In this document: positions 1-64,000 of the stretch, piece by piece
Position numbering within the stretch: the first letter of the stretch is position 1
Layout of the letters: each line of letters opens with the position of its first letter
Assembly (NCBI GenBank): GCA_964403585.1
Contig: CAYOFQ010000001.1
Span: forward strand, 960,826 to 1,024,825
Source of the DNA: an uncultured Gammaproteobacteria bacterium
GTDB taxonomy: Bacteria; Patescibacteriota; Microgenomatia; JALYQM01
Length of the DNA stretch: 64,000 nucleotides
Direction: 5' to 3'
Notes under the pieces: generated by a model
What the model saw: the letters and a program-made list of their open reading frames with translations, nothing else
Told to the model about the DNA's origin: nothing
Database searches by the model: none
Made by a program: the position numbers and the translations under genes

Positions 1-2615
1 AGTTTAATGACCACGCCTTTGAGAGATGTCAAAACCAGGCTCTCATGATTACCGCGAATAAGTTGCGCACTCACAATTCGCCCGGTCTTATCTGTAATAT
101 TGGCGGCTTTAACACCCTGCCCACCACGAGCCTGCAACGGCCAGTCGGCAATCTGGGTCATCTTACCAAGACCACGATGCATAATTGTTAACAGCTTCAA
201 TTTAGTATCACTATAGACAATCATTCCAACCATGGTATCTTTTTCCTTCAGTTTGATACCGCGCACACCGGCAGTATCACGGGCTGTGTCACGAACTTCA
301 TCTTCACGGAAATTGATTGACGAACCGAGTCCGGTTACCAGAATCATTTTATCGCTCCCGGTACTTGGTTTCACAAAGCGTAATTCATCTCCCGGATTAA
401 GTTTAATCGCAATCAAGCCGGATTTACGGATGCTTGCAAATTCACTGATTGGTGTTTTCTTAATCGTTCCCAGCTTAGTTCCCATAACCAGGAACTTAGT
501 TTCTTTAGCTTCGACAGGTGTAACAATTTCTTCAGTTCCGTTGGCCTGTTCTTCGGTCAAACCGGCTTCACCTTCACCAATATGAATACCCATTTTACCT
601 TTGGCATTCTTGGTTGAAGTTGCCGTTAAGATCGCGGTAATCTGTTCACCTTGTTCGATGTTTATCAAATTGACCAGAGCCTGACCTTTGGCAATCCGAC
701 TCGATTCCGGGATATCAAAAACCCGGATCTGGAATACTTTACCTTTGTTGCTGAAGAACATGATATTGTCATGGGTATTGCAGGCAAATAAGTGCGAAAC
801 AACATCTTCTTCCTTGGTAGTAATTCCACTAACACCCCGTCCACCACGACTCTGCGTTCTGAATACATCAAGCCCCTGACGCTTCACATATCCTGACTGA
901 GTAACTGTCACAATAGTGGGTTCATTCGGAACCAGATCTTCTTCAGCCAACTCACCAACCCGGCCTTTTATAACCACGGTGCGTCGGTCATCAGCATATT
1001 TATCACGCAGCTTCTTTAATTCCTGCTTAATTACGCCAAGAACCTTCGTCGGATGAGCCAACAAGTCCATCAAGTACTCAATTGTTTCTTTTAAGACAGC
1101 GTACTCATCTTCCAGCTTCTTGCGTTCAAGTGCGGCAAGTTTTCTCAACTGCATATCAAGAATGGCTGTCGCCTGGATTTCAGATAATTTAAACCGCTCC
1201 ATCAATCTGCCACGAGCTTCTTCAGCATCGGCACTCTGGCGAATAATACGGATAACTTCGTCAATATGATCAACAGCAATCAATAATCCTTCCAGGATAT
1301 GCGCTCGTGCCTGTGCCTGCTCAAGTTCAAATTCGGTTCGTCGGCGGATCACCACATACCGGTGCTGAATAAATGATTCCAGGATCATTTTCAGGTTCAT
1401 TAATCGGGGCACACCCGTATCCGACAAAGCCACCATGTTTACGTTAAACGTAGATTGCATGGCTGTTTGCTTATACAGATTGTTAAGAACCGATTGCGGA
1501 TTGGCATCACGTTTTAATTCAATATAAATACGAATACCTTCACGATCCGATTCGTCCTGCAATACCGAAATACCGTCAATCTTTTTTTCTTTATGCAAAT
1601 CAGCAATGCGGGCAATTAAGGTTGCTTTATTTACCTGATACGGCAATTGCGTTACAACAATGGCAAATTTTCCGCCTTTAACTTCTTCAATCTCGGCCTT
1701 GGCACGCATAACCACACGCCCCTGACCGGTAACATACGCCCGGATAATTTCATCCTGGTCGTAAATAAATCCGGCCGTTGGAAAATCCGGTCCCTTAATG
1801 AACTGTAATAACTCTTCTACAGTTACATCCGACTCAAACAACATGGTATTTTCAACAGTATCCTCAACTTCGGCATCACCCTTCCCGGCAAACGCTTCAA
1901 CTATTTCACCTTCTTCAGCTTTCTTTTTGGTGTCATCGGTAGCGTCTGCTGCTGCGGCCGGCTTCGGCAGCTTAGCACGCTTTTTAGCCAGATTATCAAT
2001 CACAAAAAGAATCGCGTCGGTAATTTCGCCCAAATTATGGGGAGGAATATTCGTTGCCATACCGACAGCAATACCCGAAGCGCCGTTTAAAAGTAATGTC
2101 GGTAATAATGACGGCAATACGGTCGGCTCGGAAGTGGTTCCCGAGTAGTTCGGCATGAACGGAACAGTATTTTTTTCGATGTCACGCAGCATTTCCTCGG
2201 CAATAAGCATCAAGCGAGCCTCGGTATAACGCATGGCAGCCGGGCTGTCTCCATCAATCGAACCAAAGTTTCCCTGTCCGTCGATAAGTGGATATCGTAA
2301 CGAAAACTCCTGCGCCATACGAACCATGGCATCATACACAGGAATGTCACCGTGTGGATGAAAGTTTTTGAGAACTTCACCAACCGTCGCAGCGGATTTT
2401 TCGTAGCGATGCGCATGAACATAGCCTGAGTTAAACATCGCGTAGATAATACGACGTTGCACCGGTTTCAAACCGTCACGAGCATCGGGCAGCGCACGCG
2501 ACACAATAACGGACATCGCGTAATCCAGATATGATTTCTGCATCTCTTCAATAATCGAGACGTCATGAACTTTACCCAATTGTAATTGTTTATCTTGAGT
2601 ATCTTTTGTATCCAT
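1..2615 (-). CDS. gyrA: DNA gyrase subunit A. The C-terminal end runs off the window edge.
   Basis: The minus-strand translation from the ATG at 2613-2615 reads [58 protein letters not shown], a classic GyrA N-terminus. The frame stays open to position 1, which is why no ORF was reported in the track. It sits immediately downstream of gyrB. Confidence 0.9.
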
Positions 2616-2618
2616 ATG

Positions 2619-4678
<2,060 letters not shown>

Positions 4679-4882
4679 GAATTAATATTAATAATATGTT
4701 ATAATATCCCCATTCAATGAACAAAAATTCAATGATTTATGAGCTCGAATGAACTCATAGTTCCTTAACAGCAAGAGGATTTGTTTCTTAATATTTGAGC
4801 AAGCTTATAAGTGTCGGTGATTTCCGCCATTTCTAAGCTTGTTCAATGAACAGCTCTCTCAATATGCGTTGAGAGTACCGAA

Positions 4883-5080
4883 ATGGAGGAATACTATGGA
4901 CACGCCAATCTCGGCAGCGGGATGACAATTGACGAGCTCGCAAGGCTCGTTGAAACTCACGACCTTCCGGACGATGTTACAGACGAGCAGCTGGAGGTAC
5001 TTTATGCCTACCTGACGTCGTCGTCTGAACCAACCGTTGCTCAGCCCACTGAAGCTGAGCCAACCAAGCAGAGCAAATAG
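4883..5080 (+). CDS. Small acidic hypothetical protein (65 aa)
   Basis: This is an ORF with no recognizable RBS. It is followed at once by a long imperfect inverted repeat (5085-5187). Coding status is uncertain. Confidence 0.2.
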   Translation: MEEYYGHANLGSGMTIDELARLVETHDLPDDVTDEQLEVLYAYLTSSSEPTVAQPTEAEPTKQSK

Positions 5081-5298
5081 TCACTTCTTACTACGGGTTG
5101 GACATCGAAGGATCGGACTGGAACAGTTCCTGGACCGATTATGGCTCATCCAGATTTATGACCTCCCGTTAGTAAGAAGTTTAGGGAACAAGAAGCGAAA
5201 CAGAGGTATGTTATGTAGCCTCCCCTCTGGGGATAGGTGACCTGTTTGGCTTAAATACGTAATCGTATATTTATTTCCTTCTCTATCCTCTTGCTGCA

Positions 5299-6003
5299 TT
5301 ACTTCATCAAGTTCCACCATCCCAATACACAGTTTTCCAAAAGCAACCGGGCATTAACGTTTGTTTCAGCGATCCACTCACTGGCTTGTAACAAAAATTC
5401 ACTGAACAATACAAATTGCTTCCGTCGACTCTCACCGGTAGTTCGTAACAAATCGCGAACGATAACACTTATATAGGTGATAAAGTCGCGCGCCACTTTT
5501 TTATCCTTGCCATATTCTTCACATAGCTTAAATAATTCGGGAAGTTTCAGTTTCTGTAGGTCCTCTTTCGACGGAAACTCATGTTCGGCAATCAGCTTCT
5601 CCAATAAACCTGAATCAAAACCTGACGAAACATCGGTTAACACTACCCGTGAAATTATTGTTGGCAGCAGAGACTGATACGAATCCAATTCCAGAAGATA
5701 CGTACTGTCAGCATTGGGTTCTTCATATAGTTTGAGCAAGGCATTTTGCGCCTGATCTGTTAATTTGTGTGCGTGATGTATAACAAACACCCGATGCTGC
5801 GCATGTAACGAAGTGTAGTTACTCTTTTCTATTAACGTCCGGATCTCGGCAATCCCAATTGAATTTTTATCCACCTCTAAAAAATCGACTAAAACTACTG
5901 TATGCTTTTGTTTTAAGCCATCAATAATACCATTAATATGACGCAATCTTTCTTCTCTATTCGAGCCGTAGATTACCGTTGTCATACCAACAATACTTGA
6001 CAT
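5299..6003 (-). CDS. holB: DNA polymerase III clamp-loader subunit, delta-prime-like (AAA+ family, no intact P-loop)
   Basis: The motif VFVIHHAHKLTDQAQNALLKLYEEP is typical of the clamp-loader gamma/delta-prime family. The protein is 234 aa and has no Walker A, which fits delta-prime. Confidence 0.5.
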   Translation of the reverse strand: MSSIVGMTTVIYGSNREERLRHINGIIDGLKQKHTVVLVDFLEVDKNSIGIAEIRTLIEKSNYTSLHAQHRVFVIHHAHKLTDQAQNALLKLYEEPNADSTYLLELDSYQSLLPTIISRVVLTDVSSGFDSGLLEKLIAEHEFPSKEDLQKLKLPELFKLCEEYGKDKKVARDFITYISVIVRDLLRTTGESRRKQFVLFSEFLLQASEWIAETNVNARLLLENCVLGWWNLMK

Positions 6004-6060
6004 AGCATTCCTTTTTCCCCTACTCTTAGTAAGTAGCAGCTAGTACTATATCACATCATT

Positions 6061-7854
6061 ATGAAGGTTCTGACACCCAAAGGAATTGAAGATTTCCTCT
6101 ATAAAGAAGGCATCATAGATCAGGAACAATTATCACGCGTCAAACTGGAAGCCATCAATAGTGAAAAACCGATTGAAACTATCTTGCTCGAGAGCAATTT
6201 GGTTACGCCCCTTCAACTGGTAAAAACCCAAGCTGAAATGATGGGCATTCCATTTCAGGATGTAAGTAGTATTGCCGTAGGAGCTGAAATCCTTAACTAT
6301 ATCCCGGAACAAATTGCCAGACGATACAACTTAATTCCCTTTTCCCTTGAGAACAGCGAATTAAGCGTCGCCATGGTCGATCCTCTCGATTCACAGGTTA
6401 TTCAATTTATTGAGCAAAAAACCGGGCTTAAAATTAAACCGTTCATGTCCGATGTTGATAGTATTCTTCATGCTATCAATGAACAATATGCCCACAACAT
6501 CTCTTCCGACGTCAATGCCGCGTTAAATGAAGCCGGCGTAGCCCAACAACCTAGCAAAGTTCAGGAAGAAGCCGAGCGCAAAAAAGCCGACCAGGTTATT
6601 CGTGAAGCACCGGTAGCCAAAATCGTTTCCACTATTCTTGAATATGGTATTAAAGCCCGCGCTTCCGACGTCCATATCGAACCACTCGAAGACAAAACAC
6701 GTATCCGGTACCGCATTGACGGTATTTTACAGGAGAAACTCGTTTTACCACGTAAAGTGCACGAAGCGGTAGTATCCCGTGTCAAAATTCTTTCGGACAT
6801 GAAGATTGATGAACGCCGTATTCCGCAGGACGGCCGTTTCAACTTTAAGCTGGAAACCGACGAAGTCGATCTTCGTGTATCTACTCTACCCACAGTACAC
6901 GGCGAAAAGATCGTTATGCGTCTTCTGAAGAAAACCGGCGGAGTGCCGTCGTTGAACGATCTTGGACTGCGCGGTGCGACATTAAAAAATCTGGAGACAC
7001 AGGCCTTACGACCGCACGGTATTATTCTCGTCACCGGTCCAACCGGTTCCGGTAAAACAACGACACTCTACTCGTTGTTAACAAAAACCAATTCACCAAA
7101 GATTAATATAGTGACTCTTGAAGACCCGGTCGAATACCAGATGGCCGGTATTAATCAGGTCCAGGTTAACCCACAGGCAGGATTAACGTTTGCTTCAGGT
7201 CTGCGCGCCTTCCTGCGACAGGACCCGAACGTTATCATGGTCGGCGAAATCCGTGACGGAGAAACGGCTAATTTGGCTATTCAGGCGGCTTTAACCGGAC
7301 ACTTGGTATTCTCTACTATCCACACCAATTCCGCCGCCGGTGCTCTTCCCCGTTTGCTCGATATGGGTGGCGAACCGTTCCTGATTGCGTCATCCGTTAA
7401 CGCCATTGAAGCACAGCGCGTATTGCGACGCATTTGTCCGAACTGTAAAACAGAGTTCTCTCCCCCACCCGAAGTTATTGAAGATTTGAAGGCAGTTCTT
7501 GAAACTCTATACGACGCCGCCGTTGAACGCGGAGCCGCTCAGGTAGTCGAAAGTGAGTCACCTACAGAGTTACAAGCAACAACCAAAGCAACCAGCACTA
7601 AAGAAGTGAAACTGTACAAAGGTGCAGGTTGTGCGGAATGCAGCAACACGGGATACAAAGGTCGGGTAGGTATTTACGAGGTTTTGGTTATTACTGAAAA
7701 AATCGGCAAACTGATTTTAGAACACTCACCTGCTTCGGCAATCGAGAACCTGGCGAAAGCCGATGGCATGATTACCATGAAACAAGATGGGTACTTGAAA
7801 GCTATGGAGGGATTAACTACTCTAGAAGAAGTACTACGTGTTGCTCAGGAATAG
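6061..7854 (+). CDS. pilB: Type IV pilus assembly ATPase PilB (GspE family)
   Basis: It has an N-terminal T2SE_N-like domain and a Walker A (GPTGSGKTTT). It carries the His and Asp boxes and the tetracysteine motif CPNCK...CAECSNTG. It is first in the pilus locus. Confidence 0.9.
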   Translation: MKVLTPKGIEDFLYKEGIIDQEQLSRVKLEAINSEKPIETILLESNLVTPLQLVKTQAEMMGIPFQDVSSIAVGAEILNYIPEQIARRYNLIPFSLENSELSVAMVDPLDSQVIQFIEQKTGLKIKPFMSDVDSILHAINEQYAHNISSDVNAALNEAGVAQQPSKVQEEAERKKADQVIREAPVAKIVSTILEYGIKARASDVHIEPLEDKTRIRYRIDGILQEKLVLPRKVHEAVVSRVKILSDMKIDERRIPQDGRFNFKLETDEVDLRVSTLPTVHGEKIVMRLLKKTGGVPSLNDLGLRGATLKNLETQALRPHGIILVTGPTGSGKTTTLYSLLTKTNSPKINIVTLEDPVEYQMAGINQVQVNPQAGLTFASGLRAFLRQDPNVIMVGEIRDGETANLAIQAALTGHLVFSTIHTNSAAGALPRLLDMGGEPFLIASSVNAIEAQRVLRRICPNCKTEFSPPPEVIEDLKAVLETLYDAAVERGAAQVVESESPTELQATTKATSTKEVKLYKGAGCAECSNTGYKGRVGIYEVLVITEKIGKLILEHSPASAIENLAKADGMITMKQDGYLKAMEGLTTLEEVLRVAQE

Positions 7855-7866
7855 TATAGGAGGTTT

Positions 7867-8937
7867 ATGACAATCGAGGAGTTATTACAAATTACGATCC
7901 AAAAAAATGCGTCGGACCTGCATTTAATTGCATATTCTGAGCCAACACTGCGCATTCACGGAACTCTCACTCCCGTACCACAAACAAAGCCCTTAATGCC
8001 GGAAGAAGTTGAAAGTCTCGTCATGGCCTTGGTTACTGAAGAACAAAAAGAATTATTGCTTGCAAATAAGGAATTAGATTTTTCCTTTGCGTTAGGTGAA
8101 GTCGCCCGTTTCCGCGTCAACGCGTACTATCAAAAAGGCTATGTCTCAGCAGCACTTCGTATGCTGCCGTTAAAGATCCGCAATCTTGAAGAGTTACAAC
8201 TGCCGCAAACCCTACACAAATTCACCGAACTGGTACAGGGATTTGTTCTGGTAACCGGGCCTACCGGACACGGTAAATCAACAACACTGGCCGCACTAGT
8301 TAATGAAATTAATCAAAACCGTGCCTGTCATATTCTTACTATTGAAGACCCAATCGAATATGTATATCCAAAGGCTAAAGCATTTGTATCTCAGCGCGAA
8401 CTACATCTTGATACCCACGCGTGGGATGTCGCACTGCGTGGTGCACTCCGTGAAGATCCGGATGTCGTTCTAATCGGTGAAATGCGTGATTACGAAACAA
8501 TCGAGTCAGCTATTACTATCGCCGAAACAGGTCACCTGGTATTTTCTACTCTGCATACCAACTCGGCGGCACAGGCTATCGACCGTATTGTTGACGTATT
8601 TGCAGAACACCAGCAGGATCAGATCCGCTTACAGTTGGCATCAACTCTGGAAGCAATTGTTTCACAGCGCTTAGTACCTTCGCTGAATGGAGAACGTATT
8701 GTTGTCAACGAAATTCTATTAGCTAACTCTGCAGTAAAAACAATCATCCGTGAAGGAAAAACCCACTTACTCGATAACGTTATTCAAACCAGTGGTGAAC
8801 TTGGCATGGAAAGCATGGAGTCGGCACTCGCCCGTAAAGTACGCGCCGGACAAATCTCATTACAAATTGCTCAGACATATAGTAACAAAGCCAAAGAACT
8901 TACAAGATTACTTAGTTCAGGGAAAACAACAAAATGA
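7867..8937 (+). CDS. pilT: Twitching motility retraction ATPase PilT
   Basis: The 356 aa product has a Walker A (GPTGHGKSTT) and PilT-type Asp/His boxes (HILTIEDPIEY, GHLVFSTLHTNSA). It directly follows pilB. Confidence 0.9.
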   Translation: MTIEELLQITIQKNASDLHLIAYSEPTLRIHGTLTPVPQTKPLMPEEVESLVMALVTEEQKELLLANKELDFSFALGEVARFRVNAYYQKGYVSAALRMLPLKIRNLEELQLPQTLHKFTELVQGFVLVTGPTGHGKSTTLAALVNEINQNRACHILTIEDPIEYVYPKAKAFVSQRELHLDTHAWDVALRGALREDPDVVLIGEMRDYETIESAITIAETGHLVFSTLHTNSAAQAIDRIVDVFAEHQQDQIRLQLASTLEAIVSQRLVPSLNGERIVVNEILLANSAVKTIIREGKTHLLDNVIQTSGELGMESMESALARKVRAGQISLQIAQTYSNKAKELTRLLSSGKTTK

Positions 8938-10142
8938 TTCAATTTAATTATACAGCCAAAGACCACGACGGAGCGGAACGTGTCGGTATTGTCGAGGCCG
9001 CCGATAACAATCAGGCAGCCAAAATCCTTCGTGAACGGGGTCTCATTGTTATAACCATCAAAGCTGCCGGCAGTGGCATGTCTGTCGATAAATTTCTCGG
9101 CTCCTTTAATAAAATATCGGCTACCGAAATCACCAACTTCACCCGACAGCTTTCCACCATGATCACAGCAGGACTGCCGCTCACCGAAGCATTGAACATT
9201 CTGAAAGCCCAGACACAGAACAAACAGTTTCAGGTTATTCAGGAATCAATATTACATGACATCGAAGGTGGCGGCTCCTTTGCCGACAGTTTAACCAAAC
9301 ACCCAAAAACCTTCTCCAAGATTTACATCAGCCTGGTTCGTGCCGGAGAAGCATCCGGTCTTTTGGATACTATCCTCGCCCGCTTAGCGGAGAACCTGGA
9401 AAAGGATCGGGAATTCAAGGCCAAAACCCGTGGCGCGATGATCTATCCGATTATCGTTGTCGTGGCAATCACCGTGGTTATGTTTATCATGATGATCTTC
9501 GTTATTCCGCGCTTAACCGGAATGTACAAAGATATGGGCGTTGAACTTCCTGGTCCAACCCAGTTTCTGATCAACATGTCCAATTTCTTTGTTAATTTCT
9601 GGTGGCTGATGATCGGCGCCATGGTTGTAGCGTTCTTTGGCTTTAAGCAATATGCCAAAACCGACATGGGCAGAAAAAACATCGACCAGTTACTTTATAA
9701 GGTTCCAGTCTTCGGCAAAATCCGCCGCGAAAGCGCCTTAACCGAATTCGCGCGAACACTTGGCTTACTCGTCGGCGCCGGCATTCCGATTATTGAAGCA
9801 CTCAATATCGTCAGCGACTCGGTGGGTGACCGGGTGTATTACGACTCAATCCGCAAAGCCGCCCGCGATGTCGAACACGGGGCACCACTCTCGGTACCAA
9901 TCTCACGCGATACCAACTTCCCGCCCATTCTCTCGCAGATGGTCAAAGTCGGCGAAGAAACCGGTAAACTTGACGAGGTATTGATTAAGATTTCCAAATA
10001 TTTTGAAGCCGAAGCTGAGAACTTAATCAAAAACCTTACCACCGCCCTCGAACCATTTATTCTAATCTTCCTGGGACTTGGTGTGGCGTTCTTAGTGCTC
10101 TCAATTATTCTACCTATCTACAAACTCACGAGCAGCTTCTAG
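8934..10142 (+). CDS. pilC: Type IV pilus platform protein PilC (GspF family)
   Basis: The 402 aa polytopic membrane protein has two GspF repeats. Its start overlaps the pilT stop. Confidence 0.88.
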   Translation: MIQFNYTAKDHDGAERVGIVEAADNNQAAKILRERGLIVITIKAAGSGMSVDKFLGSFNKISATEITNFTRQLSTMITAGLPLTEALNILKAQTQNKQFQVIQESILHDIEGGGSFADSLTKHPKTFSKIYISLVRAGEASGLLDTILARLAENLEKDREFKAKTRGAMIYPIIVVVAITVVMFIMMIFVIPRLTGMYKDMGVELPGPTQFLINMSNFFVNFWWLMIGAMVVAFFGFKQYAKTDMGRKNIDQLLYKVPVFGKIRRESALTEFARTLGLLVGAGIPIIEALNIVSDSVGDRVYYDSIRKAARDVEHGAPLSVPISRDTNFPPILSQMVKVGEETGKLDEVLIKISKYFEAEAENLIKNLTTALEPFILIFLGLGVAFLVLSIILPIYKLTSSF

Positions 10143-10247
10143 GAAAATAGCATATTGCATTTGGAGGTCGAAACTATCTATCATTTTATATAGAGTATAA
10201 GTTTGAAAAGATATACATCTTCTTGAAGGGGGGTGAAACTAAACATT

Positions 10248-10853
10248 ATGACAACAGCAACAACAATCCAAACAAACAACAAAGGTTTCACTCTTATCGA
10301 ACTTTTGGTTGTTATCGCAATTATCGGTGTTCTCGCAGCAGTTGTGTTACTCGCTATCAACCCGGCCGAAATTCTTAAGAAGTCTCGTGATTCTACCCGT
10401 TTCTCAGACCTCTCAACAATGAGAAAGGCAATTGACGCATCACTCGCTGACGGAACAGCTACAGCAGTTCCGGCTTGTGCCGCAGGATGTGTTTCAAGTT
10501 CTACTGCAAGAAGTGCAGTAACTTCAGGTAACTCAAGCTGGGTAACTGGCTCAACAGCAAGCGCTGCAAATCCTGATTTATCCAAATACATACCTACATT
10601 GCCAATCGACCCTTCACAGGGCGCGGCAATCACGGCAGGTAGCGGATATGCAGTTACCACAGCAGCCGGCGGCGCCCGCTACGGATACCGTTCATCTGCA
10701 ACAACCGGAGGTTATGTTCTCGGCGCTTATGTTGAAAGCACAGCTAACGCTACTAAGGCTAACACCGACGGTGGACAAATCGCTTGTGCAGCCGCAACTG
10801 ATCACTGTGTATTTGAAACCGGTACTGACATGGCTTTAACAGTCGGTCTGTAA
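10248..10853 (+). CDS. pilA: Major type IV pilin with a class III signal peptide
   Basis: The start reads MTTATTIQTNNKG|FTLIELLVVIAIIGVLAAV, showing the prepilin cleavage motif G|FTLIE. The C-terminal region is Ala/Thr/Ser-rich with Cys pairs. The ORF track begins at a GTG at 10233. The gene is followed by a strong terminator. Confidence 0.85.
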   Translation: MTTATTIQTNNKGFTLIELLVVIAIIGVLAAVVLLAINPAEILKKSRDSTRFSDLSTMRKAIDASLADGTATAVPACAAGCVSSSTARSAVTSGNSSWVTGSTASAANPDLSKYIPTLPIDPSQGAAITAGSGYAVTTAAGGARYGYRSSATTGGYVLGAYVESTANATKANTDGGQIACAAATDHCVFETGTDMALTVGL

Positions 10854-10875
10854 AAAACACGTCAATACACACAAG

Positions 10876-10906
10876 AAGACGTCCCTTCACCGGGACGTTT
10901 TTTTGT
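10876..10906 (+). terminator. Rho-independent terminator downstream of the major pilin gene
   Basis: The sequence gacgtccc ttcacc gggacgtc forms an 8 bp GC-rich stem and is followed by TTTTTTT. Confidence 0.8.
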
Positions 10907-10923
10907 GCTACCATTCCTCGTAT

Positions 10924-11847
10924 ATGCAATTTTTCTACTACATTGTTACTTTTATTCTCGGTGCGTGTGTCGGAAGTTTTATAAACAACACCGCGGAACG
11001 CTTAGCCCGCGGCGAAAGTATCAACGGCAGATCGCATTGCGAATTCTGTGACAAGACATTAACCGCCAAAGACCTCGTTCCGCTCTGGAGCTACCTTTCC
11101 TTAAAAGGTAAATGCCGTTATTGCAGTAAACCGCTCCCAAAACAATACATTATTGTAGAACTGGCAACAGCAATAATTTTTACTCTCATCTACCACTTAG
11201 TATCCAATAATGCCTACGTTGTCCAGGATTATTTAAATAACTCCATCCACTTTGTCGACTTCGGCATTATTGTTCCACTGATCTTCTTTTATATTGTAAC
11301 GACATCGCTGCTGATTCTATTTATCACCGATCTTAAATATGGCATGCTTTACGACAAAGTGGTTATTCCAACCATTCTCTTTGTCCTGGCCTATCGCATT
11401 TTCGTTATTGCTTACAATTACTTTCGACTCGCCAATTATCTCAACCAGACAAAAATTGGCCAGTATTTTCTCAAAGCCGGCTTCGCTCTGAATCACGCAC
11501 AATTTTCCTCGAACGTCTTTATCTATACACTACTGGGAAGTCTCGCCATCGCCTTCTTCTTTCTGGTTTTAATTATAGTTACCCGTGGACGCGGTATGGG
11601 CGGCGGTGATCTCAAACTGGGTTTCCTGATCGGCTTATTATCCGGCTGGCCAAACATGCTGATGTCTATTTTTCTCGGCTTCTTGACAGGCGCAATAGTG
11701 AGCTGCATACTTTTAATAGTACGAAGGAGAAAAATCGGACAAACCATCCCCTTCGGCCCCTTCCTGATACTTGGCTGTTTTGTAGTCATGTTTTACGGAA
11801 ATCAGTTATTCGGATGGTATTTAAATGACATTTTAGGACTGCGATAA
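10924..11847 (+). CDS. pilD: Prepilin peptidase PilD (A24 family)
   Basis: It has N-terminal CxxC...CxxC zinc-binding motifs (CEFCDK, CRYCSK), a polytopic membrane body and a C-terminal GGGDLKLGFLIGLL motif. The ATG at 10924 is preferred over the TTG at 10903, which lies in the terminator T-run. Confidence 0.85.
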   Translation: MQFFYYIVTFILGACVGSFINNTAERLARGESINGRSHCEFCDKTLTAKDLVPLWSYLSLKGKCRYCSKPLPKQYIIVELATAIIFTLIYHLVSNNAYVVQDYLNNSIHFVDFGIIVPLIFFYIVTTSLLILFITDLKYGMLYDKVVIPTILFVLAYRIFVIAYNYFRLANYLNQTKIGQYFLKAGFALNHAQFSSNVFIYTLLGSLAIAFFFLVLIIVTRGRGMGGGDLKLGFLIGLLSGWPNMLMSIFLGFLTGAIVSCILLIVRRRKIGQTIPFGPFLILGCFVVMFYGNQLFGWYLNDILGLR

Positions 11848-11850
11848 CGT

Positions 11851-12351
11851 ATGCAAAAAGGTTTTACTCTGATCGAACTTTTAATTGTCGTCACCGTTTT
11901 GGGAATACTTACGACTATGGCCATGGCAAATTTTGCCGGTGGCACTTCCAAAGCCCGCGATGCACAACGTAAGTCAGACCTGCGTGCCGTACGTGAAGCA
12001 CTCGAAATGTACAAACAGGACAAAGGATCGTACTACGTTCCAAGTACTACCTACCGCTCCGGAGCAACTGCCTTTCCTGCAGATGGTGCAGGAGCCACTA
12101 CCGGCAATACTCAGTTCACCAGCCTCTTGAGTAACGGCACCTATGGCTTAGTCACATTAGGATATATGCAAAAAACGCTGCAGGATCCGAAAGCTGCTAC
12201 TCCCTATCTCTATCGCTACGCGACCGGCGATGCTTCCGGCAGCGATTTTGTACTGGAGGCCTGTCTCGAAAACTCCAGTGATCCACAAAAATATCAGGCC
12301 ACGGCTATATCACCTTGCACCACAGCTAATTATCGGGTATTTAATCCATAA
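11851..12351 (+). CDS. Prepilin-type protein (pilin or pseudopilin, GspG-like N-terminus)
   Basis: The N-terminus reads MQKGFTLIELLIVVTVLGILTTMA...KARDAQRKSDLRAV. That is a class III signal followed by a GspG/PulG-like motif. Confidence 0.8.
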   Translation: MQKGFTLIELLIVVTVLGILTTMAMANFAGGTSKARDAQRKSDLRAVREALEMYKQDKGSYYVPSTTYRSGATAFPADGAGATTGNTQFTSLLSNGTYGLVTLGYMQKTLQDPKAATPYLYRYATGDASGSDFVLEACLENSSDPQKYQATAISPCTTANYRVFNP

Positions 12352-12368
12352 AAAGGGGTAGTATTTAT

Positions 12369-12929
12369 ATGAACATAACGAAAGATTTATCAAAACAAAG
12401 AGGATTTACGTTAATCGAACTCCTCGTCGTTATTTCAATTATCGGAATACTATCTGCACTGCTCTTACCCAATTTAACCAGCGCCCAGGCACGTGCCCGT
12501 GACGGCCGACGCAAGTCCGATCTGAAAGCCATCGCCACCGGACTGGAACTTTTTTATAACGATAATAATTACTACCCTGCCCGCTGGGTATCCGGAGCAA
12601 CCGCCGCCAAATTTGATTTCGCTAATGCGTTGACCGATGCAGCCGGAACCACAACCTATATCAAATCCCCGGTACCAAAGGACCCGAAAAACACAGCTAC
12701 CGGAAACTACGAATACTATTACTGCACCCAATCCGATACCGCAACCAACAACAAGAAATTTAACCTGTTTGCTAAGCTGGAGAATACCAACGATCCGGAT
12801 AAGTGTACCGCATCACCTTGCGCCAATAGCATCAATACTTCCAATGGTGTTTGTGGACGCGGTAGTGCCACCACAGCGGCTTCATCAGCAATTATCAATG
12901 CGATGACCTACACCGTTTCCGAACCGTAA
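12369..12929 (+). CDS. Prepilin-type protein (pilin, GspG-like)
   Basis: The N-terminus reads QRGFTLIELLVVISIIGILSALLLPNL...ARARDGRRKSDLKAI. Confidence 0.8.
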   Translation: MNITKDLSKQRGFTLIELLVVISIIGILSALLLPNLTSAQARARDGRRKSDLKAIATGLELFYNDNNYYPARWVSGATAAKFDFANALTDAAGTTTYIKSPVPKDPKNTATGNYEYYYCTQSDTATNNKKFNLFAKLENTNDPDKCTASPCANSINTSNGVCGRGSATTAASSAIINAMTYTVSEP

Positions 12930-12987
12930 AGGTACTTAGAAAAAAGCTTGACGCTGCTATCACAACTCCCCTACACTGTAGTAAGCG

Positions 12988-13680
12988 ATGAAAAATCAAA
13001 ACGGTTTCACTCTCATAGAACTTCTGGTCGTAGTTACCATCATGGGCATTCTTTTAACATTGGCTATTCCCGCCTATCGGAATTTTAATGAAGAACAATC
13101 GGTCAGTTTAGCGGCCAACATGGTTAAAGACGACATTCAGTTCGGAATTAACAAATCGACTTCGGGATTCAATGCCCACTGGTTTGGAGTAACTCTGAAC
13201 GCCGATACCGCAGCAGTTCCCGGTCCGTATACCGAATATAAAAACTTTGAAATTACGCCGAATAACTCATCAGGGATTGTTGTCTGTCCGCCAATTGTCA
13301 TAAGCCTTTCTACGGCCCCTTGTTCATCATCAGTACATAAGAAGGAAACGGTCAAAAAATATCCAACCGGTGTAAAACTCGACAAGATTATTTTGTATGA
13401 TATGGAAGCTAATGCTATTGACTACCCCAGTTTTATCGATGTACGATTTAATCAATCACCACAGAGCGGACAAATTATTATCAGCTCCGAAGGAACGGCA
13501 CCGGCATTACGGGCCAAGATAGCTCGAGCCGAACTTCAGTATAAAAACGGAACGTTTCAGCGAAGTCTGGTTGTTGATGGAGGAAATGTCTGTGATGATA
13601 TGCAACCGAATAAAACTGCCTGCAATAACGATTTAACCGGAGGGCCAAAACCAAGCAGAGTATTTGTAGTGGAGAAATAG
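12988..13680 (+). CDS. Prepilin-type minor pilin
   Basis: The N-terminus reads MKNQNGFTLIELLVVVTIMGILLTLAIPAY. The gene sits in the pilin array. Confidence 0.75.
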   Translation: MKNQNGFTLIELLVVVTIMGILLTLAIPAYRNFNEEQSVSLAANMVKDDIQFGINKSTSGFNAHWFGVTLNADTAAVPGPYTEYKNFEITPNNSSGIVVCPPIVISLSTAPCSSSVHKKETVKKYPTGVKLDKIILYDMEANAIDYPSFIDVRFNQSPQSGQIIISSEGTAPALRAKIARAELQYKNGTFQRSLVVDGGNVCDDMQPNKTACNNDLTGGPKPSRVFVVEK

Positions 13681-13681
13681 A

Positions 13682-14239
13682 ATGAATCAAAAATTTAGTA
13701 ATCAAACAGGTCAGTCACTAGTCGAAGTAGTTATCGCGCTGGGTATAGCGGTTATCATTGTGATCGCCTTTACCAATGCCACCATTGCTTCAGTACGCAA
13801 TTCACAATTTTCCAAAAACCAGAATCTGGCCACCAAATATGCACAGGAGACTCTGGAACTGGTCCGCGCAATTCGGGACCAGAATACGGTCGGAAGCGTC
13901 ACCGATGGAACAGCCGGTCTGAACTCCTGGGGAGACCTCTGGGGTATTAATCTAAAGAACGCCGCCTCCCCCGGTGGCGGGTATACCGGGTACTGTTTTA
14001 CACTGAATAAAACGACTCTGGTACTAACGAAGCGAACATCCTGTGCGGATACCAATGGTGCCGGGGTTAGAATTGATGAAAACCTCGATACAACAACCAA
14101 TCTTTTCTATCGAAAAATTAATATCACCGACGATGGCACCACACTTACCAAAAAACAAGTGAGTGTTAGAGTTTACTGGAGCGACAACCGTGGACAACAC
14201 AACACCGATGTAACAACCTTTCTTACGAATTGGCAATAA
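13682..14239 (+). CDS. Prepilin-type minor pilin (atypical G|QSLVE cleavage site)
   Basis: The N-terminus reads QTGQSLVEVVIALGIAVIIVIAF. It has Glu at +5 and a hydrophobic helix. The gene sits in the pilin array. Confidence 0.65.
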   Translation: MNQKFSNQTGQSLVEVVIALGIAVIIVIAFTNATIASVRNSQFSKNQNLATKYAQETLELVRAIRDQNTVGSVTDGTAGLNSWGDLWGINLKNAASPGGGYTGYCFTLNKTTLVLTKRTSCADTNGAGVRIDENLDTTTNLFYRKINITDDGTTLTKKQVSVRVYWSDNRGQHNTDVTTFLTNWQ

Positions 14240-14243
14240 ATAA

Positions 14244-15026
14244 ATGATAAAAAATAATCAGCAGGGCTTCACATTAATTGAAATACTCGTCGTCATTACC
14301 ATTATTGGCGTGCTTACGGGTATCACTGCGGATATTTTTATCCAAATCGTACGCGGTTCAAATAAGGCCAATGTCGTCACCGAAATAAAACAGAATGGTG
14401 ATAATATCCTCAACCAGCTTGAACGCACTATCCGTAATGCCGAAGAAATTACCGCTATGGGTGGTACCAATACGTTTGACTGGGCTCCATCCTCAGCGTG
14501 GACCGATGTCTCAACTATTGTTGCGCCCGATACTTGGAGCTGTTCCTTTAAGTACTGCGCAATCATCGTTAAGAACCAAGGCGCTACCGGAGGGTATACC
14601 AAAATTGAAATTCACGCCCAAACCGGCACTTCGCCGATTGTCGGAGACCAACGCTGCAGCAGTTCGCCATTTACCACCAACGACCAGGATCAAACAAAGT
14701 CACCGTACGAATGTAATGGCAATATTCGCCTCGTTACCGATACATCTACTTCTGCAGTGGATAATTTAAAAAATACAACTAATGCTGTTACAGCCACGAC
14801 TATTGGGCAGGTAATATCCAACACCGAACGCCGCAGCGGGGTCAGTGTTCGCGCCACCACCGCCGGTGATCCCTTCTTCAACATCCGATTCAATTCTTCA
14901 AGTCCACCGTTAGTTACCACGCAATTTGCATTAACACAGGGCATTAATGCATCCAGTCGTGTTGATGCCACCGCCATCGTTCCATTCACACAAACAATAT
15001 CACTACGGGTATATAACAGTGACTAA
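14244..15026 (+). CDS. Prepilin-type minor pilin
   Basis: The N-terminus reads MIKNNQQGFTLIEILVVITIIGVLTG. Confidence 0.75.
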   Translation: MIKNNQQGFTLIEILVVITIIGVLTGITADIFIQIVRGSNKANVVTEIKQNGDNILNQLERTIRNAEEITAMGGTNTFDWAPSSAWTDVSTIVAPDTWSCSFKYCAIIVKNQGATGGYTKIEIHAQTGTSPIVGDQRCSSSPFTTNDQDQTKSPYECNGNIRLVTDTSTSAVDNLKNTTNAVTATTIGQVISNTERRSGVSVRATTAGDPFFNIRFNSSSPPLVTTQFALTQGINASSRVDATAIVPFTQTISLRVYNSD

Positions 15027-15086
15027 ATATCCTCTTGATTAATTAGTGAGTGGTAATACACAATAGAAAAAGCTAGGAGAGATGAT

Positions 15087-16028
15087 ATGAAACAAATCAA
15101 AAATACTTTACAGGACCAGTCAGGCCAAATGGCTATTCTTGTTATGTTGGTGCTGGTTGTAGCACTCACTATCGGGCTGGCTATTATTGCCAGAACCACT
15201 ACCGATGTTCGTCTTTCCACTAATACCAATCAGTCTAACCAGGCCTATGCTGCAGCCGAAGCAGGTATTGAAGCCGCCCTTGGCAACAACATCACTTCGT
15301 ACGGAACTGATGTCACCATTGGAAATGCCACATTCAATGTTTCAACACCTACCCAACAGGGTGGCAGCACTACGCCGTTCGCTTTTCCCAACGACTTAAA
15401 AAAGGATGAGTCTGCTCAAGTCTGGTTGTTTGATTACAATAATTTCAAAACCAATGCCGCCAGTCCGTATTCAGGATTCTACAATAGCTGCAGCACCCCG
15501 GCCAACTGTAACCAAATAACCATCCATTGGGGTACCAATGCTGCAACCAGCGGTAAAGAGCCGGCTCTCGAAGCATCACTTATTTATAAAGAAAATAACG
15601 CCTTTGGTGTTGAGAAATATGCCTTTGACAGCCAGTATAGCGTCCGTGGTAACGGATTTGATCCGGTAACCTACGTCTCCAATCCAACAGCTATTACCAC
15701 CAACCAGGGCAGTAAAAAGTATAACTATAGCCGGACAATAACTCTTTCTAACGGTGAAACCGGTTCCGGATCATGCACCACTGCCGGACCACGTTGCTAT
15801 CTCTTACTCCGCATTAAACTGCTCTATAACGACGGACAGGATCAGGGCGTCGCTGTAGCTCCACAGTCAGGTCGCTCACTTCCGGCACAGGGTACTCAAA
15901 TCGATTCTCAGGGAAAATCCGGGGATACCGTACGTAAAGTACGCGTCTATCAATCGTACCCCACCTTACCGGGAATCTTTGACTTCGTTGTCTTCAACGG
16001 TAGTACCAACCCTTTGCAAAAAAACTAG
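15087..16028 (+). CDS. PilX-like minor pilin / pilus assembly protein
   Basis: It has an N-terminal hydrophobic helix (GQMAILVMLVLVVALTIGLAIIA). The motif QAYAAAEAGIEAAL resembles the PilX N-terminal domain signature. Confidence 0.6.
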   Translation: MKQIKNTLQDQSGQMAILVMLVLVVALTIGLAIIARTTTDVRLSTNTNQSNQAYAAAEAGIEAALGNNITSYGTDVTIGNATFNVSTPTQQGGSTTPFAFPNDLKKDESAQVWLFDYNNFKTNAASPYSGFYNSCSTPANCNQITIHWGTNAATSGKEPALEASLIYKENNAFGVEKYAFDSQYSVRGNGFDPVTYVSNPTAITTNQGSKKYNYSRTITLSNGETGSGSCTTAGPRCYLLLRIKLLYNDGQDQGVAVAPQSGRSLPAQGTQIDSQGKSGDTVRKVRVYQSYPTLPGIFDFVVFNGSTNPLQKN

Positions 16029-16037
16029 AGCAACCAC

Positions 16038-17477
16038 ATGAAGCAAAAAACAAAAACGTATCGGAGAGCAGGATTTATAATCCTCTCTCTGATAGTCGCA
16101 TCATTCTGGATTCCTAAGGCACAGGCAGATACCTTACCTAATACCACATACTCCATCGACGCCTCGGCAGAGACCGGAAATAACGGCTGGTATATTAGCG
16201 CGGTTCCCATTACGTTACAAACTACTGCCGGAACAAATCCCGTTCAGTCAATTACCTATTGGATCGACTCAGGTACCCCAACCACAGTTAATGCTTCTTC
16301 CACAACTAGTATCCTGATCGCCCAGGGAATCCATACGCTGTACTTTTACGCCAAAGATACCCTGGATAATCAGGAGGCTACCAAGTCATTTGCCTATAAG
16401 ATCGACCTAGTGGCACCGGGAAACTGGAACACGTTTAATGTTGTTAATTCGGGTAACTCTCATACGTTTACCATTACAGACAAAGTAACCGATAAAACGT
16501 CCGGGATAGACAACCTTACCGCCGAATTCCAATACAGTGTCGATGATGGTAATACTTGGGGGTACTATTCTACCTTAACGAACTGTAGTTCCACCTGGAA
16601 TAACAATGCCTGGCGAAGTGCCACGGTTTCACCAAATACGCCCGGATCCTTAAGTGTTACAGTAAACATTCCCACTACTGACTATTGCAATTCCAACTGG
16701 GCGAACACCAAATATATCCGGATTCGTATTAAAGATATGGCCGGAATCCAATCCACTAAACAATATGCACTGATGGCGCCATGGATGAAAACCAGCGGAG
16801 GTAATGTACATTCTGAGGGAATAATTGACATGACGACTGAAAACAGCACCAGCGCAACGGGAATCGTATCTACCGGAGGGAATACTGTTAATAACATGAC
16901 CTCTGCACAAGGTTGGCAAATGAGAAATTATTCTATTCCAATCATAACCTCCTCCGTGTACATGGATTATTACAATAAACTAAATTCGTCCGCTCAGAAT
17001 TTGCCTTCAACGCTACCAACCACATCAGGAGTATATAAAACTACTGATTTCGTCTTAACTGGAACAAAAATCCCGGCAGCCTTAACTACTGCGCAAAATG
17101 TTGCCCTAGTAATATTAGTTTTCGGCGATCTCTATATAGACACCAATATTTCACTCCATCCAACCAGTTCAATTATCTGGGTAGTAACCGGAGATACCGG
17201 CATTCGAAATAGCGTTACATCGGTTGATAGCAACTTCTTTACCGGAGGTGAATTTAACTCATCATACAACGGAGGATCTAACAACCAGTTAACCATAGAA
17301 GGCTCTGTAGCGGCCTTTGGCGCTATGATTTTCGATCGATCTCTTAGTGGGACCAATAACTTAAATTCCCCTGCCGAAATCATCAATTATAATCCAATTA
17401 TTTTTGCTAATCCGTTCCTGTTAAATGCCCTTAATCTCGACTCAACGGTCACCTGGAGAGAGATCATCGACTACTAG
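16038..17477 (+). CDS. Large secreted protein with N-terminal Ig-like repeats. Candidate pilus-associated adhesin.
   Basis: It has a Sec signal peptide (IILSLIVASFWIPKAQA|DT). Two repeats of an NGWY...Y.D.G.W..Y Ig-like motif (chitobiase-C-like) are followed by a beta-rich Asn/Ser/Thr-rich region. Its position between the minor pilins and pilM suggests a tip or adhesin role (inference). Confidence 0.45.
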   Translation: MKQKTKTYRRAGFIILSLIVASFWIPKAQADTLPNTTYSIDASAETGNNGWYISAVPITLQTTAGTNPVQSITYWIDSGTPTTVNASSTTSILIAQGIHTLYFYAKDTLDNQEATKSFAYKIDLVAPGNWNTFNVVNSGNSHTFTITDKVTDKTSGIDNLTAEFQYSVDDGNTWGYYSTLTNCSSTWNNNAWRSATVSPNTPGSLSVTVNIPTTDYCNSNWANTKYIRIRIKDMAGIQSTKQYALMAPWMKTSGGNVHSEGIIDMTTENSTSATGIVSTGGNTVNNMTSAQGWQMRNYSIPIITSSVYMDYYNKLNSSAQNLPSTLPTTSGVYKTTDFVLTGTKIPAALTTAQNVALVILVFGDLYIDTNISLHPTSSIIWVVTGDTGIRNSVTSVDSNFFTGGEFNSSYNGGSNNQLTIEGSVAAFGAMIFDRSLSGTNNLNSPAEIINYNPIIFANPFLLNALNLDSTVTWREIIDY

Positions 17478-17480
17478 ATC

Positions 17481-17510
17481 TTGACATGCCTTTCCACTGT
17501 CCTACATACT
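17481..17510 (+). promoter_or_regulatory. Candidate sigma70-like promoter for pilMNO
   Basis: There is a TTGACA at 17481-17486 and a CATACT at 17505-17510 with an 18 nt spacer. The pilM ATG at 17521 has no obvious SD, so the transcript could be nearly leaderless. Confidence 0.35.
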
Positions 17511-17520
17511 ATATAAAGTT

Positions 17521-18555
17521 ATGGCAAATAAAAACTTTTTCGGGCTGGATATCGGAGATTCCAGCATAAAATTAGTCTATCTTCAAAAAGATAATCAGGG
17601 CAGTAAATTGCTTGCATACGGTTTGGCACCCACTCCGGGGAACGGCATGACCTCTGAAGCAGACTTCGACAAAGAAGCTATTGTCGAAATCATCAAAAGA
17701 TTAACAAAAGAAACCAAGGTAAACACTAATCAGGTTGTTACCTCACTGCCGGAATCACAGATTTTCACCCGTATTATCGAGATGCCGCCAATGTCGGAAA
17801 AGGAACTCTCATCTGCCATCAAATTTGAATCCGAGCAGTACATTCCCCGACCACTCAATGAAGTATCTCTCCGTTGGCAGATCTTAACCAAAGGTGATAA
17901 AGAAAAAGGTCAAAAAATGGAAGTACTCATTGTCGCGGCTCCGTTGACCCTAATCGAAAAATACACTGAAATACTTGCCAAAGCGGATTTAAAACCAATC
18001 GCCATGGAAACAGATTTATTGGCACAGGCTCGATCATTGGTAGGTAATAACCCCTACTCTCCAACAACCATGGTTATTTCCATCGGTTCAACCAACACTG
18101 ACTTAAGTATTATCCGCGGCGGTATGGTAAGCTTCACGCGTTCCATTGCCTCCGGTGGTGCTACCTTAAGCCGCGCTATTGCTTCTGATCTGTCTTTGGA
18201 ATTCGAGCAGGCTGAACAATACAAAAAAACCTATGGTCTCTTGGATGATCAGCTTGAAGGCAAAGTAATGAGCGCCATCAAACCTACGTTTGAATTAATT
18301 ATCAACGAAATAAAAAAAGCGATTACCTTATATCAAACTAAAAACCCGAACGATCAGGTGAAACGGCTAGTATTGGCCGGTGGTACTGCAAAACTTCCCG
18401 GCTTGCTAATTTTCCTGGCCAACGCACTCGGAATTGAAGCACAGGTTGGAGATCCGTGGTTTAATATTAAAAAAGATCCGAATATTGAGGGTCAGTTAAC
18501 CGAAGATGCACCAATTTATTCAGTGGCAGTAGGACTTGCTCTAAAGGAGATCTAA
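17521..18555 (+). CDS. pilM: Type IV pilus assembly protein PilM (actin-like ATPase fold)
   Basis: The start reads FFGLDIGDSSIKLV. The protein is 344 aa and is followed by pilN and pilO. Confidence 0.85.
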   Translation: MANKNFFGLDIGDSSIKLVYLQKDNQGSKLLAYGLAPTPGNGMTSEADFDKEAIVEIIKRLTKETKVNTNQVVTSLPESQIFTRIIEMPPMSEKELSSAIKFESEQYIPRPLNEVSLRWQILTKGDKEKGQKMEVLIVAAPLTLIEKYTEILAKADLKPIAMETDLLAQARSLVGNNPYSPTTMVISIGSTNTDLSIIRGGMVSFTRSIASGGATLSRAIASDLSLEFEQAEQYKKTYGLLDDQLEGKVMSAIKPTFELIINEIKKAITLYQTKNPNDQVKRLVLAGGTAKLPGLLIFLANALGIEAQVGDPWFNIKKDPNIEGQLTEDAPIYSVAVGLALKEI

Positions 18556-18561
18556 ATTAGT

Positions 18562-19122
18562 ATGGCAAAAGATATTAACCTATTACCCGACGTAACGCTT
18601 ACAGAAGAACGCGAAAGTAAGTTACAAAAATTGCTTACCATTGTCAGCATGGCTATTCTGGTAGTAGGAGTAATTGCGTTAATCGCGGTTATAACCATCG
18701 ATCTTACACTTAATGACGGATATAAAAAGTTAGTCGACGAAAACGATGGTAAAAAGGCCCAGGTGCTGGGATATGCCGAAACCGAATTGTCACAACGCGC
18801 TATCAAATCAAAATTAGTCACTTCTTCAAATGTTATTAAGGCAGCCAAAGATTATAAAACTATTATTGAGAACATCCAAAGCATCGTACCGGATGGCATC
18901 ACTATTTCCGATGTGGCCATCGATAAAACAGATAAAATTGTATTAAATGGCAAAGCCAACAACTCGGAAAGCTTTTATAACTATATTAAGAACTTGCTCG
19001 ACACAGAAAAGGGCGCCAAATATTTCACCGACGTTGTATTAGGGAGCGTCAACACGACCAAGGACAGCGATCTCCAATTCAACATCACCATGACGTTAGT
19101 TAAAGCAGGGGGAAATCAATGA
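18562..19122 (+). CDS. pilN: Type IV pilus assembly protein PilN
   Basis: It has an N-terminal INLLP motif followed by a single TM helix. It follows pilM. Confidence 0.8.
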   Translation: MAKDINLLPDVTLTEERESKLQKLLTIVSMAILVVGVIALIAVITIDLTLNDGYKKLVDENDGKKAQVLGYAETELSQRAIKSKLVTSSNVIKAAKDYKTIIENIQSIVPDGITISDVAIDKTDKIVLNGKANNSESFYNYIKNLLDTEKGAKYFTDVVLGSVNTTKDSDLQFNITMTLVKAGGNQ

Positions 19123-19907
19123 AAAACGCAAATAGCAAAATGAAGATGAGCGTATACTACGTCTTGCCGGTCATCGCAATCCTAGTAGTCATCGGGATCG
19201 GATTATTATTCATTCAACCAAAGATCACCGAGATTCAGGATCTGCAGCAAAAGAAAGCCGCTGAGGAAGAGCGCAAAATCAAACTCGAAAAGAAATTGAC
19301 TGATCTTGCCCAGTTGGAAAACAACAAGACTGATTTGATTGCTCAGTTAACCGCGCTGACTATTGCCCTACCCAACCAGAAAGAAGTTCCGGCACTCATT
19401 ATCCAATTACAAAAAATCGCCCAGGAAAGTGATGTCCAGATTCAGGGTATTCAGTTAACTCCTGGAAAACTACTTAATGACACATCAATACAAGCTGCAG
19501 CCAAGACCGGACCATCCGTAAGCTTTACACTGACCTTCCGCGGCAATTACGAGGCAATTAAGACCTTCATGGGTAAAGTATACAAAGCCAAACGTCTGGT
19601 AAACATGGAATCAATCAATTTGAACACCGGTGGTGCACAATCTGAAGACGGCGGAGTGTCAGTCAGTTCAAGCATGCTGGCCTTCTACCAGCCATTCCCG
19701 GCAACACCAAAAGATGAAACTGAAGAAATTCCTGCGCTAACAGCCGAAGACAAAGAAACCTATGACGCGCTGCAAACATATAACTCATACCAGATCGATG
19801 GGACAGCCCCTGAAGCGCCTGCGGCTACAGCTACTCCGGCTCCAAGTGCCAGCGTACAGCCAACAGCATCAGTAAGCGCAACACCACGCAGTACCGGAAC
19901 TCGCTAA
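19119..19907 (+). CDS. pilO: Type IV pilus assembly protein PilO with a Pro/Ala/Thr-rich C-terminal tail
   Basis: It has a single N-terminal TM and coiled-coil, then a PilO-like domain. The start overlaps pilN. The C-terminus is APEAPAATATPAPSASVQPTASVSATP. Confidence 0.7.
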   Translation: MKNANSKMKMSVYYVLPVIAILVVIGIGLLFIQPKITEIQDLQQKKAAEEERKIKLEKKLTDLAQLENNKTDLIAQLTALTIALPNQKEVPALIIQLQKIAQESDVQIQGIQLTPGKLLNDTSIQAAAKTGPSVSFTLTFRGNYEAIKTFMGKVYKAKRLVNMESINLNTGGAQSEDGGVSVSSSMLAFYQPFPATPKDETEEIPALTAEDKETYDALQTYNSYQIDGTAPEAPAATATPAPSASVQPTASVSATPRSTGTR

Positions 19908-19912
19908 TTCGA

Positions 19913-20620
19913 TTACGCTTTTTTAATTTTCTTAGTACGGGATCTGGATTGTTCACGCCGCCATGAAGCAATTTCGCCATGATTTCCCTGAACAAGAACA
20001 GCCGGAACTTCCCGTCCGTTAAAAAGTGCTGGACGCGTATACTGAGGATATTCCACTAAGAGCTCGTCACCGTCCACAATCGTGTACGATTCCTCTTCAG
20101 AGGATTCATCTGAACCAAGGACTCCGGGAATTAAGCGCAGCAGACTATCGGCAATCACTACCGCCGGAAGCTCTCCCCCGGTTAAAACATAAGGACCAAT
20201 ACTTACCTCTTCATCACAATAGTGATCAATAAAACGCTGATCTATGCCTTCATAATGCCCGCAGATAATAAAAATATGCTCAAGTTTTGAAAGCTCTTGG
20301 GCTTTGCTTTGCGAATATATTGTCCCTCCGGCACTGGTAACTATAACCCGCACCTTTGAACGGTCATACGAAGTTATATCCAGACCGGCATCGGTAAAGG
20401 CAGCCAACAATGTAGCTTCCAGTACGTCGGCACGCAAAACCATACCTTTACCGCCGCCATAGGGGTGATCATCTACATGGTGATGCTTATCGGTCGAATA
20501 ATCTCTGGGGTTGTAACAGGAAAAACCAAAAAGAGCATTATCAAGTGCTCGACCGATAATGCTCGTTTTTAAATTGGCGCTGAAAACTTCAGGAAATAAC
20601 GTGAGAAAATAAAGATGCAT
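19913..20620 (-). CDS. trmD: tRNA (guanine37-N1)-methyltransferase
   Basis: The TrmD fold motifs are present (CGHYEGIDQR, GGELPA). Confidence 0.88.
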   Translation of the reverse strand: MHLYFLTLFPEVFSANLKTSIIGRALDNALFGFSCYNPRDYSTDKHHHVDDHPYGGGKGMVLRADVLEATLLAAFTDAGLDITSYDRSKVRVIVTSAGGTIYSQSKAQELSKLEHIFIICGHYEGIDQRFIDHYCDEEVSIGPYVLTGGELPAVVIADSLLRLIPGVLGSDESSEEESYTIVDGDELLVEYPQYTRPALFNGREVPAVLVQGNHGEIASWRREQSRSRTKKIKKA

Positions 20621-20892
20621 TATTCTTCAGAATCAGCTGTATCAGCAGAACCTGACGGCTGATCTTCAAGCTCAACTGAAACTTTCTTATTTTCCCGGAT
20701 AGCTACAACACGTACTAAACTGCGGATTGCTTTGATAATCTTACCTTCCCGTCCAATTACTTTACCCATATCTGCCTGGTTTACATGGACATTGAGTACT
20801 ACATAACCGTCTTCGCGAGTCTGCTCATCAACACTAACTTCATCTGGAAAGTCGACAATGGATCGTAAGATGTAGAGTAATAAGTCTTTCAT
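20620..20892 (-). CDS. KH-domain RNA-binding protein (YlqC/UPF0109 family)
   Basis: The motif VIGREGKIIKAIRSLV is a KH GXXG loop. The gene lies in the conserved rpsP-KH-trmD neighbourhood. The start at 20892 is preceded by AAAGGAG. Confidence 0.8.
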   Translation of the reverse strand: MKDLLLYILRSIVDFPDEVSVDEQTREDGYVVLNVHVNQADMGKVIGREGKIIKAIRSLVRVVAIRENKKVSVELEDQPSGSADTADSEE

Positions 20893-20928
20893 TCTAACTC
20901 CTTTAATATATGTATGAGTGTACAAAGT

Positions 20929-21168
20929 TTATGATACTCTTTTGGCAAGAGACGCAACAGTCTGGCTTGGCTTAGCACCCTGCTTGATCCAATCGCGGTA
21001 AGAATCGAGATTTAAAACAACCTGCTTTGAATCTTCTGCGAGTGGAGCATATGTACCAAGCACTTCAAGTGCCTGACCATCTCGTCGACTTCGAGTCGTT
21101 TTAACAACGATACGGTATCGAGCTTCTTTCTTTGAACCAACACGTGATAATCTGATAGTTGTAGACAT
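20929..21168 (-). CDS. rpsP: 30S ribosomal protein S16
   Basis: The start MSTTIRLSRVGSKKEARYRIVV is typical of S16. Confidence 0.9.
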   Translation of the reverse strand: MSTTIRLSRVGSKKEARYRIVVKTTRSRRDGQALEVLGTYAPLAEDSKQVVLNLDSYRDWIKQGAKPSQTVASLAKRVS

Positions 21169-21183
21169 AACCCCTCCAAGATA

Positions 21184-21879
21184 TCATGACTGAGGCCAAG
21201 CGTCAAGTGCTGCCTTGGCAGCCGCTTGTTCGGCCTCTTGCTTACTCCTCCCATGCCCTTTTCCATAAACCTGGGAGTCTACTTGTACTTGTACCTCAAA
21301 TTCTTTTGCATGATCCGGGCCTGAGGTGCTAACCACGGTATACTGCGGAGAAATACGGAACTTCTCCTGAACTTTTTCCTGAAACATACTCTTATAATCC
21401 CGGAAGGTTCCGCTGGCAATAATCTCCTGCAAGTGGATAAGCAACCGGTTGGTTACAAAAATACGGGCTTTCTCAAAACCGAAATTAAGATATATCACCC
21501 CAAGTAACGCCTCAAAAGTATCTGCCAATAACGAGGGGTTTTCCTTACCTCCCGATTCGGCTTCTCCCCGCGCCATATGTAAATATGTGCCTAATCCTAA
21601 CTCACGAGCCACTACCGCCAGGGAACCGGTTTTTACAATTGAAGACCGGTAGTTGGTCAACTGCCCTTCAGGTAAAGTGGGAAACGTCTGGTACAAATAG
21701 TGGGAAACGATCAAGGAAAGCACACTATCCCCTAAAAACTCCAGTCGCTCGTTACTTTCCAGCGATTTATCTTTACTCTCATTGAGAAACGAACGGTGTA
21801 TAAACGCCTTTTTTACGAGCTGCTCGTCGGGAAATTCGATTGAATCCTCTCGTAATAAAGCAATCAGCGGTTCAAACAT
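21184..21879 (-). CDS. rnc: Ribonuclease III
   Basis: It has the RNase III signature ERLEFLGDSVL and a C-terminal dsRBD. Confidence 0.9.
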   Translation of the reverse strand: MFEPLIALLREDSIEFPDEQLVKKAFIHRSFLNESKDKSLESNERLEFLGDSVLSLIVSHYLYQTFPTLPEGQLTNYRSSIVKTGSLAVVARELGLGTYLHMARGEAESGGKENPSLLADTFEALLGVIYLNFGFEKARIFVTNRLLIHLQEIIASGTFRDYKSMFQEKVQEKFRISPQYTVVSTSGPDHAKEFEVQVQVDSQVYGKGHGRSKQEAEQAAAKAALDAWPQS

Positions 21880-21881
21880 AT

Positions 21882-22277
21882 TTATTCACTACTACTTTCT
21901 ATTTTTTCGGTATTTTCGCGTTTATGTTCCTTAAGCACGGTACCCATAACGCCATTAATAAAAGACGGAGAATTTTCACCACCATACTCTTTAGCCAATT
22001 CAATTGACTCATCAAGAACTACTTTTTCCGGCAATTCATGATCCGCGAACAACAATTCCCACACACCATGACGCAAAATGGCCAGATCAACAGGGGCGAT
22101 CTGATCCAAAGGCCACTGTGGAGCAGCCTCTTTAATGTAGGCATCAATAGTCTCTAATTGGGCAAGTATCGGTTCCAGTTCTGCGGCACCTTCAACATTC
22201 TTACGGAATTCCCACTCAAAGAGGAGTTGAATAAGATGTTCTCGGCGCTGGTGACGTGGATCGTTTCGAGATTTCAT
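21882..22277 (-). CDS. nusB: Transcription antitermination factor NusB
   Basis: It has the NusB-family pattern (HQRREHLIQLLFEWEF...RHGVWELLF). Confidence 0.8.
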   Translation of the reverse strand: MKSRNDPRHQRREHLIQLLFEWEFRKNVEGAAELEPILAQLETIDAYIKEAAPQWPLDQIAPVDLAILRHGVWELLFADHELPEKVVLDESIELAKEYGGENSPSFINGVMGTVLKEHKRENTEKIESSSE

Positions 22278-22280
22278 GAG

Positions 22281-22401
22281 TTTATTTTGACTTTACGTAC
22301 GTTTTAGTATGCTCAAGCTTTTTTCTGAGTTTTAGAACAATCGCAGCAGTTCTCTTACCCTGGCGTGCGGTCGAATGTCTTCTCTTTGGAAGCGGTGCCA
22401 T
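22281..22401 (-). CDS. rpmF: 50S ribosomal protein L32 (short form, 39 aa)
   Basis: This ORF was not in the track. The minus-strand reading is AAGGAGG ATTT ATG GCA CCG CTT CCA AAG AGA AGA CAT TCG..., giving MAPLPKRRHSTARQGKRTAAIVLKLRKKLEHTKTYVKSK. The N-terminus is L32-like. Coordinates are good to about 1 nt. Confidence 0.6.
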
Positions 22402-22456
22402 AAATCCTCCTTAAATTACCACTATTGTGGATTATATCAGAACAAATGTAAAGAAA

Positions 22457-24562
22457 TCAATTAGCCTCGACCTTTTCCTGATCCGCCAGTGATTTAGCCA
22501 ATAATAACGGGTGCCGCTTCAGCCCAGGATCGGCTTCTAATAGCCTTACAGCGTCACTTTTAACCCGACTGAGTAACTGTGTATCAAAGAAGTCGGCATA
22601 CTTAAAAAGCACTTTCCCCGACTGTTGTACACCGAAGATATTACCGGCACCACGGTATTTAAGGTCAATTTCGGCCAATTCAAGACCGGAATCGCTCGTC
22701 TCGAGAGCCTTCAGCCGGCGGGAATCCTCCTGTTGCTCAGTTGAAGTGAACAGCAAACAGTAGGCCTGCTGGCCCCCTCTTCCCACCCGGCCACGCAACT
22801 GGTGCAACTGCGCTAATCCAAACCGTTCAGCCGATTCAATTAGAATGATCGACGCATTCGGGATATCGATCCCTACCTCCACCACCGGAGTACATACCAG
22901 TATCTCCATTTCCTTATCCCGGAAACGGGCCAGAATCTCATCCTTCTCAGCTGCTTTCATTCCGCCATGCAACAGCCCAACTTTCAAATCCGGAAAAACA
23001 ATCGTCCGCAAACGGTCAAATTCATCAACAGCCGCCTTGACGGTATCTGACGATTCGGAAGACTCAATAAAAGGACACACCACAAAAACCTGTTCACCTG
23101 TCTTCTGAATATGTTCACGAATCCAGGTATACGCACCATCCCGTTTCTGCACCGGCACTACCCATGTTTTAATCGGTTTTCGGCCGGGCGGCATTTCATC
23201 AATTACCGAGAGATCCAGATCACCATACAGCGTGAGCGCTAAAGTTCGGGGAATCGGCGTCGCTGTCATCGACAAAATATGAGTCATCCCGTGACGGGAT
23301 CGTAAATACGCACGTTGGGCAACTCCGAAACGGTGTTGTTCATCAACAACAGTCAGTGCAACCTTTTCAAAACGCAGATCTCCATGTAATAACGCGTGAG
23401 TTCCAACAATAATATCAGATTTCTCGAACTCCACTTTCACTTCTTCATCTTTAAATTTCTTACCGCCGGTCAGTAAAGCAACTTTTACACCAAACGGTGA
23501 CAATATCCGCTGGATCGTTGCATAATGTTGCGTAGCCAGAATTTGAGTCGGCGCCATCAGTGTACTCTTATACCCGCACAAATACGCGGCGTACATAGCA
23601 AGCGCTGCCACAACTGTTTTTCCTGAACCGACATCCCCCTCCACTAAACGGTTCATCGGTTCATTTTTTTGCATGTCGGACAAAATCTCATTCACAACTC
23701 GGGACTGTGCACCTGTCAGTGCAAACGGTAATGAATCCAGCACTTCCTGTATTCGACTTTGATGTTCAGTAAAATCAAGTACAAAGTCAAGCTTTTTTGA
23801 TCGCCACTGCACACGCTGCAGCTGTGACCGCAACTGCGCACACAATATCTCCTCATAGGCAAAGCGGTGCCTGGCACTGTCGGCATCGGACAACGATTCA
23901 GGAAAATGCATTGACTGAATTGCCTTGGATAAAGGATACAAATTGTTACGGGAGATAAGTTCGTCAGGCAGATACTCTTCGGGATATTCACCTAAATTTT
24001 CGATTACATGCGCAACCTTTTCGCGAATCCACCGGGAGTTAATGCCGGCCGTCTCACTATACACAGGAACTAATCTGCCCGCATGCAGCGATCGCTCCGG
24101 AGTAACTGCATCGACCTCAAGCTGTCGCACATCGGCGACACGATTCCCCAACGGCTCATTCACCCGCTCCCATTTTGGTGCAACCAGTGTCTCAATACGA
24201 TTGTATTCCTGAATTTTTCCGGTCAATCGATACGTTTGCCCGGGACGCAGGCTTTTTGTTAAATAGGGCTGATTAAACCAGGTAACCGGCAGAAGACCAC
24301 TCTCATCTTTAAACAAAGCTTTAGTGAGCTTCTTGCCATTCCGTGTATAGATATTCTCAATCGACAGCAGCTGCGCCACAATAGTGACATTCGTATTAAG
24401 TTCAACAGTCCGGCTCGTCGCTACTGTTGTAAAGTCGTCATACCGGAACGGAAAATAAAACAGCAGATCTTGTACAGTAAACAATCCAAGACTTTGCAAA
24501 CGCGAAAGGTACGATGCCCCCACTCCGGGAAGCTTAGTGAGCGGATTCGACAAATGAAGCAT
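22457..24562 (-). CDS. recG: ATP-dependent DNA helicase RecG
   Basis: The 701 aa product has helicase motifs (GDVGSGKT, DEQHRFG). The domain order is RecG-like, with the wedge domain N-terminal. Confidence 0.88.
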   Translation of the reverse strand: MLHLSNPLTKLPGVGASYLSRLQSLGLFTVQDLLFYFPFRYDDFTTVATSRTVELNTNVTIVAQLLSIENIYTRNGKKLTKALFKDESGLLPVTWFNQPYLTKSLRPGQTYRLTGKIQEYNRIETLVAPKWERVNEPLGNRVADVRQLEVDAVTPERSLHAGRLVPVYSETAGINSRWIREKVAHVIENLGEYPEEYLPDELISRNNLYPLSKAIQSMHFPESLSDADSARHRFAYEEILCAQLRSQLQRVQWRSKKLDFVLDFTEHQSRIQEVLDSLPFALTGAQSRVVNEILSDMQKNEPMNRLVEGDVGSGKTVVAALAMYAAYLCGYKSTLMAPTQILATQHYATIQRILSPFGVKVALLTGGKKFKDEEVKVEFEKSDIIVGTHALLHGDLRFEKVALTVVDEQHRFGVAQRAYLRSRHGMTHILSMTATPIPRTLALTLYGDLDLSVIDEMPPGRKPIKTWVVPVQKRDGAYTWIREHIQKTGEQVFVVCPFIESSESSDTVKAAVDEFDRLRTIVFPDLKVGLLHGGMKAAEKDEILARFRDKEMEILVCTPVVEVGIDIPNASIILIESAERFGLAQLHQLRGRVGRGGQQAYCLLFTSTEQQEDSRRLKALETSDSGLELAEIDLKYRGAGNIFGVQQSGKVLFKYADFFDTQLLSRVKSDAVRLLEADPGLKRHPLLLAKSLADQEKVEAN

Positions 24563-24576
24563 CGGTAAGCTCCTGC

Positions 24577-24678
24577 TTAATAAAGAAAGCCGGACAATAA
24601 CGAAGAGACCACCAGGGCCAAAAATGCTACTACAACTACTGCCGACACTATTTTTTTATGATTCTGAATAAACTCCAT
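24577..24678 (-). CDS. Possible 33 aa single-TM micro-protein (MEFIQNHKKIVSAVVVVAFLALVVSSLLSGFLY)
   Basis: This is an untracked small ORF in the recG-tyrS spacer. It has a hydrophobic core. No strong SD is present. Confidence 0.2.
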   Translation of the reverse strand: MEFIQNHKKIVSAVVVVAFLALVVSSLLSGFLY

Positions 24679-24686
24679 GGTATCCC

Positions 24687-25892
24687 CTATTTGGATTCAA
24701 CTTTTAACGTCAGGAAACGTCGCTTCCCTACTTTAATTATAAGACCGGATTTTGCTTCCACAAGAGTATGCACATCGGTAATACGTTTTTCTTCCTCATT
24801 CTGCAGCAACGTTACTCCTCCTTGTAGGATTAGCCGACGCGCTTCACCTTTACTGGTAACCAGACCGGTATCCTGCAATAAGTCGGTGATTCCGTACAGC
24901 CCTGGATCAATCGTCCACTCGGGGATATCTTCAGGTAACTCATCATTTTGCACGGTGGACTCAAAATGCTCCTGTGCATGTGTCGCTTCCGATTCAGAAT
25001 AGAAACGCTGGGCCAATTCAAAAGCGAGTTGTTTTTTATAGTCAACCGGATTTGCACCACTGTCGATGTTCCGCTTAATTTCATCGATCTTCTCAAGGGG
25101 AACTTCAGAACACATCGTAAAAAGCGGCAATATAAAGGTATCCGGCAAGGACATTATCTTTCCATAAAAGTCCTGCGCCGGAATCCCCAACGGCACTCCC
25201 GTACCGTCACTGGTGCTCATCTTTTTACCGTTGGTATTAACGATAAGCGGCGTAACCACAACAGCTTTTTCTTTGTGCAGATAATTATCAATCAGCTTAC
25301 GTCCGGCAAGCATATTAAACGTTTGATCGGTGCCGCCAATTTCAACATCAACATTTAAAGCCACGCTATCATACCCCTGCATCAGCGGATACATAAATTC
25401 ATGCAAACTGATAGGCAAATTGTTCTGAATTCTCTTCTGGAACATATCCCGCTCAATCATCTGCTGAACGGTAAAGTGAGAAGCCAACTGAACCACTTCC
25501 TTAAAAGAAAGCTTTTCCAGCCAGTCACCATTGTAAACGACTTCAGGAGGATTATTTTTAAAATCAAGAATCTTGGCGGCCAAATCGACATAATTTTTGG
25601 CATTCTCGACAACCTGTTCTTTAGTTAAAGGCACCCGGGTTTTATCTTTACCGGTCGGGTCACCAATCATGGCGGTAAAACTCCCGATCAGCAAAAAAGT
25701 TTTGTGACCAAGTTTTTGAAAATGGCGCAACTTAAATAACGGAACTACATGATGCAATTGCAGCGGGCCGGTAGGATCCACACCCCAATACACACGCAAC
25801 GGTTCCGTTCCGGCAAGCCTTTTTTCCAGAAACTCCCGTGAAGGATAAATACTATCAACGTTTCGCTCAAGAAGTGTTTGTAGGTCGTCCAT
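24687..25892 (-). CDS. tyrS: Tyrosyl-tRNA synthetase
   Basis: It is a class I aaRS. A HIGH-like LQLHH motif stands in place of HIGH and KMSTS in place of KMSKS. A C-terminal S4-like domain is present. The preferred start is MDDLQTL at 25892. Confidence 0.85.
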   Translation of the reverse strand: MDDLQTLLERNVDSIYPSREFLEKRLAGTEPLRVYWGVDPTGPLQLHHVVPLFKLRHFQKLGHKTFLLIGSFTAMIGDPTGKDKTRVPLTKEQVVENAKNYVDLAAKILDFKNNPPEVVYNGDWLEKLSFKEVVQLASHFTVQQMIERDMFQKRIQNNLPISLHEFMYPLMQGYDSVALNVDVEIGGTDQTFNMLAGRKLIDNYLHKEKAVVVTPLIVNTNGKKMSTSDGTGVPLGIPAQDFYGKIMSLPDTFILPLFTMCSEVPLEKIDEIKRNIDSGANPVDYKKQLAFELAQRFYSESEATHAQEHFESTVQNDELPEDIPEWTIDPGLYGITDLLQDTGLVTSKGEARRLILQGGVTLLQNEEEKRITDVHTLVEAKSGLIIKVGKRRFLTLKVESK

Positions 25893-25999
25893 GGCAAAAA
25901 TTATACTAGATTCTAATATCTGCGAACAAGCGGCATTTGCCCAGTAACATATAGCGTACCTTTTGACTTTTATTGCACTCTCTCTGTTATAATAAAGCA

Positions 26000-28552
26000 A
26001 TGCAAGATTTAAAAAATGCGTTTTCGTCGCGTCGTGCCAAACTCGATAAGAAAGGCAATAAAGAGAAAGTCGAGCTCACAACTAAGCAAAAAATCCTCAC
26101 TATAACTGCCGTACTTCTCAGTGTATTTTTCGGTCTCTTTCTGATCGGCATTGTCGTGGTAATTATTGTCTTTGCCTGGTTCGCCAGAGACTTACCGAGC
26201 CCGACCACACTGAAAGACCGTACTGTTGAACAGGCAACTAAGATCATGGACCGCACCGGCAAAACCCTCTATAACGTCTATGACGCCGAAAACCGTGAAC
26301 TTGTTACCCTCGACAAAATTCCCAAGCACGTTATCAATGCCACCATTGATACTGAAGATAAGGATTTTTATAAACACCAGGGCTTCGCTGTCGAAGGCTA
26401 CTTCCGTATTTTATACGACTTGGTTCGCTATCGTAAACTTATCGGAGCCTCATCTATTACGCAACAGCTGGTAAAAAACACCCTTGTCGGTGGCGACCGT
26501 ACACCAACCCGCAAACTCCGTGAACTCATTTTAGCTATCCAGGTCGATAAACGATTCAGCAAAGATGAAGTACTGCAGATGTACCTGAATGAAATTCCCT
26601 ATGGCGGAACAACCTATGGTATCCAAACCGCGGCCCAAACTTATTTTGGAAAAAATGTCAGCGATCTCAGCCTTACCGAGGCAGCCATTCTGGCCGGGCT
26701 CCCCCAAAGTCCAACCTACTACTCCCCTTTCGGCGAATATCCGGATGCATTTAAAGACCGGACTAAATATGTCTTGCGACGTATGCGCGAAGAAGGACAT
26801 ATCACCAAAGATGAGGAACAGGCTTCGATTGCCGAACTCGATACTATTAAGTTCGCTGATCAGAAAATCGACATCAAAGCTCCTCATTTTACACTCTATG
26901 TTAAAGATCTTCTGGAAGAGAAATACGGGAAGGAATTAGTAGCCGAAGGCGGGTTGCGCGTTTACACATCATTGGATTTGGATTTGCAAAATAAAGTTCA
27001 GGATATTGTCAAAACCGAAGTTGATAAACTGGCGAAAGCGAAAGTCGGTAATGGCGCGGCAGTGGTACTGAATCCCAAAACCGGTGAAATCCTGGCCATG
27101 GTTGGATCCAAAGATTACTTTGCCAAAGACTACGACGGCCAGGTAAACGTAACTGTCCGCCCCAGACAGCCGGGATCCGCTACCAAGCCAATCACCTACG
27201 CAGTAGGCTTCACCAAAGGATACACACCGGCAACCATGTGGCTTGATGTCCAGACAGCCTTTGACGCAGGTCCAGGGCAAGAACCTTACAAACCAGTGAA
27301 CTATGACGGTAAATACCGCGGTCCGGTCCAAACCCGCACCGCGCTTGGCTCCTCGCTTAACATCACTGCGGTAAAAGCACTCGCTGTTAATGGCATTAAA
27401 GACACCATGAAAGTAGCCTACGATATGGGACTCACTAATTGGGAGCCGACGCCGCAGGCTATGCAAAATGTTGGACTGTCTTTAACATTAGGTGGTCGCG
27501 AAACCTCACTACTCGATCTGGCCTCAGCCTACGCGGTATTTGCCAATCAGGGCGTTAAACAGGATCTTGTCTCGGTAATAAAAGTCACCGATTCAAAAGG
27601 AAAAGTTATCGATGAGTTCAAACCGGCTACCGGAAAACGTATCTTAAAGCCCGAAATCACCTACCTTATTTCAGACATTCTTTCCGATGACAACGCCAGA
27701 ATTCCGGCCTTCGGACCACGCAGCTTACTGTATATTTCGGGCAAGCATGTGGCAGTCAAAACCGGTACCACCGACCAGAAACGAGACAACTGGGCATTTG
27801 GCTACACTCCTTCTTACGTTGTTGGTACCTGGGTCGGAAATAATAATAACACCGTCATGGACAATTCAATTGCCTCCGGTGTTACCGGTGCTACCCCAAT
27901 CTGGAATAAAATTATCCACACCTTAATCGACGGCAAGCCGGATGAGTGGTACACCAAACCGGACGAAGTAACCGCCCCGCTCGCAGTAGATTCCCGTACC
28001 GGTATGCGACCGGGTAACGGCACAACCGCTACCCGTCCTGAGATATTCATTAAAGGCACCGAACCACAACCAAACGATATAACCTACCAGAACGTTCGCG
28101 TTTGTAAGGGAACCAATGATGTTGAACACGACGGATGTGAAGCCGAAGATAAGCAGTTTGCTATTCTTACCGATCCATATCTGAAAATGTTCAACAAGCC
28201 GGGTGTCTGTCAGGGTGATTGTCCGAATGGCGGATCATTTGGAGGCTACTCCTCTATCGGGGGAAGTCCGAAAGATGCACCGGATATCAACATCAAAGAC
28301 ATACCGGATCAGGCCAACGTTCCTTTCACCTTCAATCTTTCAGCAGAGGCCAATCCGAAAGGTGATGCACAAATTGCCAACATGAAGATTTATATTGATG
28401 ATTATAACTTGGTCCGTACGACAAGCTCATCACCAATCAGTGCCCAGATTAACTTCCAGCAGTCACAAGCCGGGACACATAAAATTCGCGTCGAAGCAAC
28501 TGACAATAAAAATGTGACTTCAACAAAAGAGATTACGGTGAATGTGAGATAA
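26000..28552 (+). CDS. Class A penicillin-binding protein (glycosyltransferase + transpeptidase) with a C-terminal extension
   Basis: It has an N-terminal TM helix, GT51 motifs (EDKDFYKHQG, ITQQLVKN) and transpeptidase SxxK/SxN/KTG motifs (SATKP, KTGTT). The preferred start is MQDLKNAF at 26000. Confidence 0.85.
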   Translation: MQDLKNAFSSRRAKLDKKGNKEKVELTTKQKILTITAVLLSVFFGLFLIGIVVVIIVFAWFARDLPSPTTLKDRTVEQATKIMDRTGKTLYNVYDAENRELVTLDKIPKHVINATIDTEDKDFYKHQGFAVEGYFRILYDLVRYRKLIGASSITQQLVKNTLVGGDRTPTRKLRELILAIQVDKRFSKDEVLQMYLNEIPYGGTTYGIQTAAQTYFGKNVSDLSLTEAAILAGLPQSPTYYSPFGEYPDAFKDRTKYVLRRMREEGHITKDEEQASIAELDTIKFADQKIDIKAPHFTLYVKDLLEEKYGKELVAEGGLRVYTSLDLDLQNKVQDIVKTEVDKLAKAKVGNGAAVVLNPKTGEILAMVGSKDYFAKDYDGQVNVTVRPRQPGSATKPITYAVGFTKGYTPATMWLDVQTAFDAGPGQEPYKPVNYDGKYRGPVQTRTALGSSLNITAVKALAVNGIKDTMKVAYDMGLTNWEPTPQAMQNVGLSLTLGGRETSLLDLASAYAVFANQGVKQDLVSVIKVTDSKGKVIDEFKPATGKRILKPEITYLISDILSDDNARIPAFGPRSLLYISGKHVAVKTGTTDQKRDNWAFGYTPSYVVGTWVGNNNNTVMDNSIASGVTGATPIWNKIIHTLIDGKPDEWYTKPDEVTAPLAVDSRTGMRPGNGTTATRPEIFIKGTEPQPNDITYQNVRVCKGTNDVEHDGCEAEDKQFAILTDPYLKMFNKPGVCQGDCPNGGSFGGYSSIGGSPKDAPDINIKDIPDQANVPFTFNLSAEANPKGDAQIANMKIYIDDYNLVRTTSSSPISAQINFQQSQAGTHKIRVEATDNKNVTSTKEITVNVR

Positions 28553-28691
28553 AAAAGAGATCTCCCGGCTACCGTATATGCATAAATGTATCATGAAAAA
28601 ACGCATAAAGCGTTAATCATAACTCAGTTATGAGCATACGGTAGACGAGAGACCTCAAGAAAATTGCTAAGACAATGCAAATAAGGGTAGG

Positions 28692-29141
28692 CTAGTTGTT
28701 GCAGAACCGCAACCGTTGAATCTCTACCACGGAGCCAGGCGCAGCGGTCACCGCAACGGTAACTGGAACCCTGGCGTGGGCGATGACAATGTTATTAAAC
28801 TCTGACGCTGCCGGCCATGTACGGGTGTATCTTGACTCATATACCTCAGCAGCTCCATCGACCCAAAAGCCAACAGCATCCGACCAGTGAACCGAAAAGT
28901 CCACCGTTGCCATGCTACTTGGCTTAGCGGAAAAACCTTCCCCGTCGTTGAGCTCCATATAGGCCTCAACATAGTCCCCCAACTCCTGATCCTGCGGCAC
29001 GTCGACCGTCTCAGTCTGCGTGTAGCAAACCCAGGTCTCAGAGGATGGAGCACGCACCACGGCAGCATCTGCCGATGGAATTTTAAGTCCCAGCAAAGCG
29101 ACACCCAGCGCGAATAGAGCCGAAAAAATGCTGTTCCTCAT
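28692..29141 (-). CDS. Small secreted protein encoded in a GC-rich (about 57%) island. Function unknown.
   Basis: It has a Sec signal peptide (FSALFALGVALLGLKIPSADA|AV). Local GC and GC3 are far above the window background. The gene is preceded by AAGGAGG. Confidence 0.6.
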   Translation of the reverse strand: MRNSIFSALFALGVALLGLKIPSADAAVVRAPSSETWVCYTQTETVDVPQDQELGDYVEAYMELNDGEGFSAKPSSMATVDFSVHWSDAVGFWVDGAAEVYESRYTRTWPAASEFNNIVIAHARVPVTVAVTAAPGSVVEIQRLRFCNN

Positions 29142-29197
29142 AGCTCATGCCCTCCTTACGGCAACCCACGGTCCTTATTTTCCGCGGTATCAAATTG

Positions 29198-29250
29198 CCT
29201 TTGGCACAAGCGACGCCCGATTTATAATCCGGTGCCATTTGTGCCAAAGG
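29198..29250 (-). promoter_or_regulatory. 12 bp perfect inverted repeat (cctttggcacaa ... ttgtgccaaagg) in the long 5' leader of the GC-rich gene
   Basis: The repeat was read directly. The loop holds a second ggtgcc that could pair with the same 5' arm, giving an alternative structure. Confidence 0.4.
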
Positions 29251-29401
29251 AAGGCTATCTACTGTATGCTAACGGTAGCAGGGAGTGGTTGGAAGTCTTA
29301 TTTATACCCGATCTCCTTGAGCTCAGATGAACTCAAATTAACGAGGTAATACGGCTTCCAATACTCCCAACTACGTTTATTTTTTAAGGTACACGTTGCT
29401 A

Positions 29402-29430
29402 ATTATAGCATAATTTAAGCATAAATTCAA
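29402..29430 (-). promoter_or_regulatory. Near-consensus sigma70 promoter (TTGAAT-17-TATAAT) driving the GC-rich gene through a leader of about 250 nt
   Basis: The minus strand reads TTGAATttatgcttaaattatgcTATAAT. It lies about 20 nt downstream of the stop of the upstream gene. Confidence 0.5.
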
Positions 29431-29450
29431 GTACTATAGGATATTTTCAA

Positions 29451-30191
29451 TTAATAGTCTATCCACTTAATAGGAACGCGCCCGCTGTCAAACTCATCAA
29501 CAATCTGCTGAAGCTTCTGCTCATGACGAGTTTTCGCGACCTTTATATACATTTCCCGTAGCTGAGGATAATACGTATCCTTAAAATGCTTTCGTGCTAT
29601 GGTAAGCCTCCACAACAAGGCACGATATTCGGCAGGAGTAGCTAACTTCACCTCCATCGGAGCCAGCGGATCAACATCCGGTTCTCCTTCAATACCTTTT
29701 CGGGACAGATACGCTTGATGCGCAGCTTCTTCTACTCCGGCGAAAAGCATGGCATCCTCTGCATTATCATAAACCGCGCCCCCATGAATAGAAACAACCC
29801 GACGGGTAAGAAAGGAAGGTCTATTTTTCTTCTTTATTTCGTGAACAAACGAGGATCTATTTAAGTGAATTGATGAATCACCTTCTTGAACCCAGATCGA
29901 GGGACTCGGATAATATTCGGTCTCTCCTACTTTTTGGATAGATGGTTTAGTATCGTCCCAAGCTATATCTAAAAATCTTCTGTTGGCTGATAATCGGGCA
30001 TCTACTAAAGACACCCCAAACGCCAGATTGCCTAAAAGACGCGAACCATAGGCAATATCTTCCTGACTTAGAGAGTAGTCCTTCAGCTGTTCAGCAACCC
30101 ATGAAGCAGAATCACCGGCAACACTCGCGACAAATGCCTCCCGACGATCATGAAAATTTTCAACTACCGGTGGTGTACGTTCTTCTTCCAT
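29451..30191 (-). CDS. Hypothetical protein (246 aa)
   Basis: It is a long ORF with native codon usage. No family was recognized. Confidence 0.5.
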   Translation of the reverse strand: MEEERTPPVVENFHDRREAFVASVAGDSASWVAEQLKDYSLSQEDIAYGSRLLGNLAFGVSLVDARLSANRRFLDIAWDDTKPSIQKVGETEYYPSPSIWVQEGDSSIHLNRSSFVHEIKKKNRPSFLTRRVVSIHGGAVYDNAEDAMLFAGVEEAAHQAYLSRKGIEGEPDVDPLAPMEVKLATPAEYRALLWRLTIARKHFKDTYYPQLREMYIKVAKTRHEQKLQQIVDEFDSGRVPIKWIDY

Positions 30192-30194
30192 ATA

Positions 30195-32633
30195 TTAGGA
30201 ACGCAAAACTGCAGAATAGTTTGTAGACATATGCTCGGTAATCATGTTCCGGATTTGCTCAGCATCTTTTTCTTTAATTGGCCCTTCGGTCGATTGATAG
30301 ACAAAAGTAAAGGTCACAGCTTTCTTACCCGATTCAATCTGATCGCCATGATATGGTTTACCAACTTCAACTTTAACAATACGCGCGTCCAGGTTTCTGG
30401 CGGAAGCAACCATTGTACCTACTGACTGAGATTCATCCATAATAAACGACATCGCCTCGGTTGTTTCGGGGTATACAGAGTAAGGCTGATACGAAACAGT
30501 CAGCTGCGCTTTCTCTACCAACGGTGAAAAAGCCAGATCAAACATGAACGAACTTTGTTTAAGTCCTAATTTTTCCTGCAATTGCGGGTGTATCTCACCA
30601 TACAATCCAATTACATTCTCACCGTCCAGACTAATACCACCTACTCTTCCTGGGTGGAACATCCCAAAAGCAGGCAATTTTTGTAACTTCTCGGCATCCT
30701 GTACAAACGAAACACCCGTTATACGCAGTGTCGAAAAAAGTACGCGCAAAGTAGCCTGTACACATCCAAAAGCCGATTCAAAATCATATTGTACAGGAGC
30801 AACGATACCGGATACATATAATGGTTCAAATGCTAAACTTACAGCTTCATCGGGCAAAATGTCATATACATTCCGGTGATACACCGATGAAAGTTCAAAC
30901 AAATGTAAATCCTGCCGCAAATGTTTATTTTTTTCTGCTACCCACAACAGGTTCGGCAACAGTGATAATCGCAAATATCGCTGTTCCTCCGACAATGGAT
31001 TAGCCATCTCTAAGGCGTTTTCAATCGCATAGCCACTCATTTCAATTTGTTCACGACTATTGAAAGAATAGGTTAATACCTCCTGAAAGCCCAAGCCTTT
31101 CAGCGCATCCAGTGCAACTTTTTTAACAACAAGTTTTTTATTCGTTGGAACAAACGGAATCTGCCCTACCGGAGTGGCAATTCGAACATTATCATACCCA
31201 TAGATACGTGTGACCTCTTCAATAAGATCTTCCTCAATCGAAACATCCCGGCGGCGCCAGCTCGGCACAGACACGGTTAACCGCCATTCAACATCATTAC
31301 CTTCTCTGGACAGTGTCGCAAAACCCAAACTATTCAAGATCCGTTCGGCATCGGCACACGGCATCGATTCGCCAAGATACACCTGTAACAAGCGCGAAGT
31401 AAGAGTTACCGGATTATTTTCGGCAGACGCTGTATACACCTCAACCAACGGAGTAACCAAGCGGGCCTGAGCATATTCATGGAGCAAATGATTGAGACGG
31501 CTTAAGGTGAAAGGTACGCCTTCAACATCGATTCCCCGTTCAAAACGAACGATAGCTTCACTACGGATGTTTAATTTCATGCCGGTGCGGCGAATCCGTA
31601 CTGGGTCAAAGTTTGCCACTTCCAATAACAGAGCACGCGTTTCGGCAGTGATTTTACTTGCATTTCCGCCCATAATTCCGGCCAAACCTAATACTTTCTC
31701 GGGATCGGCAATCACCACAATACTCTCATCAAGCGCATAGCTCTTTTCATCCAGTGTTTGCAGCGGCTCGCCTTTATGCGCGTTTCGTACAACAAAAGTA
31801 CGATCTTTTACTTGCAAAGCGTCATAGGCATGCGACGGCTGTCCGAGCTCCAGCATGACGTAGTTCGTTATATCCACGAGATTGTTAATTGGACGCATTC
31901 CCGCCCGTAATAACCGTTGCTGCATCCACATAGGTGAAGTACCAAGCGTAAAACCGTCAAATCCAATCACCGAAAACCGCGGACAGGCAGCGGGGTCTTC
32001 AACGGAAACTGAGATAGTGGGAATAGTATCGGATTTACCGGTACTCCCGAGCGCCAAAGTAACCGGCATTTTCAGTTCCTTACCGAAAAGAGTCGCAACT
32101 TCACGGGCAATACCAACCACACTGTTTAAGTCACCACGATTAGCGGTAATTTCTACATCAAAAACAATATCGGGTAATCCCAGGTACTCAACCAAACGAC
32201 TGCCAACAACGGCGTCGACACCCAAAATCATAATACCCTCATGACTATCGGCTAATTCCAGTTCGCGCTCCGAACACATCATTCCGTGCGAATCGTATCC
32301 CCGTAGTTTTGTCACTTCAATCTTAGTTCCATTAGGTAAAACATTTCCGGGTAAAATAACCGGCACCTTAGCGCCTTCAAATATATTGGCAGCCCCGGTA
32401 ACAATTTGTACTGATTCGGTTCCGATAGAGACCTGGCATACCCATAAATGATCAGAATCCGGATGCCGTTCCTGTCTGGTAATTTCACCAATCACAATAT
32501 GCTCTATGCCTTCACCAACAGTATGCTGGCGTTCAACAGCCAACCCCGAAGCCGACATCTTCTTGCGAAGTTCCTCAAGCGAGATATCGGATATATCAAC
32601 GTATTCTTTTAACCAAGATAACGGTACTAACAT
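30195..32633 (-). CDS. pheT: Phenylalanyl-tRNA synthetase beta subunit
   Basis: The 812 aa product has the tRNA-binding, B3/B4, B5 and FDX-ACB domain order. It lies downstream of pheS. Confidence 0.9.
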   Translation of the reverse strand: MLVPLSWLKEYVDISDISLEELRKKMSASGLAVERQHTVGEGIEHIVIGEITRQERHPDSDHLWVCQVSIGTESVQIVTGAANIFEGAKVPVILPGNVLPNGTKIEVTKLRGYDSHGMMCSERELELADSHEGIMILGVDAVVGSRLVEYLGLPDIVFDVEITANRGDLNSVVGIAREVATLFGKELKMPVTLALGSTGKSDTIPTISVSVEDPAACPRFSVIGFDGFTLGTSPMWMQQRLLRAGMRPINNLVDITNYVMLELGQPSHAYDALQVKDRTFVVRNAHKGEPLQTLDEKSYALDESIVVIADPEKVLGLAGIMGGNASKITAETRALLLEVANFDPVRIRRTGMKLNIRSEAIVRFERGIDVEGVPFTLSRLNHLLHEYAQARLVTPLVEVYTASAENNPVTLTSRLLQVYLGESMPCADAERILNSLGFATLSREGNDVEWRLTVSVPSWRRRDVSIEEDLIEEVTRIYGYDNVRIATPVGQIPFVPTNKKLVVKKVALDALKGLGFQEVLTYSFNSREQIEMSGYAIENALEMANPLSEEQRYLRLSLLPNLLWVAEKNKHLRQDLHLFELSSVYHRNVYDILPDEAVSLAFEPLYVSGIVAPVQYDFESAFGCVQATLRVLFSTLRITGVSFVQDAEKLQKLPAFGMFHPGRVGGISLDGENVIGLYGEIHPQLQEKLGLKQSSFMFDLAFSPLVEKAQLTVSYQPYSVYPETTEAMSFIMDESQSVGTMVASARNLDARIVKVEVGKPYHGDQIESGKKAVTFTFVYQSTEGPIKEKDAEQIRNMITEHMSTNYSAVLRS

Positions 32634-32642
32634 AATTTATCC

Positions 32643-32945
32643 TTACAAATAATTAAAATCTTTTCTCCATTCATCCACTTTTATTGCTTTACGATATTTT
32701 GCCGGCACTTTATCCGGATTCAGAATATACAATGCCTCATAGACGGCTTGCAGCTCCGAGGTAAGTCCCATGAATGAATCAAGACTTCTCGCATGTTCTG
32801 TAAAATCAAAATACTCAAGTTGAGTCTCAGGTATATATACCCACATGCCATGCCGTCTGTCTTCTACTAAGGCAATTCTCCGTCCCGATCGACCTGTCTC
32901 CACTTGTTGAACTAAATAGTCACTAAACTGTATCGCTTCTGTCAT
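32643..32945 (-). CDS. Hypothetical 100 aa protein inserted between pheS and pheT
   Basis: The ORF is tightly packed between two conserved operon partners. No family was recognized. Confidence 0.45.
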   Translation of the reverse strand: MTEAIQFSDYLVQQVETGRSGRRIALVEDRRHGMWVYIPETQLEYFDFTEHARSLDSFMGLTSELQAVYEALYILNPDKVPAKYRKAIKVDEWRKDFNYL

Positions 32946-32950
32946 ACATA

Positions 32951-33994
32951 TTAAAATTGTTCCAGTAACTTCAATTCACCTTCATAAATCATACGAATAT
33001 CCGGAATTCCCGAGCGGATCGAAAGGCATCGTTCAATACCCCAACCAAAAGCAAAACCGTTGTACTCTTTCGGATCAATCCCTCCATTTTGCAGTACTGT
33101 TGGATGCACCATACCGGCACCACCAAGCTCCAACCAGCCTTCCTTACATAAGCGGCATCCTTCACCTTTACAAATAGTGCAGGAAATATCCACCTCAAAA
33201 GATGGCTCAGTAAACTGGAAATGATATGGCCGGATACGCACTTTCAAATCATTACCAAAAAACTTCTTAACAAAATAATCCAGCGTACCAACTAAATGGC
33301 CAATAGCCACGTTCTTATCGACCAATAGTCCTTCAAATTGATGAAACATCGGAGTATGGGAAGTGTCATAATTCGGACGATATGTTTTACCTGGAACAAC
33401 AACCCGTATCGGCGGTTTTTGAGTCTGCATGGTGCGGATCTGAACCGGCGAAGTATGCGGGCGCAGCAGCATTCTGCCATGTTCGGAATGCGGCTCATGA
33501 GATACATAATAGGTTTCAAAATCATCAGACGCCGGATGATCTGAAGGCATGTTCAGCGCTTCAAAGGCATGCCAGAACCACTCTACTTCCGGCCCTTCCA
33601 CAAACGAAAATCCGATTTGCGAAAAGATATCAACAATTTCATAGTATGCCTGGGTCACGGGATGCAAATGCCCTACGCGTGGAGAGGGCACCGGAAAAGT
33701 CATATCACGCCGTTCAAGGCTCCCAAGTTGGGTATATCGGGCTTGCTTCAGTTCTTCGGCTTTTTGATCAAAGGCCTGCTCCAATTGCTTTTTAACCGAA
33801 TTCAGCAGCTGTCCCATTTCCGGGCGCTCTTCCTTTGTTAAATTTCGCATTCCCAGGGAAATTTGAGCATAAGAACTATCTTTTTTGTCGAGAATTTCAA
33901 AACGGTATTTATCAAGAGACTGAACATCAGCTATAGACTGTAGCTGAGTTAAGGTTGTATCTAAGAGTTTCTGTAAATCATCTTTCATAAGCAA
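32951..33994 (-). CDS. pheS: Phenylalanyl-tRNA synthetase alpha subunit
   Basis: It has class II aaRS motifs (LRPHTSPVQIRTM, FRPNYDTSHTPMFHQFEGL, GWAFGWGIERC). Confidence 0.92.
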   Translation of the reverse strand: MLMKDDLQKLLDTTLTQLQSIADVQSLDKYRFEILDKKDSSYAQISLGMRNLTKEERPEMGQLLNSVKKQLEQAFDQKAEELKQARYTQLGSLERRDMTFPVPSPRVGHLHPVTQAYYEIVDIFSQIGFSFVEGPEVEWFWHAFEALNMPSDHPASDDFETYYVSHEPHSEHGRMLLRPHTSPVQIRTMQTQKPPIRVVVPGKTYRPNYDTSHTPMFHQFEGLLVDKNVAIGHLVGTLDYFVKKFFGNDLKVRIRPYHFQFTEPSFEVDISCTICKGEGCRLCKEGWLELGGAGMVHPTVLQNGGIDPKEYNGFAFGWGIERCLSIRSGIPDIRMIYEGELKLLEQF

Positions 33995-34007
33995 TGCTCC
34001 AAGTATA

Positions 34008-34045
34008 TCAAAAAAAATCCCGCACTCACAAGCATGAATGCGGGA
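34008..34045 (-). terminator. Rho-independent terminator after rplT. It is preceded by a second perfect 12 bp hairpin that overlaps the rplT stop.
   Basis: The minus strand reads atcccgcattcatgcttgtgagtgcgggat followed by TTTTTTTT. Upstream, the hairpin ggtgaaatagtt actc aactatttcacc spans the stop codon. Confidence 0.75.
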
Positions 34046-34069
34046 TAAAATGGTGAAATAGTTGAGTAA

Positions 34070-34414
34070 CTATTTCACCATTCCCATTAACTGAGTAAAG
34101 CTCTTTGGATCTTCAAGAACCATTGTAGCTAACATTTTTCGGTCAAGTGCAATTTCCTTCTTCTTTAAAGCAGCCATGAATGTGCTGTATTTCAAACCTT
34201 CGGCACGAAGTGCTCCGCTGATACGGGCAATCCATAACGAACGCATATCTCGCTTACGAAGCTTGCGACCATGATACGCATACTGACCTGCATGCAAATC
34301 CGCTTCACGAGCACGCTGCACCAACCGGTTATTGGTCATGCGATAACCTTCTACTCTCTTGAGTAACCGATTATGACGGGCTCTGGATGTTACACCTCTT
34401 TTAACTCTGGACAT
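34070..34414 (-). CDS. rplT: 50S ribosomal protein L20
   Basis: The start is MSRVKRGVTSRARHNRLLK. Confidence 0.93.
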   Translation of the reverse strand: MSRVKRGVTSRARHNRLLKRVEGYRMTNNRLVQRAREADLHAGQYAYHGRKLRKRDMRSLWIARISGALRAEGLKYSTFMAALKKKEIALDRKMLATMVLEDPKSFTQLMGMVK

Positions 34415-34425
34415 ATAAAAATCCC

Positions 34426-34623
34426 CTAAATACCTGGAAGTAACTTCTTAAAGTTCTTCTCCATCTTACCTGTAATTGGTTTTGCGTGAGCCATGCGTCG
34501 TAAGCGTGAAGCCGACTTTGGTGTTCGAATATGGTTATTACCCTTAGAATAGTGCATTAATTTACCGGTACCGGTAACCTTAATTCTCTTCGACAGAGCT
34601 TTTTTTGTTTTCATTTTAGGCAT
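34426..34623 (-). CDS. rpmI: 50S ribosomal protein L35
   Basis: The start is MPKMKTKKALSKRIKVTGTGK. Confidence 0.9.
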   Translation of the reverse strand: MPKMKTKKALSKRIKVTGTGKLMHYSKGNNHIRTPKSASRLRRMAHAKPITGKMEKNFKKLLPGI

Positions 34624-34628
34624 ATATT

Positions 34629-35147
34629 TTATTTTCCTGGACTATACGATACCACTAATTTTGTTCCTTCAAACCGGGCTGGTCGATCCTCTTTTCCAAC
34701 ATTCTCTTGCGAGATAGCAGCAGTGATCTTTTTCACTAACTGATGTCCGAACTCGGGCCGGGCCATTTCACGTCCACGGAATTGTATCACAACTTTTACC
34801 CGATTACCATCCTCTAAAAACTCTTTCATTTTTCGAAGTCTAACCTCAAGGTCATTGTCCGAGGTAAACGGTCGTAAACGAATCTCTTTTGTCTCAACCT
34901 GTTTCGCAGCTTTCTTATTATCTGCTTCTTTTTTAGCCTCAAGATACTTAAACTTCTTAAAATCGATTATCTTACATACCGGAGGGTTAGCCTGCCCAGC
35001 GACCTCTACCAGGTCTAACTTTTGCTCTTGGGCGAGTTTTAGAGCCTCAGGAAGGGTAAAAACACCGAGTTGTTTTCCTGTTGCGTCCAGTAATCGAACA
35101 GATTCAGCTCGAATAAACTGGTTAACGCGATAAAATTTCTTAGCTAT
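34629..35147 (-). CDS. infC: Translation initiation factor IF-3. It apparently starts at an ATA (Ile) codon.
   Basis: The tracked 66 aa ORF is only the C-terminal half. The in-frame upstream reading is IAKKFYRVNQFIRAESVRLLDATGKQLGVFTLPEALKLAQEQKLDLVEVAGQANPPVCKIIDFKKFKY, which matches the IF3 N-domain. The frame opens just after a TAA. An AAGGAGG sits 4 nt upstream of the ATA. No ATG, GTG or TTG is available. Confidence 0.75.
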   Translation of the reverse strand: MAKKFYRVNQFIRAESVRLLDATGKQLGVFTLPEALKLAQEQKLDLVEVAGQANPPVCKIIDFKKFKYLEAKKEADNKKAAKQVETKEIRLRPFTSDNDLEVRLRKMKEFLEDGNRVKVVIQFRGREMARPEFGHQLVKKITAAISQENVGKEDRPARFEGTKLVVSYSPGK

Positions 35148-35210
35148 GGTGCCTCCTTAACTATACCGAAAAATTGTACCACGCACAAAAAACCTTTGCA
35201 ATGGGATGAT

Positions 35211-35600
35211 CTAATCAAGAGGGAGATAATAACCTCCAATAATCTTGTAGTCATCATACATTACCACTTTTTTTGCACTCATTTTTATACGCCCTAGAGC
35301 CTGATTACTTCGCCAAATCTGTTCATCGAACTCCCGGGCATAGGCCAAATCAGGATCAAGTACACGAAGTCGTTTGGAACGCCCGACTAAGTTTGCTTCA
35401 TGAACCACTATTCTTCCGGCAAGAACCGCTTCTGACAATGCCTCAACAATGCGTCTACTCGCAGCAACTGGTATGTCATCATTAAAACGCCGTTTGATGA
35501 TATATCTACTTTGATCTTGAAAGTCGTCCGGATAGGCCCACCGATCATACGGTCGAACGACATCAGATGTTTCAATCACGAGCTTCTCTTCCATACGCAC
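35211..35600 (-). CDS. Hypothetical 129 aa protein between thrS and infC
   Basis: This ORF sits inside the conserved thrS-infC-rpmI-rplT cluster. No family was recognized. Confidence 0.45.
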   Translation of the reverse strand: MRMEEKLVIETSDVVRPYDRWAYPDDFQDQSRYIIKRRFNDDIPVAASRRIVEALSEAVLAGRIVVHEANLVGRSKRLRVLDPDLAYAREFDEQIWRSNQALGRIKMSAKKVVMYDDYKIIGGYYLPLD

Positions 35601-35603
35601 ATT

Positions 35604-37361
35604 TTAGCGTTTTGAGGCTATTTCTTCAAGTAACTGTTCTTTGAACTCGGCAAAAGCAGTCATTCCCGGATTCTCGCCGTTCCGCTTACGAACAGCTACT
35701 CCCTGTGCCTCCATTTCCTTGTCCCCAACAACCAGCATATACGGAACTTTCTGCATTTGAGCATCACGAATCTTGGATTGCATCGATTCTGAACGGGAAT
35801 CCACATCCACTCGAACTTTTTGTGCTTTCAGCTCGACAGCAAGTTTTTGGGCGTACTCCGCGTGACGATCGGCAATCGGAATAATTACTGCCTGAGTTGG
35901 TGCCAACCAAGCAGGAAAAGCACCACCATATTTTTCAATTAAGAAAGCAATCACCCGCTCAATAGCACCAATTGAAGAACGGTGCACAACCACCGGTTCC
36001 TGTTCCTGACCATGCTCATCAACATACTTCAGCTGGAATCGTTTTGGCATGACAAAGTCGTATTGAACAGTAAACGCAGTATCCTCTTTACCGTTCACGT
36101 TTTTCATTTGAATATCAATTTTTGGTCCATAGAAAGCTGCTTCCCCTGCTGCTTCAACAGTTCTTACTGAACGCGAGCTTAATACCGAACGAAGGATACC
36201 TTCAGCCTGACCCCACTCAGCATCGCTCTTAAAATACTTCTTCTCATCCGAACGATCACCAAGCGACAACCGGTACCAGTAGTCGTCATTTGGTTTTAGC
36301 CCAAATATTCCGGCAGCATATTCAATAAGATCAAGCGCGGCATTTACTTCTTCCGCTGCCTTCTCCGACTGTACAACGATATGGGCATCGGCTAAACAAA
36401 AGCTGCGCACACGCTGTAAACCTGCCAGTTCACCTGACTGCTCATAGCGATATAACTTGGCAAGTTCCGCAATACGCATCGGCAGCTCTTTATAACTCCG
36501 TGGTTTTGAACGATACAGTTCAAAATGGTGCGGACAAGTCATCGGCCGCAACATAAACTGCTCATCATCAATATCGATCGGAGCATACATTGAATCCTTG
36601 TAGTACGGATAGTGTCCCGATGTCTCATACAATTTTATCTGTGCGATATCCGGTGTATACACATGCAGATATCCGCGAGACAACTCTTCGTCGACGATAA
36701 ATCGTTCCAGCTCGCGGCGAACAGTAGACCCTTTGGGAGTCCACAACGGCAACCCCTTCCCCACTAGATCAGAGAACACAAACAGATCAAGTTCCTTACC
36801 AAGTTTTTTATGATCCCGCTTCCGAGCTTCTTCCTGCTGAACCAAGTAATTATCAAGTTCCTTCTGTGAAGGAAAAGCCGTACCATAGATGCGAGTTAAC
36901 ATTTTATTCTTTTCATCACCCCGCCAGTACGCACCTGCCAAAGAAAGCAATTTAAAGGCGGCTAAATCTTTTTGCGGATTTTCCGAATGACCACCCCGGC
37001 ATAAATCTTCAAAGTTTCCGCTATTATAGATAGTTAACGACTGACCATCCTGCGCGAACTCATCAATCAGTTCCAGTTTGTACGGATTATCGGCAAATCG
37101 TTTCTTCGCTTCTTCAACTGACACTTCTTCTCGTTCAAAACCGTTCCAACTCTTTACTAACTCCCGCATCTTCCCCTCTATCTTCACCAAATCCTCATCG
37201 GATACTTTTACGTCGCCAAAGTCAAAATCGTAGTAAAACCCATGCTCAATTTCCGGCCCGATAGTCCGCTTTGCCTCAGGGTAAAGTTCTTTTACTGCTG
37301 CAGCCAATAAATGTGCAGCGCTATGACGTAATTGGTTCAAGCGTTCATCTGAGTTCTTCAT
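35604..37361 (-). CDS. thrS: Threonyl-tRNA synthetase (short form lacking the N-terminal TGS domain)
   Basis: It has a second additional domain (HSAAHLLAAAV) with class II catalytic core motifs, and a C-terminal anticodon-binding domain. The preferred start is MKNSDERL at 37361, preceded by AGGAGA. Confidence 0.9.
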   Translation of the reverse strand: MKNSDERLNQLRHSAAHLLAAAVKELYPEAKRTIGPEIEHGFYYDFDFGDVKVSDEDLVKIEGKMRELVKSWNGFEREEVSVEEAKKRFADNPYKLELIDEFAQDGQSLTIYNSGNFEDLCRGGHSENPQKDLAAFKLLSLAGAYWRGDEKNKMLTRIYGTAFPSQKELDNYLVQQEEARKRDHKKLGKELDLFVFSDLVGKGLPLWTPKGSTVRRELERFIVDEELSRGYLHVYTPDIAQIKLYETSGHYPYYKDSMYAPIDIDDEQFMLRPMTCPHHFELYRSKPRSYKELPMRIAELAKLYRYEQSGELAGLQRVRSFCLADAHIVVQSEKAAEEVNAALDLIEYAAGIFGLKPNDDYWYRLSLGDRSDEKKYFKSDAEWGQAEGILRSVLSSRSVRTVEAAGEAAFYGPKIDIQMKNVNGKEDTAFTVQYDFVMPKRFQLKYVDEHGQEQEPVVVHRSSIGAIERVIAFLIEKYGGAFPAWLAPTQAVIIPIADRHAEYAQKLAVELKAQKVRVDVDSRSESMQSKIRDAQMQKVPYMLVVGDKEMEAQGVAVRKRNGENPGMTAFAEFKEQLLEEIASKR

Positions 37362-37644
37362 ATATCTCCTAAGGAACAAAAAAGCCGTCCTCAAGCACTA
37401 AACTAATAATGCTCGAAGACGGCTCTTCACCGCGGTTCCACTTCGATTTCATTTTTCCGACCGTTATTACGATCCAAAATGACACTTACAATCCGTTGCG
37501 CGAATCACTCGTTTTCAGCTCCTCAGGCGGTCCTTCGTAAAGTTCTGTGTAAGAAGCTCTCAATCTTCAGCTTCTTTTCCCTGTCCACAATAAGCTTTAC
37601 CTTCTCGTCCTCAGTACTAACGCTTCAATAGCACAAGTATACCA
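37362..37644 (-). ncRNA. T-box riboswitch-like leader of thrS (extended -10 promoter, T-box motif, terminator/antiterminator)
   Basis: The minus strand reads tggtatact (extended -10) ... AAGTGGAACCGCGG. This matches the T-box UGGNACCGCG core, with forward cgcggttccac at 37431-37441. It is followed at once by the terminator gagccgtcttcgagc...gcttgaggacggc plus TTTTTT (37377-37423). The SD and ATG follow directly. Confidence 0.5.
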
Positions 37645-37650
37645 CATTTT

Positions 37651-38514
37651 TTACAAAATATCATGCGGAGTTTCGTCCTGATCAGTTTTCTTTGGCCAAC
37701 GGATATCTCCCGAATTAAAAAGCTTTTTCAACTTGGTTAACGTGGGGAATTTGTCTGCATCACTGAATTTCTGCTCCTGCAAATCTTCTTTCCAGTTACC
37801 AAACTCATATTCGGGAAGATTTTTAGCCGCCTTACCCTGTGTAATACGGTTTATCTCAAGCAATACTGCAGTTTTGGCAAAGTTAAGACGACCTTCCTTT
37901 TCCAACCGGCGCACCGAGATATAAATAACATCCGAATGGAGGACTTTTATTTTAGCACCCTTTTTAACCGCCCGGGCAATGTAGTCAAAATCCTCCCCTA
38001 CTTTAACTTCCGCATCAAATCCATTTAAAATACTGTGATACTTTTTAGTGCTGAAAATACACCACCCCATTCCTACCGGTTCAATGAGTTGCATAATTTC
38101 GATATACATATTGCCGAGTGCACATAAAACAGCATCTTCGGTACGGGAAGAAAGCGGTTTATAGTTTATCGTAGCCAAATCAAGCTCACGTTCCTGCATT
38201 TCGGCAATAGTATGGGCCAGGAAATGCGGTTTCATCTGAGTATCGGCATCTAAAAATAAGAGCAAATCGTGCTTGGCTAAAGAAGCACCATAGTTGCGTT
38301 GGGCGGACACTCCCCTATTAGGAGCTACTACCGAAGTCAGATGCGGTAAAACATCCTTGTGCTTCTCAATTACCGAAACAGTTTTATCCGTCGAGTTACC
38401 GTCAACGACAATCACTTCAAAGTTTTTGTAGGTTTGTTTAGAAAGCGAAGTGAGTAGTTTTCCAATGTAAAGTTCTTCGTTCAAACAGGGAATTATTATT
38501 GAAATAGGCTGCAT
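37651..38514 (-). CDS. Family 2 glycosyltransferase
   Basis: GT-A fold motifs are present (IIIPCLNEE, VIVVDGNSTD, a DxD at FLDAD). Confidence 0.75.
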   Translation of the reverse strand: MQPISIIIPCLNEELYIGKLLTSLSKQTYKNFEVIVVDGNSTDKTVSVIEKHKDVLPHLTSVVAPNRGVSAQRNYGASLAKHDLLLFLDADTQMKPHFLAHTIAEMQERELDLATINYKPLSSRTEDAVLCALGNMYIEIMQLIEPVGMGWCIFSTKKYHSILNGFDAEVKVGEDFDYIARAVKKGAKIKVLHSDVIYISVRRLEKEGRLNFAKTAVLLEINRITQGKAAKNLPEYEFGNWKEDLQEQKFSDADKFPTLTKLKKLFNSGDIRWPKKTDQDETPHDIL

Positions 38515-38579
38515 AGGTTTATCTCTCAGCTACAATCGTACTATACGAGTAACCTTGCATCAAGTCATGGTAATGAAAC

Positions 38580-38656
38580 TGGTGGACCCTAGAGGACTCG
38601 AACCTCTGACCTTCACAATGTCAATGTGACGCTCTAACCAACTGAGCTAAGAGTCC
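38580..38656 (-). tRNA. tRNA-Val (anticodon GAC), CCA encoded
   Basis: The minus strand reads GGACTCTTAGCTCAGTTGGTTAGAGCGTCACATTGACATTGTGAAGGTCAGAGGTTCGAGTCCTCTAGGGTCCACCA. The cloverleaf shows a 7 bp acceptor stem, a TTGACAT anticodon loop and a GTTCGAGTCC T-arm. Confidence 0.85.
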
Positions 38657-38816
38657 CGAAGCTCATTAATGTATTTATCAATAAGCTGAGGTCCCGCGCA
38701 CATAGTGCGTGGGACGGATTCCATTGGAATCTGCCTAATCATACAAAAAAACCGCAATAAACACAATATTCACTACAGCACTTTACCCGAGGCAAAAAAC
38801 TCATTACACTGGGTAT

Positions 38817-41381
38817 ATGCAAGAGATTCAAAAATTCGTTTCCTGGTATTTTTACCGGGTATTAATAGCTCACTTTCACTTTATCAACAATTCACTGGCT
38901 AAGGTCGAAGATGTCATTGGTATTACCACTAACGTCAGATTCTTTTTTACCCCCATCTACGGTGATCGCAGCTGGTTTGGACGAATTTTTTCTGTTTTTA
39001 TCCGAACCTGCGTAATTTTGGTTGGTGTACTGGTATTCATGCTCAGCTCGGTTATTCTCTTTACCGTACCACTAATCTGGTTATCCTCCTTACTACTGAT
39101 GTTCCGCTATCCGGCGTTTGCCGCAGTACCGATAGTAGGTTTCATGTACTTTGCTGTCAGCGCACGAAAAAAGCCATTTAAAATTCACCCTATACACGCA
39201 AAAAACTATGATTTACGTCCCTACTGTGACCTGGAATCCAAATATATCCTTCAGCTGGCTGGTACGTCTGTTTTTTACGACCGACTATTAAAAACTGAAG
39301 ACGTCAAACATTTTATCCAAAGAACACTTCTCCCCGTTAACGAAATCCTCCCGGTTCTACAGCAACAACCTTACTCGATGCAGAATATGTCAACCGCGCT
39401 GTTTCAATTAGCACAGGAACAGAAGATACGGTATATACGAACCAATCATATTTTTCTGGCACTCCTCCTCCTTAACGCAGCATTCATCGACACGATCTTA
39501 AAAAAACATAAGATGGACATTCATATTATCCAAACGTACATCTCCTGGGACGAATATGAATTCAACCTTGTGAATCCGCCGGATTTGTGGGATGCCGATT
39601 ATCAGCTGCTTGTTGGTGGTGGCACTAACAGAACCTGGCAAGGTACGGTTACCCCTATACTCAACCAATATGGATACGATTTAAATCAGGCAGTAGTGAA
39701 TGAACCCAATAAGGTAATTCGTAATGAACTTATCAAAGAGATCGAAAAGTCACTGCAAAAAAGCGAAAACTCCAATGTCTTACTGATCGGCGAAATCGGC
39801 GTTGGCAAAGATACCTTAGTAAGAGAGATCGCGCAGTGGATTAATTCAGGAGTAGTTCGCGGACCACTCTGGAGTAAACGAATTATAGATTTGGATATCG
39901 GGCGTCTTTTTGCCGGAACTACAGATAAAGGATCCTTTGAAGCCCGCGTCGAGTCAATTATTGATGAGATCGAACGCAGCAGTAATATAATTCTCTATCT
40001 GAATGACTTTACAGCAGCCATCGAAACCAAAACCAAAGAAGGAATTAACCTGTTCTCTCTATTACAAAAACCAATCACCTCCGGAAGAGTAAAAATAATC
40101 GCCGCCATTACACCAAAAGAATATAAGGCACTTGAACAGAATAATCCCCTCTTTTTAGGACAATTTACCATGATAAAAGTACCGGAAACCGATCCGGTCG
40201 AGTCGGCTTCGATTATCCACACATCCGCCCTGGAATATGAAGAAAAATATCACCTGTTTTTCCCCTACCCTATCCTCGATTTAGTAGTCACCTATGCCAA
40301 AAACTATATCCATGAAGGATTCTTTCCTGCCAAAGCCCTGGCCCTGGTTGAGGATGTCGCGGTAAGCGTTTTTAATGCTTCAAATAAGGATCAGTGGATA
40401 ACCAGGTACGGGCGAAGAATACCGGTACTAGAACCTGCAATTAACGCCTTGGTAAAAGCCAAAACCAATATTCCCGTTGGAGATATTGAATATAACGAAG
40501 CGCAAACCTTACTCCACATGGAAGACGAGTTTAGAAAATATATTGTTGACCAATCGGATGCTGTTCATGTTATTTCCGAAGTATTGAGACGCAATCGTTC
40601 CGGCTTGCGTAACACTAATAAACCAATCGGCTCATTCCTCTTTGTCGGACCAACCGGTGTTGGAAAAACCGAAATGGCCAAAACACTGGCCCGAATTTAT
40701 TACGGAAACGAAAAGCAAATGATTCGTCTGGATATGAGCGAATACCAGTCACAGGACAGTATTGATCGCCTCATTGGCAATACTTCTCAAAGTACAAGTT
40801 TGGAATCCCTGGTCCAAATCATCCGGAAACAACCCTACAGTCTCATCCTGTTGGATGAATTAGAGAAAGCCCATCCACGGATTTTGGACCTTTTCCTTCA
40901 GGTATTGGACGATGCCCGGCTCACCGATGCCTTCGGTACTACTGTTGAATTCAATGAAACAATCATTATTGCCACCAGCAACGCCGGCACACAGGAGATT
41001 ACCAAACAGTTTCAGTCCATAACCTCCTCCGAACAATACCAGGTCATTCAACAAAATCTTTACCACATACTTGCACCATATTTTAGAACAGAATTTTTAA
41101 ACCGGTTTGACGAAATAATTCTCTTTAAACCGCTTACCAAACAAAGCCTGGAAAAAGTAGTCCAAATGCAGCTTACCAAGATCGCCAAACAATTATATGA
41201 AACCAAAAAAGTCACGATTACTTTCAGTCAGGAAACTATCGATACTCTGATTAAAACCGGCTATAACCCTGAACTTGGTGCCCGACCGCTTCAACGTGCC
41301 ATCCAGGATCAGCTCGAGTCAAAAATCGCGACCATGATACTGGAAGGAAAAATCACTGAAGGGCAGTCGATACAAATTTAA
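38817..41381 (+). CDS. Membrane-anchored Clp/Hsp100-like AAA+ protein. The D1 ATPase motifs are degenerate and D2 is intact.
   Basis: There are 2-3 N-terminal TM helices (FGRIFSVFIRTCVILVGVLVFMLSSVILFTVPLIWLSSLLLMF). A Clp_N-like repeat follows (NHIFLALLLLNAAFIDTILKKH). D1 has a Walker A of GEIGVGKD, where Lys-Asp replaces Lys-Thr/Ser, and a Walker B of ILYLNDF with no Glu. D2 has GPTGVGKT, LILLDELEKAH and a GARPLQRAI sensor. The exact start is uncertain. Confidence 0.65.
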   Translation: MQEIQKFVSWYFYRVLIAHFHFINNSLAKVEDVIGITTNVRFFFTPIYGDRSWFGRIFSVFIRTCVILVGVLVFMLSSVILFTVPLIWLSSLLLMFRYPAFAAVPIVGFMYFAVSARKKPFKIHPIHAKNYDLRPYCDLESKYILQLAGTSVFYDRLLKTEDVKHFIQRTLLPVNEILPVLQQQPYSMQNMSTALFQLAQEQKIRYIRTNHIFLALLLLNAAFIDTILKKHKMDIHIIQTYISWDEYEFNLVNPPDLWDADYQLLVGGGTNRTWQGTVTPILNQYGYDLNQAVVNEPNKVIRNELIKEIEKSLQKSENSNVLLIGEIGVGKDTLVREIAQWINSGVVRGPLWSKRIIDLDIGRLFAGTTDKGSFEARVESIIDEIERSSNIILYLNDFTAAIETKTKEGINLFSLLQKPITSGRVKIIAAITPKEYKALEQNNPLFLGQFTMIKVPETDPVESASIIHTSALEYEEKYHLFFPYPILDLVVTYAKNYIHEGFFPAKALALVEDVAVSVFNASNKDQWITRYGRRIPVLEPAINALVKAKTNIPVGDIEYNEAQTLLHMEDEFRKYIVDQSDAVHVISEVLRRNRSGLRNTNKPIGSFLFVGPTGVGKTEMAKTLARIYYGNEKQMIRLDMSEYQSQDSIDRLIGNTSQSTSLESLVQIIRKQPYSLILLDELEKAHPRILDLFLQVLDDARLTDAFGTTVEFNETIIIATSNAGTQEITKQFQSITSSEQYQVIQQNLYHILAPYFRTEFLNRFDEIILFKPLTKQSLEKVVQMQLTKIAKQLYETKKVTITFSQETIDTLIKTGYNPELGARPLQRAIQDQLESKIATMILEGKITEGQSIQI

Positions 41382-41387
41382 GACTAT

Positions 41388-41519
41388 ATGAGAAACAAAA
41401 AATTACTTACCTGTATAATTCTCGCCGGAGTAGTAATCTGTGGGTGCTACCTATACGTTAGAATGTCATATCCATCATCTGGATGTATAGATTATGGACA
41501 TGTTACATACTGTGAATGA
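41388..41519 (+). CDS. Possible 43 aa cysteine-rich small membrane/secreted peptide (MRNKKLLTCIILAGVVICGCYLYVRMSYPSSGCIDYGHVTYCE)
   Basis: This is an untracked small ORF directly after the Clp-like stop. It has 6 Cys and a hydrophobic N-terminus. No clear SD is present. Confidence 0.25.
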   Translation: MRNKKLLTCIILAGVVICGCYLYVRMSYPSSGCIDYGHVTYCE

Positions 41520-41688
41520 GCGATGCCATCAGCCGGTTCACCCACATAAGAAATTTGTTCAAATTTGACTATTTATATACTATAATCTTGAGCATCTCCT
41601 CGAGGTAGTTTTGGAGTCGTTCCGAAATACTACGTACAGGAGTTGTTCTTTAACACACCGTATAATTATCTATCTCCCCTCTATAGAG

Positions 41689-41732
41689 CGGTGAAATGAG
41701 CTGATGAAATAGTCGGTTGATTTCACCGTTTT
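41689..41732 (+). terminator. Hairpin plus T4 in the 5' leader of the second GC-rich gene. Candidate attenuator or terminator.
   Basis: The sequence cggtgaaat...atttcaccg forms a 9 bp stem with a loop of about 22 nt, followed by TTTT. It lies about 100 nt upstream of the GTG start. Confidence 0.4.
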
Positions 41733-41826
41733 AGAAAGGGGGTGGTAGGATTCCGAACAACAAAACCAGGAATAATCCCTAAGATGACGTTGGACCAGTG
41801 TGGTTCAACTCAACAAGGAGAAATCT

Positions 41827-42309
41827 GTGTTAGGCTTACCACGGCGACTCATCGTAGTCGCACTCGCGATCGCGGCCATGCTCGTGGCCATTGCACCCGA
41901 TGGGGCGGCTCACGCCGCTCCCGCCAACCGGCAAACCACCATTGCTGCCTACATCGCTTCACCGGCCTCTCAAGCCACAACGGCCGACGAGAACGACGAC
42001 CACCCGCCGGAATGTAGCGCGATGATTGGCAGCAAGTATGGCTGGCGCTACACCTTCGGCGTGGGACAATGCATCAAGCTGACCGAGACCATCTGGATCA
42101 CCTTCCTGGGGGCTACCGTTACTGAAGCTGGTCATACTGTCGAGGTGCTCGTGTCGGTAGGTAGCGACCGGCGTGTCTACGAGGCGCTACTCGTAACACC
42201 CTACAACGCGAACTACAGCGAAGCCACCTTGTACGCCACGCACGTGTGCCAGAACATCCACCTCTGGTACTATGGAACGAGCATGCAGCTCGGGGCGAAA
42301 ATCGTGTAG
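41827..42309 (+). CDS. Small secreted protein with a twin-arginine-like signal peptide, encoded in a 60-70% GC island. Function unknown.
   Basis: A GTG start is preceded by AAGGAG plus 6 nt. The signal peptide is MLGLPRRLIVVALAIAAMLVAIAPDGAAHA|AP. The gene is strongly GC3-rich, unlike all of its neighbours. The mature protein has 3 Cys. Confidence 0.6.
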   Translation: MLGLPRRLIVVALAIAAMLVAIAPDGAAHAAPANRQTTIAAYIASPASQATTADENDDHPPECSAMIGSKYGWRYTFGVGQCIKLTETIWITFLGATVTEAGHTVEVLVSVGSDRRVYEALLVTPYNANYSEATLYATHVCQNIHLWYYGTSMQLGAKIV

Positions 42310-42343
42310 AACGCGGTAGATAACGCTCGTCGGAGTTCGTGAT

Positions 42344-42384
42344 TCACGCGCCGTGTGGCGAAACCCGTTTCATACGGCGCGTGA
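42344..42384. repeat. GC-rich perfect 11 bp inverted repeat (tcacgcgccgt ... acggcgcgtga) at the 3' boundary of the GC island
   Basis: The repeat was read directly. No T-run follows it. Confidence 0.5.
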
Positions 42385-42428
42385 GGTTGCGAAGGAAAAT
42401 AATTATACGGTGTGTATTAGTTGAGTTC

Positions 42429-43526
42429 CTATTTTAGGAAACCCTTCGACACAAATATATCATTGTACGTCACAAAGAGTAACAGCAAAATCAGCAGCGC
42501 GAAGAACACCGCGTGCGACCACTGCTCAAACTTCGGATTCGGCTTACGTCGGGTAATTGCTTCATACACCATGAACGCAAAACGGCCACCATCAAGTGCC
42601 GGAATCGGCAATAAGTTAAATATCGCCAGGTTTACCGACAACAATCCGGCGAACTGCAAACATGATAAGAAGCTGTTTCCACAGAACAACTGCGAAGCAC
42701 GGTAAATGCCTACCGGACCGGCTACCTCAGCGGGAACTTTCTGCTGAAATGCAATTGATGTCACGAGATTTTTTAATGCGGGAAGGATCTGTTTGGACAT
42801 TTCCACCGTATCATTAAAACCCGCTCCAATGCCATAGAAAGGCATTTGATACCAGGGATAGAATGTCGTTCTCAATTTCTGATCCAGTTGCACACCCAAA
42901 GCACCTTGACCAGCCGGCGGATTACTGCGTGGCACTACCTGCACATCCAATTTTTCCGATCCTCGAACTAAAGACAACGTAACTTGAGATTCAGCCTGTT
43001 CCTTAACCTTTGCGATCAGGCTTTCGGAATCTTTTACCTTTTCACCATTAATTGCATCTACCCGATCGTTAGGGCGAATACCGGCCACATCAGCCGGAGA
43101 ACCGCTCACTACTTGCCCTACCAGGACATCAATCTGCGGGGGTCGAGAAGGAATACCAATATTTGAGTACACAATTGCAAACAACGCGATACCCAGTATA
43201 AAGTTCATCACCACACCTGCCAGCACAATTACCATTCGTTTCCATAACGCGGCATTCTGAAAATTCTTTGGATCAGATGCATCGGAATAGATGGAGTCTT
43301 CTCCGGTCAAACGGACAAAGCCACCAATCGGCAGCCAGTTTAAAGAGAATAAAGTACGCTCATCAGGTTTACCGGGACCCGGCTTCTTGCCAAACCTTCT
43401 GCCAAAAAGACGTGGAGGCAACCCAAACCCGAACTCTTCAACACGTACACCACTTTTTTTCGCAGCGATAAAATGGCCAAACTCATGAAGAATCACGAGG
43501 ACCAGCAATATAATGATAAAATCCAT
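42429..43526 (-). CDS. rseP: Site-2 protease RseP (M50 zinc metalloprotease with PDZ domain)
   Basis: The HEFGHFIAAK motif (HExxH) sits in the first TM. A PDZ domain and an LDGG motif are present. Confidence 0.88.
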   Translation of the reverse strand: MDFIIILLVLVILHEFGHFIAAKKSGVRVEEFGFGLPPRLFGRRFGKKPGPGKPDERTLFSLNWLPIGGFVRLTGEDSIYSDASDPKNFQNAALWKRMVIVLAGVVMNFILGIALFAIVYSNIGIPSRPPQIDVLVGQVVSGSPADVAGIRPNDRVDAINGEKVKDSESLIAKVKEQAESQVTLSLVRGSEKLDVQVVPRSNPPAGQGALGVQLDQKLRTTFYPWYQMPFYGIGAGFNDTVEMSKQILPALKNLVTSIAFQQKVPAEVAGPVGIYRASQLFCGNSFLSCLQFAGLLSVNLAIFNLLPIPALDGGRFAFMVYEAITRRKPNPKFEQWSHAVFFALLILLLLFVTYNDIFVSKGFLK

Positions 43527-43556
43527 TGAGCAGTTCCTTTCTTAGAACGGGAATTA

Positions 43557-44102
43557 TTAGACTTTCATTAAATCAGCTTCTTTGGCTTCACCTAAAGAAT
43601 CAATTTGTGCAGCATAGGTATCAACCATTTTCTGTATCTTCTCTTTTTCGCGCTTGGCATCATCTTCCGAAATCTCTTTCGCCTTTTCTTGCTTCTCAAT
43701 ATCTTTAACGGCATCTTGCCTGACCATACGTAAGCGAACCTTATAATCTTCAACAATCTGTTTTACTCTTTTAACAAACTCTTTACGTCGTTCTTCAGTC
43801 AAAGGAGGAATAGCGATACGAATCACATTCGATGCATCAATCTGCGGATTTAATCCTACGTTTGCTTCTTCAATCCCCTTTCGAATCGGCGTTAAATTCC
43901 CGGTATCCCATGGTTGAATTGTAATCATATGCGCATCAGGAGCTAAAATTGTTGCTAACTCCATCAGGCGCATTTTTGTACCATAGACTTCAACAAAAAT
44001 ATTCTCAACGAGTGCCGGCGTAGCACGGCCGGTACGAACCGTATTAATCTCAGACTGCAATCCCTCGACTATTTTTTGCATATGGGAATCAAGTGAGTCC
44101 AT
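43557..44102 (-). CDS. frr: Ribosome recycling factor
   Basis: The 181 aa product has the RRF family pattern (IRIAIPPLTEERRKEFVK). Confidence 0.9.
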   Translation of the reverse strand: MDSLDSHMQKIVEGLQSEINTVRTGRATPALVENIFVEVYGTKMRLMELATILAPDAHMITIQPWDTGNLTPIRKGIEEANVGLNPQIDASNVIRIAIPPLTEERRKEFVKRVKQIVEDYKVRLRMVRQDAVKDIEKQEKAKEISEDDAKREKEKIQKMVDTYAAQIDSLGEAKEADLMKV

Positions 44103-44105
44103 AGA

Positions 44106-44564
44106 TTATTCTCCAAGAGTGAATCGGGCAAATCGGCGAATTTGGATGTTTTCTCCAAGCTTTGCAATACCCGACTTAACTAAGTCTTTAATGGTCATTT
44201 TACTATCTCTAATATAAGCTTGTTTCTCAAGTTCCGCAACGTCCACCGGGTTCATCGCTGAAACTTGCATCGCAATTTCCTTGCCGAGTTTCTGGAAATC
44301 TTCAGTTCGCGCAACAAAATCGGTTTCGCAGAGCAATTCTACCATTGCAGCGATTCGCCCCTCACCGTGTGAATAGGTAAACACCGATCCACTACCGGTA
44401 ACACGATCAGATTTCTTATCGGCTTTTTCGATACCTTCTGCCTGCAATATTTCAGCAGCTTTCTTCAAATCACCTTCGGCTTTCTCTAAAGCACGTCGGC
44501 AATTCATAATTCCTGCCCCGGTCTTTTCGCGGAGCTCTTTAACCATTTCAGCGGTAATGTTCAT
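44106..44564 (-). CDS. tsf: Elongation factor Ts (short form, 152 aa)
   Basis: It has an N-terminal UBA-like ITAEMVKELREKTGAGIMNCRRAL. It is adjacent to rpsB. It is about half the E. coli length. Confidence 0.8.
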   Translation of the reverse strand: MNITAEMVKELREKTGAGIMNCRRALEKAEGDLKKAAEILQAEGIEKADKKSDRVTGSGSVFTYSHGEGRIAAMVELLCETDFVARTEDFQKLGKEIAMQVSAMNPVDVAELEKQAYIRDSKMTIKDLVKSGIAKLGENIQIRRFARFTLGE

Positions 44565-44638
44565 ATAATACTCCTGTGTTTCTGAGAGAACCCTGAAGGG
44601 AATTCAAGGTTCTCTCTCATTTTTATTGTGTGATGATA

Positions 44639-45430
44639 TTAAGCGGTCTCTTCTTTTTTCTTCGCAGTTTTGCGCTTTGGCTTTTCGTCTTTCAAGCCCT
44701 CAATTGCTTCAGCCTTGTCTTTATCAGATGCTTTAGCTCCAGCTGCCTTTTTACCTTCGGCTGCGGCATTAGAAACCTTGGTTACAATATATTCAATTGA
44801 TTTTAAGGCATCATCATTGGCAGGGATAACGATATCAACATCAGAAGGGTCACAGTTGGTATCACAGACACCAATAACCGGAATACCCCGTCGCTTTGAC
44901 TCCTTAACACCAATTTTCTCTTTACGTACGTCAACAACAAATACCGCATCCGGGATCTTATTAATATCAAGTAATCCCTCATAAATTTTCTCAAGACGAT
45001 CAGCTTCTTTCATCTTAAGAGACTGCTCTTTTTTTGTATAGTGTTCAAGTTCACCTGAAGCCTGCTGGCTTTTGGTAGTTCTCAAACGATCAATATTTTT
45101 CTGGATAGTATCCCAGTTGGTAAGCATACCACCAACCCATCGCTCAACAATGAATGGCATACCGCAATCCTGCGCAGCCTTTTTAACAAGGTCTTTAGCC
45201 TGTCGCTTGGTTGCAACAAAAAGAACGGTTCCTCCTTCGGCTGCAAGATCGCGAATATATTCGCAAGCCTCACGCAAACCACCGGCGGTTAAGGCCAAAT
45301 CAATAACATGGATGTTATCGCGGGACTGATAAATATACGGCTTCATTTTAGGGTTCCAGCGCCGTGACTGGTGACCAAAGTGTGCGCCTGCCTCTAAAAG
45401 CTCGCGCATTGATATATCCTGGGAAGACAT
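44639..45430 (-). CDS. rpsB: 30S ribosomal protein S2 with a Lys-rich C-terminal tail
   Basis: The motif LLEAGAHFGHQSRRWNPKM is present. The preferred start is MSSQDISM at 45430, preceded by AAAGGAG. Confidence 0.9.
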   Translation of the reverse strand: MSSQDISMRELLEAGAHFGHQSRRWNPKMKPYIYQSRDNIHVIDLALTAGGLREACEYIRDLAAEGGTVLFVATKRQAKDLVKKAAQDCGMPFIVERWVGGMLTNWDTIQKNIDRLRTTKSQQASGELEHYTKKEQSLKMKEADRLEKIYEGLLDINKIPDAVFVVDVRKEKIGVKESKRRGIPVIGVCDTNCDPSDVDIVIPANDDALKSIEYIVTKVSNAAAEGKKAAGAKASDKDKAEAIEGLKDEKPKRKTAKKKEETA

Positions 45431-45543
45431 GAAATTTCTCCTTTCAACCTCCACGTACTGTATCCCGTACTTCCTTAATGTAACTATCAATCAGGTTACG
45501 GGACAAGGATATGAGTGTACGTGTGCGTAATAAATACTCAGGG

Positions 45544-45571
45544 GAGTATACCAAAAATTTGCGTCCAGGTA
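45544..45571 (-). promoter_or_regulatory. Candidate rpsB promoter (TTACCT-16-TGgTATACT, extended -10)
   Basis: The minus strand reads ttacctggacgcaaatttttggtatact, about 115 nt upstream of the rpsB ATG. Confidence 0.4.
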
Positions 45572-45578
45572 AAGCTGC

Positions 45579-46193
45579 CTAAAAAGTGATGTCTCTGAGG
45601 ATCTGGGCGACCTCAGCCGGAAGACTTTCCCCCCGCTTGATACCCCGAATGGAAATCGGACCAATTTCGGTAACATTGCCGTAAAAGCCGTCTATTCCCC
45701 GGTCCGATTGACATACTTCATAAGCAACCGGATTCGAATCAGCAGCCTGCAGAGGCGCTACCCGCCATTTTTTACCGGCTTGCTTGGAAATTTCCATATA
45801 ATTCCCATATCGAATAAACATCCCCTGCTGATCTGCATCCGAGGGATACAGGCAGTATCCGCCATCCAATATCCCCTGCACGATACTGATTGTATAAACA
45901 GTATTTGTTATTTGAATAGTCGCACCGGTATCTGATTCATTAATCGCCTTTACCGACCAGCTGGCCGGATACTTCACGGTAAATTTCTTATTTAATCCGT
46001 TAGTCGACGTCGGAGTATGCATATATGTTTTGAGCGTTGCGGAAACACTTGAAGCAGTTGGAGTTGCAGCTTCCGGAATTGCCGATGCTGCTACTGTAGG
46101 CGATGAGATGATTGTCGGCTCAGGAATGGGCTCGACCCGGGTACAGGCAGCAAATAACAATACAAAAGGAATAACATAAAAATATTTGTTCAT
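45579..46193 (-). CDS. Predicted lipoprotein. Function unknown.
   Basis: It has a signal peptide with a lipobox (VLLFAAC). The N-terminal linker is Pro/Ser/Ala/Thr-rich. Confidence 0.55.
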   Translation of the reverse strand: MNKYFYVIPFVLLFAACTRVEPIPEPTIISSPTVAASAIPEAATPTASSVSATLKTYMHTPTSTNGLNKKFTVKYPASWSVKAINESDTGATIQITNTVYTISIVQGILDGGYCLYPSDADQQGMFIRYGNYMEISKQAGKKWRVAPLQAADSNPVAYEVCQSDRGIDGFYGNVTEIGPISIRGIKRGESLPAEVAQILRDITF

Positions 46194-46245
46194 ATATCTA
46201 TACTACAATTATTCACCCGGCATTCCAAGTTGCGTTCATAAAAAG

Positions 46246-47007
46246 CTATCGCATACTTGGTGGACCTAACTCTTTTTTCAGTAACTCAGTAAGCTGGAAA
46301 AGCGGAGTGTAACCTTTCGCCGGAACAAAAGTTGAAAAGTCAGCTACAAAGTTAAGTCCGTCAACGGAAGTATACTTTTTTGGAATTTCAAAAAGCATTG
46401 CCGAATGTTCATTAGTTTTGGGCGTGACATTATCTAGATCCAACAGCGTAAAGGACATAATATCATTATCAATATCAATACGTGATTTACTATCAAAGAT
46501 CATAAAAGGATGAATGTTCTCATTGCTAACTCTATGGAATATAGCTTGCGGAACGGTCGAATTATTCTTCAATGTATACATGACAATCAACGCACCATTT
46601 GTTGGGTTAACTATTTGACCGCCAAACCCTAATTCAGCCTGCTTTAGCTCCAACGCTGACGCAACAAATGCCCCTAATACAGTTAACTCAACATTTTCGT
46701 TAAGTTTGATTGGACTATTTTTCTGCACCAAAGTATACCCACTCAATGATGGTCCTGCGGAGCTGGCCGGACGCACGGAACGTGTAGGTAGCGGTGTTTT
46801 CACTGCTGCAACAGGAGATGCAGAGATTGGAGGTGACGCAGTTACCAAAGCCTGAGTCGACGCGGAAGGGATAGCGGAAATTGTTGGACTGGCAGAAGGA
46901 GGTGCGGAAACTTCTTCAGTTCGGGAACCGTTGAAATACAGGAAGCCGGTAGTAGTAACCGTAAGAATTCCCACCAGTATTAATATGATTGGAAGTTTAC
47001 TCGACAT
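46246..47007 (-). CDS. Membrane-anchored hypothetical protein with a Ser/Pro-rich linker
   Basis: It has an N-terminal TM (LPIILILVGILTVTTTGFLYF), a low-complexity SP-rich linker and a C-terminal globular domain. Confidence 0.5.
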   Translation of the reverse strand: MSSKLPIILILVGILTVTTTGFLYFNGSRTEEVSAPPSASPTISAIPSASTQALVTASPPISASPVAAVKTPLPTRSVRPASSAGPSLSGYTLVQKNSPIKLNENVELTVLGAFVASALELKQAELGFGGQIVNPTNGALIVMYTLKNNSTVPQAIFHRVSNENIHPFMIFDSKSRIDIDNDIMSFTLLDLDNVTPKTNEHSAMLFEIPKKYTSVDGLNFVADFSTFVPAKGYTPLFQLTELLKKELGPPSMR

Positions 47008-47034
47008 CTACAACAAGTGTAGCATCAGGTACAG

Positions 47035-47787
47035 TTACGTCAAATATTCCAGTGCCAGATCCAAATCTTCAGCCAGTTCGGCCTCGATTTTCATTTTGTA
47101 CCGTGTCACCGGATGATCGAATTCTATCGCCGCCGCATGCAGAAACTGCCGCTGGCACCACCGCGCATCAAAACGATACAACTTTTTACCGGTATATACC
47201 TCATCTCCAACGATCGGATGATGAATATATTTTAGATGCACACGAATCTGATGCGTACGCCCTGTTTTTGGGTAGAGCGTCAAAAGACAGTACTCTGTTG
47301 CCTCACTTTCATAAAAAACCTTTTCCTTTTTAGTCATCGAACCAAGCACCGCTTCGATCTTATCAAACGGCAACCGGAGTTTTTTATCTACTCTAAACTC
47401 CGTTTCAGATTCTCTTCCTCCGTCAAATACACCAAACTTCTCCCGGTTCATCGGATTACGCGCAATCGGGGCACGGATAATACCCTTTTCCTCTTCAATA
47501 TCTCCATGCACAAGCGCCATGTAGGTCTTATGTACTTCCCGACTCTTAAACTTGGATTGCATCGCTTCAAGAACTTCCTGCGACTTAGCGATCAATAAGA
47601 CACCGGAAGTATCCTTATCCAAACGGTGAATAATCCCCGCCCGCTCCAATGGAATACCAATCTGCTCGGTAATCACCTCAGCCACAGTGATATCTTTATC
47701 CGACTCCGAAGGAGCCACAGACATCCCCGCCGGCTTATTTACTGCGATTAAATAGTCGTCTTCAAAGAGAATTGGTAACGTAGTCAT
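47035..47787 (-). CDS. RluA-family pseudouridine synthase
   Basis: The catalytic motif HRLDKDTSG is present. The preferred start is MTTLPILF at 47787. Confidence 0.8.
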   Translation of the reverse strand: MTTLPILFEDDYLIAVNKPAGMSVAPSESDKDITVAEVITEQIGIPLERAGIIHRLDKDTSGVLLIAKSQEVLEAMQSKFKSREVHKTYMALVHGDIEEEKGIIRAPIARNPMNREKFGVFDGGRESETEFRVDKKLRLPFDKIEAVLGSMTKKEKVFYESEATEYCLLTLYPKTGRTHQIRVHLKYIHHPIVGDEVYTGKKLYRFDARWCQRQFLHAAAIEFDHPVTRYKMKIEAELAEDLDLALEYLT

Positions 47788-47861
47788 AAAGGCATTATAA
47801 CAGAAGTGAGTTCGAGCTTTTTGCGATGCGAGGACTTCCGCCTTATACAAGTTGGTGCAAA

Positions 47862-48019
47862 GTTCTTAAATTTGTTCAGCGAGGCGACGAAGTCGTCCGC
47901 TGGAGGTCGCCGAACACGCTAAAGCGACCGAATGAACTCATTAAGGGGAAAAATAGCAAGTGAGCAGGCAATCCCTAAGGGGTATAAACTGAGCTTCCGC
48001 AGCGAACAAATTTAAGAAC
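47862..48019 (+). repeat. Copy A of a structured repeat family of about 158 nt (possible ncRNA or MITE-like element)
   Basis: A perfect 16 bp terminal inverted repeat (gttcttaaatttgttc / gaacaaatttaagaac) flanks the conserved blocks AGCGAGG, CGTCCGCTGG and GAGCTTCCGCAGC. Copy B at 56681-56837 shares these blocks. Confidence 0.5.
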
Positions 48020-48033
48020 AAGCAAGCGATTAT

Positions 48034-48423
48034 TTATCCCTGTTTCCCCGTATTCAAAAACGTATGCACCTCATGAAGAACCTGATCCGGAGTCATCGCC
48101 GATTTAATCAAATACCCTGAAGCCCCATACTCAAAACCCTCTTTAACAATATTATCCTGCCCCAGATTTGTTAACATAACCACCGGACCATTCTTGGATA
48201 ACATATCCTTTTCCTTAAGCGTCTTTAATATCTGAAGACCATCCATCTTCGGCAACATAATATCCAGGAGAACCAAATTAAAACCACCCTCCATCGCCTT
48301 ATTAAACCCCTCTTCTCCATCAGCACAGGCAGTTACTTCAAAACCCTCGTCAGAAAGTAACTCGTTATACATATCGCGAAGAAACTGATCATCCTCTACG
48401 AGTAAAATTTTATGACTTGCCAT
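48034..48423 (-). CDS. Single-domain (CheY-like) response regulator receiver
   Basis: It has acidic-pocket DD, a phospho-acceptor D in LVLLDIMLP and a conserved K. No output domain is present. Confidence 0.75.
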
Positions 48424-48871
48424 ATGGTGCTCCCCTTGTAGTGTATAAGTGATAAAAAATCAGTCCTACCCCTAATACTATAGCAGAGTCAGCTAGATTA
48501 AACACCGGCCAGTACCGGAGATCAATAAAGTCAACAACTGTTCCATTATGGAATAGCCGATCTATAATATTTGATATACCACCTCCGGCAATAAGAGGCA
48601 ATGCTATCCGTAAATACCGGTCATCAAACACCCAGTAATACTCATTAATGAGGGAAAAACTTTTTGGTGAAAAGAAATATAAATACACTGCAACCGCACT
48701 GATTACCACCCACGGCAGATACCAGGGTATCGGTAACGAAAACGCAATCGTTTTATTATAAAACACCGGAAAAATGGAATACTTCAGAACCAGATACTTC
48801 GAAAGCTGATCAACCACAATTACCATCAACAATAGTAAAACAACTCGGGTGGCAGATTTCGTAGGTTTCAT
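48410..48871 (-). CDS. lspA: Lipoprotein signal peptidase II
   Basis: The motifs [16 protein letters not shown] and [11 protein letters not shown] are present. Confidence 0.85.
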
Positions 48872-48879
48872 TAGTATAC

Positions 48880-49266
48880 TTAGGATGTAATTTTTTTAGC
48901 GCGTTTTTCAATATTCTTCTCGTCACTTAAACACAAACTTGCGAGTGGCATTATCGTTAGGCGGCTTTCTTCAATCTCTTTTCCGCACGCTTCACACACA
49001 CCATAGGTGCCGTTCGCTATTCGCTCAAGCGCGGAATCAATTCGTACTATCGTATTCCGCAGTGAAGAGACCTGTGCCGCAACACGCTCATGAACTTCGT
49101 TAACTTGTGCCTCATCATCCGGTGAAGTACGATCATCTACCAGATTCACCGCCGCTTCCAGATTAAACGGATCGGTAGCTTCCAGCTCGGCAATTCGCGA
49201 ATTGGATTCACTGCGTTGAGATTCTAATTTAGTTTTTATTTTAGATAAAACATCAGGCTGTAACAT
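48880..49266 (-). CDS. DksA/TraR-family C4 zinc-finger protein
   Basis: It has a C-terminal CEACGKEI...C four-Cys finger and a coiled-coil N-terminus. Confidence 0.7.
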
Positions 49267-49999
49267 ACCGGTCCTTTCTAATTTTCAGCAAGAACAGAAT
49301 TCCACCAATAATACTAACAATTCCCAAAACATGTGTCAAATGAATTCCGTATATGACGATTCCGCCTTCGGTAAAAAATTCAAAAGAAAATAAAGCGATA
49401 CCAAACAGAATAAAAAATAATCCGGAAATAAATCCGTCCGGGCGTCGGGTTCTGTCAACGAGAACCAAGATTAAATATAATACTAAACTAAACAAACCAT
49501 AGTATAAAGCTACCGGATGCCGCAATTCTGTATATCCGGGCAAGGCAACTGCCCAGGCTACCGACGCCGGCGTTCCAACATAGCTACCGGCAAAGAAGGC
49601 CCCCAGCATAACAACACATATACCTAAGGCCAAACCTTTGAGGATTGAATCAAATAACGGTCTGAGACTCCAGTGCCGGAAATACGCAAATATGATAAAT
49701 CCGAGCAACCCGCCTACTAATGCTGCAGTACCATCCAACCCCGGAAAGTAGGTTACCAGGAGTATTTTTAATATCTCATTACCAAATTGATCCATGTGGC
49801 TCAAAACAAATGAAGCCCTGGCAAACACTAAACCTAAAAAGAGCGAAAAAAGGATCATATCAATAATATGTTCCTCGTTATATCCGAGTTTTCTGGCTCT
49901 GCGCCAAATAAGAAAACTAGCCACGATTGTGGCTATGGTTATGGCAAAACCAAAGGTGTAAATAACCATTGGCCCGATTTTGAATAGTACAGGATACAT
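49253..49999 (-). CDS. lgt: Prolipoprotein diacylglyceryl transferase
   Basis: It is a 7-TM protein with an Lgt-like arrangement. It lies in the lgt-lspA lipoprotein-processing neighbourhood. Confidence 0.65.
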   Translation of the reverse strand: MYPVLFKIGPMVIYTFGFAITIATIVASFLIWRRARKLGYNEEHIIDMILFSLFLGLVFARASFVLSHMDQFGNEILKILLVTYFPGLDGTAALVGGLLGFIIFAYFRHWSLRPLFDSILKGLALGICVVMLGAFFAGSYVGTPASVAWAVALPGYTELRHPVALYYGLFSLVLYLILVLVDRTRRPDGFISGLFFILFGIALFSFEFFTEGGIVIYGIHLTHVLGIVSIIGGILFLLKIRKDRYVTA

Positions 50000-50095
50000 G
50001 GTGAAAGAATTATAACAGAAATTAAAGTCAAAGACAGGATGTAGTACTTTTTGCTATTTGGCCAAAAACTTGCTAAAATATGACTCATCACATTC

Positions 50096-50182
50096 GCCGG
50101 GGTGGCGGAATGGCAGACGCGTTGGTCTCAAAAACCAATGGAGGTAAACTTCGTGAGGGTTCGACTCCCTCCCCCGGCACCA
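50096..50182 (+). tRNA. tRNA-Leu (anticodon CAA) with a long variable arm, CCA encoded
   Basis: The sequence is GCCGGGGTGGCGGAATGGCAGACGCGTTGGTCTCAAAAACCAATGGAGGTAAACTTCGTGAGGGTTCGACTCCCTCCCCCGGCACCA. The anticodon loop is CTCAAAA. Confidence 0.85.
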
Positions 50183-50868
50183 TGGAACTGCAAGAAACTG
50201 ACCAATTTCCGGTAATTGAAACAGTTACCTATAAAGCCGACTCCCCAAATGGTTCCGGCACCAGCCTCGTCGACGTACTTAAACAAAAAGCACAATTCAA
50301 AGAAACAGATCCTAACAATGTCGAAATTCTATTCAAAGACGAAGATTCTGATACAGCCTTTACCGTAACTATACGCAGGAAACTGCCGCGAAAATTCAAA
50401 ATTGCACCGGCCCAACCTGGCAGCGGAATAATGTTCGATGCCGAGTATACGGATCAAAAGACGCTCTTTGCCAACACCGTATTAAGAACCACCGATGCCG
50501 AAGGTAACGTAATTAAATACCCGGGAATGCCATCGCTTACAGAGCTATTTGATGTATCGGTCAATTTCTTTACAATGCAGGGATACGAAATTAAAGCAAT
50601 CGAGGGAGCGTGGGATAAACACCCGTATAAAGTTGGTCCACACAAAAAACCGATCCCAAGTACCAATTACGACTTGTATCATAAAGCGAAAGACCAGGGT
50701 AAATCACCCAAAGAAGCAGCTTTGGAAACACCAACCGGAAAAGCAGCAGCAAGTCTGGGGTTTACCGAACCAAAAATAATTCACGACAACTTCGCGGGTG
50801 TAGGTGTGTTATTCTACAAACCTGATACACTCAACGAAGGAACAGCTATTTCCGACCACTTATCGTAA
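50182..50868 (+). CDS. Hypothetical protein (about 228 aa) immediately downstream of tRNA-Leu
   Basis: The tracked ORF starts at 50080 but overlaps the tRNA. The first ATG after the tRNA is at 50182. No family was recognized. Confidence 0.45.
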   Translation: MELQETDQFPVIETVTYKADSPNGSGTSLVDVLKQKAQFKETDPNNVEILFKDEDSDTAFTVTIRRKLPRKFKIAPAQPGSGIMFDAEYTDQKTLFANTVLRTTDAEGNVIKYPGMPSLTELFDVSVNFFTMQGYEIKAIEGAWDKHPYKVGPHKKPIPSTNYDLYHKAKDQGKSPKEAALETPTGKAAASLGFTEPKIIHDNFAGVGVLFYKPDTLNEGTAISDHLS

Positions 50869-50890
50869 TAGAGCTACAATAACCCCGAGC

Positions 50891-51760
50891 TTAATGTAGT
50901 GTATCAAGAAATTTCTTAATATAATCTTCCACACTTACCTCCGCCTTCCACCCCAGTTCTCCAAATGAACGACTTAAATCGATTGTCGCAGTCATCCGGT
51001 TGCCTTTTCGTTCCGGAAGAATTGTAATATCACCACCAAACAATTTAGCAATCTCCATAACCGTATAACTTGTTTCATTACCCAATCCATACTTGTCCCC
51101 CTGGCCTTTTTCTCCGACCAGCATTAACCCACGTACTATATCTCCAACATAGGTAAAGTTTCGTCGTTGGGTTCCAGGTGCAACAACAGTTAGAGGCTCC
51201 CCCTTCCGGCGTTTTTCTTTAAAGAGGGCAATCAAAGTGGCGTACTTACCTTCCGAAATCTCACGTGGACCAAAAACGTTATAAAAGTAAGTAATGGCGT
51301 AATGCAGTCCATACCACTCTCCATAATTCTGAACAAGCTCGGTGTTCCGGGCCTTAGTCCAGGCATAGGGGCTTTGATTGGATCCCAATCCACCATCACC
51401 AAACTTGGTGCTGGAACCTGCGTACACAATTTTTATAGTATGTTTACGACAATACTCCAGCACCGCAAACGTTCCATCAACATTCGACTCCCATACAAGC
51501 GGTAAATCTTCAAAACTTTGTTCAACACGGGAATATTCGCCCAGATGAAAAATGAGATCAGGAACAGCAGTAACCAGCGACGAAATATCTCTGGTTGAAC
51601 CTTTTATATACGTTGCTCCCGGAACATGATTGGATTCTTTACCGGTGAGATAGTTATCCAGAGAGTATACTTCGTGCCCCTCCTTCACCAGGGCTTCAAT
51701 TAAGTTAGATCCGACAAAACCTGCTCCACCGGTAACAAGTATTTTCTTTCTGTCTGTCAT
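50891..51760 (-). CDS. NAD-dependent nucleotide-sugar epimerase/dehydratase (extended SDR)
   Basis: It has a Rossmann GGAGFVGS and catalytic YAWTK (YxxxK). Confidence 0.8.
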   Translation of the reverse strand: MTDRKKILVTGGAGFVGSNLIEALVKEGHEVYSLDNYLTGKESNHVPGATYIKGSTRDISSLVTAVPDLIFHLGEYSRVEQSFEDLPLVWESNVDGTFAVLEYCRKHTIKIVYAGSSTKFGDGGLGSNQSPYAWTKARNTELVQNYGEWYGLHYAITYFYNVFGPREISEGKYATLIALFKEKRRKGEPLTVVAPGTQRRNFTYVGDIVRGLMLVGEKGQGDKYGLGNETSYTVMEIAKLFGGDITILPERKGNRMTATIDLSRSFGELGWKAEVSVEDYIKKFLDTLH

Positions 51761-51764
51761 AAAA

Positions 51765-53075
51765 TTATGTCACTTTCTTTTTATCTACACCATAAAATCT
51801 CTGACGGGCACCTTTAAATATCAGGTCAATATCCCCTACTGCACCGGCACGGTGTTTGGCAATTCCCAACTTTATAAATTCCGGCTGATCGGGATCTTCT
51901 TTATAAAGGAACATCACCACGTCGGCATCCTGTTCAATAGCACCCGATTCACGAAGATCGGATAACTGCGGTGCCTTTGAATTTCGCGACTCAACGGCAC
52001 GCGACAACTGAGATAATGCCAGTACCGGAATGCGTAACTCACGGGCAAGATTTTTCAACCCCTGTGATATTTCCGAAACTTCCTGTACACGATTATCGGT
52101 TGTTCGACCATGAACCAACTGCAAATAATCAACGATTAATAGTTTGAGGCCTTTTTCCATTTGCAAGCGCCGGGCCTTAGTGCGCATTTCCATTATCGAA
52201 ATACCCGGTGTGTCATCAATATATAACGGCGCTTCGGCTAATTCGCCCATCGCTTCCTGTAACTTTTCCCAATCCTCTTCTTCTAGCCGTCCAGTCTTAA
52301 TATTCCAGCCATCAACAAGCGACTGAATAGACAATAGACGGTCAGTTAATTCTTCTTTAGACATTTCCAAAGAAAAATAACCGACCGGGATTTTGTACCG
52401 AATCGCAGCATTCTGCGCGATGTTAAGGGAGAACGCGGTTTTACCGGTTCCGGGGCGAGCGGCCAATACAATCAGTGCCGAATCCTGTAACCCGGCTAAC
52501 TTATTATCCACATCACGAAAACCGGTCGGAACACCACGCAATTTACCTGAGTTCTTATGTAATTCGTCCAAACGGTCAAATGACTCCGCCAAGGTATCAC
52601 GAATCGGCACGAAATCACTATTAGTATGTTCCTGTGATAAATGGAAAACCAGTTGTTCGGCCTGATCAAGCACACTAGCCACATCACTGGTTGGCGACTG
52701 CGCCATCTCGGAAATCCGGCTAGCCGAAGAAATTAATTCACGCTTGGTAAAATGATCTTTAACAATTTTGGCATAGCGAACAACATTAGCCGCAGTCGGA
52801 ACAACCGACGCCAGCATGGCCAAATATGCACTACCACCCACCACATCATAGGCTTCACGTTTCCGTAGCTCTTCGGTCAAAGTTATAACGTCGATCGGCT
52901 CGCGGCGCTCATATAAGTCAATCATGCACGAATAAATAGTGCCGTGCTGTTCTTCACGATAAAAATGATGCGGTCGCAAAATTTCAGCTACTTCAACAAT
53001 AGCATCCGAAGAAAGCAATAACGCCCCGAGGACAGATTGCTCGGCTTCAATATTTTGTGGAGGAACATGTTCCAT
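51765..53075 (-). CDS. dnaB: Replicative DNA helicase DnaB
   Basis: It has an N-terminal DnaB domain, a Walker A (ARPGTGKT) and RecA-fold motifs. Confidence 0.9.
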   Translation of the reverse strand: MEHVPPQNIEAEQSVLGALLLSSDAIVEVAEILRPHHFYREEQHGTIYSCMIDLYERREPIDVITLTEELRKREAYDVVGGSAYLAMLASVVPTAANVVRYAKIVKDHFTKRELISSASRISEMAQSPTSDVASVLDQAEQLVFHLSQEHTNSDFVPIRDTLAESFDRLDELHKNSGKLRGVPTGFRDVDNKLAGLQDSALIVLAARPGTGKTAFSLNIAQNAAIRYKIPVGYFSLEMSKEELTDRLLSIQSLVDGWNIKTGRLEEEDWEKLQEAMGELAEAPLYIDDTPGISIMEMRTKARRLQMEKGLKLLIVDYLQLVHGRTTDNRVQEVSEISQGLKNLARELRIPVLALSQLSRAVESRNSKAPQLSDLRESGAIEQDADVVMFLYKEDPDQPEFIKLGIAKHRAGAVGDIDLIFKGARQRFYGVDKKKVT

Positions 53076-53077
53076 AG

Positions 53078-53710
53078 TTACATTTCGAGAACCACTACCT
53101 CTTCACCTTCCGGCACTTTATCTTTACTAATTGAATACTTAGGTAGCGGATCCACTTTGCCTTTTCCATACACTTTCAAAAATTCATCGAGCGTTCCAAG
53201 CGGCAACGCATCACTTATTTTATAGTGCATCGGTATTACGACATGTGGTTCAATCTGTGCAATAACTTTTACAGCCGCCGCTGCATCAATAGTATATACG
53301 CCACCCACCGGGATAAGCAAAATATCAACGTCACCAATTGCTTCAAGCTGAGCGGTATTTAATTCATGTCCAAGGTCACCAAGATGACATACGGTAACAC
53401 CATCAAGTTCGACAGTATAAACAATATTGGTTCCCCGCTCTTTACCATCCTTGGCATCATGAAAGGTCTGAATGCCGTGTACTGTTACACCTTTTACTTC
53501 ATATTCACCCGGCCCTTCAATCACAAACGGCTCACCTTCAACGGCTTCCTTATTGTTATGATCTTCATGCTGATGAGAAATCGCCAGTATATCTCCTGAC
53601 ACCCGTAATTTTTTCATCCCCACCTTTTCCGGTTCATACGGATCAATTACAACTGACGCATTTTTACCTTTAAGTTTAAAGCATGATTGCCCATACCAAT
53701 TAATATCCAT
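53078..53710 (-). CDS. Metallo-beta-lactamase fold hydrolase (UPF0173-like)
   Basis: It has an HxHxDH motif (ISHQHEDH). Confidence 0.7.
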   Translation of the reverse strand: MDINWYGQSCFKLKGKNASVVIDPYEPEKVGMKKLRVSGDILAISHQHEDHNNKEAVEGEPFVIEGPGEYEVKGVTVHGIQTFHDAKDGKERGTNIVYTVELDGVTVCHLGDLGHELNTAQLEAIGDVDILLIPVGGVYTIDAAAAVKVIAQIEPHVVIPMHYKISDALPLGTLDEFLKVYGKGKVDPLPKYSISKDKVPEGEEVVVLEM

Positions 53711-53776
53711 AGCGGCTCCTTTTCCTTGTAAGTTATATCAATTGTCTTTTCTCTTTATACCTTTTCCTTGTAAACT

Positions 53777-53805
53777 TGACAACATCAGTACTTCACCGTA
53801 CTATG
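53777..53805 (+). promoter_or_regulatory. Sigma70-like promoter (TTGACA-17-TACTAT) for the plus-strand secreted-protein operon. The divergent region has 14 bp direct repeats.
   Basis: There is a TTGACA at 53777-53782 and a TACTAT at 53800-53805. The repeat ccttttccttgtaa occurs twice (about 53716 and 53760), and the second copy abuts the -35. Confidence 0.45.
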
Positions 53806-53840
53806 TGACTAATCAAAATAAATGGATATAAGGAGATAGT

Positions 53841-54314
53841 ATGAATGACAGACAGGGTGTCCCCCCGTACGTTATCTACATCGGCATTTTTATCGTGGTC
53901 TTTGTAGTAGCACTTGGTGTTTTCCTCTTTACTTCACAGTCAAAAACCAAAGAATTTAACCTGGAAGCAACTCAATATAAAGCTCCTACACAGGTTGATC
54001 AGGCCGACGCTGCAACCGGCTCAGCTTCCCCTGCCGCACAGGAATCAAATCTTAAACTTACCGTTGCATCCCCCGAAGACAATGCCTACGTCAATACTAA
54101 CTCTATAAAAATTGCCGGCGCAACCAAAACCGGGACAACGGTAACAATAACCGGTGGAGCTAAAGATATCGCCAGCGATACTAACAGTGACGGTTCATTT
54201 GCACTGGATGTACCCCTTAAAGAAGGCGAAAATAATTTAACAATTACTGTTTTTGATCAATCGGGACAACAGAAGAGCATTAACAAGACCGTCTATTCGA
54301 TCGTGGAGGGATAA
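53841..54314 (+). CDS. Membrane-anchored hypothetical protein with a predicted Ig-like ectodomain
   Basis: It has an N-terminal TM (YVIYIGIFIVVFVVALGVFLF) and a Thr/Gly-rich beta-type domain. Confidence 0.5.
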   Translation: MNDRQGVPPYVIYIGIFIVVFVVALGVFLFTSQSKTKEFNLEATQYKAPTQVDQADAATGSASPAAQESNLKLTVASPEDNAYVNTNSIKIAGATKTGTTVTITGGAKDIASDTNSDGSFALDVPLKEGENNLTITVFDQSGQQKSINKTVYSIVEG

Positions 54315-55190
54315 ATGAAAAAGTACTATTCTATTGGATTAACTATTTTATTTTTCAGTATTGTCACATCGGTAATCTCACCAACTGTAGCGATACAAGG
54401 TAACGCTGCCTCACCAAGTCCAAGTGCCCTTCCCGAAGAAGATTTCAGCAGTGACACTCCAAAACCAACTAACACTCCTGTAGCACGCGGGCTCACCAGA
54501 AACGCCTCAGCGTCGGCCAGCCCCCAGGCACAAACAAGTGGTAAAACTATAGTATATAAAGGTGAAGTAACCGCCACGCCAAGTGCAGTCGGAAAATTTA
54601 TTGTCAGTACTGCCGACGGTCAAAAAAATGTTGACACCGATAAATCAACAAAAGTTTGGATCTTTGATAAAGGCCAAAAGACAGTCTCCACCGTATCAAA
54701 GATAAAAATGGGTGATTCGGTAGCAGCAATTGGCCAAATGACCAGTGATAATAAAGCTCTCCTGGCACGTTTCGTCCTGGTGATGAGAAATCAGCCGCAG
54801 GAAAAACCACGGAGCGCAATGTACGGCGTAGTTTCCAATCGTGAAGCTTCAGGATCAGCGGCATTTGTGCTTGAAATTAAGAGTCCGAATAAAGATGACA
54901 AAAATAACTATCTTGTAAACGCAGAGACTACGGTAAAAGTCAAAGATAATGAAGCTCCCAAACTCAGCGATATCAAAATTGGTGATCGCGTGACCTTCAC
55001 TTACTACAAAGACGATAAAACAAATGAGAACGTTATAACACGGATCTTTGTTATACCAGGTCGTGCCGCCGGTTTATTAAAAGATATTCGAGATGCATCT
55101 GCCGCAGCTGAAAAACAAAATCAGGACGAAGAAAAACTCAAATCCACTGCCAAGCCCACATCCTCACCTAAAAACGGGACAAATAGATAG
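54315..55190 (+). CDS. Secreted hypothetical protein with an internal duplication
   Basis: It has a signal peptide and two similar modules of about 80 aa (VSTADGQK...VLVMRNQ and VSNREASG...RIFVIPG). Confidence 0.5.
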   Translation: MKKYYSIGLTILFFSIVTSVISPTVAIQGNAASPSPSALPEEDFSSDTPKPTNTPVARGLTRNASASASPQAQTSGKTIVYKGEVTATPSAVGKFIVSTADGQKNVDTDKSTKVWIFDKGQKTVSTVSKIKMGDSVAAIGQMTSDNKALLARFVLVMRNQPQEKPRSAMYGVVSNREASGSAAFVLEIKSPNKDDKNNYLVNAETTVKVKDNEAPKLSDIKIGDRVTFTYYKDDKTNENVITRIFVIPGRAAGLLKDIRDASAAAEKQNQDEEKLKSTAKPTSSPKNGTNR

Positions 55191-55207
55191 TACGTGGATG
55201 AAAGCTT

Positions 55208-56026
55208 ATGCAGATTAACAATGCCCATTATTCGGTGTATATTTATGACGGCCACGGACATTCTAATGCCAGTGACGGACTGCATAGTCCCGAACAGATA
55301 GTCGACATGGCGATGCGCAAAGGTCTGCAGATTATCGGACTTTCCGATCATAATGTTGTGGTAAACATCCCGCGCTTCCTGGATTATACGGACAAGATCA
55401 ATCAGCACAAAATGACCATACTGCCAATTGCCGGTGTCGAATTAAGCACTACACAGGGAGATTTACTTGTCACCATCCCCGACCGCCATCATCTCGACAA
55501 TTTCCTGACACACTATAAAAAACCTCAACGCCGACCAAGCCCGTCAGAATTAATCGAAGAATACATTGATAATTACAACGCTATTATCATATTCCCGCAC
55601 CCTGAGATTGCTCACCATAAAGGTATCAGTTTAGAGTATATTGAACAGGTATTAGTCAAAATTCCTCAGCGGTATCATAAAAATATTGGGATCGAGGTCT
55701 ATAATTGGATGTGTCAGGCTTTTTTTTGGAAGCGGGCCAAACAGGAACGGGGTATTCATACCCATAATCAGATCCTCAAACTGGCACCATTCTCCTTCAC
55801 CGATTATCACGCCGCCTACCACGTCGGCAACGGAAATACCGCAGTCTATATGTCCGAACTATCAACAGAAGCCTATATCGATGCCGTCCAGCACCGGCGA
55901 ACAGCACCCCACAACACCAGTAACCGGGGGCTCAGTGAATATATGCAAATAGTTAAGGCTGCCGTAATTGCGGAAAGCCTCACCAGGTTCGGAAATCGAC
56001 ACTTCAGGGTTCCTAAATCTAAATAA
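55208..56026 (+). CDS. PHP-domain phosphoesterase
   Basis: It has PHP motifs (HGHSNASDG, GLSDHN, FPHPEIAHH). Confidence 0.7.
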   Translation: MQINNAHYSVYIYDGHGHSNASDGLHSPEQIVDMAMRKGLQIIGLSDHNVVVNIPRFLDYTDKINQHKMTILPIAGVELSTTQGDLLVTIPDRHHLDNFLTHYKKPQRRPSPSELIEEYIDNYNAIIIFPHPEIAHHKGISLEYIEQVLVKIPQRYHKNIGIEVYNWMCQAFFWKRAKQERGIHTHNQILKLAPFSFTDYHAAYHVGNGNTAVYMSELSTEAYIDAVQHRRTAPHNTSNRGLSEYMQIVKAAVIAESLTRFGNRHFRVPKSK

Positions 56027-56072
56027 TACATACCTTGCATTACAAGGAGAAAGTTCGGTACAATTATAGCGT

Positions 56073-56666
56073 ATGAAATCATATTTTTACGATTTGTTAA
56101 TGTTTGTTCTGGACATCACACAGACCTTTATTGTTGCATTCGCTTTTTTCCTGATAATTTACGGATTTGTCGTTCAACCTCATAAAGTTTCCGGACAGTC
56201 AATGATGTCTACACTGAAAGATGGTGAGCTTATCTTAACCAACAAAATAGTCTACCGCACCAAACAACCGGTACGGGGTGACGTTATTACTTTCAAGGCT
56301 CCGGTTGACCCAAAGAAAGACTATATTAAAAGGATAATCGGCCTACCGGGAGAAAAGCTGGAAATAGCCCATAACACAGTTAAAATCTATAACCAGAGAC
56401 ATCCTGACGGCTTTATACTGAAGGAAGATTATCTTGATACCACACAAATTACGGAGGCAGGTGTGTACTTTACCGAAGGCGAAGCCAAAATAATTCCTGA
56501 GGGCGAGTACATGGTCATGGGTGACAATCGGTTAAATTCATACGATTCGCGCGCCTGGGGAACATTGAAGAAAAATGCGATTATCGGCAGAGCCTGGTTC
56601 GTGTACTGGCCTTTCAGCCGCTTAGGATTTGATCCCGAACACCGCTATCCGGAAGAGATGCAATAG
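56073..56666 (+). CDS. lepB: Signal peptidase I
   Basis: It has S26 boxes (GQSMMSTL with the catalytic Ser, KRIIGLPGE, GDNRLNSYDSR). Confidence 0.85.
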   Translation: MKSYFYDLLMFVLDITQTFIVAFAFFLIIYGFVVQPHKVSGQSMMSTLKDGELILTNKIVYRTKQPVRGDVITFKAPVDPKKDYIKRIIGLPGEKLEIAHNTVKIYNQRHPDGFILKEDYLDTTQITEAGVYFTEGEAKIIPEGEYMVMGDNRLNSYDSRAWGTLKKNAIIGRAWFVYWPFSRLGFDPEHRYPEEMQ

Positions 56667-56680
56667 TAACAGCGAGGTTT

Positions 56681-56837
56681 AGAACTTTGTCTAGCGAGGA
56701 CGTCCGCTTGGTGAGCCATAGACGAGCTGTTAAAACGCGAGCGAAGGCGAACTGCAAGCTATTCGATAATACAAAAGTACGCGAGCACATAACCTCTAAG
56801 GTTGAAAGGCATGAGCTTCCGCAGCAGACAAAGTTTC
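56681..56837 (+). repeat. Copy B of the structured repeat family, between convergent lepB and parB
   Basis: It has the same block order as copy A: AGCGAGG - CGTCCGCTTGG - variable region of about 100 nt - GAGCTTCCGCAGC. Its own complementary terminal arms are gaactttgtct / agacaaagttt. Confidence 0.5.
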
Positions 56838-56850
56838 AACCGAGCGAAAT

Positions 56851-57714
56851 TTATTTCTCTTCGTACAGCTCTTCAGGATCCTGGCCGGTCAACGCCTCAT
56901 ACATTTTATCAAGAATAGGATTCGTTTCCGACATCGTACCATTGATCATAATCACTATTTTTGCCTGAACACGCGACTGGGTAATCTTAACACGCGACAT
57001 TAAGACACGACTTAGCCCTTTCTGCATTTTATCCAGGCGCGGACTTACAGTGAGATGCGATATGGACTCGGTCGGCTGTTTCTCAAACGGATTAACCTTC
57101 TTTTTCTTTTCCGATTCAAACCGGTAATTGCGAACCAATTCCTCAGTCCCGCGGACAGAAAGATTATTCCGCAAAACCACTTTGTATGCCTCTACCATTA
57201 AACGTGAGTCACCAAGCGCCGATAAAGCACGTACATGACCTTCGGAAGTCGCATTGGACAATAAACCGTCCTTTAACGCATCCGGGAGTTGCAGTAATCT
57301 GAGCGTATTGGAGATATAAGAAGGACTCTTCCCTACTTTCTGGGCAACCTCCTGATTTGTTAATCCAAACTCATTCATCAAGCGATAATATGCCTGTGCC
57401 CGCTCCAGAGGGTTAAGATCAATGCGCTGTACATTTTCGACAATCGCCATTTCCAACATTCCTTGCGGAGTGGTTTCTTTAATCACCACCGGGACTTTGG
57501 TCAAACCGGCAGCTTTGGATGCCCTCCAGCGACGTTCACCGGCAATAATTTGGTACCCCGCCGGAGTATGAGCAACAACAATCGGCTCCATAATGCCATG
57601 CTCACGAATCGAATCAATCAATTCAACCAGTGTTTCTGGGGAGATAACTCCACGGGGTTGCAAGGGGTTCGGTTGCAACAAATCAATATCAAGCACCACC
57701 ATCTGATCAGCCAT
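56851..57714 (-). CDS. parB: Chromosome partitioning protein ParB/Spo0J
   Basis: It has a ParB N-domain (GERRWRASKAAGL) and an HTH. Confidence 0.88.
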   Translation of the reverse strand: MADQMVVLDIDLLQPNPLQPRGVISPETLVELIDSIREHGIMEPIVVAHTPAGYQIIAGERRWRASKAAGLTKVPVVIKETTPQGMLEMAIVENVQRIDLNPLERAQAYYRLMNEFGLTNQEVAQKVGKSPSYISNTLRLLQLPDALKDGLLSNATSEGHVRALSALGDSRLMVEAYKVVLRNNLSVRGTEELVRNYRFESEKKKKVNPFEKQPTESISHLTVSPRLDKMQKGLSRVLMSRVKITQSRVQAKIVIMINGTMSETNPILDKMYEALTGQDPEELYEEK

Positions 57715-57811
57715 GCGGAAACTCCTTTAAGTATTTTATATCTTGTTGACGTCCCGGGTTAATAATTACCTGGAACGGAAACTCCTTTGATTTTGACTCT
57801 AACTACAACTT

Positions 57812-57839
57812 AGTATATCAGGAAAAATAGGACTTGCAA
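57812..57839 (-). promoter_or_regulatory. Candidate parB promoter (TTGCAA-16-TATACT)
   Basis: The minus strand reads ttgcaagtcctatttttcctgatatact, about 100 nt upstream of the parB ATG. Confidence 0.45.
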
Positions 57840-57866
57840 TCGTGAAAATGTGGAAAATATCCAATA

Positions 57867-57897
57867 CAAAAAAAATCCCCCATTTCTGGAGGATTTA
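57867..57897 (-). terminator. Rho-independent terminator after rpmA
   Basis: The minus strand reads aaatcctccagaaatgggggatt followed by TTTTTTTT. Confidence 0.7.
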
Positions 57898-57917
57898 ATT
57901 GATTTACTGCTCAAGAA

Positions 57918-58169
57918 TTAGGCATTAACTACTGAAACTACCGACTTACCAAAACGCTTACCATATTTTACAACTCCGTCTACTTTAGCATGAATTGTAA
58001 AATCGTTGCCGTAATACGTGTTTGGTCCGGCTACATAACGGGTACCCCGCTGACGGATTAAAATATTTCCGGCAAGAGCTTTCTCTCCGGCATACATTTT
58101 CACGCCAAGTCTTTTCGAAATGGAATCCTTGTTACCTTTTGTTGTTTTACCGGCTTTAATATGTGCCAT
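57918..58169 (-). CDS. rpmA: 50S ribosomal protein L27 (no N-terminal pro-peptide)
   Basis: The start is MAHIKAGKTTKGNKDSISKRLGVK. Confidence 0.92.
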   Translation of the reverse strand: MAHIKAGKTTKGNKDSISKRLGVKMYAGEKALAGNILIRQRGTRYVAGPNTYYGNDFTIHAKVDGVVKYGKRFGKSVVSVVNA

Positions 58170-58243
58170 TCGGAAACTCCTTTATCTACTATAAATCTTG
58201 TTGACGTCCCAGACTATGGAATACCTGGGAAATACACCTATTT

Positions 58244-59497
58244 TTACTTCTTCTTTAAAATACCGATTCTTCTCCCTACCAACGCTTTTTCCCGCTTATA
58301 GAGGATCGGTTGTCGAACACTAGTATAGCCAAAACGCTCACAATTGTCAATAATCCCTACCCGAAAGCTTTTTCCATGCATAAAGTACTCCGGTTCAGCA
58401 AAAACAAGTATCCCTTTGTCATCCAAAACCGTATGAAATGACTTTAGTGAACCAATATACAGCTTCTCAAGGCCTTTAATAATACGGTCAATTTTACCGG
58501 GTGTAGGCTCTTCAGTGAACGCCGGACCTAAATATGGCTCAGTAACAATTAGATCAACCGACTTTGGCTGTAAAATTTTGTCAACATGCGCCGAATCAGA
58601 CTGGACAACACGAACAGACTCTTTCGCAATTTGAGCCTCTTTAAAAGGCAAAAATGCGGATTCACGCCCGTCTTGAGCACGATATACAGCTGAGTTAAGC
58701 AGCCATTCAACGTTTGCCAGGGTGTCCTGCACGGCTTTTTCCGAGTTGTCTGACCCACCGGTACGACAACCTAAACGCAGGCTTTCGGTCAGAATCGTCC
58801 CACTCCCGCAAAACGGATCATAAATTAAGGGCGCTTCATCGTTACGGGCAACCGAGTAATACGCTCCTAAGCCTGCATGGATCATCATGCGGGCCACTTT
58901 TGGCGGCAACATGCCGGATTTCGGATCTCTCGAAGGACGCCCGAAATCAACTTTAGACCATTCCTCAAACGGCTGGACGGCCTTGGTAAGTCCAATTATC
59001 AGCGAATCCCGGGAATACACCAGAACTAACTCCGCACCTTTTTCACTTACCAAATGGTATTTATCCAGCTGAACAGACGATAATTCCTGCCCGTCGGGTA
59101 ACACAAACTCCGATGAACGCCCCTCGTCACTTAATGCCGACTTCACTGCTTTGTGCAGATTAATCGACGAAAAAGTATGTGTTTTTGAGCCGTATATGCT
59201 AATTCCAAAGGCAAATTTCTTGCCCTCGGGAAAGCGGTTTTTCAAAAGTGAGGCAAGCTTGAATACGATTTGCTCTTCGGAAGAATCGGCATTCATCCAA
59301 TCGACAACAGCACCCGCTTTAACCATGCCGGCCGAGGTGGCAAGAAGTTCCTGCATCGGAACCTCCTGCTCGGTAGAGCAAATAACCACCGGTCCTGTCT
59401 CAAATTCATTTTGCGGCTGGAAACGGGAAATAAGCGCGTTATATTCCGCTCGACACAAATCAAGCGAACGCCCTAAGACAAAGAAATAATCATGCAT
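58244..59497 (-). CDS. Putative RNA methyltransferase (THUMP-like N-terminal region plus a class I SAM-dependent MTase domain)
   Basis: SAM motif I is present (DPFCGSGTI). There is a TEPY motif in place of D/NPPY. The gene lies between rplU and rpmA. Confidence 0.55.
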   Translation of the reverse strand: MHDYFFVLGRSLDLCRAEYNALISRFQPQNEFETGPVVICSTEQEVPMQELLATSAGMVKAGAVVDWMNADSSEEQIVFKLASLLKNRFPEGKKFAFGISIYGSKTHTFSSINLHKAVKSALSDEGRSSEFVLPDGQELSSVQLDKYHLVSEKGAELVLVYSRDSLIIGLTKAVQPFEEWSKVDFGRPSRDPKSGMLPPKVARMMIHAGLGAYYSVARNDEAPLIYDPFCGSGTILTESLRLGCRTGGSDNSEKAVQDTLANVEWLLNSAVYRAQDGRESAFLPFKEAQIAKESVRVVQSDSAHVDKILQPKSVDLIVTEPYLGPAFTEEPTPGKIDRIIKGLEKLYIGSLKSFHTVLDDKGILVFAEPEYFMHGKSFRVGIIDNCERFGYTSVRQPILYKREKALVGRRIGILKKK

Positions 59498-59514
59498 AGA
59501 GAGATTGTACCAGA

Positions 59515-59814
59515 TTAGATGGAGTCAATGCGAACTTGTTTGAGGCTTTGACGATGTCCGGTAGCCCGGTGATAATTGGATTTAGCCTTAAACTTGGCAA
59601 CCCGAATCTTAGGCCCTTTGACATCTCCTAATACAGTAGCTTTAACCACTGCATCTTTAACGAACGGAGCGCCAAACTTAACTGAATCTCCACCAACCAC
59701 CAATACCTGGTCAAAATTGAGGGTGGATTCGGTTGTTGCTGCATCCACAGCAATCACATCGCCTTCAAATACTTTATACTGTTTACCGTTAAATTGAACT
59801 ATTGCGTATTTCAT
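59515..59814 (-). CDS. rplU: 50S ribosomal protein L21
   Basis: The start is MKYAIVQFNGKQYKV. Confidence 0.92.
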   Translation of the reverse strand: MKYAIVQFNGKQYKVFEGDVIAVDAATTESTLNFDQVLVVGGDSVKFGAPFVKDAVVKATVLGDVKGPKIRVAKFKAKSNYHRATGHRQSLKQVRIDSI

Positions 59815-59870
59815 ACCGTCAAATTGTACCTGATCAGGCTATTATCGTCAACGATCAGTTTAAAACATGT

Positions 59871-60977
59871 TTAAACTTTAGAAGCTGGAATACTTTCCCC
59901 TGTCACCTTATCCCCCGTCCTGCTAAACGACTCCACCAGTCCCAGACATACCAAAAACGAAATCAATGAGCTACCGCCATACGAAAAGAACGGCAATGTA
60001 ATACCGGTTACCGGTACAATTCCCATATTCATCCCCATATTAATGAATATTTGGAAGAAAAGCAGCGCAGCCACCCCTATACACACAAAGACCGCAAAGC
60101 GGCTTTTTAGCATATCGGCCAAATGGAATATACGCCACAATAACGCCGAATAGAGCACTAGTAGAACCAGAACACCGACAAACCCGAATTCTTCCGAGAA
60201 AGTAGCAAAGGCGAAATCGGTGTACTGTTCCGGCAGGAAGTTATTATGCGACTGAGTTCCCCGTCCAAATCCCTTTCCCATAAACCCTCCACTACCGACA
60301 GTAATAATCGCTTGCAAAACATTATATCCGGTGCCGAGCGGGTCACGCTCAGGCTCTATAAAAGTCAGTACCCGGTTCCGCTGATAATCATGCAACGAAT
60401 TCCAAACCGGCGGACCGGCAATAACAATAATCAGCACCAGAGTCAACAATCCCAACGCAATCGTCTTTTTTGGGATATCCGATAAATATAAAAATACACC
60501 CCATACAACTATAAACATCATTGCCGTTCCTAAGTCAGGCTGTTTATACACCAGCATAAAGTAAACCGTTGTGACGGCTAAACTAATACCAAACAGCTTA
60601 AAGTTCATCGCGCGATATTCGGCAAAAAGTTTGGCCAGGTACAAAATCAAAACCGGTTTGGCAAATTCGGAAGGCTGCAAACGGATCGGCCCAATCGGTA
60701 ACCACCTGTTCGCACCATGACTAATCTCTCCAATGGCAAAAACAGCCAGAAGAAGCACTAAAACTCCAGCGTAAGCGTACAGCGCGTACCCCCGGTACAT
60801 GAGTGGGTGCCCAAGACTCAGAACAAAAAATAATACCAACCCGATTAAGGCATTTACCGCCTGCGCGCGTGCCAAATCTGGCTGAAAAGATGATAAAACA
60901 AAAAATGACAGGAAAACGAGTATGAGCGCCGGTATGAGCAAATAATAATCTATCGACAGAAGAAACTTCTTTACCAT
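59871..60977 (-). CDS. ftsW: SEDS-family peptidoglycan glycosyltransferase FtsW/RodA
   Basis: It is a 10-TM protein with SEDS conserved loops. It sits immediately downstream of ftsZ. Confidence 0.8.
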   Translation of the reverse strand: MVKKFLLSIDYYLLIPALILVFLSFFVLSSFQPDLARAQAVNALIGLVLFFVLSLGHPLMYRGYALYAYAGVLVLLLAVFAIGEISHGANRWLPIGPIRLQPSEFAKPVLILYLAKLFAEYRAMNFKLFGISLAVTTVYFMLVYKQPDLGTAMMFIVVWGVFLYLSDIPKKTIALGLLTLVLIIVIAGPPVWNSLHDYQRNRVLTFIEPERDPLGTGYNVLQAIITVGSGGFMGKGFGRGTQSHNNFLPEQYTDFAFATFSEEFGFVGVLVLLVLYSALLWRIFHLADMLKSRFAVFVCIGVAALLFFQIFINMGMNMGIVPVTGITLPFFSYGGSSLISFLVCLGLVESFSRTGDKVTGESIPASKV

Positions 60978-60978
60978 G

Positions 60979-62217
60979 TTAGGAGGATTTTCTTAAGAAC
61001 GTCGGAATATCGATATCATCATCCTGCATCTGCTGATACGATGGCTGCACCGGAGTATGTTGCACCGGTGGCCGATTATCCTGAACCGGTTTCTGGTATG
61101 GAATTCCCGACTGATATGAGGAAGGATGAGTTGATGATGCGGGCGCACTGCCAAAAGTTTGCGGTGAGTACGGATTGGCTTCACGCTGCGGCTGTGGAGA
61201 AAAATCCATGTATCCGACCGGCTTTTTCAATCTGTTTGAGACCATTTCCGAGAACCGTTTCTTCTCTTCATCGAAACCGGTAGCGACAACGGTAATACGG
61301 ATTTGATCGGTCATCTTCTCATCAATCGAAGCACCAAAAATAATGTTGGCATCAGAATCTGCAGTTTGTGAAATAATCTTAGCTGCTTCATCAACTTCGA
61401 GCATGGACATGTCCGGTCCACCAACGATATTAAACAGAATTCCCTTAGCGCCCTCAATAGAAAGTTCCAGAAGCGGCGAAGAAATTGCCGATTTCGCAGC
61501 TGCGACGGCTCTATTCTCACCCTTTCCGTTTCCGATACCCATTAACGCCGAACCGGCATTTGTCATAATTGTTCGAACATCGGCAAAGTCAACGTTAATT
61601 AATCCTGGCATTGTAATTAAATCTGAAATTCCCTGCACACCCTGCCCTAATACCGAGTCAACAATCTTAAACGCTTCAAGAATTGAGGTGTCACGTCCAA
61701 CGACATCCAGTATTCGCTGGTTTGGAATAACAATCAACGCATCAACTTTGTCTTTGAGTTGCTCAATTGCCTCTTCAGCAATCGACATACGACGTTGACC
61801 TTCAAACATAAACGGCTTCGTAACAACGGCTACCGTTAAACACCCAATCTCCTTTGCCAATCCGGCAATGATTGGCGCAGAACCGCTTCCGGTACCGCCA
61901 CCCATACCTGCGGTAATAAACACCATATCCGAATCAGTCAACGTCTTTTTGATTTCATCGGCCGACTCTTCAGCGGCTTGCCTTCCCTTTTCGGGATTTG
62001 CACCGGCACCTAAACCACGCGTCACTTCATTGCCGATTTGAATTTTTTGTTCAGCCGGATTTTTCAATAAAGCCTGTGCATCGGTATTTACCGCAACGAA
62101 TTCAACTCCCTGAATTTGTTGCAGCTGAATCATAGATGCGAGAGCATTACACCCTCCGCCACCAGCACCGATAACTTTTATCTTAGCGAAACGATGTACA
62201 TCAGGTTTTATAAACAT
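60979..62217 (-). CDS. ftsZ: Cell division GTPase FtsZ with a long Gln/Pro-rich C-terminal linker
   Basis: It has the tubulin signature GGGTGSG and a T7 loop. Confidence 0.93.
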   Translation of the reverse strand: MFIKPDVHRFAKIKVIGAGGGGCNALASMIQLQQIQGVEFVAVNTDAQALLKNPAEQKIQIGNEVTRGLGAGANPEKGRQAAEESADEIKKTLTDSDMVFITAGMGGGTGSGSAPIIAGLAKEIGCLTVAVVTKPFMFEGQRRMSIAEEAIEQLKDKVDALIVIPNQRILDVVGRDTSILEAFKIVDSVLGQGVQGISDLITMPGLINVDFADVRTIMTNAGSALMGIGNGKGENRAVAAAKSAISSPLLELSIEGAKGILFNIVGGPDMSMLEVDEAAKIISQTADSDANIIFGASIDEKMTDQIRITVVATGFDEEKKRFSEMVSNRLKKPVGYMDFSPQPQREANPYSPQTFGSAPASSTHPSSYQSGIPYQKPVQDNRPPVQHTPVQPSYQQMQDDDIDIPTFLRKSS

Positions 62218-62342
62218 AAGGGAAAATTTTTCCTGGAAAAATTAATAGAATTACTGCATACAAACTATTAGATTACGTAATGGGAGAATAACATAGGACA
62301 TGATTTAATACAAGGTTACACAATTAGCTTTTATCAAAACAT

Positions 62343-63665
62343 CTACGGCAAAAATCCTTTGATCCACTTCATTACCTGACCAAAAACTCCCTCGCTTCCC
62401 TCTTTCAGTACACCGATACCCGGAACGGAAAATCCATGGTGTGATTCCGAAACAACGTCCTCTTCCTCAGCACCGTAAAGGAGCAGACCGGCAGCAGTTG
62501 CATAAGCCGGGCTTTGGATTTCATCAATCAAACCGGTTACCCGGGTTGGATTGCCGATACGGGTTGGCAATCCCATTACCTTACGGCAAACATCAACCAA
62601 TCCAACAGTCTGGGCACCACCCCCACAGACGACTACTCCGGCAGGAATAGCATGATGAAATCCCGATTTCTTAAATTCCATAGCAACATGTGAGAAGATT
62701 TCTTCCAATCGTGGTCGAATAATTCCATCCAACAATAACTTGCGCGAAACAGTTTGTAACTCTTCACCAAGGTTAAATGGTCGCAAATCAATCTCATCTA
62801 ACTTCTTGCGCTCCTCTCGGTCAAATGGTTTATGACCAACCACATTACCTGAAGGTTCAACCAGTAACCGCGGCTCTTTTGAAAGTAATAACTTAATCTG
62901 TTCAGCCGCATCCAGCGACACACGAAGGCCAATCGCAATATCATTGGTAATATTTTTTGCGCCAACCGGCAAAACCGCCGAATGAGCAAGTGAGCCGTCA
63001 ACATACATACAAATGTCGGTAATGCCACCACCGATATCAATAACCGCTACCCCCAATTCCTTCTCAGTATCGGTGAGTACGGAATTTGCGGAAGCCAGTC
63101 CATTAAAAACAAAAGATTCAACATCCAACCGCATATCATTTATACACTTGGTAAGATTTTTAATTGAAATGGTCGCACCATGGATAATGTGAGTATCAAC
63201 CTCTAAGCGAATACCTGCCATACCTACCGGATCTTTAATACCGTCCTGGCCGTCAACTATAAACATCCGCGGGACTACATGAATTATTTCGCGTGACGAA
63301 GGTAGCGTAATAGCTTTAGCCGCATCACTGACACGGGAAACATCTTCCGAAGTTATTTCCGCTTCCGGATGTGCAATCGCAACTACGGCATGAGAGTTTT
63401 GGGAAAGAATATGTGAACCGCCAACAGAAACATACGCCGAAGATAAGGTGTAACCTGCCATACGCTGTGCGGCTTCCAAACCTTCTACAATGGCCGAAGA
63501 AGCAGCCACAATATCTACAACTTGCCCCTTACGAATTCCTCTACTGGGAGATGTAGAAACACCTAAAATATTAACGGAATGATCTTCTTCATTAACCTGT
63601 CCGATTATAGTACAAACTTTTGAAGAACCGATATCAATTCCTGCAATTACGCGTGCGTCAGCCAT
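62343..63665 (-). CDS. ftsA: Cell division protein FtsA
   Basis: The actin-like fold starts at MADARVIAGIDIGSSK. The preferred start is at 63665. Confidence 0.88.
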   Translation of the reverse strand: MADARVIAGIDIGSSKVCTIIGQVNEEDHSVNILGVSTSPSRGIRKGQVVDIVAASSAIVEGLEAAQRMAGYTLSSAYVSVGGSHILSQNSHAVVAIAHPEAEITSEDVSRVSDAAKAITLPSSREIIHVVPRMFIVDGQDGIKDPVGMAGIRLEVDTHIIHGATISIKNLTKCINDMRLDVESFVFNGLASANSVLTDTEKELGVAVIDIGGGITDICMYVDGSLAHSAVLPVGAKNITNDIAIGLRVSLDAAEQIKLLLSKEPRLLVEPSGNVVGHKPFDREERKKLDEIDLRPFNLGEELQTVSRKLLLDGIIRPRLEEIFSHVAMEFKKSGFHHAIPAGVVVCGGGAQTVGLVDVCRKVMGLPTRIGNPTRVTGLIDEIQSPAYATAAGLLLYGAEEEDVVSESHHGFSVPGIGVLKEGSEGVFGQVMKWIKGFLP

Positions 63666-63722
63666 ATTGAATACTATAAAACTAATTGAGCTCCAAAACA
63701 AGAGCAGATGAAACCGAGCTGC

Positions 63723-64000
63723 CTACTGTTTAAAAGTGATTACGGGATTCCCGAATCGCAAATCAATTACTCGAATCTTCTTCTTATCTATTGTAGACAT
63801 TCTTAAAATAGCTTGTAAAGATCCCAACTGAACGGACAAATCATCATGAAGTGTTACATAAATTTCCTCAGCGAACGGAGCGGCGAACTTAACCGTACCG
63901 TCCGCAGTCATGTCCGGAATAGCATCAGTATCATACTCGGATTTAATATATTTTTGTAATTGCAATAACGTTTCTAACTCCTTCTCGAGTAGATGCAATG
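63723..64000 (-). CDS. ftsQ: Probable FtsQ/DivIB. Only the C-terminal part lies in the window.
   Basis: This ORF fragment lies upstream of ftsA in the conserved ftsQAZ order. The family assignment is by position only. Confidence 0.4.
   Translation of the reverse strand, partial: LHLLEKELETLLQLQKYIKSEYDTDAIPDMTADGTVKFAAPFAEEIYVTLHDDLSVQLGSLQAILRMSTIDKKKIRVIDLRFGNPVITFKQ

Follow-up and report, generated by a model that had tools for sequence, protein, structure and literature searches.

How does a GC-rich gene for a small, apparently secreted protein come to stand among the core genes of a genome poorer in GC, and what controls it there? The locus that raises this question lies in a stretch of 64,000 nucleotides, here called the window (W). 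An earlier note on this DNA had marked 28650-29330 as a GC-rich islet and read it as a gene acquired horizontally from a high-GC organism, with an actinobacterial host offered as a speculative donor, and then placed under the regulation of the recipient. Two parts of that reading, an acquired or replaceable gene and conserved native control, are upheld by the analysis described here, and the high-GC donor is not. The explanation we favour, with a probability of about 0.55, is a conserved expression platform, consisting of a promoter, an SD-sequestering leader and a terminator, that carries an exchangeable ORF.

The locus and its relatives

The islet is part of a block between two convergent genes.

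25973-28552, plus strand: PBP1A gene, convergent with the islet
28553-30194, no strand assigned: lineage-specific block of 1.64 kb between the pheT and PBP1A stop codons
29451-30191, minus strand: ORF of 246 aa and of native composition, beginning 3 nt after the pheT stop codon

In addition to PBP1A the core-gene neighbours encode PheT, PheS, L20, ThrRS, TyrRS, RecG, NusB and RNase III. The 46 ORFs of the window that were scanned against Pfam are largely housekeeping genes, apart from a type IV pilus cluster and a small number without a Pfam match. They include all genes within about 10 kb on each side of the islet, and none of the 46 carries a recombinase, integrase, transposase or reverse-transcriptase domain.

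The block contains the 246-aa ORF, the promoter, the leader, a 149-aa ORF that we term the cassette ORF, and the terminator. The functional unit, from 28551 to 29430, is larger than the islet as first delimited. Comparison of the syntenic position in relatives finds two from which the block is missing. The closest genome compared (L002; PheT 70% and PBP1A 87.8% identical) has pheT and PBP1A convergent and only 17 nt apart, and in a JGI contig with a PBP1A at least 90% identical there are 3 nt to the next convergent gene, presumably pheT. These comparisons support the view that the gene is not ancestral at the pheT-PBP1A site. The 246-aa ORF is present in W and in one further sequence, L083, only; its AF2 model, with a pLDDT of 52, is unusable.

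The cassette ORF and its product

28692-29141, minus strand: cassette ORF, gene for a pre-protein of 149 aa
29064-29141, minus strand: signal peptide, aa 1-26, with predicted cleavage at ADA/A, after Ala26

The cassette ORF is a genuine protein gene, because it has a ribosome-binding site, a signal peptide and a homologue of the same length (P0004, 33% identical) in which both cysteines are kept without detectable similarity of the DNA. The SD, AAGGAGG, stands 8 nt before the ATG. By inspection the N-terminus (MRN, then SIFSALFALGVALLGL, then KIPSADA/A) displays the n-h-c layout of a Sec signal peptide, with a hydrophobic stretch of 16 residues and an AXA motif. A gene for a 149-aa protein with a Sec-type signal had been proposed at this position, and the SD, the signal peptide layout and the homologue agree with that assignment. 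The protein is probably exported by Sec, judging from its sequence; a signal peptidase I is encoded in the window at 56073-56666 and Lgt is encoded there also. The mature protein of approximately 123 residues is all-beta in the structural model, where it resembles a generic beta-sandwich. Cys39 and Cys147 are its two cysteines, both conserved in P0004, and are likely to form a disulfide in the secreted protein.

Homologues are few. In a word-indexed search of 5.8 billion clustered proteins the 149-aa protein matched nothing but itself, whilst a HMMER scan of 1.84 billion representative proteins gave four matches, one of them, P0004, a true homologue. P0004 has 151 residues, is encoded on contig L082, retains several motifs in addition to the cysteines and, again by inspection, has a signal peptide of the same layout with an ASA/V cleavage site. 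P0002 and P0003 were rejected as homologues since they are perfect tandem-repeat proteins, the scores of which are inflated by summed weak matches. A profile search using the 149-aa protein together with P0004 produced nothing further. Pfam, NCBIfam, PHROGs, PADLOC and the PDB contain no significant family for either of these proteins, for the protein of a second GC-rich islet (islet 2, below) or for the 246-aa ORF; the best family match is phrog_3329 with E = 0.0025. Plasmid and phage collections gave no match by DNA or tblastn.

Promoter, leader and terminator

Only three sequences carry the leader: W and two short Logan de Bruijn contigs, L082 (931 nt) and L083 (1306 nt). L083, reached through a variant of the 246-aa protein, represents a near-conspecific strain, with approximately 95% identity over the end of pheT and the 246-aa gene and 8.0% difference at 4-fold sites. 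L082 was reached through P0004, and its leader aligns over 146 nt at 81.5% identity with blocks of 18-29 nt at 100%. The elements of the control region are as follows.

29402-29430, minus strand: sigma-70-type promoter TTGAAT-17-TATAAT, a 10/12 match, with an extended -10 TG
about 29142-29395, minus strand: 5' leader of approximately 254 nt, strongly structured and conserved
29271-29377, minus strand: HP1, a long imperfect hairpin of approximately 39 bp close to the leader's 5' end, seen in the RNA folds
29149-29255, minus strand: three-way junction in the 3' half of the leader, with the same fold in W, L083 and L082
29248-29255 with 29149-29156, minus strand: P1, pairing of the anti-SD GCCUUCCU with the SD AGGAGGGC, 7-8 bp in all three sequences
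29201-29247, minus strand: P2, a long hairpin of 19 bp, the base of which is a 12-bp inverted repeat
29160-29199, minus strand: P3, conserved, with one C-G to U-G change
28551-28656, minus strand: intrinsic terminator, a 100-nt imperfect hairpin at 28557-28656 (approximately 40 bp) and U6 at 28551-28556

The near-consensus promoter noted previously is thus present, with an extended -10; transcription would start near 29395. In L083 the -10 and the TG are kept, with five substitutions in the -35 and spacer, and the promoter and intergenic stretch as a whole has 7 differences in 55 positions. The leader differs from that of L083 at 4 of 230 positions (98% identity), compared with the 8.0% at 4-fold sites (Fisher p = 0.005), and on this comparison it is clearly under purifying selection. 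The leader and promoter form the conserved part of the unit, in accord with the suggestion that control of the gene is native-like and supplied by the host genome. Folding of the 254-nt leader gives an MFE of -103 kcal/mol (z = -7.1), in agreement with the structured leader of about 250 nt that had been described. A scan of the islet against Rfam 15 matched no family at gathering thresholds and, at E ≤ 10, only chance palindromes (mir-399 and a viral pseudoknot), and ARAGORN detected no tRNA in the islet. HP1 has a single substitution relative to L083. On the basis of its predicted fold it is a candidate mRNA stabiliser or a candidate substrate for RNase III, which is encoded at 21184-21879.

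Independent RNAfold runs on W, L083 and L082 converge on one shared architecture for the junction. The perfect 12-bp inverted repeat reported within 29198-29250 is confirmed as the outer part (CCTTTGGCACAA/TTGTGCCAAAGG) of arms that extend to 25 nt at 80%. The alternative pairing suggested for a ggtgcc sequence fares less well. On the RNA the sequence is GGCACC, which does occur in the distal part of the hairpin, but it is absent from L082 and therefore not conserved. Beyond the breakpoint described below, the new junction sequence of L083 still pairs its own SD with the anti-SD. In distal P2 W and L082 agree at only 11 of 29 nt, yet the helix is kept, with four pairs compensated by changes on both sides. 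In the junction alignment 96% of cells are paired, as against 37-53% in slid controls, the three unpaired cells of P3 being a one-column misalignment of L082; covarying pairs number four, as against 0-1 in the controls, a count that rests on three sequences, effectively two. The P1 pairs are themselves invariant across the three sequences, and support for the SD helix consists of this conservation together with the covariation in P2. A covariance model of the junction (R1), run against the window and 45 related loci, matches only its three training sequences. We consider the junction to be a candidate cis-regulatory RNA motif that is predicted to sequester the SD.

At the other end of the unit the terminator hairpin has an MFE of -50.9 kcal/mol (z = -10.4). 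The fold is the same in L082, where the hairpin is 93.5% identical over 93 nt, and the terminator runs up to the stop codon of PBP1A, a convergent gene. A stable stem-loop directly followed by a U tract on the sense strand identifies it as an intrinsic (Rho-independent) terminator. A simple terminator scanner, which considers loops of 3-8 nt and at most 20 pairs, reported the small apical hairpin alone. The sense strand folds more stably than the antisense strand for the terminator (-50.9 versus -36.8 kcal/mol in W, -52.4 versus -29.0 in L082) and for the junction (-52.0 versus -41.2 in W, -52.9 versus -33.0 in L082), because of G-U pairs. This asymmetry therefore points to a function at the level of RNA rather than DNA.

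A 14-nt motif recurs in these structures.

28562-28575, plus strand: motif CTCCCKGCTACCGT, copy 1
29272-29285, minus strand: motif CTCCCKGCTACCGT, copy 2
28638-28651, minus strand: motif CTCCCKGCTACCGT, copy 3, with 2 mismatches

These copies form the base of HP1 and that of the terminator, and the 5'UTR and 3'UTR are complementary at 13 of 14 positions. The window has two exact copies, both within this module.

One leader, different ORFs

28657-29159, minus strand: variable (exchangeable) segment, comprising the SD region, the ORF and a short 3' spacer, delimited by the L083 and L082 breakpoints

Between W and L083 an identity of approximately 95-100% is lost abruptly at 29159/29160. Past 29159 the L083 contig has a different SD context and ORF start (TTTCATGGAGGGCGCA ATG TTT AAG CTG..., MFKLVRRLF...), and this ORF, with an N-terminus unrelated to that of W, continues to the end of the contig. 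The position is interpreted as a recombination breakpoint, not a divergence gradient, because the loss of similarity is abrupt and the encoded N-termini are unrelated. The presence of another ORF after this leader in a near-conspecific strain fits the proposal that the gene is exchangeable or acquired.

The comparison with L082 provides a second pair of boundaries, with similarity ending at 29147 and resuming at about 28655. The L082 ORF between them has no detectable DNA similarity to the window, and its product is P0004. The sole homologue of the 149-aa protein identified in the protein and HMM searches is therefore encoded behind the same leader and before the same terminator. The gene downstream of the terminator differs between L082 and W, and L082 may represent another context or a paralogue of the module instead of an allele.

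The observation that one leader precedes different ORFs in three sequences is robust. Replacement of the ORF at the same locus is probable, with the proviso that contigs could switch between copies if the leader is repeated in the genome or the sample. Further copies of the module were not detected in the 64-kb window, in 45 related loci, in JGI metagenomes or in IMG/VR, and exact 20-23-mers of the leader and terminator have zero matches in the latter two collections. A self-BLAST of 28500-29460 against the window returned only itself, with no silent donor copies within the window.

Base composition

The window has a GC content of 44.3%. The cassette ORF is at 54.7%, with values of 0.58, 0.47 and 0.59 for the three codon positions (GC3 59.3%), compared with 45% GC and 44% GC3 for background windows of the same size. 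This background comprises 914 in-frame windows of 150 codons drawn from 50 other genes. None of them is as high in GC as the cassette ORF (z = 3.4), 1.4% match its GC3 (z = 2.8), and the log-likelihood of its synonymous codons falls in the lowest 0.4%. Within the window it is the second most GC-rich ORF, behind that at 41800-42309. Once GC, GC3 and codon usage have been computed the ORF thus remains an outlier, genuine but moderate; the figures of about 57% GC and strongly GC-rich third positions given in the earlier note were overstated. The L082 ORF is likewise GC-rich (GC 0.546, GC3 0.68), with a downstream flank of 38% GC, and in the GC profile of W the GC-rich plateau roughly coincides with the variable segment.

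RNA structure was considered as a reason for the GC-richness of the ORF and is ruled out, since the folding of the ORF is no better than that of shuffled sequences (z = -1.6 and -0.9). The excess could derive from an unsampled, moderately GC-richer pool of donors, or from GC-biased gene conversion at a recombination hot spot, and the two account equally well for the GC data. PMC4450053 puts forward the hypothesis that bacterial recombination hot spots are subject to GC-biased gene conversion. The present case is similar in that raised GC3 is limited to the segment with evidence of recombination, and in two independent copies; it differs in that the link here is purely correlative. The magnitudes differ also, as the excess here is 15-25 GC3 points over 450 nt and the genome-wide effects of such conversion are reportedly smaller.

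A proposed expression platform and its alternatives

In the model that we favour, a sigma-70 promoter would drive the 254-nt leader, its 5' half forming a long hairpin and its 3' half the three-way junction. P1, as modelled, would occlude the SD, and translation would need P1 to open in response to temperature, a ligand, a protein or the kinetics of co-transcriptional folding. The product would be a small, Sec-exported, all-beta protein cleaved after Ala26, and the transcript would end at the 40-bp hairpin and U6. Swapping of the ORF would occur by recombination that either makes use of the conserved flanks or is tolerated between them, with replacements drawn from a lineage-restricted pool of GC-richer ORFs. 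We propose replacement by recombination because no two known copies have the same ORF, although the promoter, leader and terminator around it are conserved. The simplest mechanism, and the one we infer, would be homologous recombination via these flanks, because the breakpoints fall in or at the edge of the conserved flanks and off the CTCCCKGCTACCGT motifs.

If this model is correct the locus is a compact example of a reduced-genome bacterium, probably associated with a host or a surface, that varies a secreted protein under fixed regulation. Should the pattern hold, conservation of the regulatory RNA exceeds that of synonymous sites, and wholesale swapping affects the coding region. The leader would then be a candidate for a new cis-regulatory RNA motif, one that clearly predicts occlusion of the SD, and the locus a natural case in which foreign DNA can be separated from recombination-driven GC enrichment as causes of GC-rich islets. 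If the pattern fails, what is left is a strain-specific ORFan of the ordinary kind, preceded by a 5' UTR that is long and structured.

A bolder version is possible, although we regard it as doubtful. It would have the leader and terminator act as the handles of a new cassette-exchange system, belonging to an uncultured bacterium with a small genome, in which ORFs for small secreted proteins are swapped between copies or strains through recombination in the leader, a new SD-sequestering three-way-junction RNA motif, and in the giant terminator hairpin; the GC excess would be the footprint of GC-biased gene conversion at this hot spot, and islet 2, between its perfect 17-bp inverted repeats, a second module with different handles.

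Recent acquisition from a high-GC donor, for example the actinobacterial host of an epibiont, with the gene landing downstream of a native promoter, now looks unlikely. It would explain an ORF that is an outlier in GC, GC3 and codon usage, that is missing from relatives and variable between strains, and that has an even more GC-rich secreted ORFan for company at 41800-42309. The searches of 5.8 billion clustered and 1.8 billion representative proteins, however, offer no such donor: no homologue occurs in any high-GC organism searched, the only one that exists is preceded by the same AT-richer leader, islet 2 likewise encodes an ORFan and plasmids and phages provide no match. Actinobacterial GC3 is typically greater than 0.8, and the values of 0.59 in W and 0.68 in L082 are far below that expectation. 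To reach 0.59 would need long amelioration, in conflict with recent turnover, and three precise landings between an SD-sequestering leader and a terminator are implausible without a cassette mechanism.

Could the gene instead be native and vertically inherited, encoding a secreted or surface protein that evolves rapidly under diversifying selection, with its regulatory RNA kept unchanged and no exchange at all? The ORFs of W and L082 are indeed homologous, of equal length and with the same cysteines, and there is clear purifying selection on the leader. Against this, the flanks of W and L083 are only 5% diverged, yet similarity vanishes within a few bases at 29159, and mutation with the usual AT bias would not hold GC3 15-25 points above that of the genome. 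We judge this explanation improbable.

Equally improbable, in our assessment, is a cassette moved by site-specific recombination (integron-like, dif-module-like or invertible), with CTCCCKGCTACCGT or the inverted repeats serving as recombinase sites. The ORF is bracketed by three copies of the motif, which alternate in orientation, and both exact copies in the window occur here; islet 2 lies between perfect 17-bp inverted repeats; and the large imperfect hairpin directly 3' of the ORF recalls attC. The breakpoints at 29159, 29147 and about 28655 nevertheless lie off the motifs at 29272-29285 and 28562-28575, and the 46 window ORFs include no integrase, recombinase or transposase. Inspection reveals no RYYYAAC/GTTRRRY attC cores, the G-U-dependent strand asymmetry indicates a function in RNA, and there is a single cassette, not an array.

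That the GC-rich stretch is a structured non-coding RNA, or the ORF spurious, is most improbable: RNA genes often account for GC-rich islands in AT-richer genomes and this ORF has almost no homologues, but a homologue recognisable in protein and not in DNA, with conserved cysteines and motifs, a ribosome-binding site, a signal peptide and GC3 above GC2 are properties of a coding sequence, the RNA folds no better than shuffles, and the Rfam and tRNA searches were without match.

Comparison with known systems

The platform with its exchangeable ORF resembles integron cassettes, whose ORFs lack promoters, carry an attC hairpin and rely on an external Pc promoter, in that the variable unit is about one ORF with the promoter outside it, a large hairpin follows the ORF directly and the one slot is filled by different ORFs in related genomes. 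It differs in having one slot, with no IntI or other recombinase nearby among the 46 window ORFs, and in lacking attC cores, by inspection, in 28557-28656. The boundaries of exchange are outside that hairpin. The hairpin is a terminator acting in the sense-strand RNA, carries a U tract and does not belong to the variable segment; the breakpoints resemble those of homologous, not site-specific, recombination.

The predicted control element is comparable to SD-sequestering leaders such as the ROSE and fourU thermometers and translational riboswitches, in which a helix between SD and anti-SD is set within a multi-helix junction and compensatory changes occur. This junction is much larger than known thermometers and belongs to no Rfam family, and conserved loops of the kind that form a ligand pocket are not definable here from two effective sequences.

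Hypervariable loci for surface proteins can be exchanged through conserved flanks, as at Neisseria pilE, with its conserved 3' Sma/Cla repeat, and in O-antigen clusters. Those loci and this one share conserved flanks around an interior that is unrelated or highly diverged, a product that is secreted or at the surface, and turnover at the strain level. Here, in contrast, non-coding RNA elements take the place of genes as flanks, one ORF of 450 nt makes up the unit and the window holds no silent donor copies.

A diversity-generating retroelement target was considered and rejected, as self-BLAST finds no template repeat in the window and the scanned ORFs include no reverse transcriptase. The hypervariable gene described in Gracilibacteria (PMC6851277) involves variation in repeat number, which is a different phenomenon.

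A second islet

The ORF at 41800-42309 (islet 2) is a secreted ORFan with a GC content above that of the cassette ORF; after it comes a GC-rich hairpin that lacks a U tract. The two islets encode unrelated proteins, and no sequence is common to their leaders. Islet 2 lies within a perfect 17-bp inverted repeat, for which 0.12 chance matches are expected at up to 3 mismatches. At the inverted repeats of both islets (13/14 at 28562-28575 and 29272-29285, and the 17-mer of islet 2), contigs L001 and L084 display the orientation of the window only.

A second GC-rich islet

The window carries a second islet, comprising an ORF and its flanking elements.

41565-42415: islet 2
near 41565-41593, + strand: promoter resembling TTGACT...TATAAT, recognized by eye
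41827-42309, + strand: islet 2 ORF
42344-42384: GC-rich hairpin lacking a U tract

The islet 2 ORF has the highest GC content among the ORFs of the window (GC 0.60, GC3 0.73) and its product is a 160-residue ORFan, the N-terminus of which resembles a signal peptide. The leader of approximately 240 nt displays a folding z of -8.3. The architecture is like that of islet 1, the GC-rich secreted-protein gene at 28692-29141, but the proteins and the leaders are unrelated. A perfect 17-bp inverted repeat, ACACACCGTATAATTAT, places one arm on each side of the islet 2 ORF (41653-41669 and 42399-42415); the chance expectation is 0.12 matches, with up to three mismatches allowed.

Between a ClpB-like gene and the islet 2 promoter we note, by eye, a 43-codon ORF (41388-41519, + strand; MRNKKLLTCIILAGVVICGCYLYVRMSYPSSGCIDYGHVTYCE), the product of which appears to be Cys-rich with a hydrophobic N-terminus.

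Repeated motif at islet 1

The arrangement around islet 2 has an analogue at islet 1, where the motif CTCCCKGCTACCGT occurs in three copies.

28562-28575, + strand: first copy
28638-28651, - strand: second copy
29272-29285, - strand: third copy

These copies constitute the bases of the terminator and of HP1, the long imperfect hairpin of the leader, and they give 13/14 complementarity between the 5′ and 3′ UTRs, comparable to the 17-bp repeat described for islet 2. The motif could serve long-range pairing within the mRNA, processing by RNase III, or recognition by a protein or recombinase.

All three Logan contigs (L001, L082 and L083) have an end within or beside a conserved element of the leader or terminator. 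L001, which shares its source sample with the window, stops in the terminator's apical loop, corresponding to position 28605; L082, which encodes the homologue of the islet 1 protein, begins inside HP1, and L083, from a near-conspecific strain, stops 44 nt into its ORF. The breaks could stem from branching of the assembly graph, owing to repetition or polymorphism of these elements within the samples, or simply from low coverage.

The neighbouring 246-residue ORF

29451-30191, - strand: 246-residue ORF of native composition, starting 3 nt past the pheT stop codon

This ORF is found in the window and in L083 only, being absent from two relatives. It matches no family, PDB entry or defence system, and the AF2 model has a pLDDT of 52. 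Comparison of the window with L083 reveals 11 differences at first or second codon positions as opposed to 14 at third positions, and this ratio suggests that the ORF is under weak constraint.

Lineage

The closest genome among GTDB representatives, CAZHTP010000001.1, is titled ‘uncultured Gammaproteobacteria’. Yet the next-best PheT matches share only 30-35% identity and derive from MAGs that are unclassified or assigned to Acidobacteriota or Patescibacteria. The Gammaproteobacteria label is probably mistaken, and sampling of the lineage is poor.

Other genes of the window

6061-19907, + strand: type IV pilus gene cluster
10903-11847: prepilin peptidase of the cluster
12988-13680 and 14244-15026: N-methyl pilin-like proteins of the cluster
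17521-18555: PilM of the cluster

Several ORFs of the pilus cluster (15087-16028, 16038-17477) have no Pfam match. Elsewhere, EF-Ts (44106-44564) is unusually short at 152 residues.

Follow-up and report, generated by a model that had tools for sequence, protein, structure and literature searches.

A two-ring Clp/Hsp100-like protein of CPR bacteria with a fused N-terminal module predicted to enter the membrane

Proteins of the Hsp100/Clp group are the textbook AAA+ machines that pull polypeptides through a pore by means of tyrosine loops, and an M-domain is required where disaggregation is coupled to Hsp70. Membrane-tethered AAA+ rings with the entry face toward the bilayer are found in FtsH and Msp1, and PEX1/PEX6 combines an inactive D1 with an active D2; these proteins fall in another AAA+ clade, and as threading machines they have retained aromatic pore loops. 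The CPR bacteria have tiny genomes and are host-dependent, and their membrane biology is largely obscure. Because so little is known of it, a conserved, lineage-specific membrane ATPase from these organisms is a reasonable target for study.

In ClpB, the AAA2 module is the main motor and Y653 is indispensable for disaggregation (PMC6593972). Torsins are related to the D2 of Clp/Hsp100 proteins and possess an N-terminal, hydrophobic, membrane-associated segment; they lack aromatic pore loops and pair with the small membrane-anchored proteins LAP1 and LULL1 (PMC5425593).

Here we describe a gene (38817..41381, stop codon included) encoding a membrane-fused, two-ring Clp/Hsp100-like protein of 854 amino acids (aa), located in the window, by which we mean the whole 64-kb stretch of DNA that was analysed; all coordinates refer to its + strand. 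The GyrB encoded in the window has its best named matches in Ca. Daviesbacteria (62-66% identity), by which the host organism is assigned to CPR/Patescibacteria. An earlier note on this locus had proposed a membrane-anchored unfoldase with a dead first ring. Our analyses establish, at the level of sequence, the domain architecture, the state of each motif, the fusion of two genes and the phyletic distribution of the resulting protein, and from these we consider how such a machine might work.

The gene, its family and its surroundings

The ATG at 38817 is the earliest start possible downstream of an in-frame stop at 38736, and the frame is open across all 854 codons, confirming the reading frame (38817-41381, + strand, 854 aa) as it was originally described. 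The original description also raised the prospect that the true start lies downstream of the hydrophobic segments, which would make the protein soluble; together with the idea of a decaying pseudogene, this amounts to an artefactual explanation of the unusual architecture. Such an explanation can draw on the lack of any obvious Shine-Dalgarno sequence upstream of the ATG at 38817, and on a scan for promoters and terminators between 38500 and 42450, in which the counts equalled those of shuffled sequence and were uninformative. Against it, the N-terminus is kept in all ten full-length orthologs that were aligned (48-100% identity), and the N-terminal 116 aa recur in 76 module sequences with P46 and R63 invariant. 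The in-frame starts after codon 1 and before the end of the hydrophobic block all fall within the hydrophobic helices of that block, and the one that follows is codon 188. The frame of 854 codons is intact, the degenerate motifs of the first ring are themselves invariant and synteny is conserved. We consider an artefact exceedingly improbable.

The same architecture is common to a family in CPR/Patescibacteria, whose full-length members form at least 49 clusters at 50% identity. We define the family by the pairing of an N-module, through fusion or co-encoding, with a Clp-like ATPase bearing GGxNRxW..TPxL, where the N-module consists of a WYF helix, the motif FxP[IL][FY]xD..G[RY]...R and a transmembrane (TM) hairpin, and where pore tyrosines, M-domain and IGF loop are absent; motif tables and the evidence from operons and fusions place the window protein within this definition. 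A profile search with the module recovered 187 clusters, and the best 150 of these 187 included 49 full-length two-ring proteins and 58 standalone modules. The family seems to be confined to CPR/Patescibacteria. Literature searches, which covered few subscription-journal papers, returned no membrane-anchored Clp/Hsp100 family in CPR, a result that is not proof of novelty. Databases label the relatives generically as 'ATP-dependent Clp protease ATP-binding subunit', a name that is probably misleading.

The neighbouring genes are of a housekeeping kind (ribosomal proteins, a release factor, FtsEX and RseP/Frr), and no ClpP gene, adaptor or defence gene was found in the 64-kb window, itself part of a contig of ~1.57 Mb, or in the flanks of related loci (up to 10 kb). 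The order clp, release factor, FtsE, FtsX, M23 peptidase was observed in L005 and L007, two possibly closely related loci and thus too small a sample to carry weight. RseP, a site-2 protease, was considered as a functional partner, its convergent adjacency being kept down to ~50% identity, yet it was rejected since it ends a conserved rpsB-tsf-frr cluster, is not co-oriented with the clp gene and loses the adjacency in distant family members. Membership of a defence system was likewise rejected, PADLOC yielding generic matches to the AAA+ D2 (DolB, PDC-M37B) with no partner genes nearby; so was the downstream ORF at 41800-42309 as an operon partner, which has 59% GC, is missing from orthologous loci and has no matches in the family.

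The membrane module, the N-domain and the linker

The cytoplasmic part of the N-module (aa 1-56; 38817..38984) comprises a long amphipathic helix with a WYF motif, modelled by AF2 at aa 2-34, followed by FFxP[IL][FY]GD....GR (aa 42-56). In a profile of 76 module sequences P46 is invariant, and D50 and G55 are conserved in 86% and 89% respectively. A TM hairpin follows (aa 57-116; 38985..39164), recognised from hydropathy, from flanking Arg and Lys residues and from the AF2 helices at 53-94 and 99-114. Its uncharged core, again from hydropathy, spans aa 67-114 (39015-39158), bordered by Arg/Lys at 56, 63 and 66 on one side and at 117-122 on the other; across the module profile R63 is invariant and the turn at W88/P92 is conserved, W88 being present in 78%. 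From the hydropathy, the positive-inside rule and the modelled helices, we infer that the hairpin has both ends in the cytoplasm (N-in/C-in). Insertion of the protein into the membrane is predicted, and the tethering first proposed for it is supported; the hydrophobic N-terminal module is both conserved and translated. The anchor had been called polytopic, which is incorrect: it is a 2-TM hairpin, with one uncharged stretch (aa 67-114) folded around the W88/P92 turn.

The N-module, whether fused or standalone, is matched by nothing in Pfam or NCBIfam. The module also occurs as a separate membrane protein of ~110 aa (85-119 aa), and a module profile run across all loci retrieved matched only modules and nothing else. 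In the four informative loci, this small gene is always directly upstream of the Clp-like gene and translationally coupled to it, through a TAAnnATG junction in L004 and L008 and through overlap of the two genes in L009 and L010. Because of this coupling, the window protein is read as having its dedicated membrane partner fused to it, its first ~116 residues corresponding, by sequence, to the small 2-TM protein.

A small membrane subunit that is dedicated, and always fused or co-encoded, would also be expected of an ATP-gated membrane conduit or translocon. Here six hairpins, with the addition of partner helices in split systems, would make up a pore in line with a broad, polar AAA+ channel, and D2 would gate or drive the passage of a cargo other than an unfolded polypeptide, such as a folded protein (as in Bcs1), a lipid-linked molecule or nucleic acid; such a role might be connected with the dependence of CPR bacteria on hosts. 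The membrane-proximal residues accord with this, P46 and R63 being invariant and W88 present in 78%, as do the confinement of the family to CPR, its location amid housekeeping genes and a D2 pore loop that is either rich in Ser, Thr, Asn and Gln or absent. Its basis is, however, purely architectural. The periplasmic turn of the hairpin is just a few residues long, with no extracytoplasmic domain, and no conserved neighbour related to a cargo was found at the loci examined. We regard a conduit as decidedly unlikely.

The hairpin is followed by a divergent Clp_N-like domain of eight helices (aa about 139-252; 39231..39572), delimited with hhalign and Foldseek. Compared with true Clp_N profiles by hhalign, it obtains a probability of 97% (E 8e-11, 102 columns), whereas the reversed control reaches 0.8%. 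The model of the isolated domain has a pLDDT of 86.9, and nearly all of its top Foldseek matches are the N-domains of Clp/Hsp100 proteins, although these matches are weak (TM about 0.5, E at least 0.2). Pfam did not detect Clp_N in the window protein. What had been noted as a Clp_N-like repeat is thus supported by profile-profile comparison, as a divergent N-domain of the kind expected in Clp/Hsp100 proteins.

Between the N-domain and the first ring is inserted a segment peculiar to the family, WDxDY...GGG(T/S)NRTWQGTVTPxLNQ (aa 253-290; 39573..39686), the core motif of which occupies 39615-39668. Within the clade of the window protein no other part is as well conserved as this segment, which has a mean pairwise identity of 71% and 50% of columns invariant. 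The wider family retains it as GGxNRxW..(R)xTPxLD, and alignments show that canonical Clp proteins are without it.

The two AAA+ rings

The remainder of the protein has the organisation of class I Clp/Hsp100 proteins, that is, tandem AAA+ modules of which the second is of AAA_2 type and is followed by ClpB_D2-small. Pfam recognises the second module strongly (AAA_2, E 9e-48; ClpB_D2-small, E 2e-23) and matches D1 to AAA and AAA_lid_9 weakly. The AF2 model of the whole protein has a pLDDT of 84.7.

D1 (aa 291-525; 39687..40391), a predicted pseudo-ATPase, was delimited by alignment to ClpB 1qvr and canonical Clp proteins, its motifs being read from a HMMER alignment to T. thermophilus ClpB 1qvr and from MAFFT alignments. 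Because both methods give this result, the degeneracy is not a product of misalignment, a concern voiced when D1 was first described, and the motifs are truly degenerate. Walker A reads GEIGVGKD (aa 325-332; 39789-39812) where ClpB has GEPGVGKT, Walker B reads ILYLNDF (aa 392-398; 39990-40010) where ILFIDEL is expected, and PLFLGQF (40146-40166) occupies the position of the Arg fingers. In place of the GKT, FIDE and ERRF of a competent ring there are GKD, LYLND and FLGQF, such that Walker A is without its Thr, Walker B without its Asp-Glu, and neither Arg finger remains. Orthologs in the same clade (48-71% identical) share this condition, having GK[D/E] in Walker A, LYLND in Walker B, and G/K/N and Q/E instead of the Arg fingers.

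Across the family, GK[D/E] is accompanied by loss of the first acidic residue of Walker B in 13 cases out of 13, and GK[T/S] in none of 44. This co-variation suggests that the D1 site has been remodelled rather than left to decay; identity within the clade is 57% for the D1 large subdomain, compared with 67% for that of D2. We predict that D1 is catalytically dead but constrained. The Asp in Walker A could coordinate Mg2+, by which slow turnover of ATP in D1 is possible. As aligned, the dead D1 is specific to the clade of the window protein, most family members having a canonical D1; it is the only trait so restricted, since anchoring in the membrane and missing pore tyrosines are found family-wide in CPR. 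With its co-varying Walker motifs, the clade presents a clean natural case of the evolution of a pseudo-ATPase ring.

A short connector (aa 526-565; 40392..40511) joins the rings without the coiled coil of an M-domain, and in the alignment ~115 columns are empty in the family at the place where P0014-P0016, which are ClpB-like, carry that domain, an insertion in the small subdomain of D1 in disaggregases. The large subdomain of D2 (aa 566-770; 40512..41126), assigned from AAA_2 and from alignments, contains an intact Walker A (GPTGVGKT, aa 611-618; 40647-40670), Walker B (LLDELEKAH, 40848-40874, with DELEKAH at aa 680-686), sensor-1 (TSN, 40971-40988) and Arg finger (EFLNRF with R763, 41091-41108). 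The D2-small domain (aa 771-854; 41127..41378) supplies sensor-2 (GARP, 41277-41288), the GAR residues of which are invariant among the orthologs. The original description of D2 as canonical, which cited GPTGVGKT, DELEKAH and GAR, is correct for every ATPase motif. The D2 large subdomain is the best-conserved domain of the protein (67% identity), and the catalytic residues vary little or not at all in a family that is otherwise highly divergent.

This conservation bears on the view that the protein has given up mechanical work and, as a scaffold or pseudo-enzyme, serves mainly to regulate or to support assembly at the membrane in a nucleotide-dependent way, much as the Clp-like SMAX1/D53 proteins of plants do. 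The dead D1 and the loss of all substrate-handling elements would suit such a role, and Pfam NBD_SMAX1 matches the D1 of some relatives. The near-invariance of Walker A, Walker B, sensor-1, Arg finger and sensor-2 in D2 speaks against it, and that D2 large should be the best-conserved domain argues for selection on ATP hydrolysis; a scaffold is distinctly improbable.

The elements through which Clp proteins handle substrates are in a different state. The ClpP-docking motif [ILVM]G[FLM], sought between sensor-1 and the Arg finger of D2, is absent from the window protein and from P0002-P0010, and was present as IGF, LGF or MGF in seven ClpC/ClpA-like positive controls; the IGF/LGF loop had indeed appeared to be missing at first inspection. 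Canonical pore loops read K[YF]RG in D1 and GY[VI]G in D2, and the window protein has D and S at the aromatic positions. Its equivalent of D1 pore loop 1, AGTTDKGSFEAR (39912-39947), aligns an Asp with Y251 of ClpB, and an aromatic residue occurs here in 0/61 family members, against 19/22 canonical proteins. The degenerate D2 loop, LIGNTSQSTSLESL (40770-40811), has Ser in the position of Y653 within a shortened, variable stretch, where AF2 pLDDT falls below 50 at aa 658-660. Only one of 61 family members has an aromatic residue at this position, compared with 21 of 22 canonical proteins; across the family the loop is either enriched in Ser, Thr, Asn and Gln or absent, with deletion in 16 members. 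A substrate might still be gripped by another route, through the non-aromatic loops or through the conserved GGxNRxW segment.

Since neither ring has its pore tyrosine, and M-domain and ClpP loop are likewise missing, the family is probably non-threading, and without the known substrate-handling devices of Clp proteins the window protein probably works differently from them. The earlier note proposed a disaggregase-like or translocase-like machine powered by a single ring; of this the intact D2 ATPase and degenerate D1 stand, but an unfoldase working by the canonical mechanism is not supported, given the missing pore tyrosines and M-domain. A membrane-tethered unfoldase, disaggregase or extractase could nonetheless be imagined in which D2 alone pulls membrane or aggregated proteins through the channel, in the manner of Msp1, FtsH or PEX1/PEX6. 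The catalytic residues, Arg finger and D2-small of the second ring are intact, and the modelled protomer can be overlaid on those of ClpC/ClpB engaged with substrate (Foldseek target TM-score 0.83-0.87 over about 580 columns). An N-domain face turned toward the membrane, if that is its orientation, would suit the extraction of membrane proteins, and because AAA2 is the main motor of ClpB (PMC6593972) a dead D1 is in principle compatible with threading. Yet the Tyr essential in ClpB is missing from 60 of the 61, the D1 aromatic from all 61, and there is neither M-domain nor ClpP loop; moreover, a D2 loop of inconstant length, lost altogether from 16 members, has the pattern of an unconstrained loop and not of an element that grips substrate. 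We judge threading to be unlikely.

Our preferred reading, which we hold tentatively and with a little less than even confidence, is that the protein is a membrane remodeller or switch that is driven by D2 and does not thread, somewhat in the manner of Torsin. The hexamer would sit with its N-domain/D1 face against the inner face of the membrane, below a ring of 12 TM helices. D2, with all catalytic residues intact, would be the sole motor. D1, in the clade of the window protein, would be a conserved, non-hydrolysing ring that may still bind nucleotide and may serve as a structural or allosteric spacer, relaying the movements of D2 to the N-domains and the membrane module. Polypeptides would not be threaded processively; rather, the ATP cycle of D2 would operate a conformational switch or remodeller, acting on the protein's own membrane module or on a membrane-associated client recruited by it. 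Against this remodeller or switch, D2 has retained both an Arg finger and D2-small and so resembles a self-sufficient processive motor, unlike Torsin, and the argument against threading proceeds from missing motifs.

A broader formulation, which we think possible but doubtful, is of an undescribed CPR machine in which a non-threading Hsp100 hexamer and a 2-TM subunit, permanently coupled through gene fusion or a shared operon, form an ATP-driven gate, conduit or remodeller. As part of it, D1 in the clade of the window protein would become a structural ring locked on nucleotide through a compensatory exchange of charge between the Walker motifs, GKT and DE becoming GKD and ND. Were this so, it would be a bacterial counterpart of the non-threading AAA+ action of Torsin and Bcs1.

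Comparison with known Clp, Torsin and FtsH systems

The closest structural matches of the window protein are ClpC, ClpA and ClpE (target TM-score 0.83-0.87), with which it shares the order Clp_N-like domain, D1, D2 and D2-small; like ClpA, it has no long M-domain. It differs from all three in the additional N-terminal membrane module and in lacking the IGF/LGF loop, the pore tyrosines and a live D1, and its score with the NCBIfam ClpA model is 414 bits, where the cutoff is 993. With ClpB/Hsp104 it has in common the two rings, a D2 that is about 40% identical to that of ClpB and acts as chief motor in ClpB and, on our preferred reading, here also, and the absence of a ClpP loop; T. thermophilus ClpB 1qvr is its best sequence match in the PDB. 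Unlike ClpB, it is predicted to be embedded in the membrane and has no M-domain, no equivalents of Y251 and Y653, no D1 Walker B and no D1 Arg fingers. The NCBIfam ClpB model gives 422 bits against a cutoff of 1232, and the M-domain of a disaggregase is missing. ClpV/TssH is more distant (NCBIfam TssH, 349 bits against a cutoff of 885), and the neighbours of the gene are housekeeping genes and not those of a T6SS. FtsH combines a TM anchor with a single AAA module and an M41 protease, whereas no peptidase domain of any sort is found in the window protein by Pfam or NCBIfam.

In its action the protein would be functionally nearer to Torsin-type, non-threading relatives of Clp than to ClpB, ClpC or FtsH. 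Torsin, a eukaryotic ATPase of the ER and nuclear envelope, has a single AAA+ module and receives its Arg finger from a partner, whereas the window protein has two rings, its own R763 and a sensor-2; the partner in this family is a small 2-TM protein without an AAA-like fold, unlike that of Torsin. The likeness is therefore one of analogy, in membrane association and the lack of aromatic pore loops, and not of orthology. Having kept an intact motor ring while losing the threading devices, the family is a natural experiment in what Clp motors can achieve when they do not thread, and may be a prokaryotic parallel to the Torsins.

A Clp/Hsp100 variant with a divergent first ring

The clp-like gene (38817-41381, + strand) encodes a protein of 854 amino acids, its ATG being the earliest possible start past an in-frame stop codon at 38736. 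Pfam recognises the second AAA+ ring (D2) clearly, with AAA_2 at residues 602-767 (E = 9e-48) and ClpB_D2-small at 773-854; the first ring (D1) returns only weak matches to generic AAA and AAA_lid_9. The NCBIfam models for ClpB, ClpA, ClpV, ClpK and ClpG all match the protein and none comes near its cutoff, the scores being 422 bits against 1232 for ClpB and 414 bits against 993 for ClpA. An AlphaFold2 model (pLDDT 84.7, pTM 0.73) superposes on protomers of ClpC/ClpB hexamers with target TM-scores of 0.83-0.87 and an RMSD of about 4 Å over ~580 columns. The protein is a variant within Clp/Hsp100; in the literature, of which our coverage was incomplete, we found no description of this CPR membrane Clp family, whose ATPases have an N-terminal membrane module either fused or co-encoded.

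The earlier note had read the D1 Walker motifs as degenerate and D2 as canonical, and both observations hold. In a HMMER alignment to Thermus thermophilus ClpB (1qvr), GEIGVGKD pairs with the Walker A motif GEPGVGKT and ILYLNDF with the Walker B motif ILFIDEL, so that the degeneracy is real and misalignment is excluded. Alignments of D2 recover Walker A (GPTGVGKT), Walker B (DELEKAH), sensor-1 (TSN), the Arg finger (NRF) and sensor-2 (GARP). A scaffold or pseudo-enzyme is a less likely rival reading of the protein, for which the degenerate D1 speaks and against which this complete motif set does.

Pfam detects no Clp_N domain in the window protein. The family profile downstream of the transmembrane (TM) segment, compared with true Clp_N profiles and with the D1 linker excluded, gave a probability of 97% (E = 8e-11, 102 columns; reversed control 0.8%). 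Modelled in isolation, the domain has eight helices (pLDDT 86.9), and nearly all of its best PDB matches are Clp/Hsp100 N-domains (ClpC1, ClpA, Hsp104, ClpV), at TM-scores of about 0.5 with weak E-values (0.2 or higher). The Clp_N-like repeat suspected from sequence is thereby supported, yet divergent. A WDxDY...GGGTNRTWQGTVTP segment inserted in the linker between this domain and D1 surpasses the rest of the protein in conservation (71% identity, invariant in half of its columns) and may serve in docking or output.

The N-terminal membrane module and its standalone counterparts

A true start downstream of the hydrophobic block would make the protein soluble. Against this, ten full-length orthologs keep the N-terminus (48-100% identity), and all in-frame starts after codon 1 up to the end of the hydrophobic block lie inside it, the next being codon 188; an artefact is effectively excluded. 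A profile of 76 sequences orders the module as an amphipathic helix bearing a WYF motif, followed by FxP[IL][FY]GD....GR and R63, with P46 and R63 invariant, D50 conserved at 86% and G55 at 89%. Downstream of R63 lies an uncharged stretch (residues 67-114) with a W88/P92 turn, flanked by Arg/Lys at positions 56, 63 and 66 before it and 117-122 after it. The conserved, translated membrane segment upholds the anchor that the earlier note had proposed, but 'polytopic' was too strong a term for what is predicted to be a two-TM hairpin. Both of its ends are most likely cytoplasmic, a topology that is consistent because the ATPase must reside there.

Standalone proteins of 85-119 residues bear the entire module. 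At all four informative loci (4/4) their genes lie directly upstream of genes for Clp-like proteins of 831-842 residues, with translational coupling between the two: L004 and L008 have the junction TAAnnATG, and in L009 and L010 the genes overlap; a fifth locus, L011, whose sequence ends 93 nt past the small gene, was left out of this count. The ATPases of these split systems have their own, distinct TM segment without a match to the module profile, and at three of the four loci they keep an NRxW..RPTPxLD motif. The module profile had no other match in any of the loci examined, and it found no standalone copy within the window. By its gene arrangement the window protein is a Rosetta-stone fusion that joins a small membrane subunit to its ATPase. 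Since the module is fused here and coupled elsewhere, it can be taken as a functional partner, more than a tether.

Directly upstream of the small module and Clp-like genes, on the same strand, two split-system loci also encode an MJ0043_C (PF27218) protein of 414-427 residues (L008 3707-4990; L009 1221-2465), which could be a third component or mere shared synteny.

Genomic setting, distribution and evolution of D1

The clp-like gene stands alone on the + strand in the order PheS, ThrRS, GT2 glycosyltransferase, tRNA-Val, clp, RseP, Frr, Tsf, RpsB; the tRNA-Val(GAC) (38580-38656, - strand) lies about 160 bp upstream of its start, beside the GT2 gene. Distant family members adjoin ribosomal-protein genes, a release factor and FtsEX-M23. 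Among the loci examined no ClpP, adaptor, secretion or defence gene recurs, and PADLOC gave generic AAA matches only; the genomic context is housekeeping. At the loci of two distant family members (L005 6001-14480 and L007 199-7484) the clp-like gene is followed by a peptide chain release factor, a small ORF, FtsE, FtsX and an M23/PcsB-like peptidase, an order that may reflect lineage synteny or a tie to cell-division and envelope machinery. The gap between the clp gene and rseP (41382-42428) is about 1 kb in the window against about 110-240 bp in the orthologous loci L001 and L003. It holds an ORF for 169 residues (41800-42309, + strand) with a signal-peptide-like N-terminus (…VVALAIAAMLVAIAPDGAAHAAPA…), a GC content of 59% against 44% for the window and no Pfam match, which is probably a foreign insertion. 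Elsewhere in the window, a type IV pilus-type assembly ATPase (T2SSE and MshEN domains, PilB-like; 6061-~10142, + strand) heads a long same-strand gene run and agrees with the abundance of pili in CPR biology.

The N-terminal 304 residues, used as a profile against 1.84 billion representatives, matched 187 clusters at E ≤ 1e-3; the best 150 of these include 49 full-length two-ring proteins and 58 standalone modules of 160 residues or fewer. Named members of the membrane family belong to Ca. Pacebacteria and Ca. Berkelbacteria, and the closest named matches of the window GyrB are Ca. Daviesbacteria (Microgenomates; 62-66% identity); as all of these are CPR, the family looks CPR-specific. The clade of the window protein (P0001-P0010 and P0038) is carried by three GTDB species representatives only. 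The two closest representatives with this clade (L002, L003) bear the TPA label 'uncultured Gammaproteobacteria bacterium', which is probably wrong because the GyrB encoded on the L003 contig (P0191) shares 85% identity with the window GyrB, whose affinity is to Ca. Daviesbacteria.

D1 is canonical in most of the distant members (GK[TS], hhhhDE, a single Arg in AFARxF), and the window clade has GK[D/E] and LYLND, with G/K/N and Q/E at the Arg-finger positions. Because these degenerate motifs are invariant within the clade, and its D1 large subdomain keeps a mean identity of 57% (against 67% for D2), D1 is under constraint, not in decay. The family alignment places the D1 Walker A and Walker B sites of the window gene at 39789-39812 and 39990-40010. 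In raw counts that ignore phylogeny, the first acidic residue of Walker B is lost in 13/13 proteins with GK[D/E], becoming ND, SD or PE, and is kept as D or E in 44/44 with GK[T/S] (lost in 0/44). The acidic Walker A and the Walker B loss occur together in no fewer than three lineages, namely the window clade, P0013 and P0079. The paired change looks like a compensatory charge swap, and suggests that the D1 nucleotide site was remodelled, not ruined.

Missing substrate-handling devices and a possible mechanism

Motifs were counted in 83 aligned long proteins, 22 canonical Clp and 61 of the membrane family. The D1 pore-loop aromatic (K[YF]RG) is present in 19/22 canonical proteins against 0/61 of the family, and the D2 pore-loop tyrosine (GY[VI]G) in 21/22 against 1/61. 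Across the family the D2 pore loop differs in both sequence and length, and 16 members have lost it; the window protein has LIGNTSQSTSLESL here, in one of the two regions that the AlphaFold2 model predicts with least confidence. In ClpB, AAA2 is the main threading motor and Y653 is essential for disaggregation (PMC6593972). By alignment the window protein has no M-domain, and the suspected absence of a ClpP-binding IGF/LGF loop was confirmed by a tripeptide scan that was negative for it and positive for seven ClpC/ClpA-like controls. A complete D2 ATPase is therefore kept without the known Hsp100 devices for substrate grip, Hsp70 coupling or protease feeding. A dead D1 is by itself of modest interest. 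What is more surprising, and open to direct test, is that the whole family lacks every threading, coupling and docking device and that, in these CPR bacteria, a dedicated membrane partner has been fused on.

The earlier note had proposed a disaggregase- or translocase-like machine powered by a single ring. That proposal is supported in part: the membrane module, dead D1 and intact D2 agree with canonical threading or extraction of this kind, which stands as a rival, but the absence of pore aromatics, M-domain and ClpP loop speaks against it. Domain architecture, motif states, fusion and distribution are established at the level of sequence, and we propose a non-threading switch or remodeller whose target would be the membrane module or a client that the module recruits. 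The hexamer would lie against the membrane by its N/D1 face, beneath a ring of 12 TM helices; D2 would be the sole motor, and D1, as a conserved ring that does not hydrolyse ATP but may bind nucleotide, would relay the D2 movements. An ATP-gated conduit is a rival to such a switch.

For a non-threading switch or remodeller the closest functional precedent, by analogy, would be Torsin, which is Clp/Hsp100-related and membrane-associated, lacks aromatic pore loops and needs a membrane partner (PMC5425593). The window protein is likewise Clp/Hsp100-related, membrane-associated and without aromatic pore loops, but its two rings and an Arg finger of its own place it outside the Torsin family.

Follow-up and report, generated by a model that had tools for sequence, protein, structure and literature searches.

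ORFan genomic islets combine atypical GC content and codon usage with absence from the syntenic site in relatives, and can occupy a harmless spot between convergent genes and encode a small exported protein. Invertible DNA switches are exemplified by fimS, Hin/hix and the leader switches of Clostridioides difficile cwpV and flgB, for the last two of which the recombinase is encoded elsewhere. In rRNA operons the processing stems are formed by long-range pairing of 5' with 3' segments and are cut by RNase III, an enzyme for which 17 bp is short as a classical substrate. Mobile insertion cassettes (MICs) are represented by MIC231 of Bacillus cereus and by the TnXax1-derived MICs of Xanthomonas, where the passengers are often secreted effectors (PMC4337579).

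The locus described here is an islet of ~0.9 kb between two housekeeping genes, found in a window of 64 kb (the whole stretch of DNA that was analyzed, 64,000 nucleotides of a 1.57-Mb genome). Within it lies a GC-rich gene whose product is a small exported protein. The islet is most likely a recent foreign acquisition and is ordinary in kind, save for a perfect 17-base inverted repeat around the gene. The features of the islet, and those of the window that bear on it, are as follows.

21184-21879, RNase III gene (rnc)
28692-29141, minus strand, islet 1, a second compositional outlier, encoding a signal-peptide protein with no homologues
41388-41519, plus strand, small ORF of 43 aa with a signal-like N-terminus and 5 Cys, its reality uncertain
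41521-41535, probable remnant of the ancestral clpC-like/rseP intergenic region, CGATGCCATCAGCCG
41558-41586, plus strand, candidate sigma-70-like promoter TTCAAA-17-TATAAT, 10 of 12 positions matching, AT-rich (GC 0.25)
41593-41826, plus strand, 5' leader of ~235 nt, strongly structured, host-like GC of 0.39-0.45
41653-41669, left arm of the inverted repeat (repeat I2), ACACACCGTATAATTAT, perfect over 17 bp and lying within the leader
41676-41741, plus strand, long leader hairpin with 29-nt arms, core at 41689-41732
41815-41820, plus strand, putative Shine-Dalgarno sequence AAGGAG, 6 nt upstream of the GTG start
41827-42309, plus strand, orphan gene of 483 nt for a 160-aa precursor, GTG at 41827 to TAG ending at 42309
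41827-41916, plus strand, predicted Sec-type signal peptide, residues 1-30, cleavage between AHA and AP
42344-42384, GC-rich 3' hairpin with a perfect 11-bp core
42399-42415, right arm of the inverted repeat, ATAATTATACGGTGTGT, ending 13 nt before the rseP stop codon (42429-42431)
56073-56666, signal peptidase I (SPase I) gene (Peptidase_S26 match, E = 6e-47)

The ORF, ribosome-binding site, RR motif, promoter and both hairpins had been described in an earlier note on this DNA, and each was found where that note had placed it. The ORF at 41827-42309 is very probably coding and compositionally foreign, as its codon-phase GC pattern, ribosome-binding site, 30-residue signal peptide and outlying GC3 suggest; the database entry carries an identical 160-aa product call. 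GC content is 60% over the ORF (GC1/GC2/GC3 = 0.59/0.48/0.73), and its GC3 of 0.733 ranks first of 58 (mean 0.419, sd 0.052 for the 57 host genes of the window; z = 6.0), with the product ranking last among the 58 window genes in Lys content and second in Ala content. The islet is also the top GC peak of the 64 kb, reaching a maximum 300-nt GC of 0.62 against a window mean of 0.443 (sd 0.039). The compositional anomaly proposed in the earlier note is thus borne out; 40-nt windows peak at 0.75. The GC-rich portion is limited to the ORF and 3' hairpin (~41830-42392), the promoter, leader and repeat arms being host-like in GC (0.39-0.43). Host-like GC in its promoter and leader makes the cassette a mosaic, which may or may not have been acquired in one step.

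The precursor N-terminus reads MLGLPRRLIVVALAIAAMLVAIAPDGAAHA up to the predicted cleavage site and AP beyond it. Export of the product, as proposed earlier, is supported by this signal peptide as read from the sequence, whereas export through the twin-arginine (Tat) system, proposed at the same time, is not. Consecutive arginines are indeed present in the n-region (MLGLPRRLIVV). Tat signals follow the consensus S/T-R-R-x-F-L-K, with low hydrophobicity in the h-region and basic residues in the c-region; here Pro stands ahead of RR and no Lys follows it (LPRRLIVV), the 16-residue h-region LIVVALAIAAMLVAIA is very hydrophobic (mean Kyte-Doolittle value 3.14), and the c-region PDGAAHA has no basic residue. 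By rule-based inspection, an n-region ending in RR, a hydrophobic h-region and the sequence A-H-A before A-P are those of a Sec/SPase I substrate, and the signal peptide therefore looks Sec/SPase I rather than Tat. Among the ~55 window ORFs scanned (64 kb of the genome) there are no Tat families, and the window encodes SPase I itself. The mature protein of 130 aa would consist of an acidic Ala/Thr/Pro-rich linker followed by a ~100-aa domain with 3 Cys, which low-confidence models predict to be beta-rich, with mostly strands. AlphaFold2 models built without an alignment were unusable, the mature protein reaching a pLDDT of 37 and its C-terminal domain one of 44.5.

The leader RNA has a calculated fold energy of -90.6 kcal/mol (z = -6.2), which none of 200 shuffles equals. 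The core of its long hairpin at 41689-41732, CGGTGAAAT pairing with ATTTCACCG and followed by TTTT, is the candidate attenuator of the earlier note; an intrinsic-terminator scan of the plus strand called neither this hairpin nor the 3' hairpin, and no antiterminator partner was seen in the leader by eye. Counts of promoter-like and terminator-like sites in 41000-43000 are not above those of shuffles. Rfam gave no match for leader or islet at gathering score, and at E <= 10 two chance microRNA matches only; the leader has no homologues that could show covariation. A U-tract is absent from both strands of the 3' hairpin, which is possibly a stabiliser, or an atypical terminator shared with the convergent rseP gene. 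An integron attC site was considered and rejected on inspection: a GTTAGGC lies across the start codon, but an RYYYAAC/GTTRRRY pair is missing from the 3' hairpin. Upstream of the islet, the 43-aa small ORF has no family match, was left uncalled by the gene caller on Logan contig L145 and is not in the short intergenic regions of relatives; 41388-41519 is filler specific to this lineage, of doubtful coding status, that separates the islet from the stop codon of the clpC-like gene. The probable remnant next to it has CGATGCCATCAG in common with the intergenic region of relative L002 and ATCAGCCG in common with the L082 region; the two matches fall at the same window position and are individually weak (P = 0.06 for L002).

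Searches of ~15 billion proteins overall returned the islet protein as a match to itself only. A word-indexed search of 5.8 billion clusters recovered it alone, and exhaustive HMMER over 1.84 billion representatives recovered it together with P0002, a 5,271-aa repeat protein whose E-value of 1e-8 is summed over eight near-identical 63-residue repeats at 27-30% identity and which was rejected as spurious. Nothing significant came from sequence searches of Pfam, PHROGs, NCBIfam, PADLOC and PDB, no match turned up with tblastn or blastn in IMG/VR or among collected phages and plasmids, and the best E-value of Foldseek against PDB was 0.86. With no relative in ~15 billion sequences, the protein adds an entirely uncharacterised family. 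Because it matched only itself and the AlphaFold models are unusable, the actinobacterial donor considered earlier is unsupported, as would be any other named donor; no plausible donor lineage yielded homologues. Since neither a donor nor a homologue was found, the case for transfer is built on composition together with absence in relatives.

That absence is consistent across the genomes compared. Seven relatives share the rpsB-tsf-frr-rseP / clpC-like synteny, with rseP and the clpC-like gene convergent, and in all seven (RseP 58-83% identical) the ORF is missing at the rseP-adjacent site, the comparison that the earlier note had asked for; no strain-level genome is among them. In six of these the clpC-like/rseP gap measures 107, 49, 108, 235, 107 and 10 nt, versus 1,047 nt here, and in the seventh (L149) an unrelated cytochrome-b5 lipoprotein gene occupies the site. 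Absence from this site in seven of seven relatives makes recent foreign acquisition most likely; loss elsewhere or rapid divergence may also account for it, since even the nearest relatives are related at genus level (RseP no more than 83% identical). Across both junctions the window is matched at 100% identity by Logan contigs from SRR16481186 (9.6 kb) and SRR16481187 (2 kb), and exact junctions in two independent run assemblies indicate that the islet is no assembly artefact. No integrase or transposase occurs among the scanned window ORFs and no direct repeat at the islet flanks, and the nearest tRNAs lie at 38580 and 50096.

The perfect 17-bp inverted repeat is absent from the earlier note and is new here. 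Between its arms lie the ORF and the 3' hairpin, together with a portion of the leader. A 17-nt repeat is attained in 0 of 500 dinucleotide shuffles (shuffle maximum 14), and the leader/trailer match of this islet is the strongest among 59 window genes. When the transcript is modelled as 41593-42440, the arms are predicted to pair at a probability of 0.81-1.0 with a duplex energy of -26 kcal/mol. Two shorter motifs were considered and set aside: AAATTTGTTC, with three occurrences in the window, is not significant because a single repeat accounts, through its arms, for two of them, and ACCGTAT, present in repeats of both islets, is over-represented window-wide, mostly in coding sequence, and so reflects a genome-wide bias and no islet signal.

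Islet 1 had been proposed as a second secreted-protein outlier, and its composition, signal peptide and lack of homologues agree with this. The parallel drawn between the two islets is architectural only: the proteins show no sequence relationship and the leaders are not alignable (score 19 versus a null of 18 +/- 2). Islet 1 likewise has a leader/trailer complementarity, of 14 nt with one mismatch versus 17 nt perfect in islet 2. It is conceivable, if improbable, that the two islets represent an undescribed way to install foreign exported-protein ORFs, by transposase-less cassettes, in a Patescibacteria-like lineage. Such cassettes would share a host-type promoter, a highly structured leader of ~240 nt, a GC-rich orphan ORF and leader/trailer complementarity, the last of which may close the mRNA or mark DNA at convergent-gene terminators.

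The repeat invites explanations in terms of DNA rearrangement. If the islet were a mobile insertion cassette, or a non-autonomous element of the MITE type, the arms would be terminal inverted repeats for a transposase that is encoded elsewhere in the genome and brought the passenger gene to this site, and the perfect repeat does bracket a passenger gene, the sole plausible coding ORF between the arms, with no transposase inside and with no counterpart of the gene in relatives. However, the left flank, which ends TTGTTCTTTA (TTTA), and the right flank, which begins ATTAGTTGAG (ATTA), show no target-site duplication of at least 2 nt; the 17-mer has no copy beyond the one pair in 64 kb, even at up to 4 mismatches; its 59 exact matches elsewhere (3 viral, 56 metagenome) each involve one arm only, in a context unrelated to this one, as chance could produce; and none of the scanned window ORFs encodes a transposase. 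Moreover, the promoter and the probable remnant at 41521-41535 sit outside the left arm, so that the inserted DNA seems to reach at least 118 nt past that arm. We consider such an element rather unlikely. The same geometry, with the promoter outside and perfect repeats around 729 bp that include the gene, fits an invertible switch in which flipping of 41670-42398 would part the gene from the promoter at 41558-41586 and make expression of a surface or secreted protein phase-variable. The lack of an adjacent invertase is not decisive, since a recombinase may be encoded elsewhere, as in C. difficile, but no serine or tyrosine recombinase (Resolvase, Recombinase, Phage_integrase) is present in the scanned ORFs of the 64 kb, one orientation only is seen in three of three assemblies (the window and two Logan runs), and the inverted state would turn on no sensible ORF; we consider a switch very improbable.

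Other explanations dispense with the repeat as a functional element, or with the gene. The gene could be native and fast-evolving, or DNA could have landed in the loop of an ancestral bidirectional terminator whose stem is now the two arms, the repeat being in either case a by-product. Streamlined uncultured bacteria commonly encode small orphan proteins that are secreted, and in L002 the entire 107-nt intergenic region forms one long hairpin (z = -5.3) with its outer stem abutting both stop codons, much as the right arm here lies close to the stop codon of rseP. Yet a GC3 of 0.73 with amino-acid usage of the high-GC type is hard to reach by divergence in situ in a genome of 44% GC, and the intergenic regions of the other relatives are not significantly structured. 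In addition, the remnant shared with L002 is in the hairpin loop there and to the left of the left arm here, on the wrong side, so that the arms and the L002 stem are not positionally equivalent; the arms as an ancestral terminator stem were rejected on these grounds, and the explanation as a whole appears decidedly unlikely. It is scarcely credible that a structured non-coding RNA or a spurious ORF accounts for the GC-rich stretch, or that the islet is an assembly chimera: GC-rich islands can mark structured RNAs in lower-GC genomes, the whole modelled transcript folds with z = -5.9, and ORF length alone is barely unusual for such a composition (P = 0.06), but against this stand the three-base periodicity (GC3 versus GC2), the ribosome-binding site, a textbook signal peptide, the Rfam result and the identity of both junctions in independent assemblies.

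As a whole, the islet is explained best, and in our judgment probably, as a lineage-specific single-gene cassette in which a horizontally acquired ORF with its 3' hairpin encodes an exported product and the repeat would loop the mRNA. The cassette would span ~880 nt (roughly 41536-42415) where two convergent core genes, clpC-like and rseP, leave a gap, its ORF and 3' hairpin (~560 nt) having come from a donor of higher GC since the divergence of this lineage from the closest relatives sampled (RseP 81-83% identical). Transcription would start from the near-consensus sigma-70-type promoter and yield an mRNA with the highly structured leader, on which AAGGAG-N6-GTG would serve as the translation start; the precursor would then be exported by the Sec pathway and cleaved after AHA by SPase I, and the freed 3-Cys protein would act extracellularly, with the envelope, a partner cell or a host cell as possible targets. 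Complementarity of leader and trailer over 17 nt most likely would work in the mRNA, where closure of the loop could provide stabilisation or an RNase III site. If this reading is true, the islet is one more instance of a streamlined, probably host-dependent bacterium gaining a small exported protein from a higher-GC donor, and proteins so acquired are candidate factors of cell-cell interaction. The perfect inverted repeat, with its weaker analogue at islet 1, is the only feature possibly above the ordinary; a repeat-bracketed arrangement that recurred genome-wide would point to a specific mechanism of capture or regulation.

Among known systems, ORFan genomic islets share with this locus the anomalous composition, the empty syntenic site in relatives, the position between convergent genes and the small exported product; they differ in that here there is one gene only, without integrase, tRNA target or direct repeats, a host-like promoter and leader precede a foreign ORF, and no homologue is found and no donor can be named. 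Mobile insertion cassettes likewise have short inverted repeats around a passenger gene and no internal transposase, whereas here there is a single copy without target-site duplication, no IS element found is related to the repeats, and the left repeat lies in the leader, 3' of the promoter, and not at the apparent end of the insert. Invertible switches, too, have short perfect inverted repeats, set around a segment of a few hundred bp that lies between, or includes, a promoter and a surface- or secreted-protein gene; here no recombinase is nearby, one orientation is seen and the segment contains the whole gene in place of a promoter or leader element. Unlike the processing stems of rRNA operons, the pairing predicted here encloses a small-protein mRNA, through 17 bp and an imperfect extension that are not conserved; like them, it would place complementary segments on either side of the enclosed RNA, in a window that also encodes RNase III.

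The highest 300-nt GC content in the 64 kb, 0.62 where the window averages 0.443 (sd 0.039), falls at islet 2, the GC-rich stretch at about 41520-42400 whose single orphan gene lies between rseP and a convergent clpC-like gene. The compositional anomaly proposed in the earlier note is thus robust, and inspection of the sequence found each of the features that it had listed in place:

Features of islet 2 and the gene of islet 1
41558-41586, promoter-like site TTCAAA-17-TATAAT, 10 of 12 positions matching
41689-41732, leader 9-bp hairpin plus T4, inside a longer hairpin (41676-41741)
41815-41820, ribosome-binding site AAGGAG before the islet 2 GTG start
41827-42309, plus strand, islet 2 ORF, from GTG (41827) to TAG (42309)
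42344-42384, 3' GC hairpin with an 11-bp perfect core
28692-29141, minus strand, islet 1 gene (islet span 28557-29420), 149 aa, signal peptide, 2 Cys

Only the ORF (GC 0.60) and the 3' hairpin (0.57) are GC-rich, at about 41830-42392; the promoter, leader and flanks have a host-like GC of 0.39-0.43. Promoter-like and terminator-like sites around the islet show no excess over chance, and a plus-strand terminator scan called neither the leader hairpin nor the 3' hairpin.

Read in the proposed frame, the three codon positions have GC contents of 0.59/0.48/0.73, as expected for a gene of a ~60% GC genome; host genes have a GC3 of 0.35-0.47, and the ORF ranks first for GC3 against the 57 host genes in the window (z = 6.0). 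Against the same genes its product has the lowest Lys content (1.9% vs 6.4%) and the second-highest Ala content. By itself the length of the ORF is only marginally unusual for its composition (P = 0.06), so that it is periodicity, ribosome-binding site and signal peptide which jointly make the argument for coding; the public gene call gives the identical 160-aa product.

The N-terminus reads MLGLPRRLIVVALAIAAMLVAIAPDGAAHA/AP (the slash marks cleavage). The RR pair behind the earlier suggestion of a Tat-like signal peptide is real; its context, however, better fits a predicted Sec/SPase I signal, as judged from sequence: LPRRLIVV mismatches the Tat consensus, the h-region is 16 residues long with a mean hydropathy of 3.14, the c-region lacks basic residues, and the cleavage site is A-H-A/A-P. 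An SPase I gene is present at 56073-56666, and no Tat gene was found among about 55 ORFs scanned in the window, 64 kb of a 1.57-Mb genome. The mature protein (130 aa) consists of an acidic Ala/Thr/Pro-rich linker of ~30 residues and a ~100-residue domain with three Cys (precursor residues 63, 82 and 141). Single-sequence AlphaFold2 gave models of low confidence (pLDDT 37 and 44.5), mostly strands, for which Foldseek found nothing.

Among 5.8 billion clusters the protein matches only itself, and an exhaustive read of 1.84 billion representatives returned only itself and the protein P0002, rejected as a repeat artefact whose score sums eight near-identical repeats at 27-30% identity. No matches were found in Pfam, PHROGs, NCBIfam, PADLOC or PDB sequences, nor in phage, plasmid and IMG/VR collections. 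An actinobacterial origin is unsupported, as is any other named donor, and homology points to no function.

The surroundings are core housekeeping genes: ThrRS, a glycosyltransferase, tRNA-Val and the ClpC-like AAA+ protein, then RseP, Frr, Tsf, RpsB, an RluA-like protein, a response regulator, LspA, a DksA-like protein and Lgt. In 7/7 related contigs (RseP 58-83% identical) rpsB-tsf-frr-rseP is convergent with the clpC-like gene, and the islet 2 gene is missing. The stop-to-stop gap, 1,047 nt in the window, is 107 nt in L002, 49 in L082, 108 in L083, 235 in L084, 107 in L147 and 10 in L148, with a GC of 0.35-0.46 in the four intergenic regions measured. The seventh contig, L149, comes from a relative further removed (RseP 58% identical), and its gap is filled by an unrelated AT-rich gene (5162-5524; GC3 0.17, below the host's 0.30) whose product is a lipoprotein of 120 aa carrying a cytochrome-b5 domain. 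Genes for exported proteins may be tolerated at this junction, or drawn to it. The 15 nt at 41521-41535 match the L002 and L082 intergenic regions at the same place and are probably an ancestral remnant. The inserted DNA would accordingly begin at about 41536, ahead of the promoter, and just past 42415 homology to relatives starts again. Both junctions are 100% identical in two independent Logan assemblies (SRR16481186 and SRR16481187), making misassembly unlikely.

Beside the islet, a 43-aa ORF (41388-41519; MRNKKLLTCIILAGVVICGCYLYVRMSYPSSGCIDYGHVTYCE) starts 7 nt past the clpC-like stop codon; its N-terminus is signal-like or close to a lipobox, its tail is rich in Cys, the relatives lack it, and the public gene caller passed over it. 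The ClpC-like protein itself (38817-41381) has, instead of Clp_N, a ~300-residue N-terminal region without Pfam match, with hydrophobic, transmembrane-looking segments by inspection; relatives keep proteins of similar length (824-884 aa) at this position.

A feature not in the earlier note is a perfect 17-bp inverted repeat: ACACACCGTATAATTAT at 41653-41669 is complementary to 42399-42415. Between the arms lie the ORF, the GC hairpin and the greater part of the leader, and the right arm stops 13 nt short of the rseP stop codon. Dinucleotide shuffling of 41000-43000 gave no repeat of this length in 500 trials (maximum 14), and among 59 genes this repeat is the strongest match between leader (280 nt upstream) and trailer (150 nt downstream). 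Such a repeat might mark the ends of a transposable element; the evidence is against this, as there is no target-site duplication and no second copy in the window, the 59 exact viral or metagenome matches are all single arms in unrelated contexts, ~55 scanned ORFs include no transposase or recombinase, and the promoter falls beyond the left arm. An inversion switch is possible but unlikely. A role at the RNA level is physically plausible: in the modelled transcript 41593-42440 the arms have a predicted pairing probability of 0.81-1.0 and a duplex energy of -26 kcal/mol, and their pairing in the mRNA would produce a closed message or a double-stranded site. The window carries an rnc gene (21184-21879). 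Folding gives the leader strong structure (z = -6.2), and its reading as an attenuator is a guess, because it has no Rfam family match, its hairpin-plus-U4 was not called by the terminator scan, inspection reveals no antiterminator, and there are no homologous leaders for covariation.

Islet 1 has a near-consensus promoter and a structured leader of ~250 nt (z = -6.7). Its gene has a higher GC3 (0.59, z = 3.35), and its protein a lower Lys content, than all 57 host genes; no homologues were found. The two islets are unrelated in protein and leader sequence. Leader/trailer complementarity is weaker in islet 1 (14 nt with one mismatch, 29272-29285 with 28562-28575); its length was reached by 1/300 shuffles, yet among 59 genes it shares ranks 2-3, and its 3' arm doubles as one side of a classical terminator hairpin, the structure favoured by the fold. 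This downstream terminator has 40-nt arms and T6, and an imperfect direct copy of its 5' arm is present in the leader. Recurrent acquisition of foreign exported-protein genes, as the earlier note suggested, is reasonably supported, both islets being compositional outliers and both genes orphans with a signal peptide. A capture mechanism common to both is only a possibility, and a specific undescribed cassette mechanism is improbable. The heptamer ACCGTAT/ATACGGT occurs 21 times window-wide (6.5 +/- 2.7 expected; 0/100 shuffles have as many), mostly in coding sequence and on both strands, with 4/6 intergenic copies in the two islets.

Other sites also drew attention. Between the response-regulator and pseudouridine synthase genes, the arms of a perfect 16-bp inverted repeat (47862-47877, GTTCTTAAATTTGTTC; 48004-48019, GAACAAATTTAAGAAC) flank 126 nt of intergenic sequence with a relatively high GC content; candidate readings are a terminator, an invertible element and a small structured RNA. 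Gene content also varies from rpsB to the pseudouridine synthase gene (45579-47007), with two proteins lacking Pfam matches (204 and 253 aa) in the window, one 523-aa protein in L084, two small ORFs each in L147 and L149, and none in L148. Directly upstream of lgt, L082 carries a large serine recombinase (1-136; Resolvase/Recombinase/Zn_ribbon_recom) a position taken in the window by tRNA-Leu and an unannotated 262-aa ORF. The ~2 kb downstream of gyrB (586-2618) hold no convincing ORF (the longest, 116-117 aa, are of low complexity and without Pfam match) and no Rfam family match; a degraded gene is one possible reading, an undescribed RNA another.

The window includes a type IV pilus cluster, which together with RseP similarity and names underlies the Patescibacteria-like label. 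For islet 2 the most likely reading is an ordinary, recent gain by horizontal transfer of one orphan gene, for a predicted Sec-exported protein, into the neutral space separating two convergent core genes in an uncultured bacterium; what is unusual about it is its perfect 17-bp repeat and its mosaic make-up, a foreign ORF behind host-like promoter and leader sequence.

Follow-up and report, generated by a model that had tools for sequence, protein, structure and literature searches.

A candidate family of small palindromic insertion elements in housekeeping gene junctions of an uncultured Patescibacteria genome

REPINs, in which conserved inverted REP ends enclose a variable spacer, commonly show compensatory changes across their hairpin (PMC3116915). 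Stem-loops form in BOX, ERIC and Correia repeats once these are co-transcribed (PMC3049150, PMC2649163). RNA stem-loops of the Correia and ERIC type can be processed by RNase III or RNase E (PMC2649163, PMC3049150), and the mechanism by which BOX elements move is unclear (PMC3049150). Full-text literature searches returned no account of such small interspersed palindromic repeats for the CPR/Patescibacteria. Genomes of this group are very small and tightly packed. A 64,000-nt stretch of one of them (assembly GCA_964403585.1, contig CAYOFQ010000001.1, positions 960,826 to 1,024,825), referred to here as the window, was analysed together with ~10 kb beyond its right end. Two structured segments in the window, copies A and B, and a third just outside it, copy C, belong to one real repeat family on the basis of their sequences. 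We put the probability at roughly 55% that they are small non-coding insertion elements of a lineage-specific family, that is, palindromic repeats which are non-autonomous or now immobile. By analogy, their general kind is most likely that of the REPIN/BIME, BOX, ERIC, Correia and Rickettsia palindromic elements, and to date no genome other than that of this uncultured Patescibacteria (CPR) bacterium has yielded the family.

The general plan common to copies A, B and C runs arm, AGCGAGG, short hairpin P1, variable core, TTCCGCA and arm'. Each copy is made of a variable closing stem, two boxes inside the arms, one or two bulged GC hairpins and a variable core, and adds 180-230 nt of extra DNA to an otherwise 0-20-nt gap between housekeeping genes. 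Like REP, REPIN and BIME elements, the copies are extragenic and non-coding, follow gene ends and have a lineage-specific sequence, and they consist of short imperfect GC-rich palindromes joined into larger hairpin-forming mosaics with compensatory hairpin changes. In contrast to REPINs, however, it is the arms that vary here and the inner boxes that are conserved; all short hairpins have one orientation, with no inverted REP doublets, and the long stem is formed from variable sequence. Neither a RAYT gene, in the ~74 kb covered, nor any sequence similarity to REPINs was found. The boxA-boxB-boxC elements of Streptococcus are likewise modular mosaics whose modules vary in number and order, whose end modules close a stem-loop and which, as predicted here too, fold when co-transcribed. 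They differ in host phylum and share no sequence similarity with the present family, and they are numerous per genome, as against three copies in the ~74 kb read here. With Correia (CREE) elements, ERIC sequences, Rickettsia palindromic elements and MITEs the copies share a size of 100-250 nt, the lack of coding function and a long stem formed by the ends, and, like them, they lie between, or may be co-transcribed with, housekeeping genes. Classical MITEs, however, possess conserved terminal inverted repeats and target-site duplications (TA in the case of Correia), and here there is neither. The family lacks features that define a classical MITE, a canonical REPIN, a retron RNA and an attC site.

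Copy A, taken as the whole inserted segment, occupies 47805..48033 of the + strand (229 nt). Its limits were derived from the empty sites of relatives and are the stop codon of a response-regulator gene (48034-48036) and the native -10/start region of an rluA-like gene (47785-47804). The response-regulator gene (48034..48423, - strand, Pfam PF00072) has its stop codon directly before copy A in the direction of the gene, and downstream of the copy lies the gene for an RluA-type pseudouridine synthase (47035..47787, - strand, Pfam PF00849). The left arm, GTTCTTAAATTTGTTC (47862..47877, + strand), is complementary at 16 of 16 positions to the right arm, GAACAAATTTAAGAAC (48004..48019, + strand), and the two form the longest perfect long-range inverted repeat of the window. 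Immediately inside the left arm are box 1 and hairpin P1, AGCGAGG-CGACGAAGTCG-TCCGCT (47878..47901, + strand), of which 22 nt recur identically in copy C. Towards the other end, a 3' hairpin, ATCCC-TAA-GGGGT (47971..47983, + strand), includes the shared CTAAGG, and is followed by box 5, TGAGCTTCCGCAGC (47990..48003, + strand), an exact 14-mer common to A and B. Outside the right arm, the segment AAGCAAGCGATTAT (48020..48033, + strand) matches AACCGAGCGA of copy B at 8 of 10 positions, and AAGAACAAGCAA, at 48014-48025, is found exactly in copy C. In the outer-left flank the hairpin pattern search located a further module, GCGAGGACTTCCGC (47828..47841, + strand; GCG-A-GG / CC-CGC with a bulged A), which, with its neighbours (TTTGCGA...ACTTCCGCC), is homologous by sequence comparison to an internal module of copy C.

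Copy B as a whole spans 56669..56850 (+ strand, 182 nt) and has on either side the stop codon of a convergent gene, that of lepB at 56664-56666 and that of parB at 56851-56853. Its left neighbour, lepB, encodes signal peptidase I (56073..56666, + strand, Pfam PF10502), and its right neighbour is parB (56851..57714, - strand, Pfam PF02195/PF17762), so that the Pfam assignments bear out the flanking genes named for A and B in the first-pass annotation. The left arm, GAACTTTGTCT (56682..56692, + strand), pairs with the right arm, AGACAAAGTTT (56826..56836, + strand), through 10 Watson-Crick pairs and one G.T. The arms of both copies had been called perfectly complementary, which holds for A and not quite for B. 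Box 1 and hairpin P1, AGCGAGG-ACG-TCCGCT, lie at 56693..56708, the 3' hairpin AACCT-CTA-AGGTT, again including the shared CTAAGG, at 56791..56803, and box 5, TGAGCTTCCGCAGC, at 56812..56825, all on the + strand. Beyond the arms, a second AGCGAGG in the outer-left flank (56671..56677, + strand) is a direct repeat of box 1, and the outer-right segment AACCGAGCGA is at 56838..56847 (+ strand). Part of the DNA outside the arms is homologous between copies, by AAGCAAGCGA against AACCGAGCGA on the outer right and by extra GCGAGG motifs on the outer left.

The family, at first described from two copies, has a further member. Copy C came to light when the sequence was followed for ~10 kb past the window on its right side, as L137, which shares its contig with L123; it lies at L137 6548-6745, ~2.9-3.1 kb beyond the window end, and is an insertion of ~198 nt between mraY and ftsW. 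It is more divergent than A and B. Copies A and C are 93% identical over 29 nt, including the exact 22-mer AGCGAGGCGACGAAGTCGTCCG of the P1 hairpin, when by arithmetic ~3e-4 exact 22-mer matches are expected in 74 kb. The arms of copy C, TTGCTCGTTTTT and the 12-mer AAGAACAAGCAA that it has in common with A, pair over 12 positions with one mismatch and one wobble; 4 nt (ATTA) separate the arm from AGCGAGG, and box 5 is shortened to TTCCGCA. Elsewhere copy C could not be aligned with either A or B. Since the module in the outer-left flank of A is internal in C, and the order of modules differs, the copies are mosaics.

The blocks AGCGAGG, CGTCCGCT(T)GG and GAGCTTCCGCAGC, which the first-pass annotation had reported in this order in A and B, are indeed present in the sequence of both, and GAGCA..CTAAGG can be added to them. 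GAGCTTCCGCAGC extends to the exact 14-mer of box 5, whose exact occurrences in the window are confined to A and B. Directly inside the left arm of each copy stands AGCGAGG, and directly inside the right arm stands CCGCAGC, an arrangement that cannot be chance. Over their 3' 63 nt A and B show 70% identity (E ~3e-6 in a direct two-copy comparison); the shared 13-mer alone is not significant, since 64 kb should contain many such matches by chance. The window has 4 perfect inverted repeats of at least 10 bp with a loop of 100-180 nt, against 4.1 in shuffles, and the 10-bp arms of B are by themselves at chance level; the 16-bp arms of A are far beyond it. The arms differ between A and B and pairing is kept, as had been proposed: among 10 comparable pairs, 7 are unchanged, 3 have changed on both sides and none is broken. 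The conserved boxes AGCGAGG and TTCCGCA(GC) can also pair with each other. GCGAGG pairs either locally with TCCGC(T), giving P1 with its bulged A, or in the same geometry with the TTCCGC of box 5, which would extend the closing stem.

Motif composition sets the same three loci apart. The bulged hairpin GCGAGG-loop-YCCGC with one bulged base occurs five times, always inside the three elements, and the hairpin motif (pattern GCGA[AG]G-N-[CT]CCG) is always in the + orientation of the window. GCGA is present 6-7 times per 200 nt against 0.59 expected, an enrichment of about ten-fold, and the three highest-ranking 200-nt segments in 73.6 kb are A, B and C. The variable core is purine- and GCGA-rich, and the elements as a whole are purine-rich with a GC skew of +0.09 to +0.17, against -0.12 for the window. 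Neither the GCGA density peaks nor the bulged hairpin motif is present in the syntenic regions of relatives. An nhmmer profile built from A and B returned no further copy in the window or in the relatives; this profile misses copy C and is thus insensitive, and motif density together with the hairpin pattern search proved more useful. The three known copies all lie within 20 kb of one genome, of whose 1.57 Mb ~74 kb was read.

No recognised element had been seen in the first reading of these sequences, and no Rfam family matches them. At gathering score, Rfam (release 15) matched only two tRNAs in the window, and permissive Rfam searches of A, B and C gave only noise from eukaryotic snoRNA models. 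Hammerhead, twister and other self-cleaving ribozymes, 6S RNA, Y RNA and tmRNA were considered and set aside for want of an Rfam signal. By blastn, copy A had no match among phage records and copy B none among plasmid records. In JGI metagenome contigs the strict three-box exact pattern found nothing and the combination of CTAAGG with the 14-mer gave 4 matches, all of them chance; exact-pattern scans of viral contigs gave only chance matches or an unrelated conserved phage gene. The loose pattern AGCGAGGN{95,125}GAGCTTCCGCAGC produced at least 119 chance matches in GC-rich reference genomes and is uninformative, and among the matches listed none had arms or other boxes. An integron attC reading was also rejected, as neither the R'' (RYYYAAC) nor the R' (GTTRRRY) core site can be recognised at the element ends and the neighbours are syntenic housekeeping genes, not mobile cassettes.

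The status of A, B and C as insertions follows from the syntenic regions of six relatives, in which gene order is the same as in the source. Their ParB proteins are 94% (L127, GCA_030154765.1), 90% (P0009 contig), 79% (L129), 94% (L134), 94% (L136, GCA_964462765.1) and 96% (L138, GCA_964535655.1) identical to that of the source. More distant ParB homologues, at ~60-62% identity, carry the label Candidatus Daviesbacteria. Where copy B sits, parB is separated from its convergent neighbour by 184 nt in the source and by 0-21 nt in the six relatives; in L138 this neighbour is an inserted glycosyltransferase gene, not lepB. At the site of copy A, the gap between the response-regulator gene and rluA is 246 nt in the source and 3-17 nt in the P0009 contig, L129 and L134. 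L127 has an unrelated 164-aa ORF at this site, and L136 and L138, uninformative at that junction, are left out of the comparison. Immediately before its ATG, the rluA-like gene of the source retains a TGTTATAAT -10 box of its own, which is also conserved in L127 and L134. At the site of copy C, L127, L134 and L138 have a gap of 18-22 nt between mraY and ftsW, and the copy is absent. With syntenic relatives that have neither element, A and B are lineage-specific insertions. As the shared blocks lie inside DNA missing from related genomes, they are not the chance 3' ends of adjacent genes.

Comparison of filled and empty sites also locates the true ends of the insertions. The first-pass annotation held that the copies fill their intergenic gaps entirely, which is not so for the arm-to-arm units: the inserted DNA continues beyond the arms for 13-14 nt on one side (A and B) and 13-57 nt on the other (A, B and C). 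Terminal inverted repeats were not found at the true insertion ends, and the junctions of A, B and C show no direct repeat that would represent a target-site duplication. No hairpin is present at the empty sites, so the arms arrived as part of the insertion and do not derive from the target, which also disposes of an insertion into a pre-existing terminator hairpin. The suggestion of a MITE with target-specific terminal repeats was closer to the truth than that of a functional RNA, but the arms are not derived from the target, they are not terminal and no duplication accompanies them. All three insertions follow ...ATAA, directly after the stop codon of the upstream gene when read in its direction; this context is confounded, as an insertion in such tight junctions must follow a TAA stop codon.

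The loci are 100% identical in Logan assemblies of three sequencing runs (A in two, B in two and C in one), and the elements are thus not an assembly artefact. Assembly breaks were considered as a sign of repeats and discounted, since contigs end 150-280 nt from copy A and not at it. A derivation of copy A from the 164-aa ORF of L127 was dismissed, there being no similarity between the two. As for age, four-fold degenerate sites of parB are only 25-31% identical to those of every relative, which amounts to saturation. Thus, absence of the elements from relatives demonstrates gain in the lineage and not a recent gain or mobility, and the copies could be old, fixed and functional. Under such neutral drift, the conservation of the boxes, the perfect 22-mer common to A and C and the preserved pairing of the arms indicate that something maintains them. 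The cause could be the requirements of element propagation, host selection on the stem-loop, or template switching, a known mutational mechanism that corrects near-palindromes at the DNA level.

On the reading that we prefer, that of small non-autonomous or now immobile palindromic repeats, movement, transcription and any effect on the host are what we infer only, and take the following form. An enzyme whose gene lies elsewhere would work on a folded single strand to copy the element, and would recognise stem and boxes, with the sequence of the arms immaterial. If stem and boxes, and not arm sequence, matter to copying, this would explain how the arms drift yet stay complementary. After insertion, the element would probably be co-transcribed with the upstream gene and may place a large stem-loop at the 3' end of its mRNA.

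The best of the alternatives, though an unlikely one, is that A, B and C are paralogues of a stand-alone structured small-RNA gene family transcribed from the + strand, with the closing stem and P1 kept by selection on RNA function and with a possible role as antisense or 3'-end regulators of the response-regulator, parB and mraY genes. Compensatory changes in the arms would agree with such a family, as would conserved boxes that stand out from a drifting core and the position of all three copies antisense to the gene that ends beside them. The saturation of neutral sites described above would likewise allow the copies to be old and retained. In addition, the non-Watson-Crick pairs (in P1 and the 3' hairpin of A and at the arm end of B) are mostly G.T on the + strand, and the same positions are A-C mismatches on the other strand; this bias, from very few observations, mildly favours the + strand as the folded one. 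The arm covariation had earlier been taken to point to a functional RNA structure. That step is not supported, however, as REPINs show the same pattern (PMC3116915) and correction of near-palindromes at the DNA level can produce it too; compensatory changes in a closing stem are insufficient for a functional-RNA call when hairpin-forming mobile repeats share them. Moreover, no internal fold common to all three copies was found beyond the closing stem and P1, and the folding z-score is about -4 for A, driven by its arms, and an unremarkable -1 to -1.9 for B and C. On neither strand do the copies have promoter-like or terminator-like signals in common, none of the six syntenic relatives has an orthologue, and Rfam offers no match. 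A and C arrange their modules in different orders, something unusual in an RNA of defined architecture. A stand-alone small-RNA family is on balance unlikely and lacks positive support. A protein-coding reading was rejected for lack of conservation, in both orientations, of the small ORFs that the copies contain.

A more specific version of movement, in which the copies are PATE- or REP-like non-autonomous derivatives that an IS200/IS605-type or REP-associated Y1/HUH transposase mobilises in single-stranded DNA form, we also regard as rather improbable; a single-strand mechanism of the IS200/IS605 or RAYT type fits several features. Enzymes of this kind insert 3' of a short target and leave no duplication. 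Like PATEs, which derive from IS200/IS605, the copies have neither terminal inverted repeats at their true ends nor a target duplication, carry short bulged hairpins near one end, and share a uniform orientation, here in a region of uniform GC skew. Insertion of all three after ATAA, in the direction of the upstream gene, could reflect the fixed short sequence 3' of which PATEs insert, in a context that the stop codon confounds. In contrast to PATEs, however, the left and right ends of the copies are without matching hairpins, the hairpin motif lying towards one end only and the other, 3' end not being conserved, and there is a long-range closing stem for which PATEs have no need. The strand that folds better by its G.T pairs is the + strand, whereas the HUH model predicts the gene-sense strand.

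The search for a partner enzyme bears on the same question. The related genome L136 does possess an ordinary IS200 that encodes a Y1 transposase (PF01797), but the ends of that IS200 have no GCGAGG-type hairpin and, among the best 120 homologues of its transposase, none is on the source contig; no Y1 transposase could be linked to the elements. Within ~10 kb of any copy there is no transposase or reverse transcriptase gene, as judged from Pfam lists for the genes around B, C and one side of A and, for the other side of A, from translations read by eye plus Pfam for two genes. ORF translations read by eye revealed none elsewhere in the window either. The window does contain a gene for RNase III (21184-21879, recognised by eye from its translation).

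Also improbable is that CPR bacteria contain an undescribed kind of non-coding unit, structured and either mobile or regulatory, that is recognised by its closing stem and AGCGAGG / TTCCGCA and by no terminal sequence. Such a unit could take the form of insertion mediated by RNA or by a single-strand hairpin without transposon-like ends, or of antisense RNAs at the 3' ends of genes for cell division (mraY) and partition (parB).

It is very improbable that the copies are orphan retron-like ncRNAs (msr-msd), with the arms as a1/a2 and the G of the AGC after the left arm as the branching guanosine. Their size of ~160 nt with terminal inverted repeats, and the AGCGAGG that directly follows the arm in A and B, which we take to resemble TTAGCGAGAGG of retron Ec86, would suit a retron. 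The lack of a reverse transcriptase gene near the copies or elsewhere in the window argues against it, however, as do a core without a long msd-type hairpin, the four nucleotides that intervene between arm and AGCGAGG in C, and the location of the copies in housekeeping gene junctions and not in a defence locus. Finally, a chance likeness of unrelated intergenic sequences, or of pre-existing terminator hairpins that share short motifs, could account for the shared 13-mer and for the arms of B taken alone, but is effectively refuted by the exact 22-mer of A and C, the hairpin motif confined to the elements and the GCGA enrichment that singles out exactly these three loci, with the matching positions of boxes relative to arms in A and B and the hairpin-free empty sites of relatives also against it.

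As small palindromic insertion elements, the three copies offer a clean example of non-coding DNA wedged into the 0-20-nt junctions of essential operons (the dcw cluster, parB and lepB) for which the empty sites are known, and the elements may be of use as a strain marker. For genome scanning they are a caution that compensatory changes in a closing stem do not alone make a functional RNA. They could also give a handle on how tight genomes may tolerate or use inserted stem-loops, whether at mRNA 3' ends, in RNase III processing or in the uncoupling of adjacent genes.

A divergent third element, copy C, is found in the same genome, between mraY and ftsW at positions 6548-6745 of L137, a locus from the source genome that reaches about 10 kb past the right end of the window; this places it about 2.9-3.1 kb past that end. 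Copy C has an exact 22-mer and an exact 12-mer in common with copy A, the element between the response regulator gene and rluA. Its arms are its own and its modules stand in a different order. Relatives without these elements carry other insertions at the two junctions occupied in the window. In L138, the parB/lepB junction, where the source genome has copy B, holds a gene for a 364-aa Mannosyl_trans2 protein (10866-11960), and in L127 the response regulator/rluA junction holds a 164-aa ORF without a Pfam domain (19773-20267) in the place of copy A. The junctions holding copies A and B appear to be permissive insertion spots.

The interval between dnaB and lgt (window 50080-51760) also differs among relatives, judging from the corresponding stretch that follows dnaB in L127, L136 and L138. 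In the window it contains a tRNA-Leu (50096-50182), an unknown 262-aa ORF and an epimerase gene, in L136 it contains PLD, HTH and methyltransferase genes together with an IS200-type Y1 transposase (14119-14556), and in L138 it contains two unknown ORFs.

ParB (window 56851-57714) is 94-96% identical in protein sequence to its counterparts in L127, L134, L136 and L138, while only 25-31% of the four-fold degenerate codon positions of parB are identical in the same comparisons. Neutral sites in all four are saturated with respect to the source genome, and protein identity therefore greatly understates the divergence of these 'close' relatives.

Other inverted repeats were noted in the window. An imperfect 40-nt inverted repeat (28557-28656; 75% complementary, loop of 20 nt) takes up most of the 139-nt gap 3' of a PBP1a-like gene, and has no sequence relationship to the family of copies A, B and C. 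The intergenic region after the ClpB-like gene (41382-41799) is unusually long at 418 nt and includes an imperfect 29-nt inverted repeat at 41676-41741 (CCCCTCTATAGAGCGGTGAAATGAGCTGA / ...). Between convergent genes at 42344-42384 lies a 14-bp GC-rich hairpin (TCACGCGCCGTGTG...CATACGGCGCGTGA) with no T-run 3' of it; if this is a terminator, the terminators of this organism may lack a U-tract.

Elsewhere in the window, translations read by eye only indicated a large type IV pilus/pseudopilin cluster (6061-19907), with PilB- and PilT-like ATPases, PilC, a prepilin peptidase, several pseudopilins and PilM, and an RNase III gene (21184-21879). The seeming gene gap at 1-2618 in the ORF list arises because a minus-strand gyrA-like ORF of >870 aa, adjoining gyrB (2619-4586), continues past the left end.

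Extended -10-like boxes (TGTTATAAT, TGCTATAGT) lie upstream of rluA (window 47788-47804) and of ftsW (L137, about 6746-6772), immediately 3' of the preceding stop codon and just 7-10 nt ahead of the ATG. Relatives keep these boxes upstream of both genes. Their position near the ATG, together with this conservation, suggests that these densely packed operons contain leaderless or near-leaderless internal promoters.
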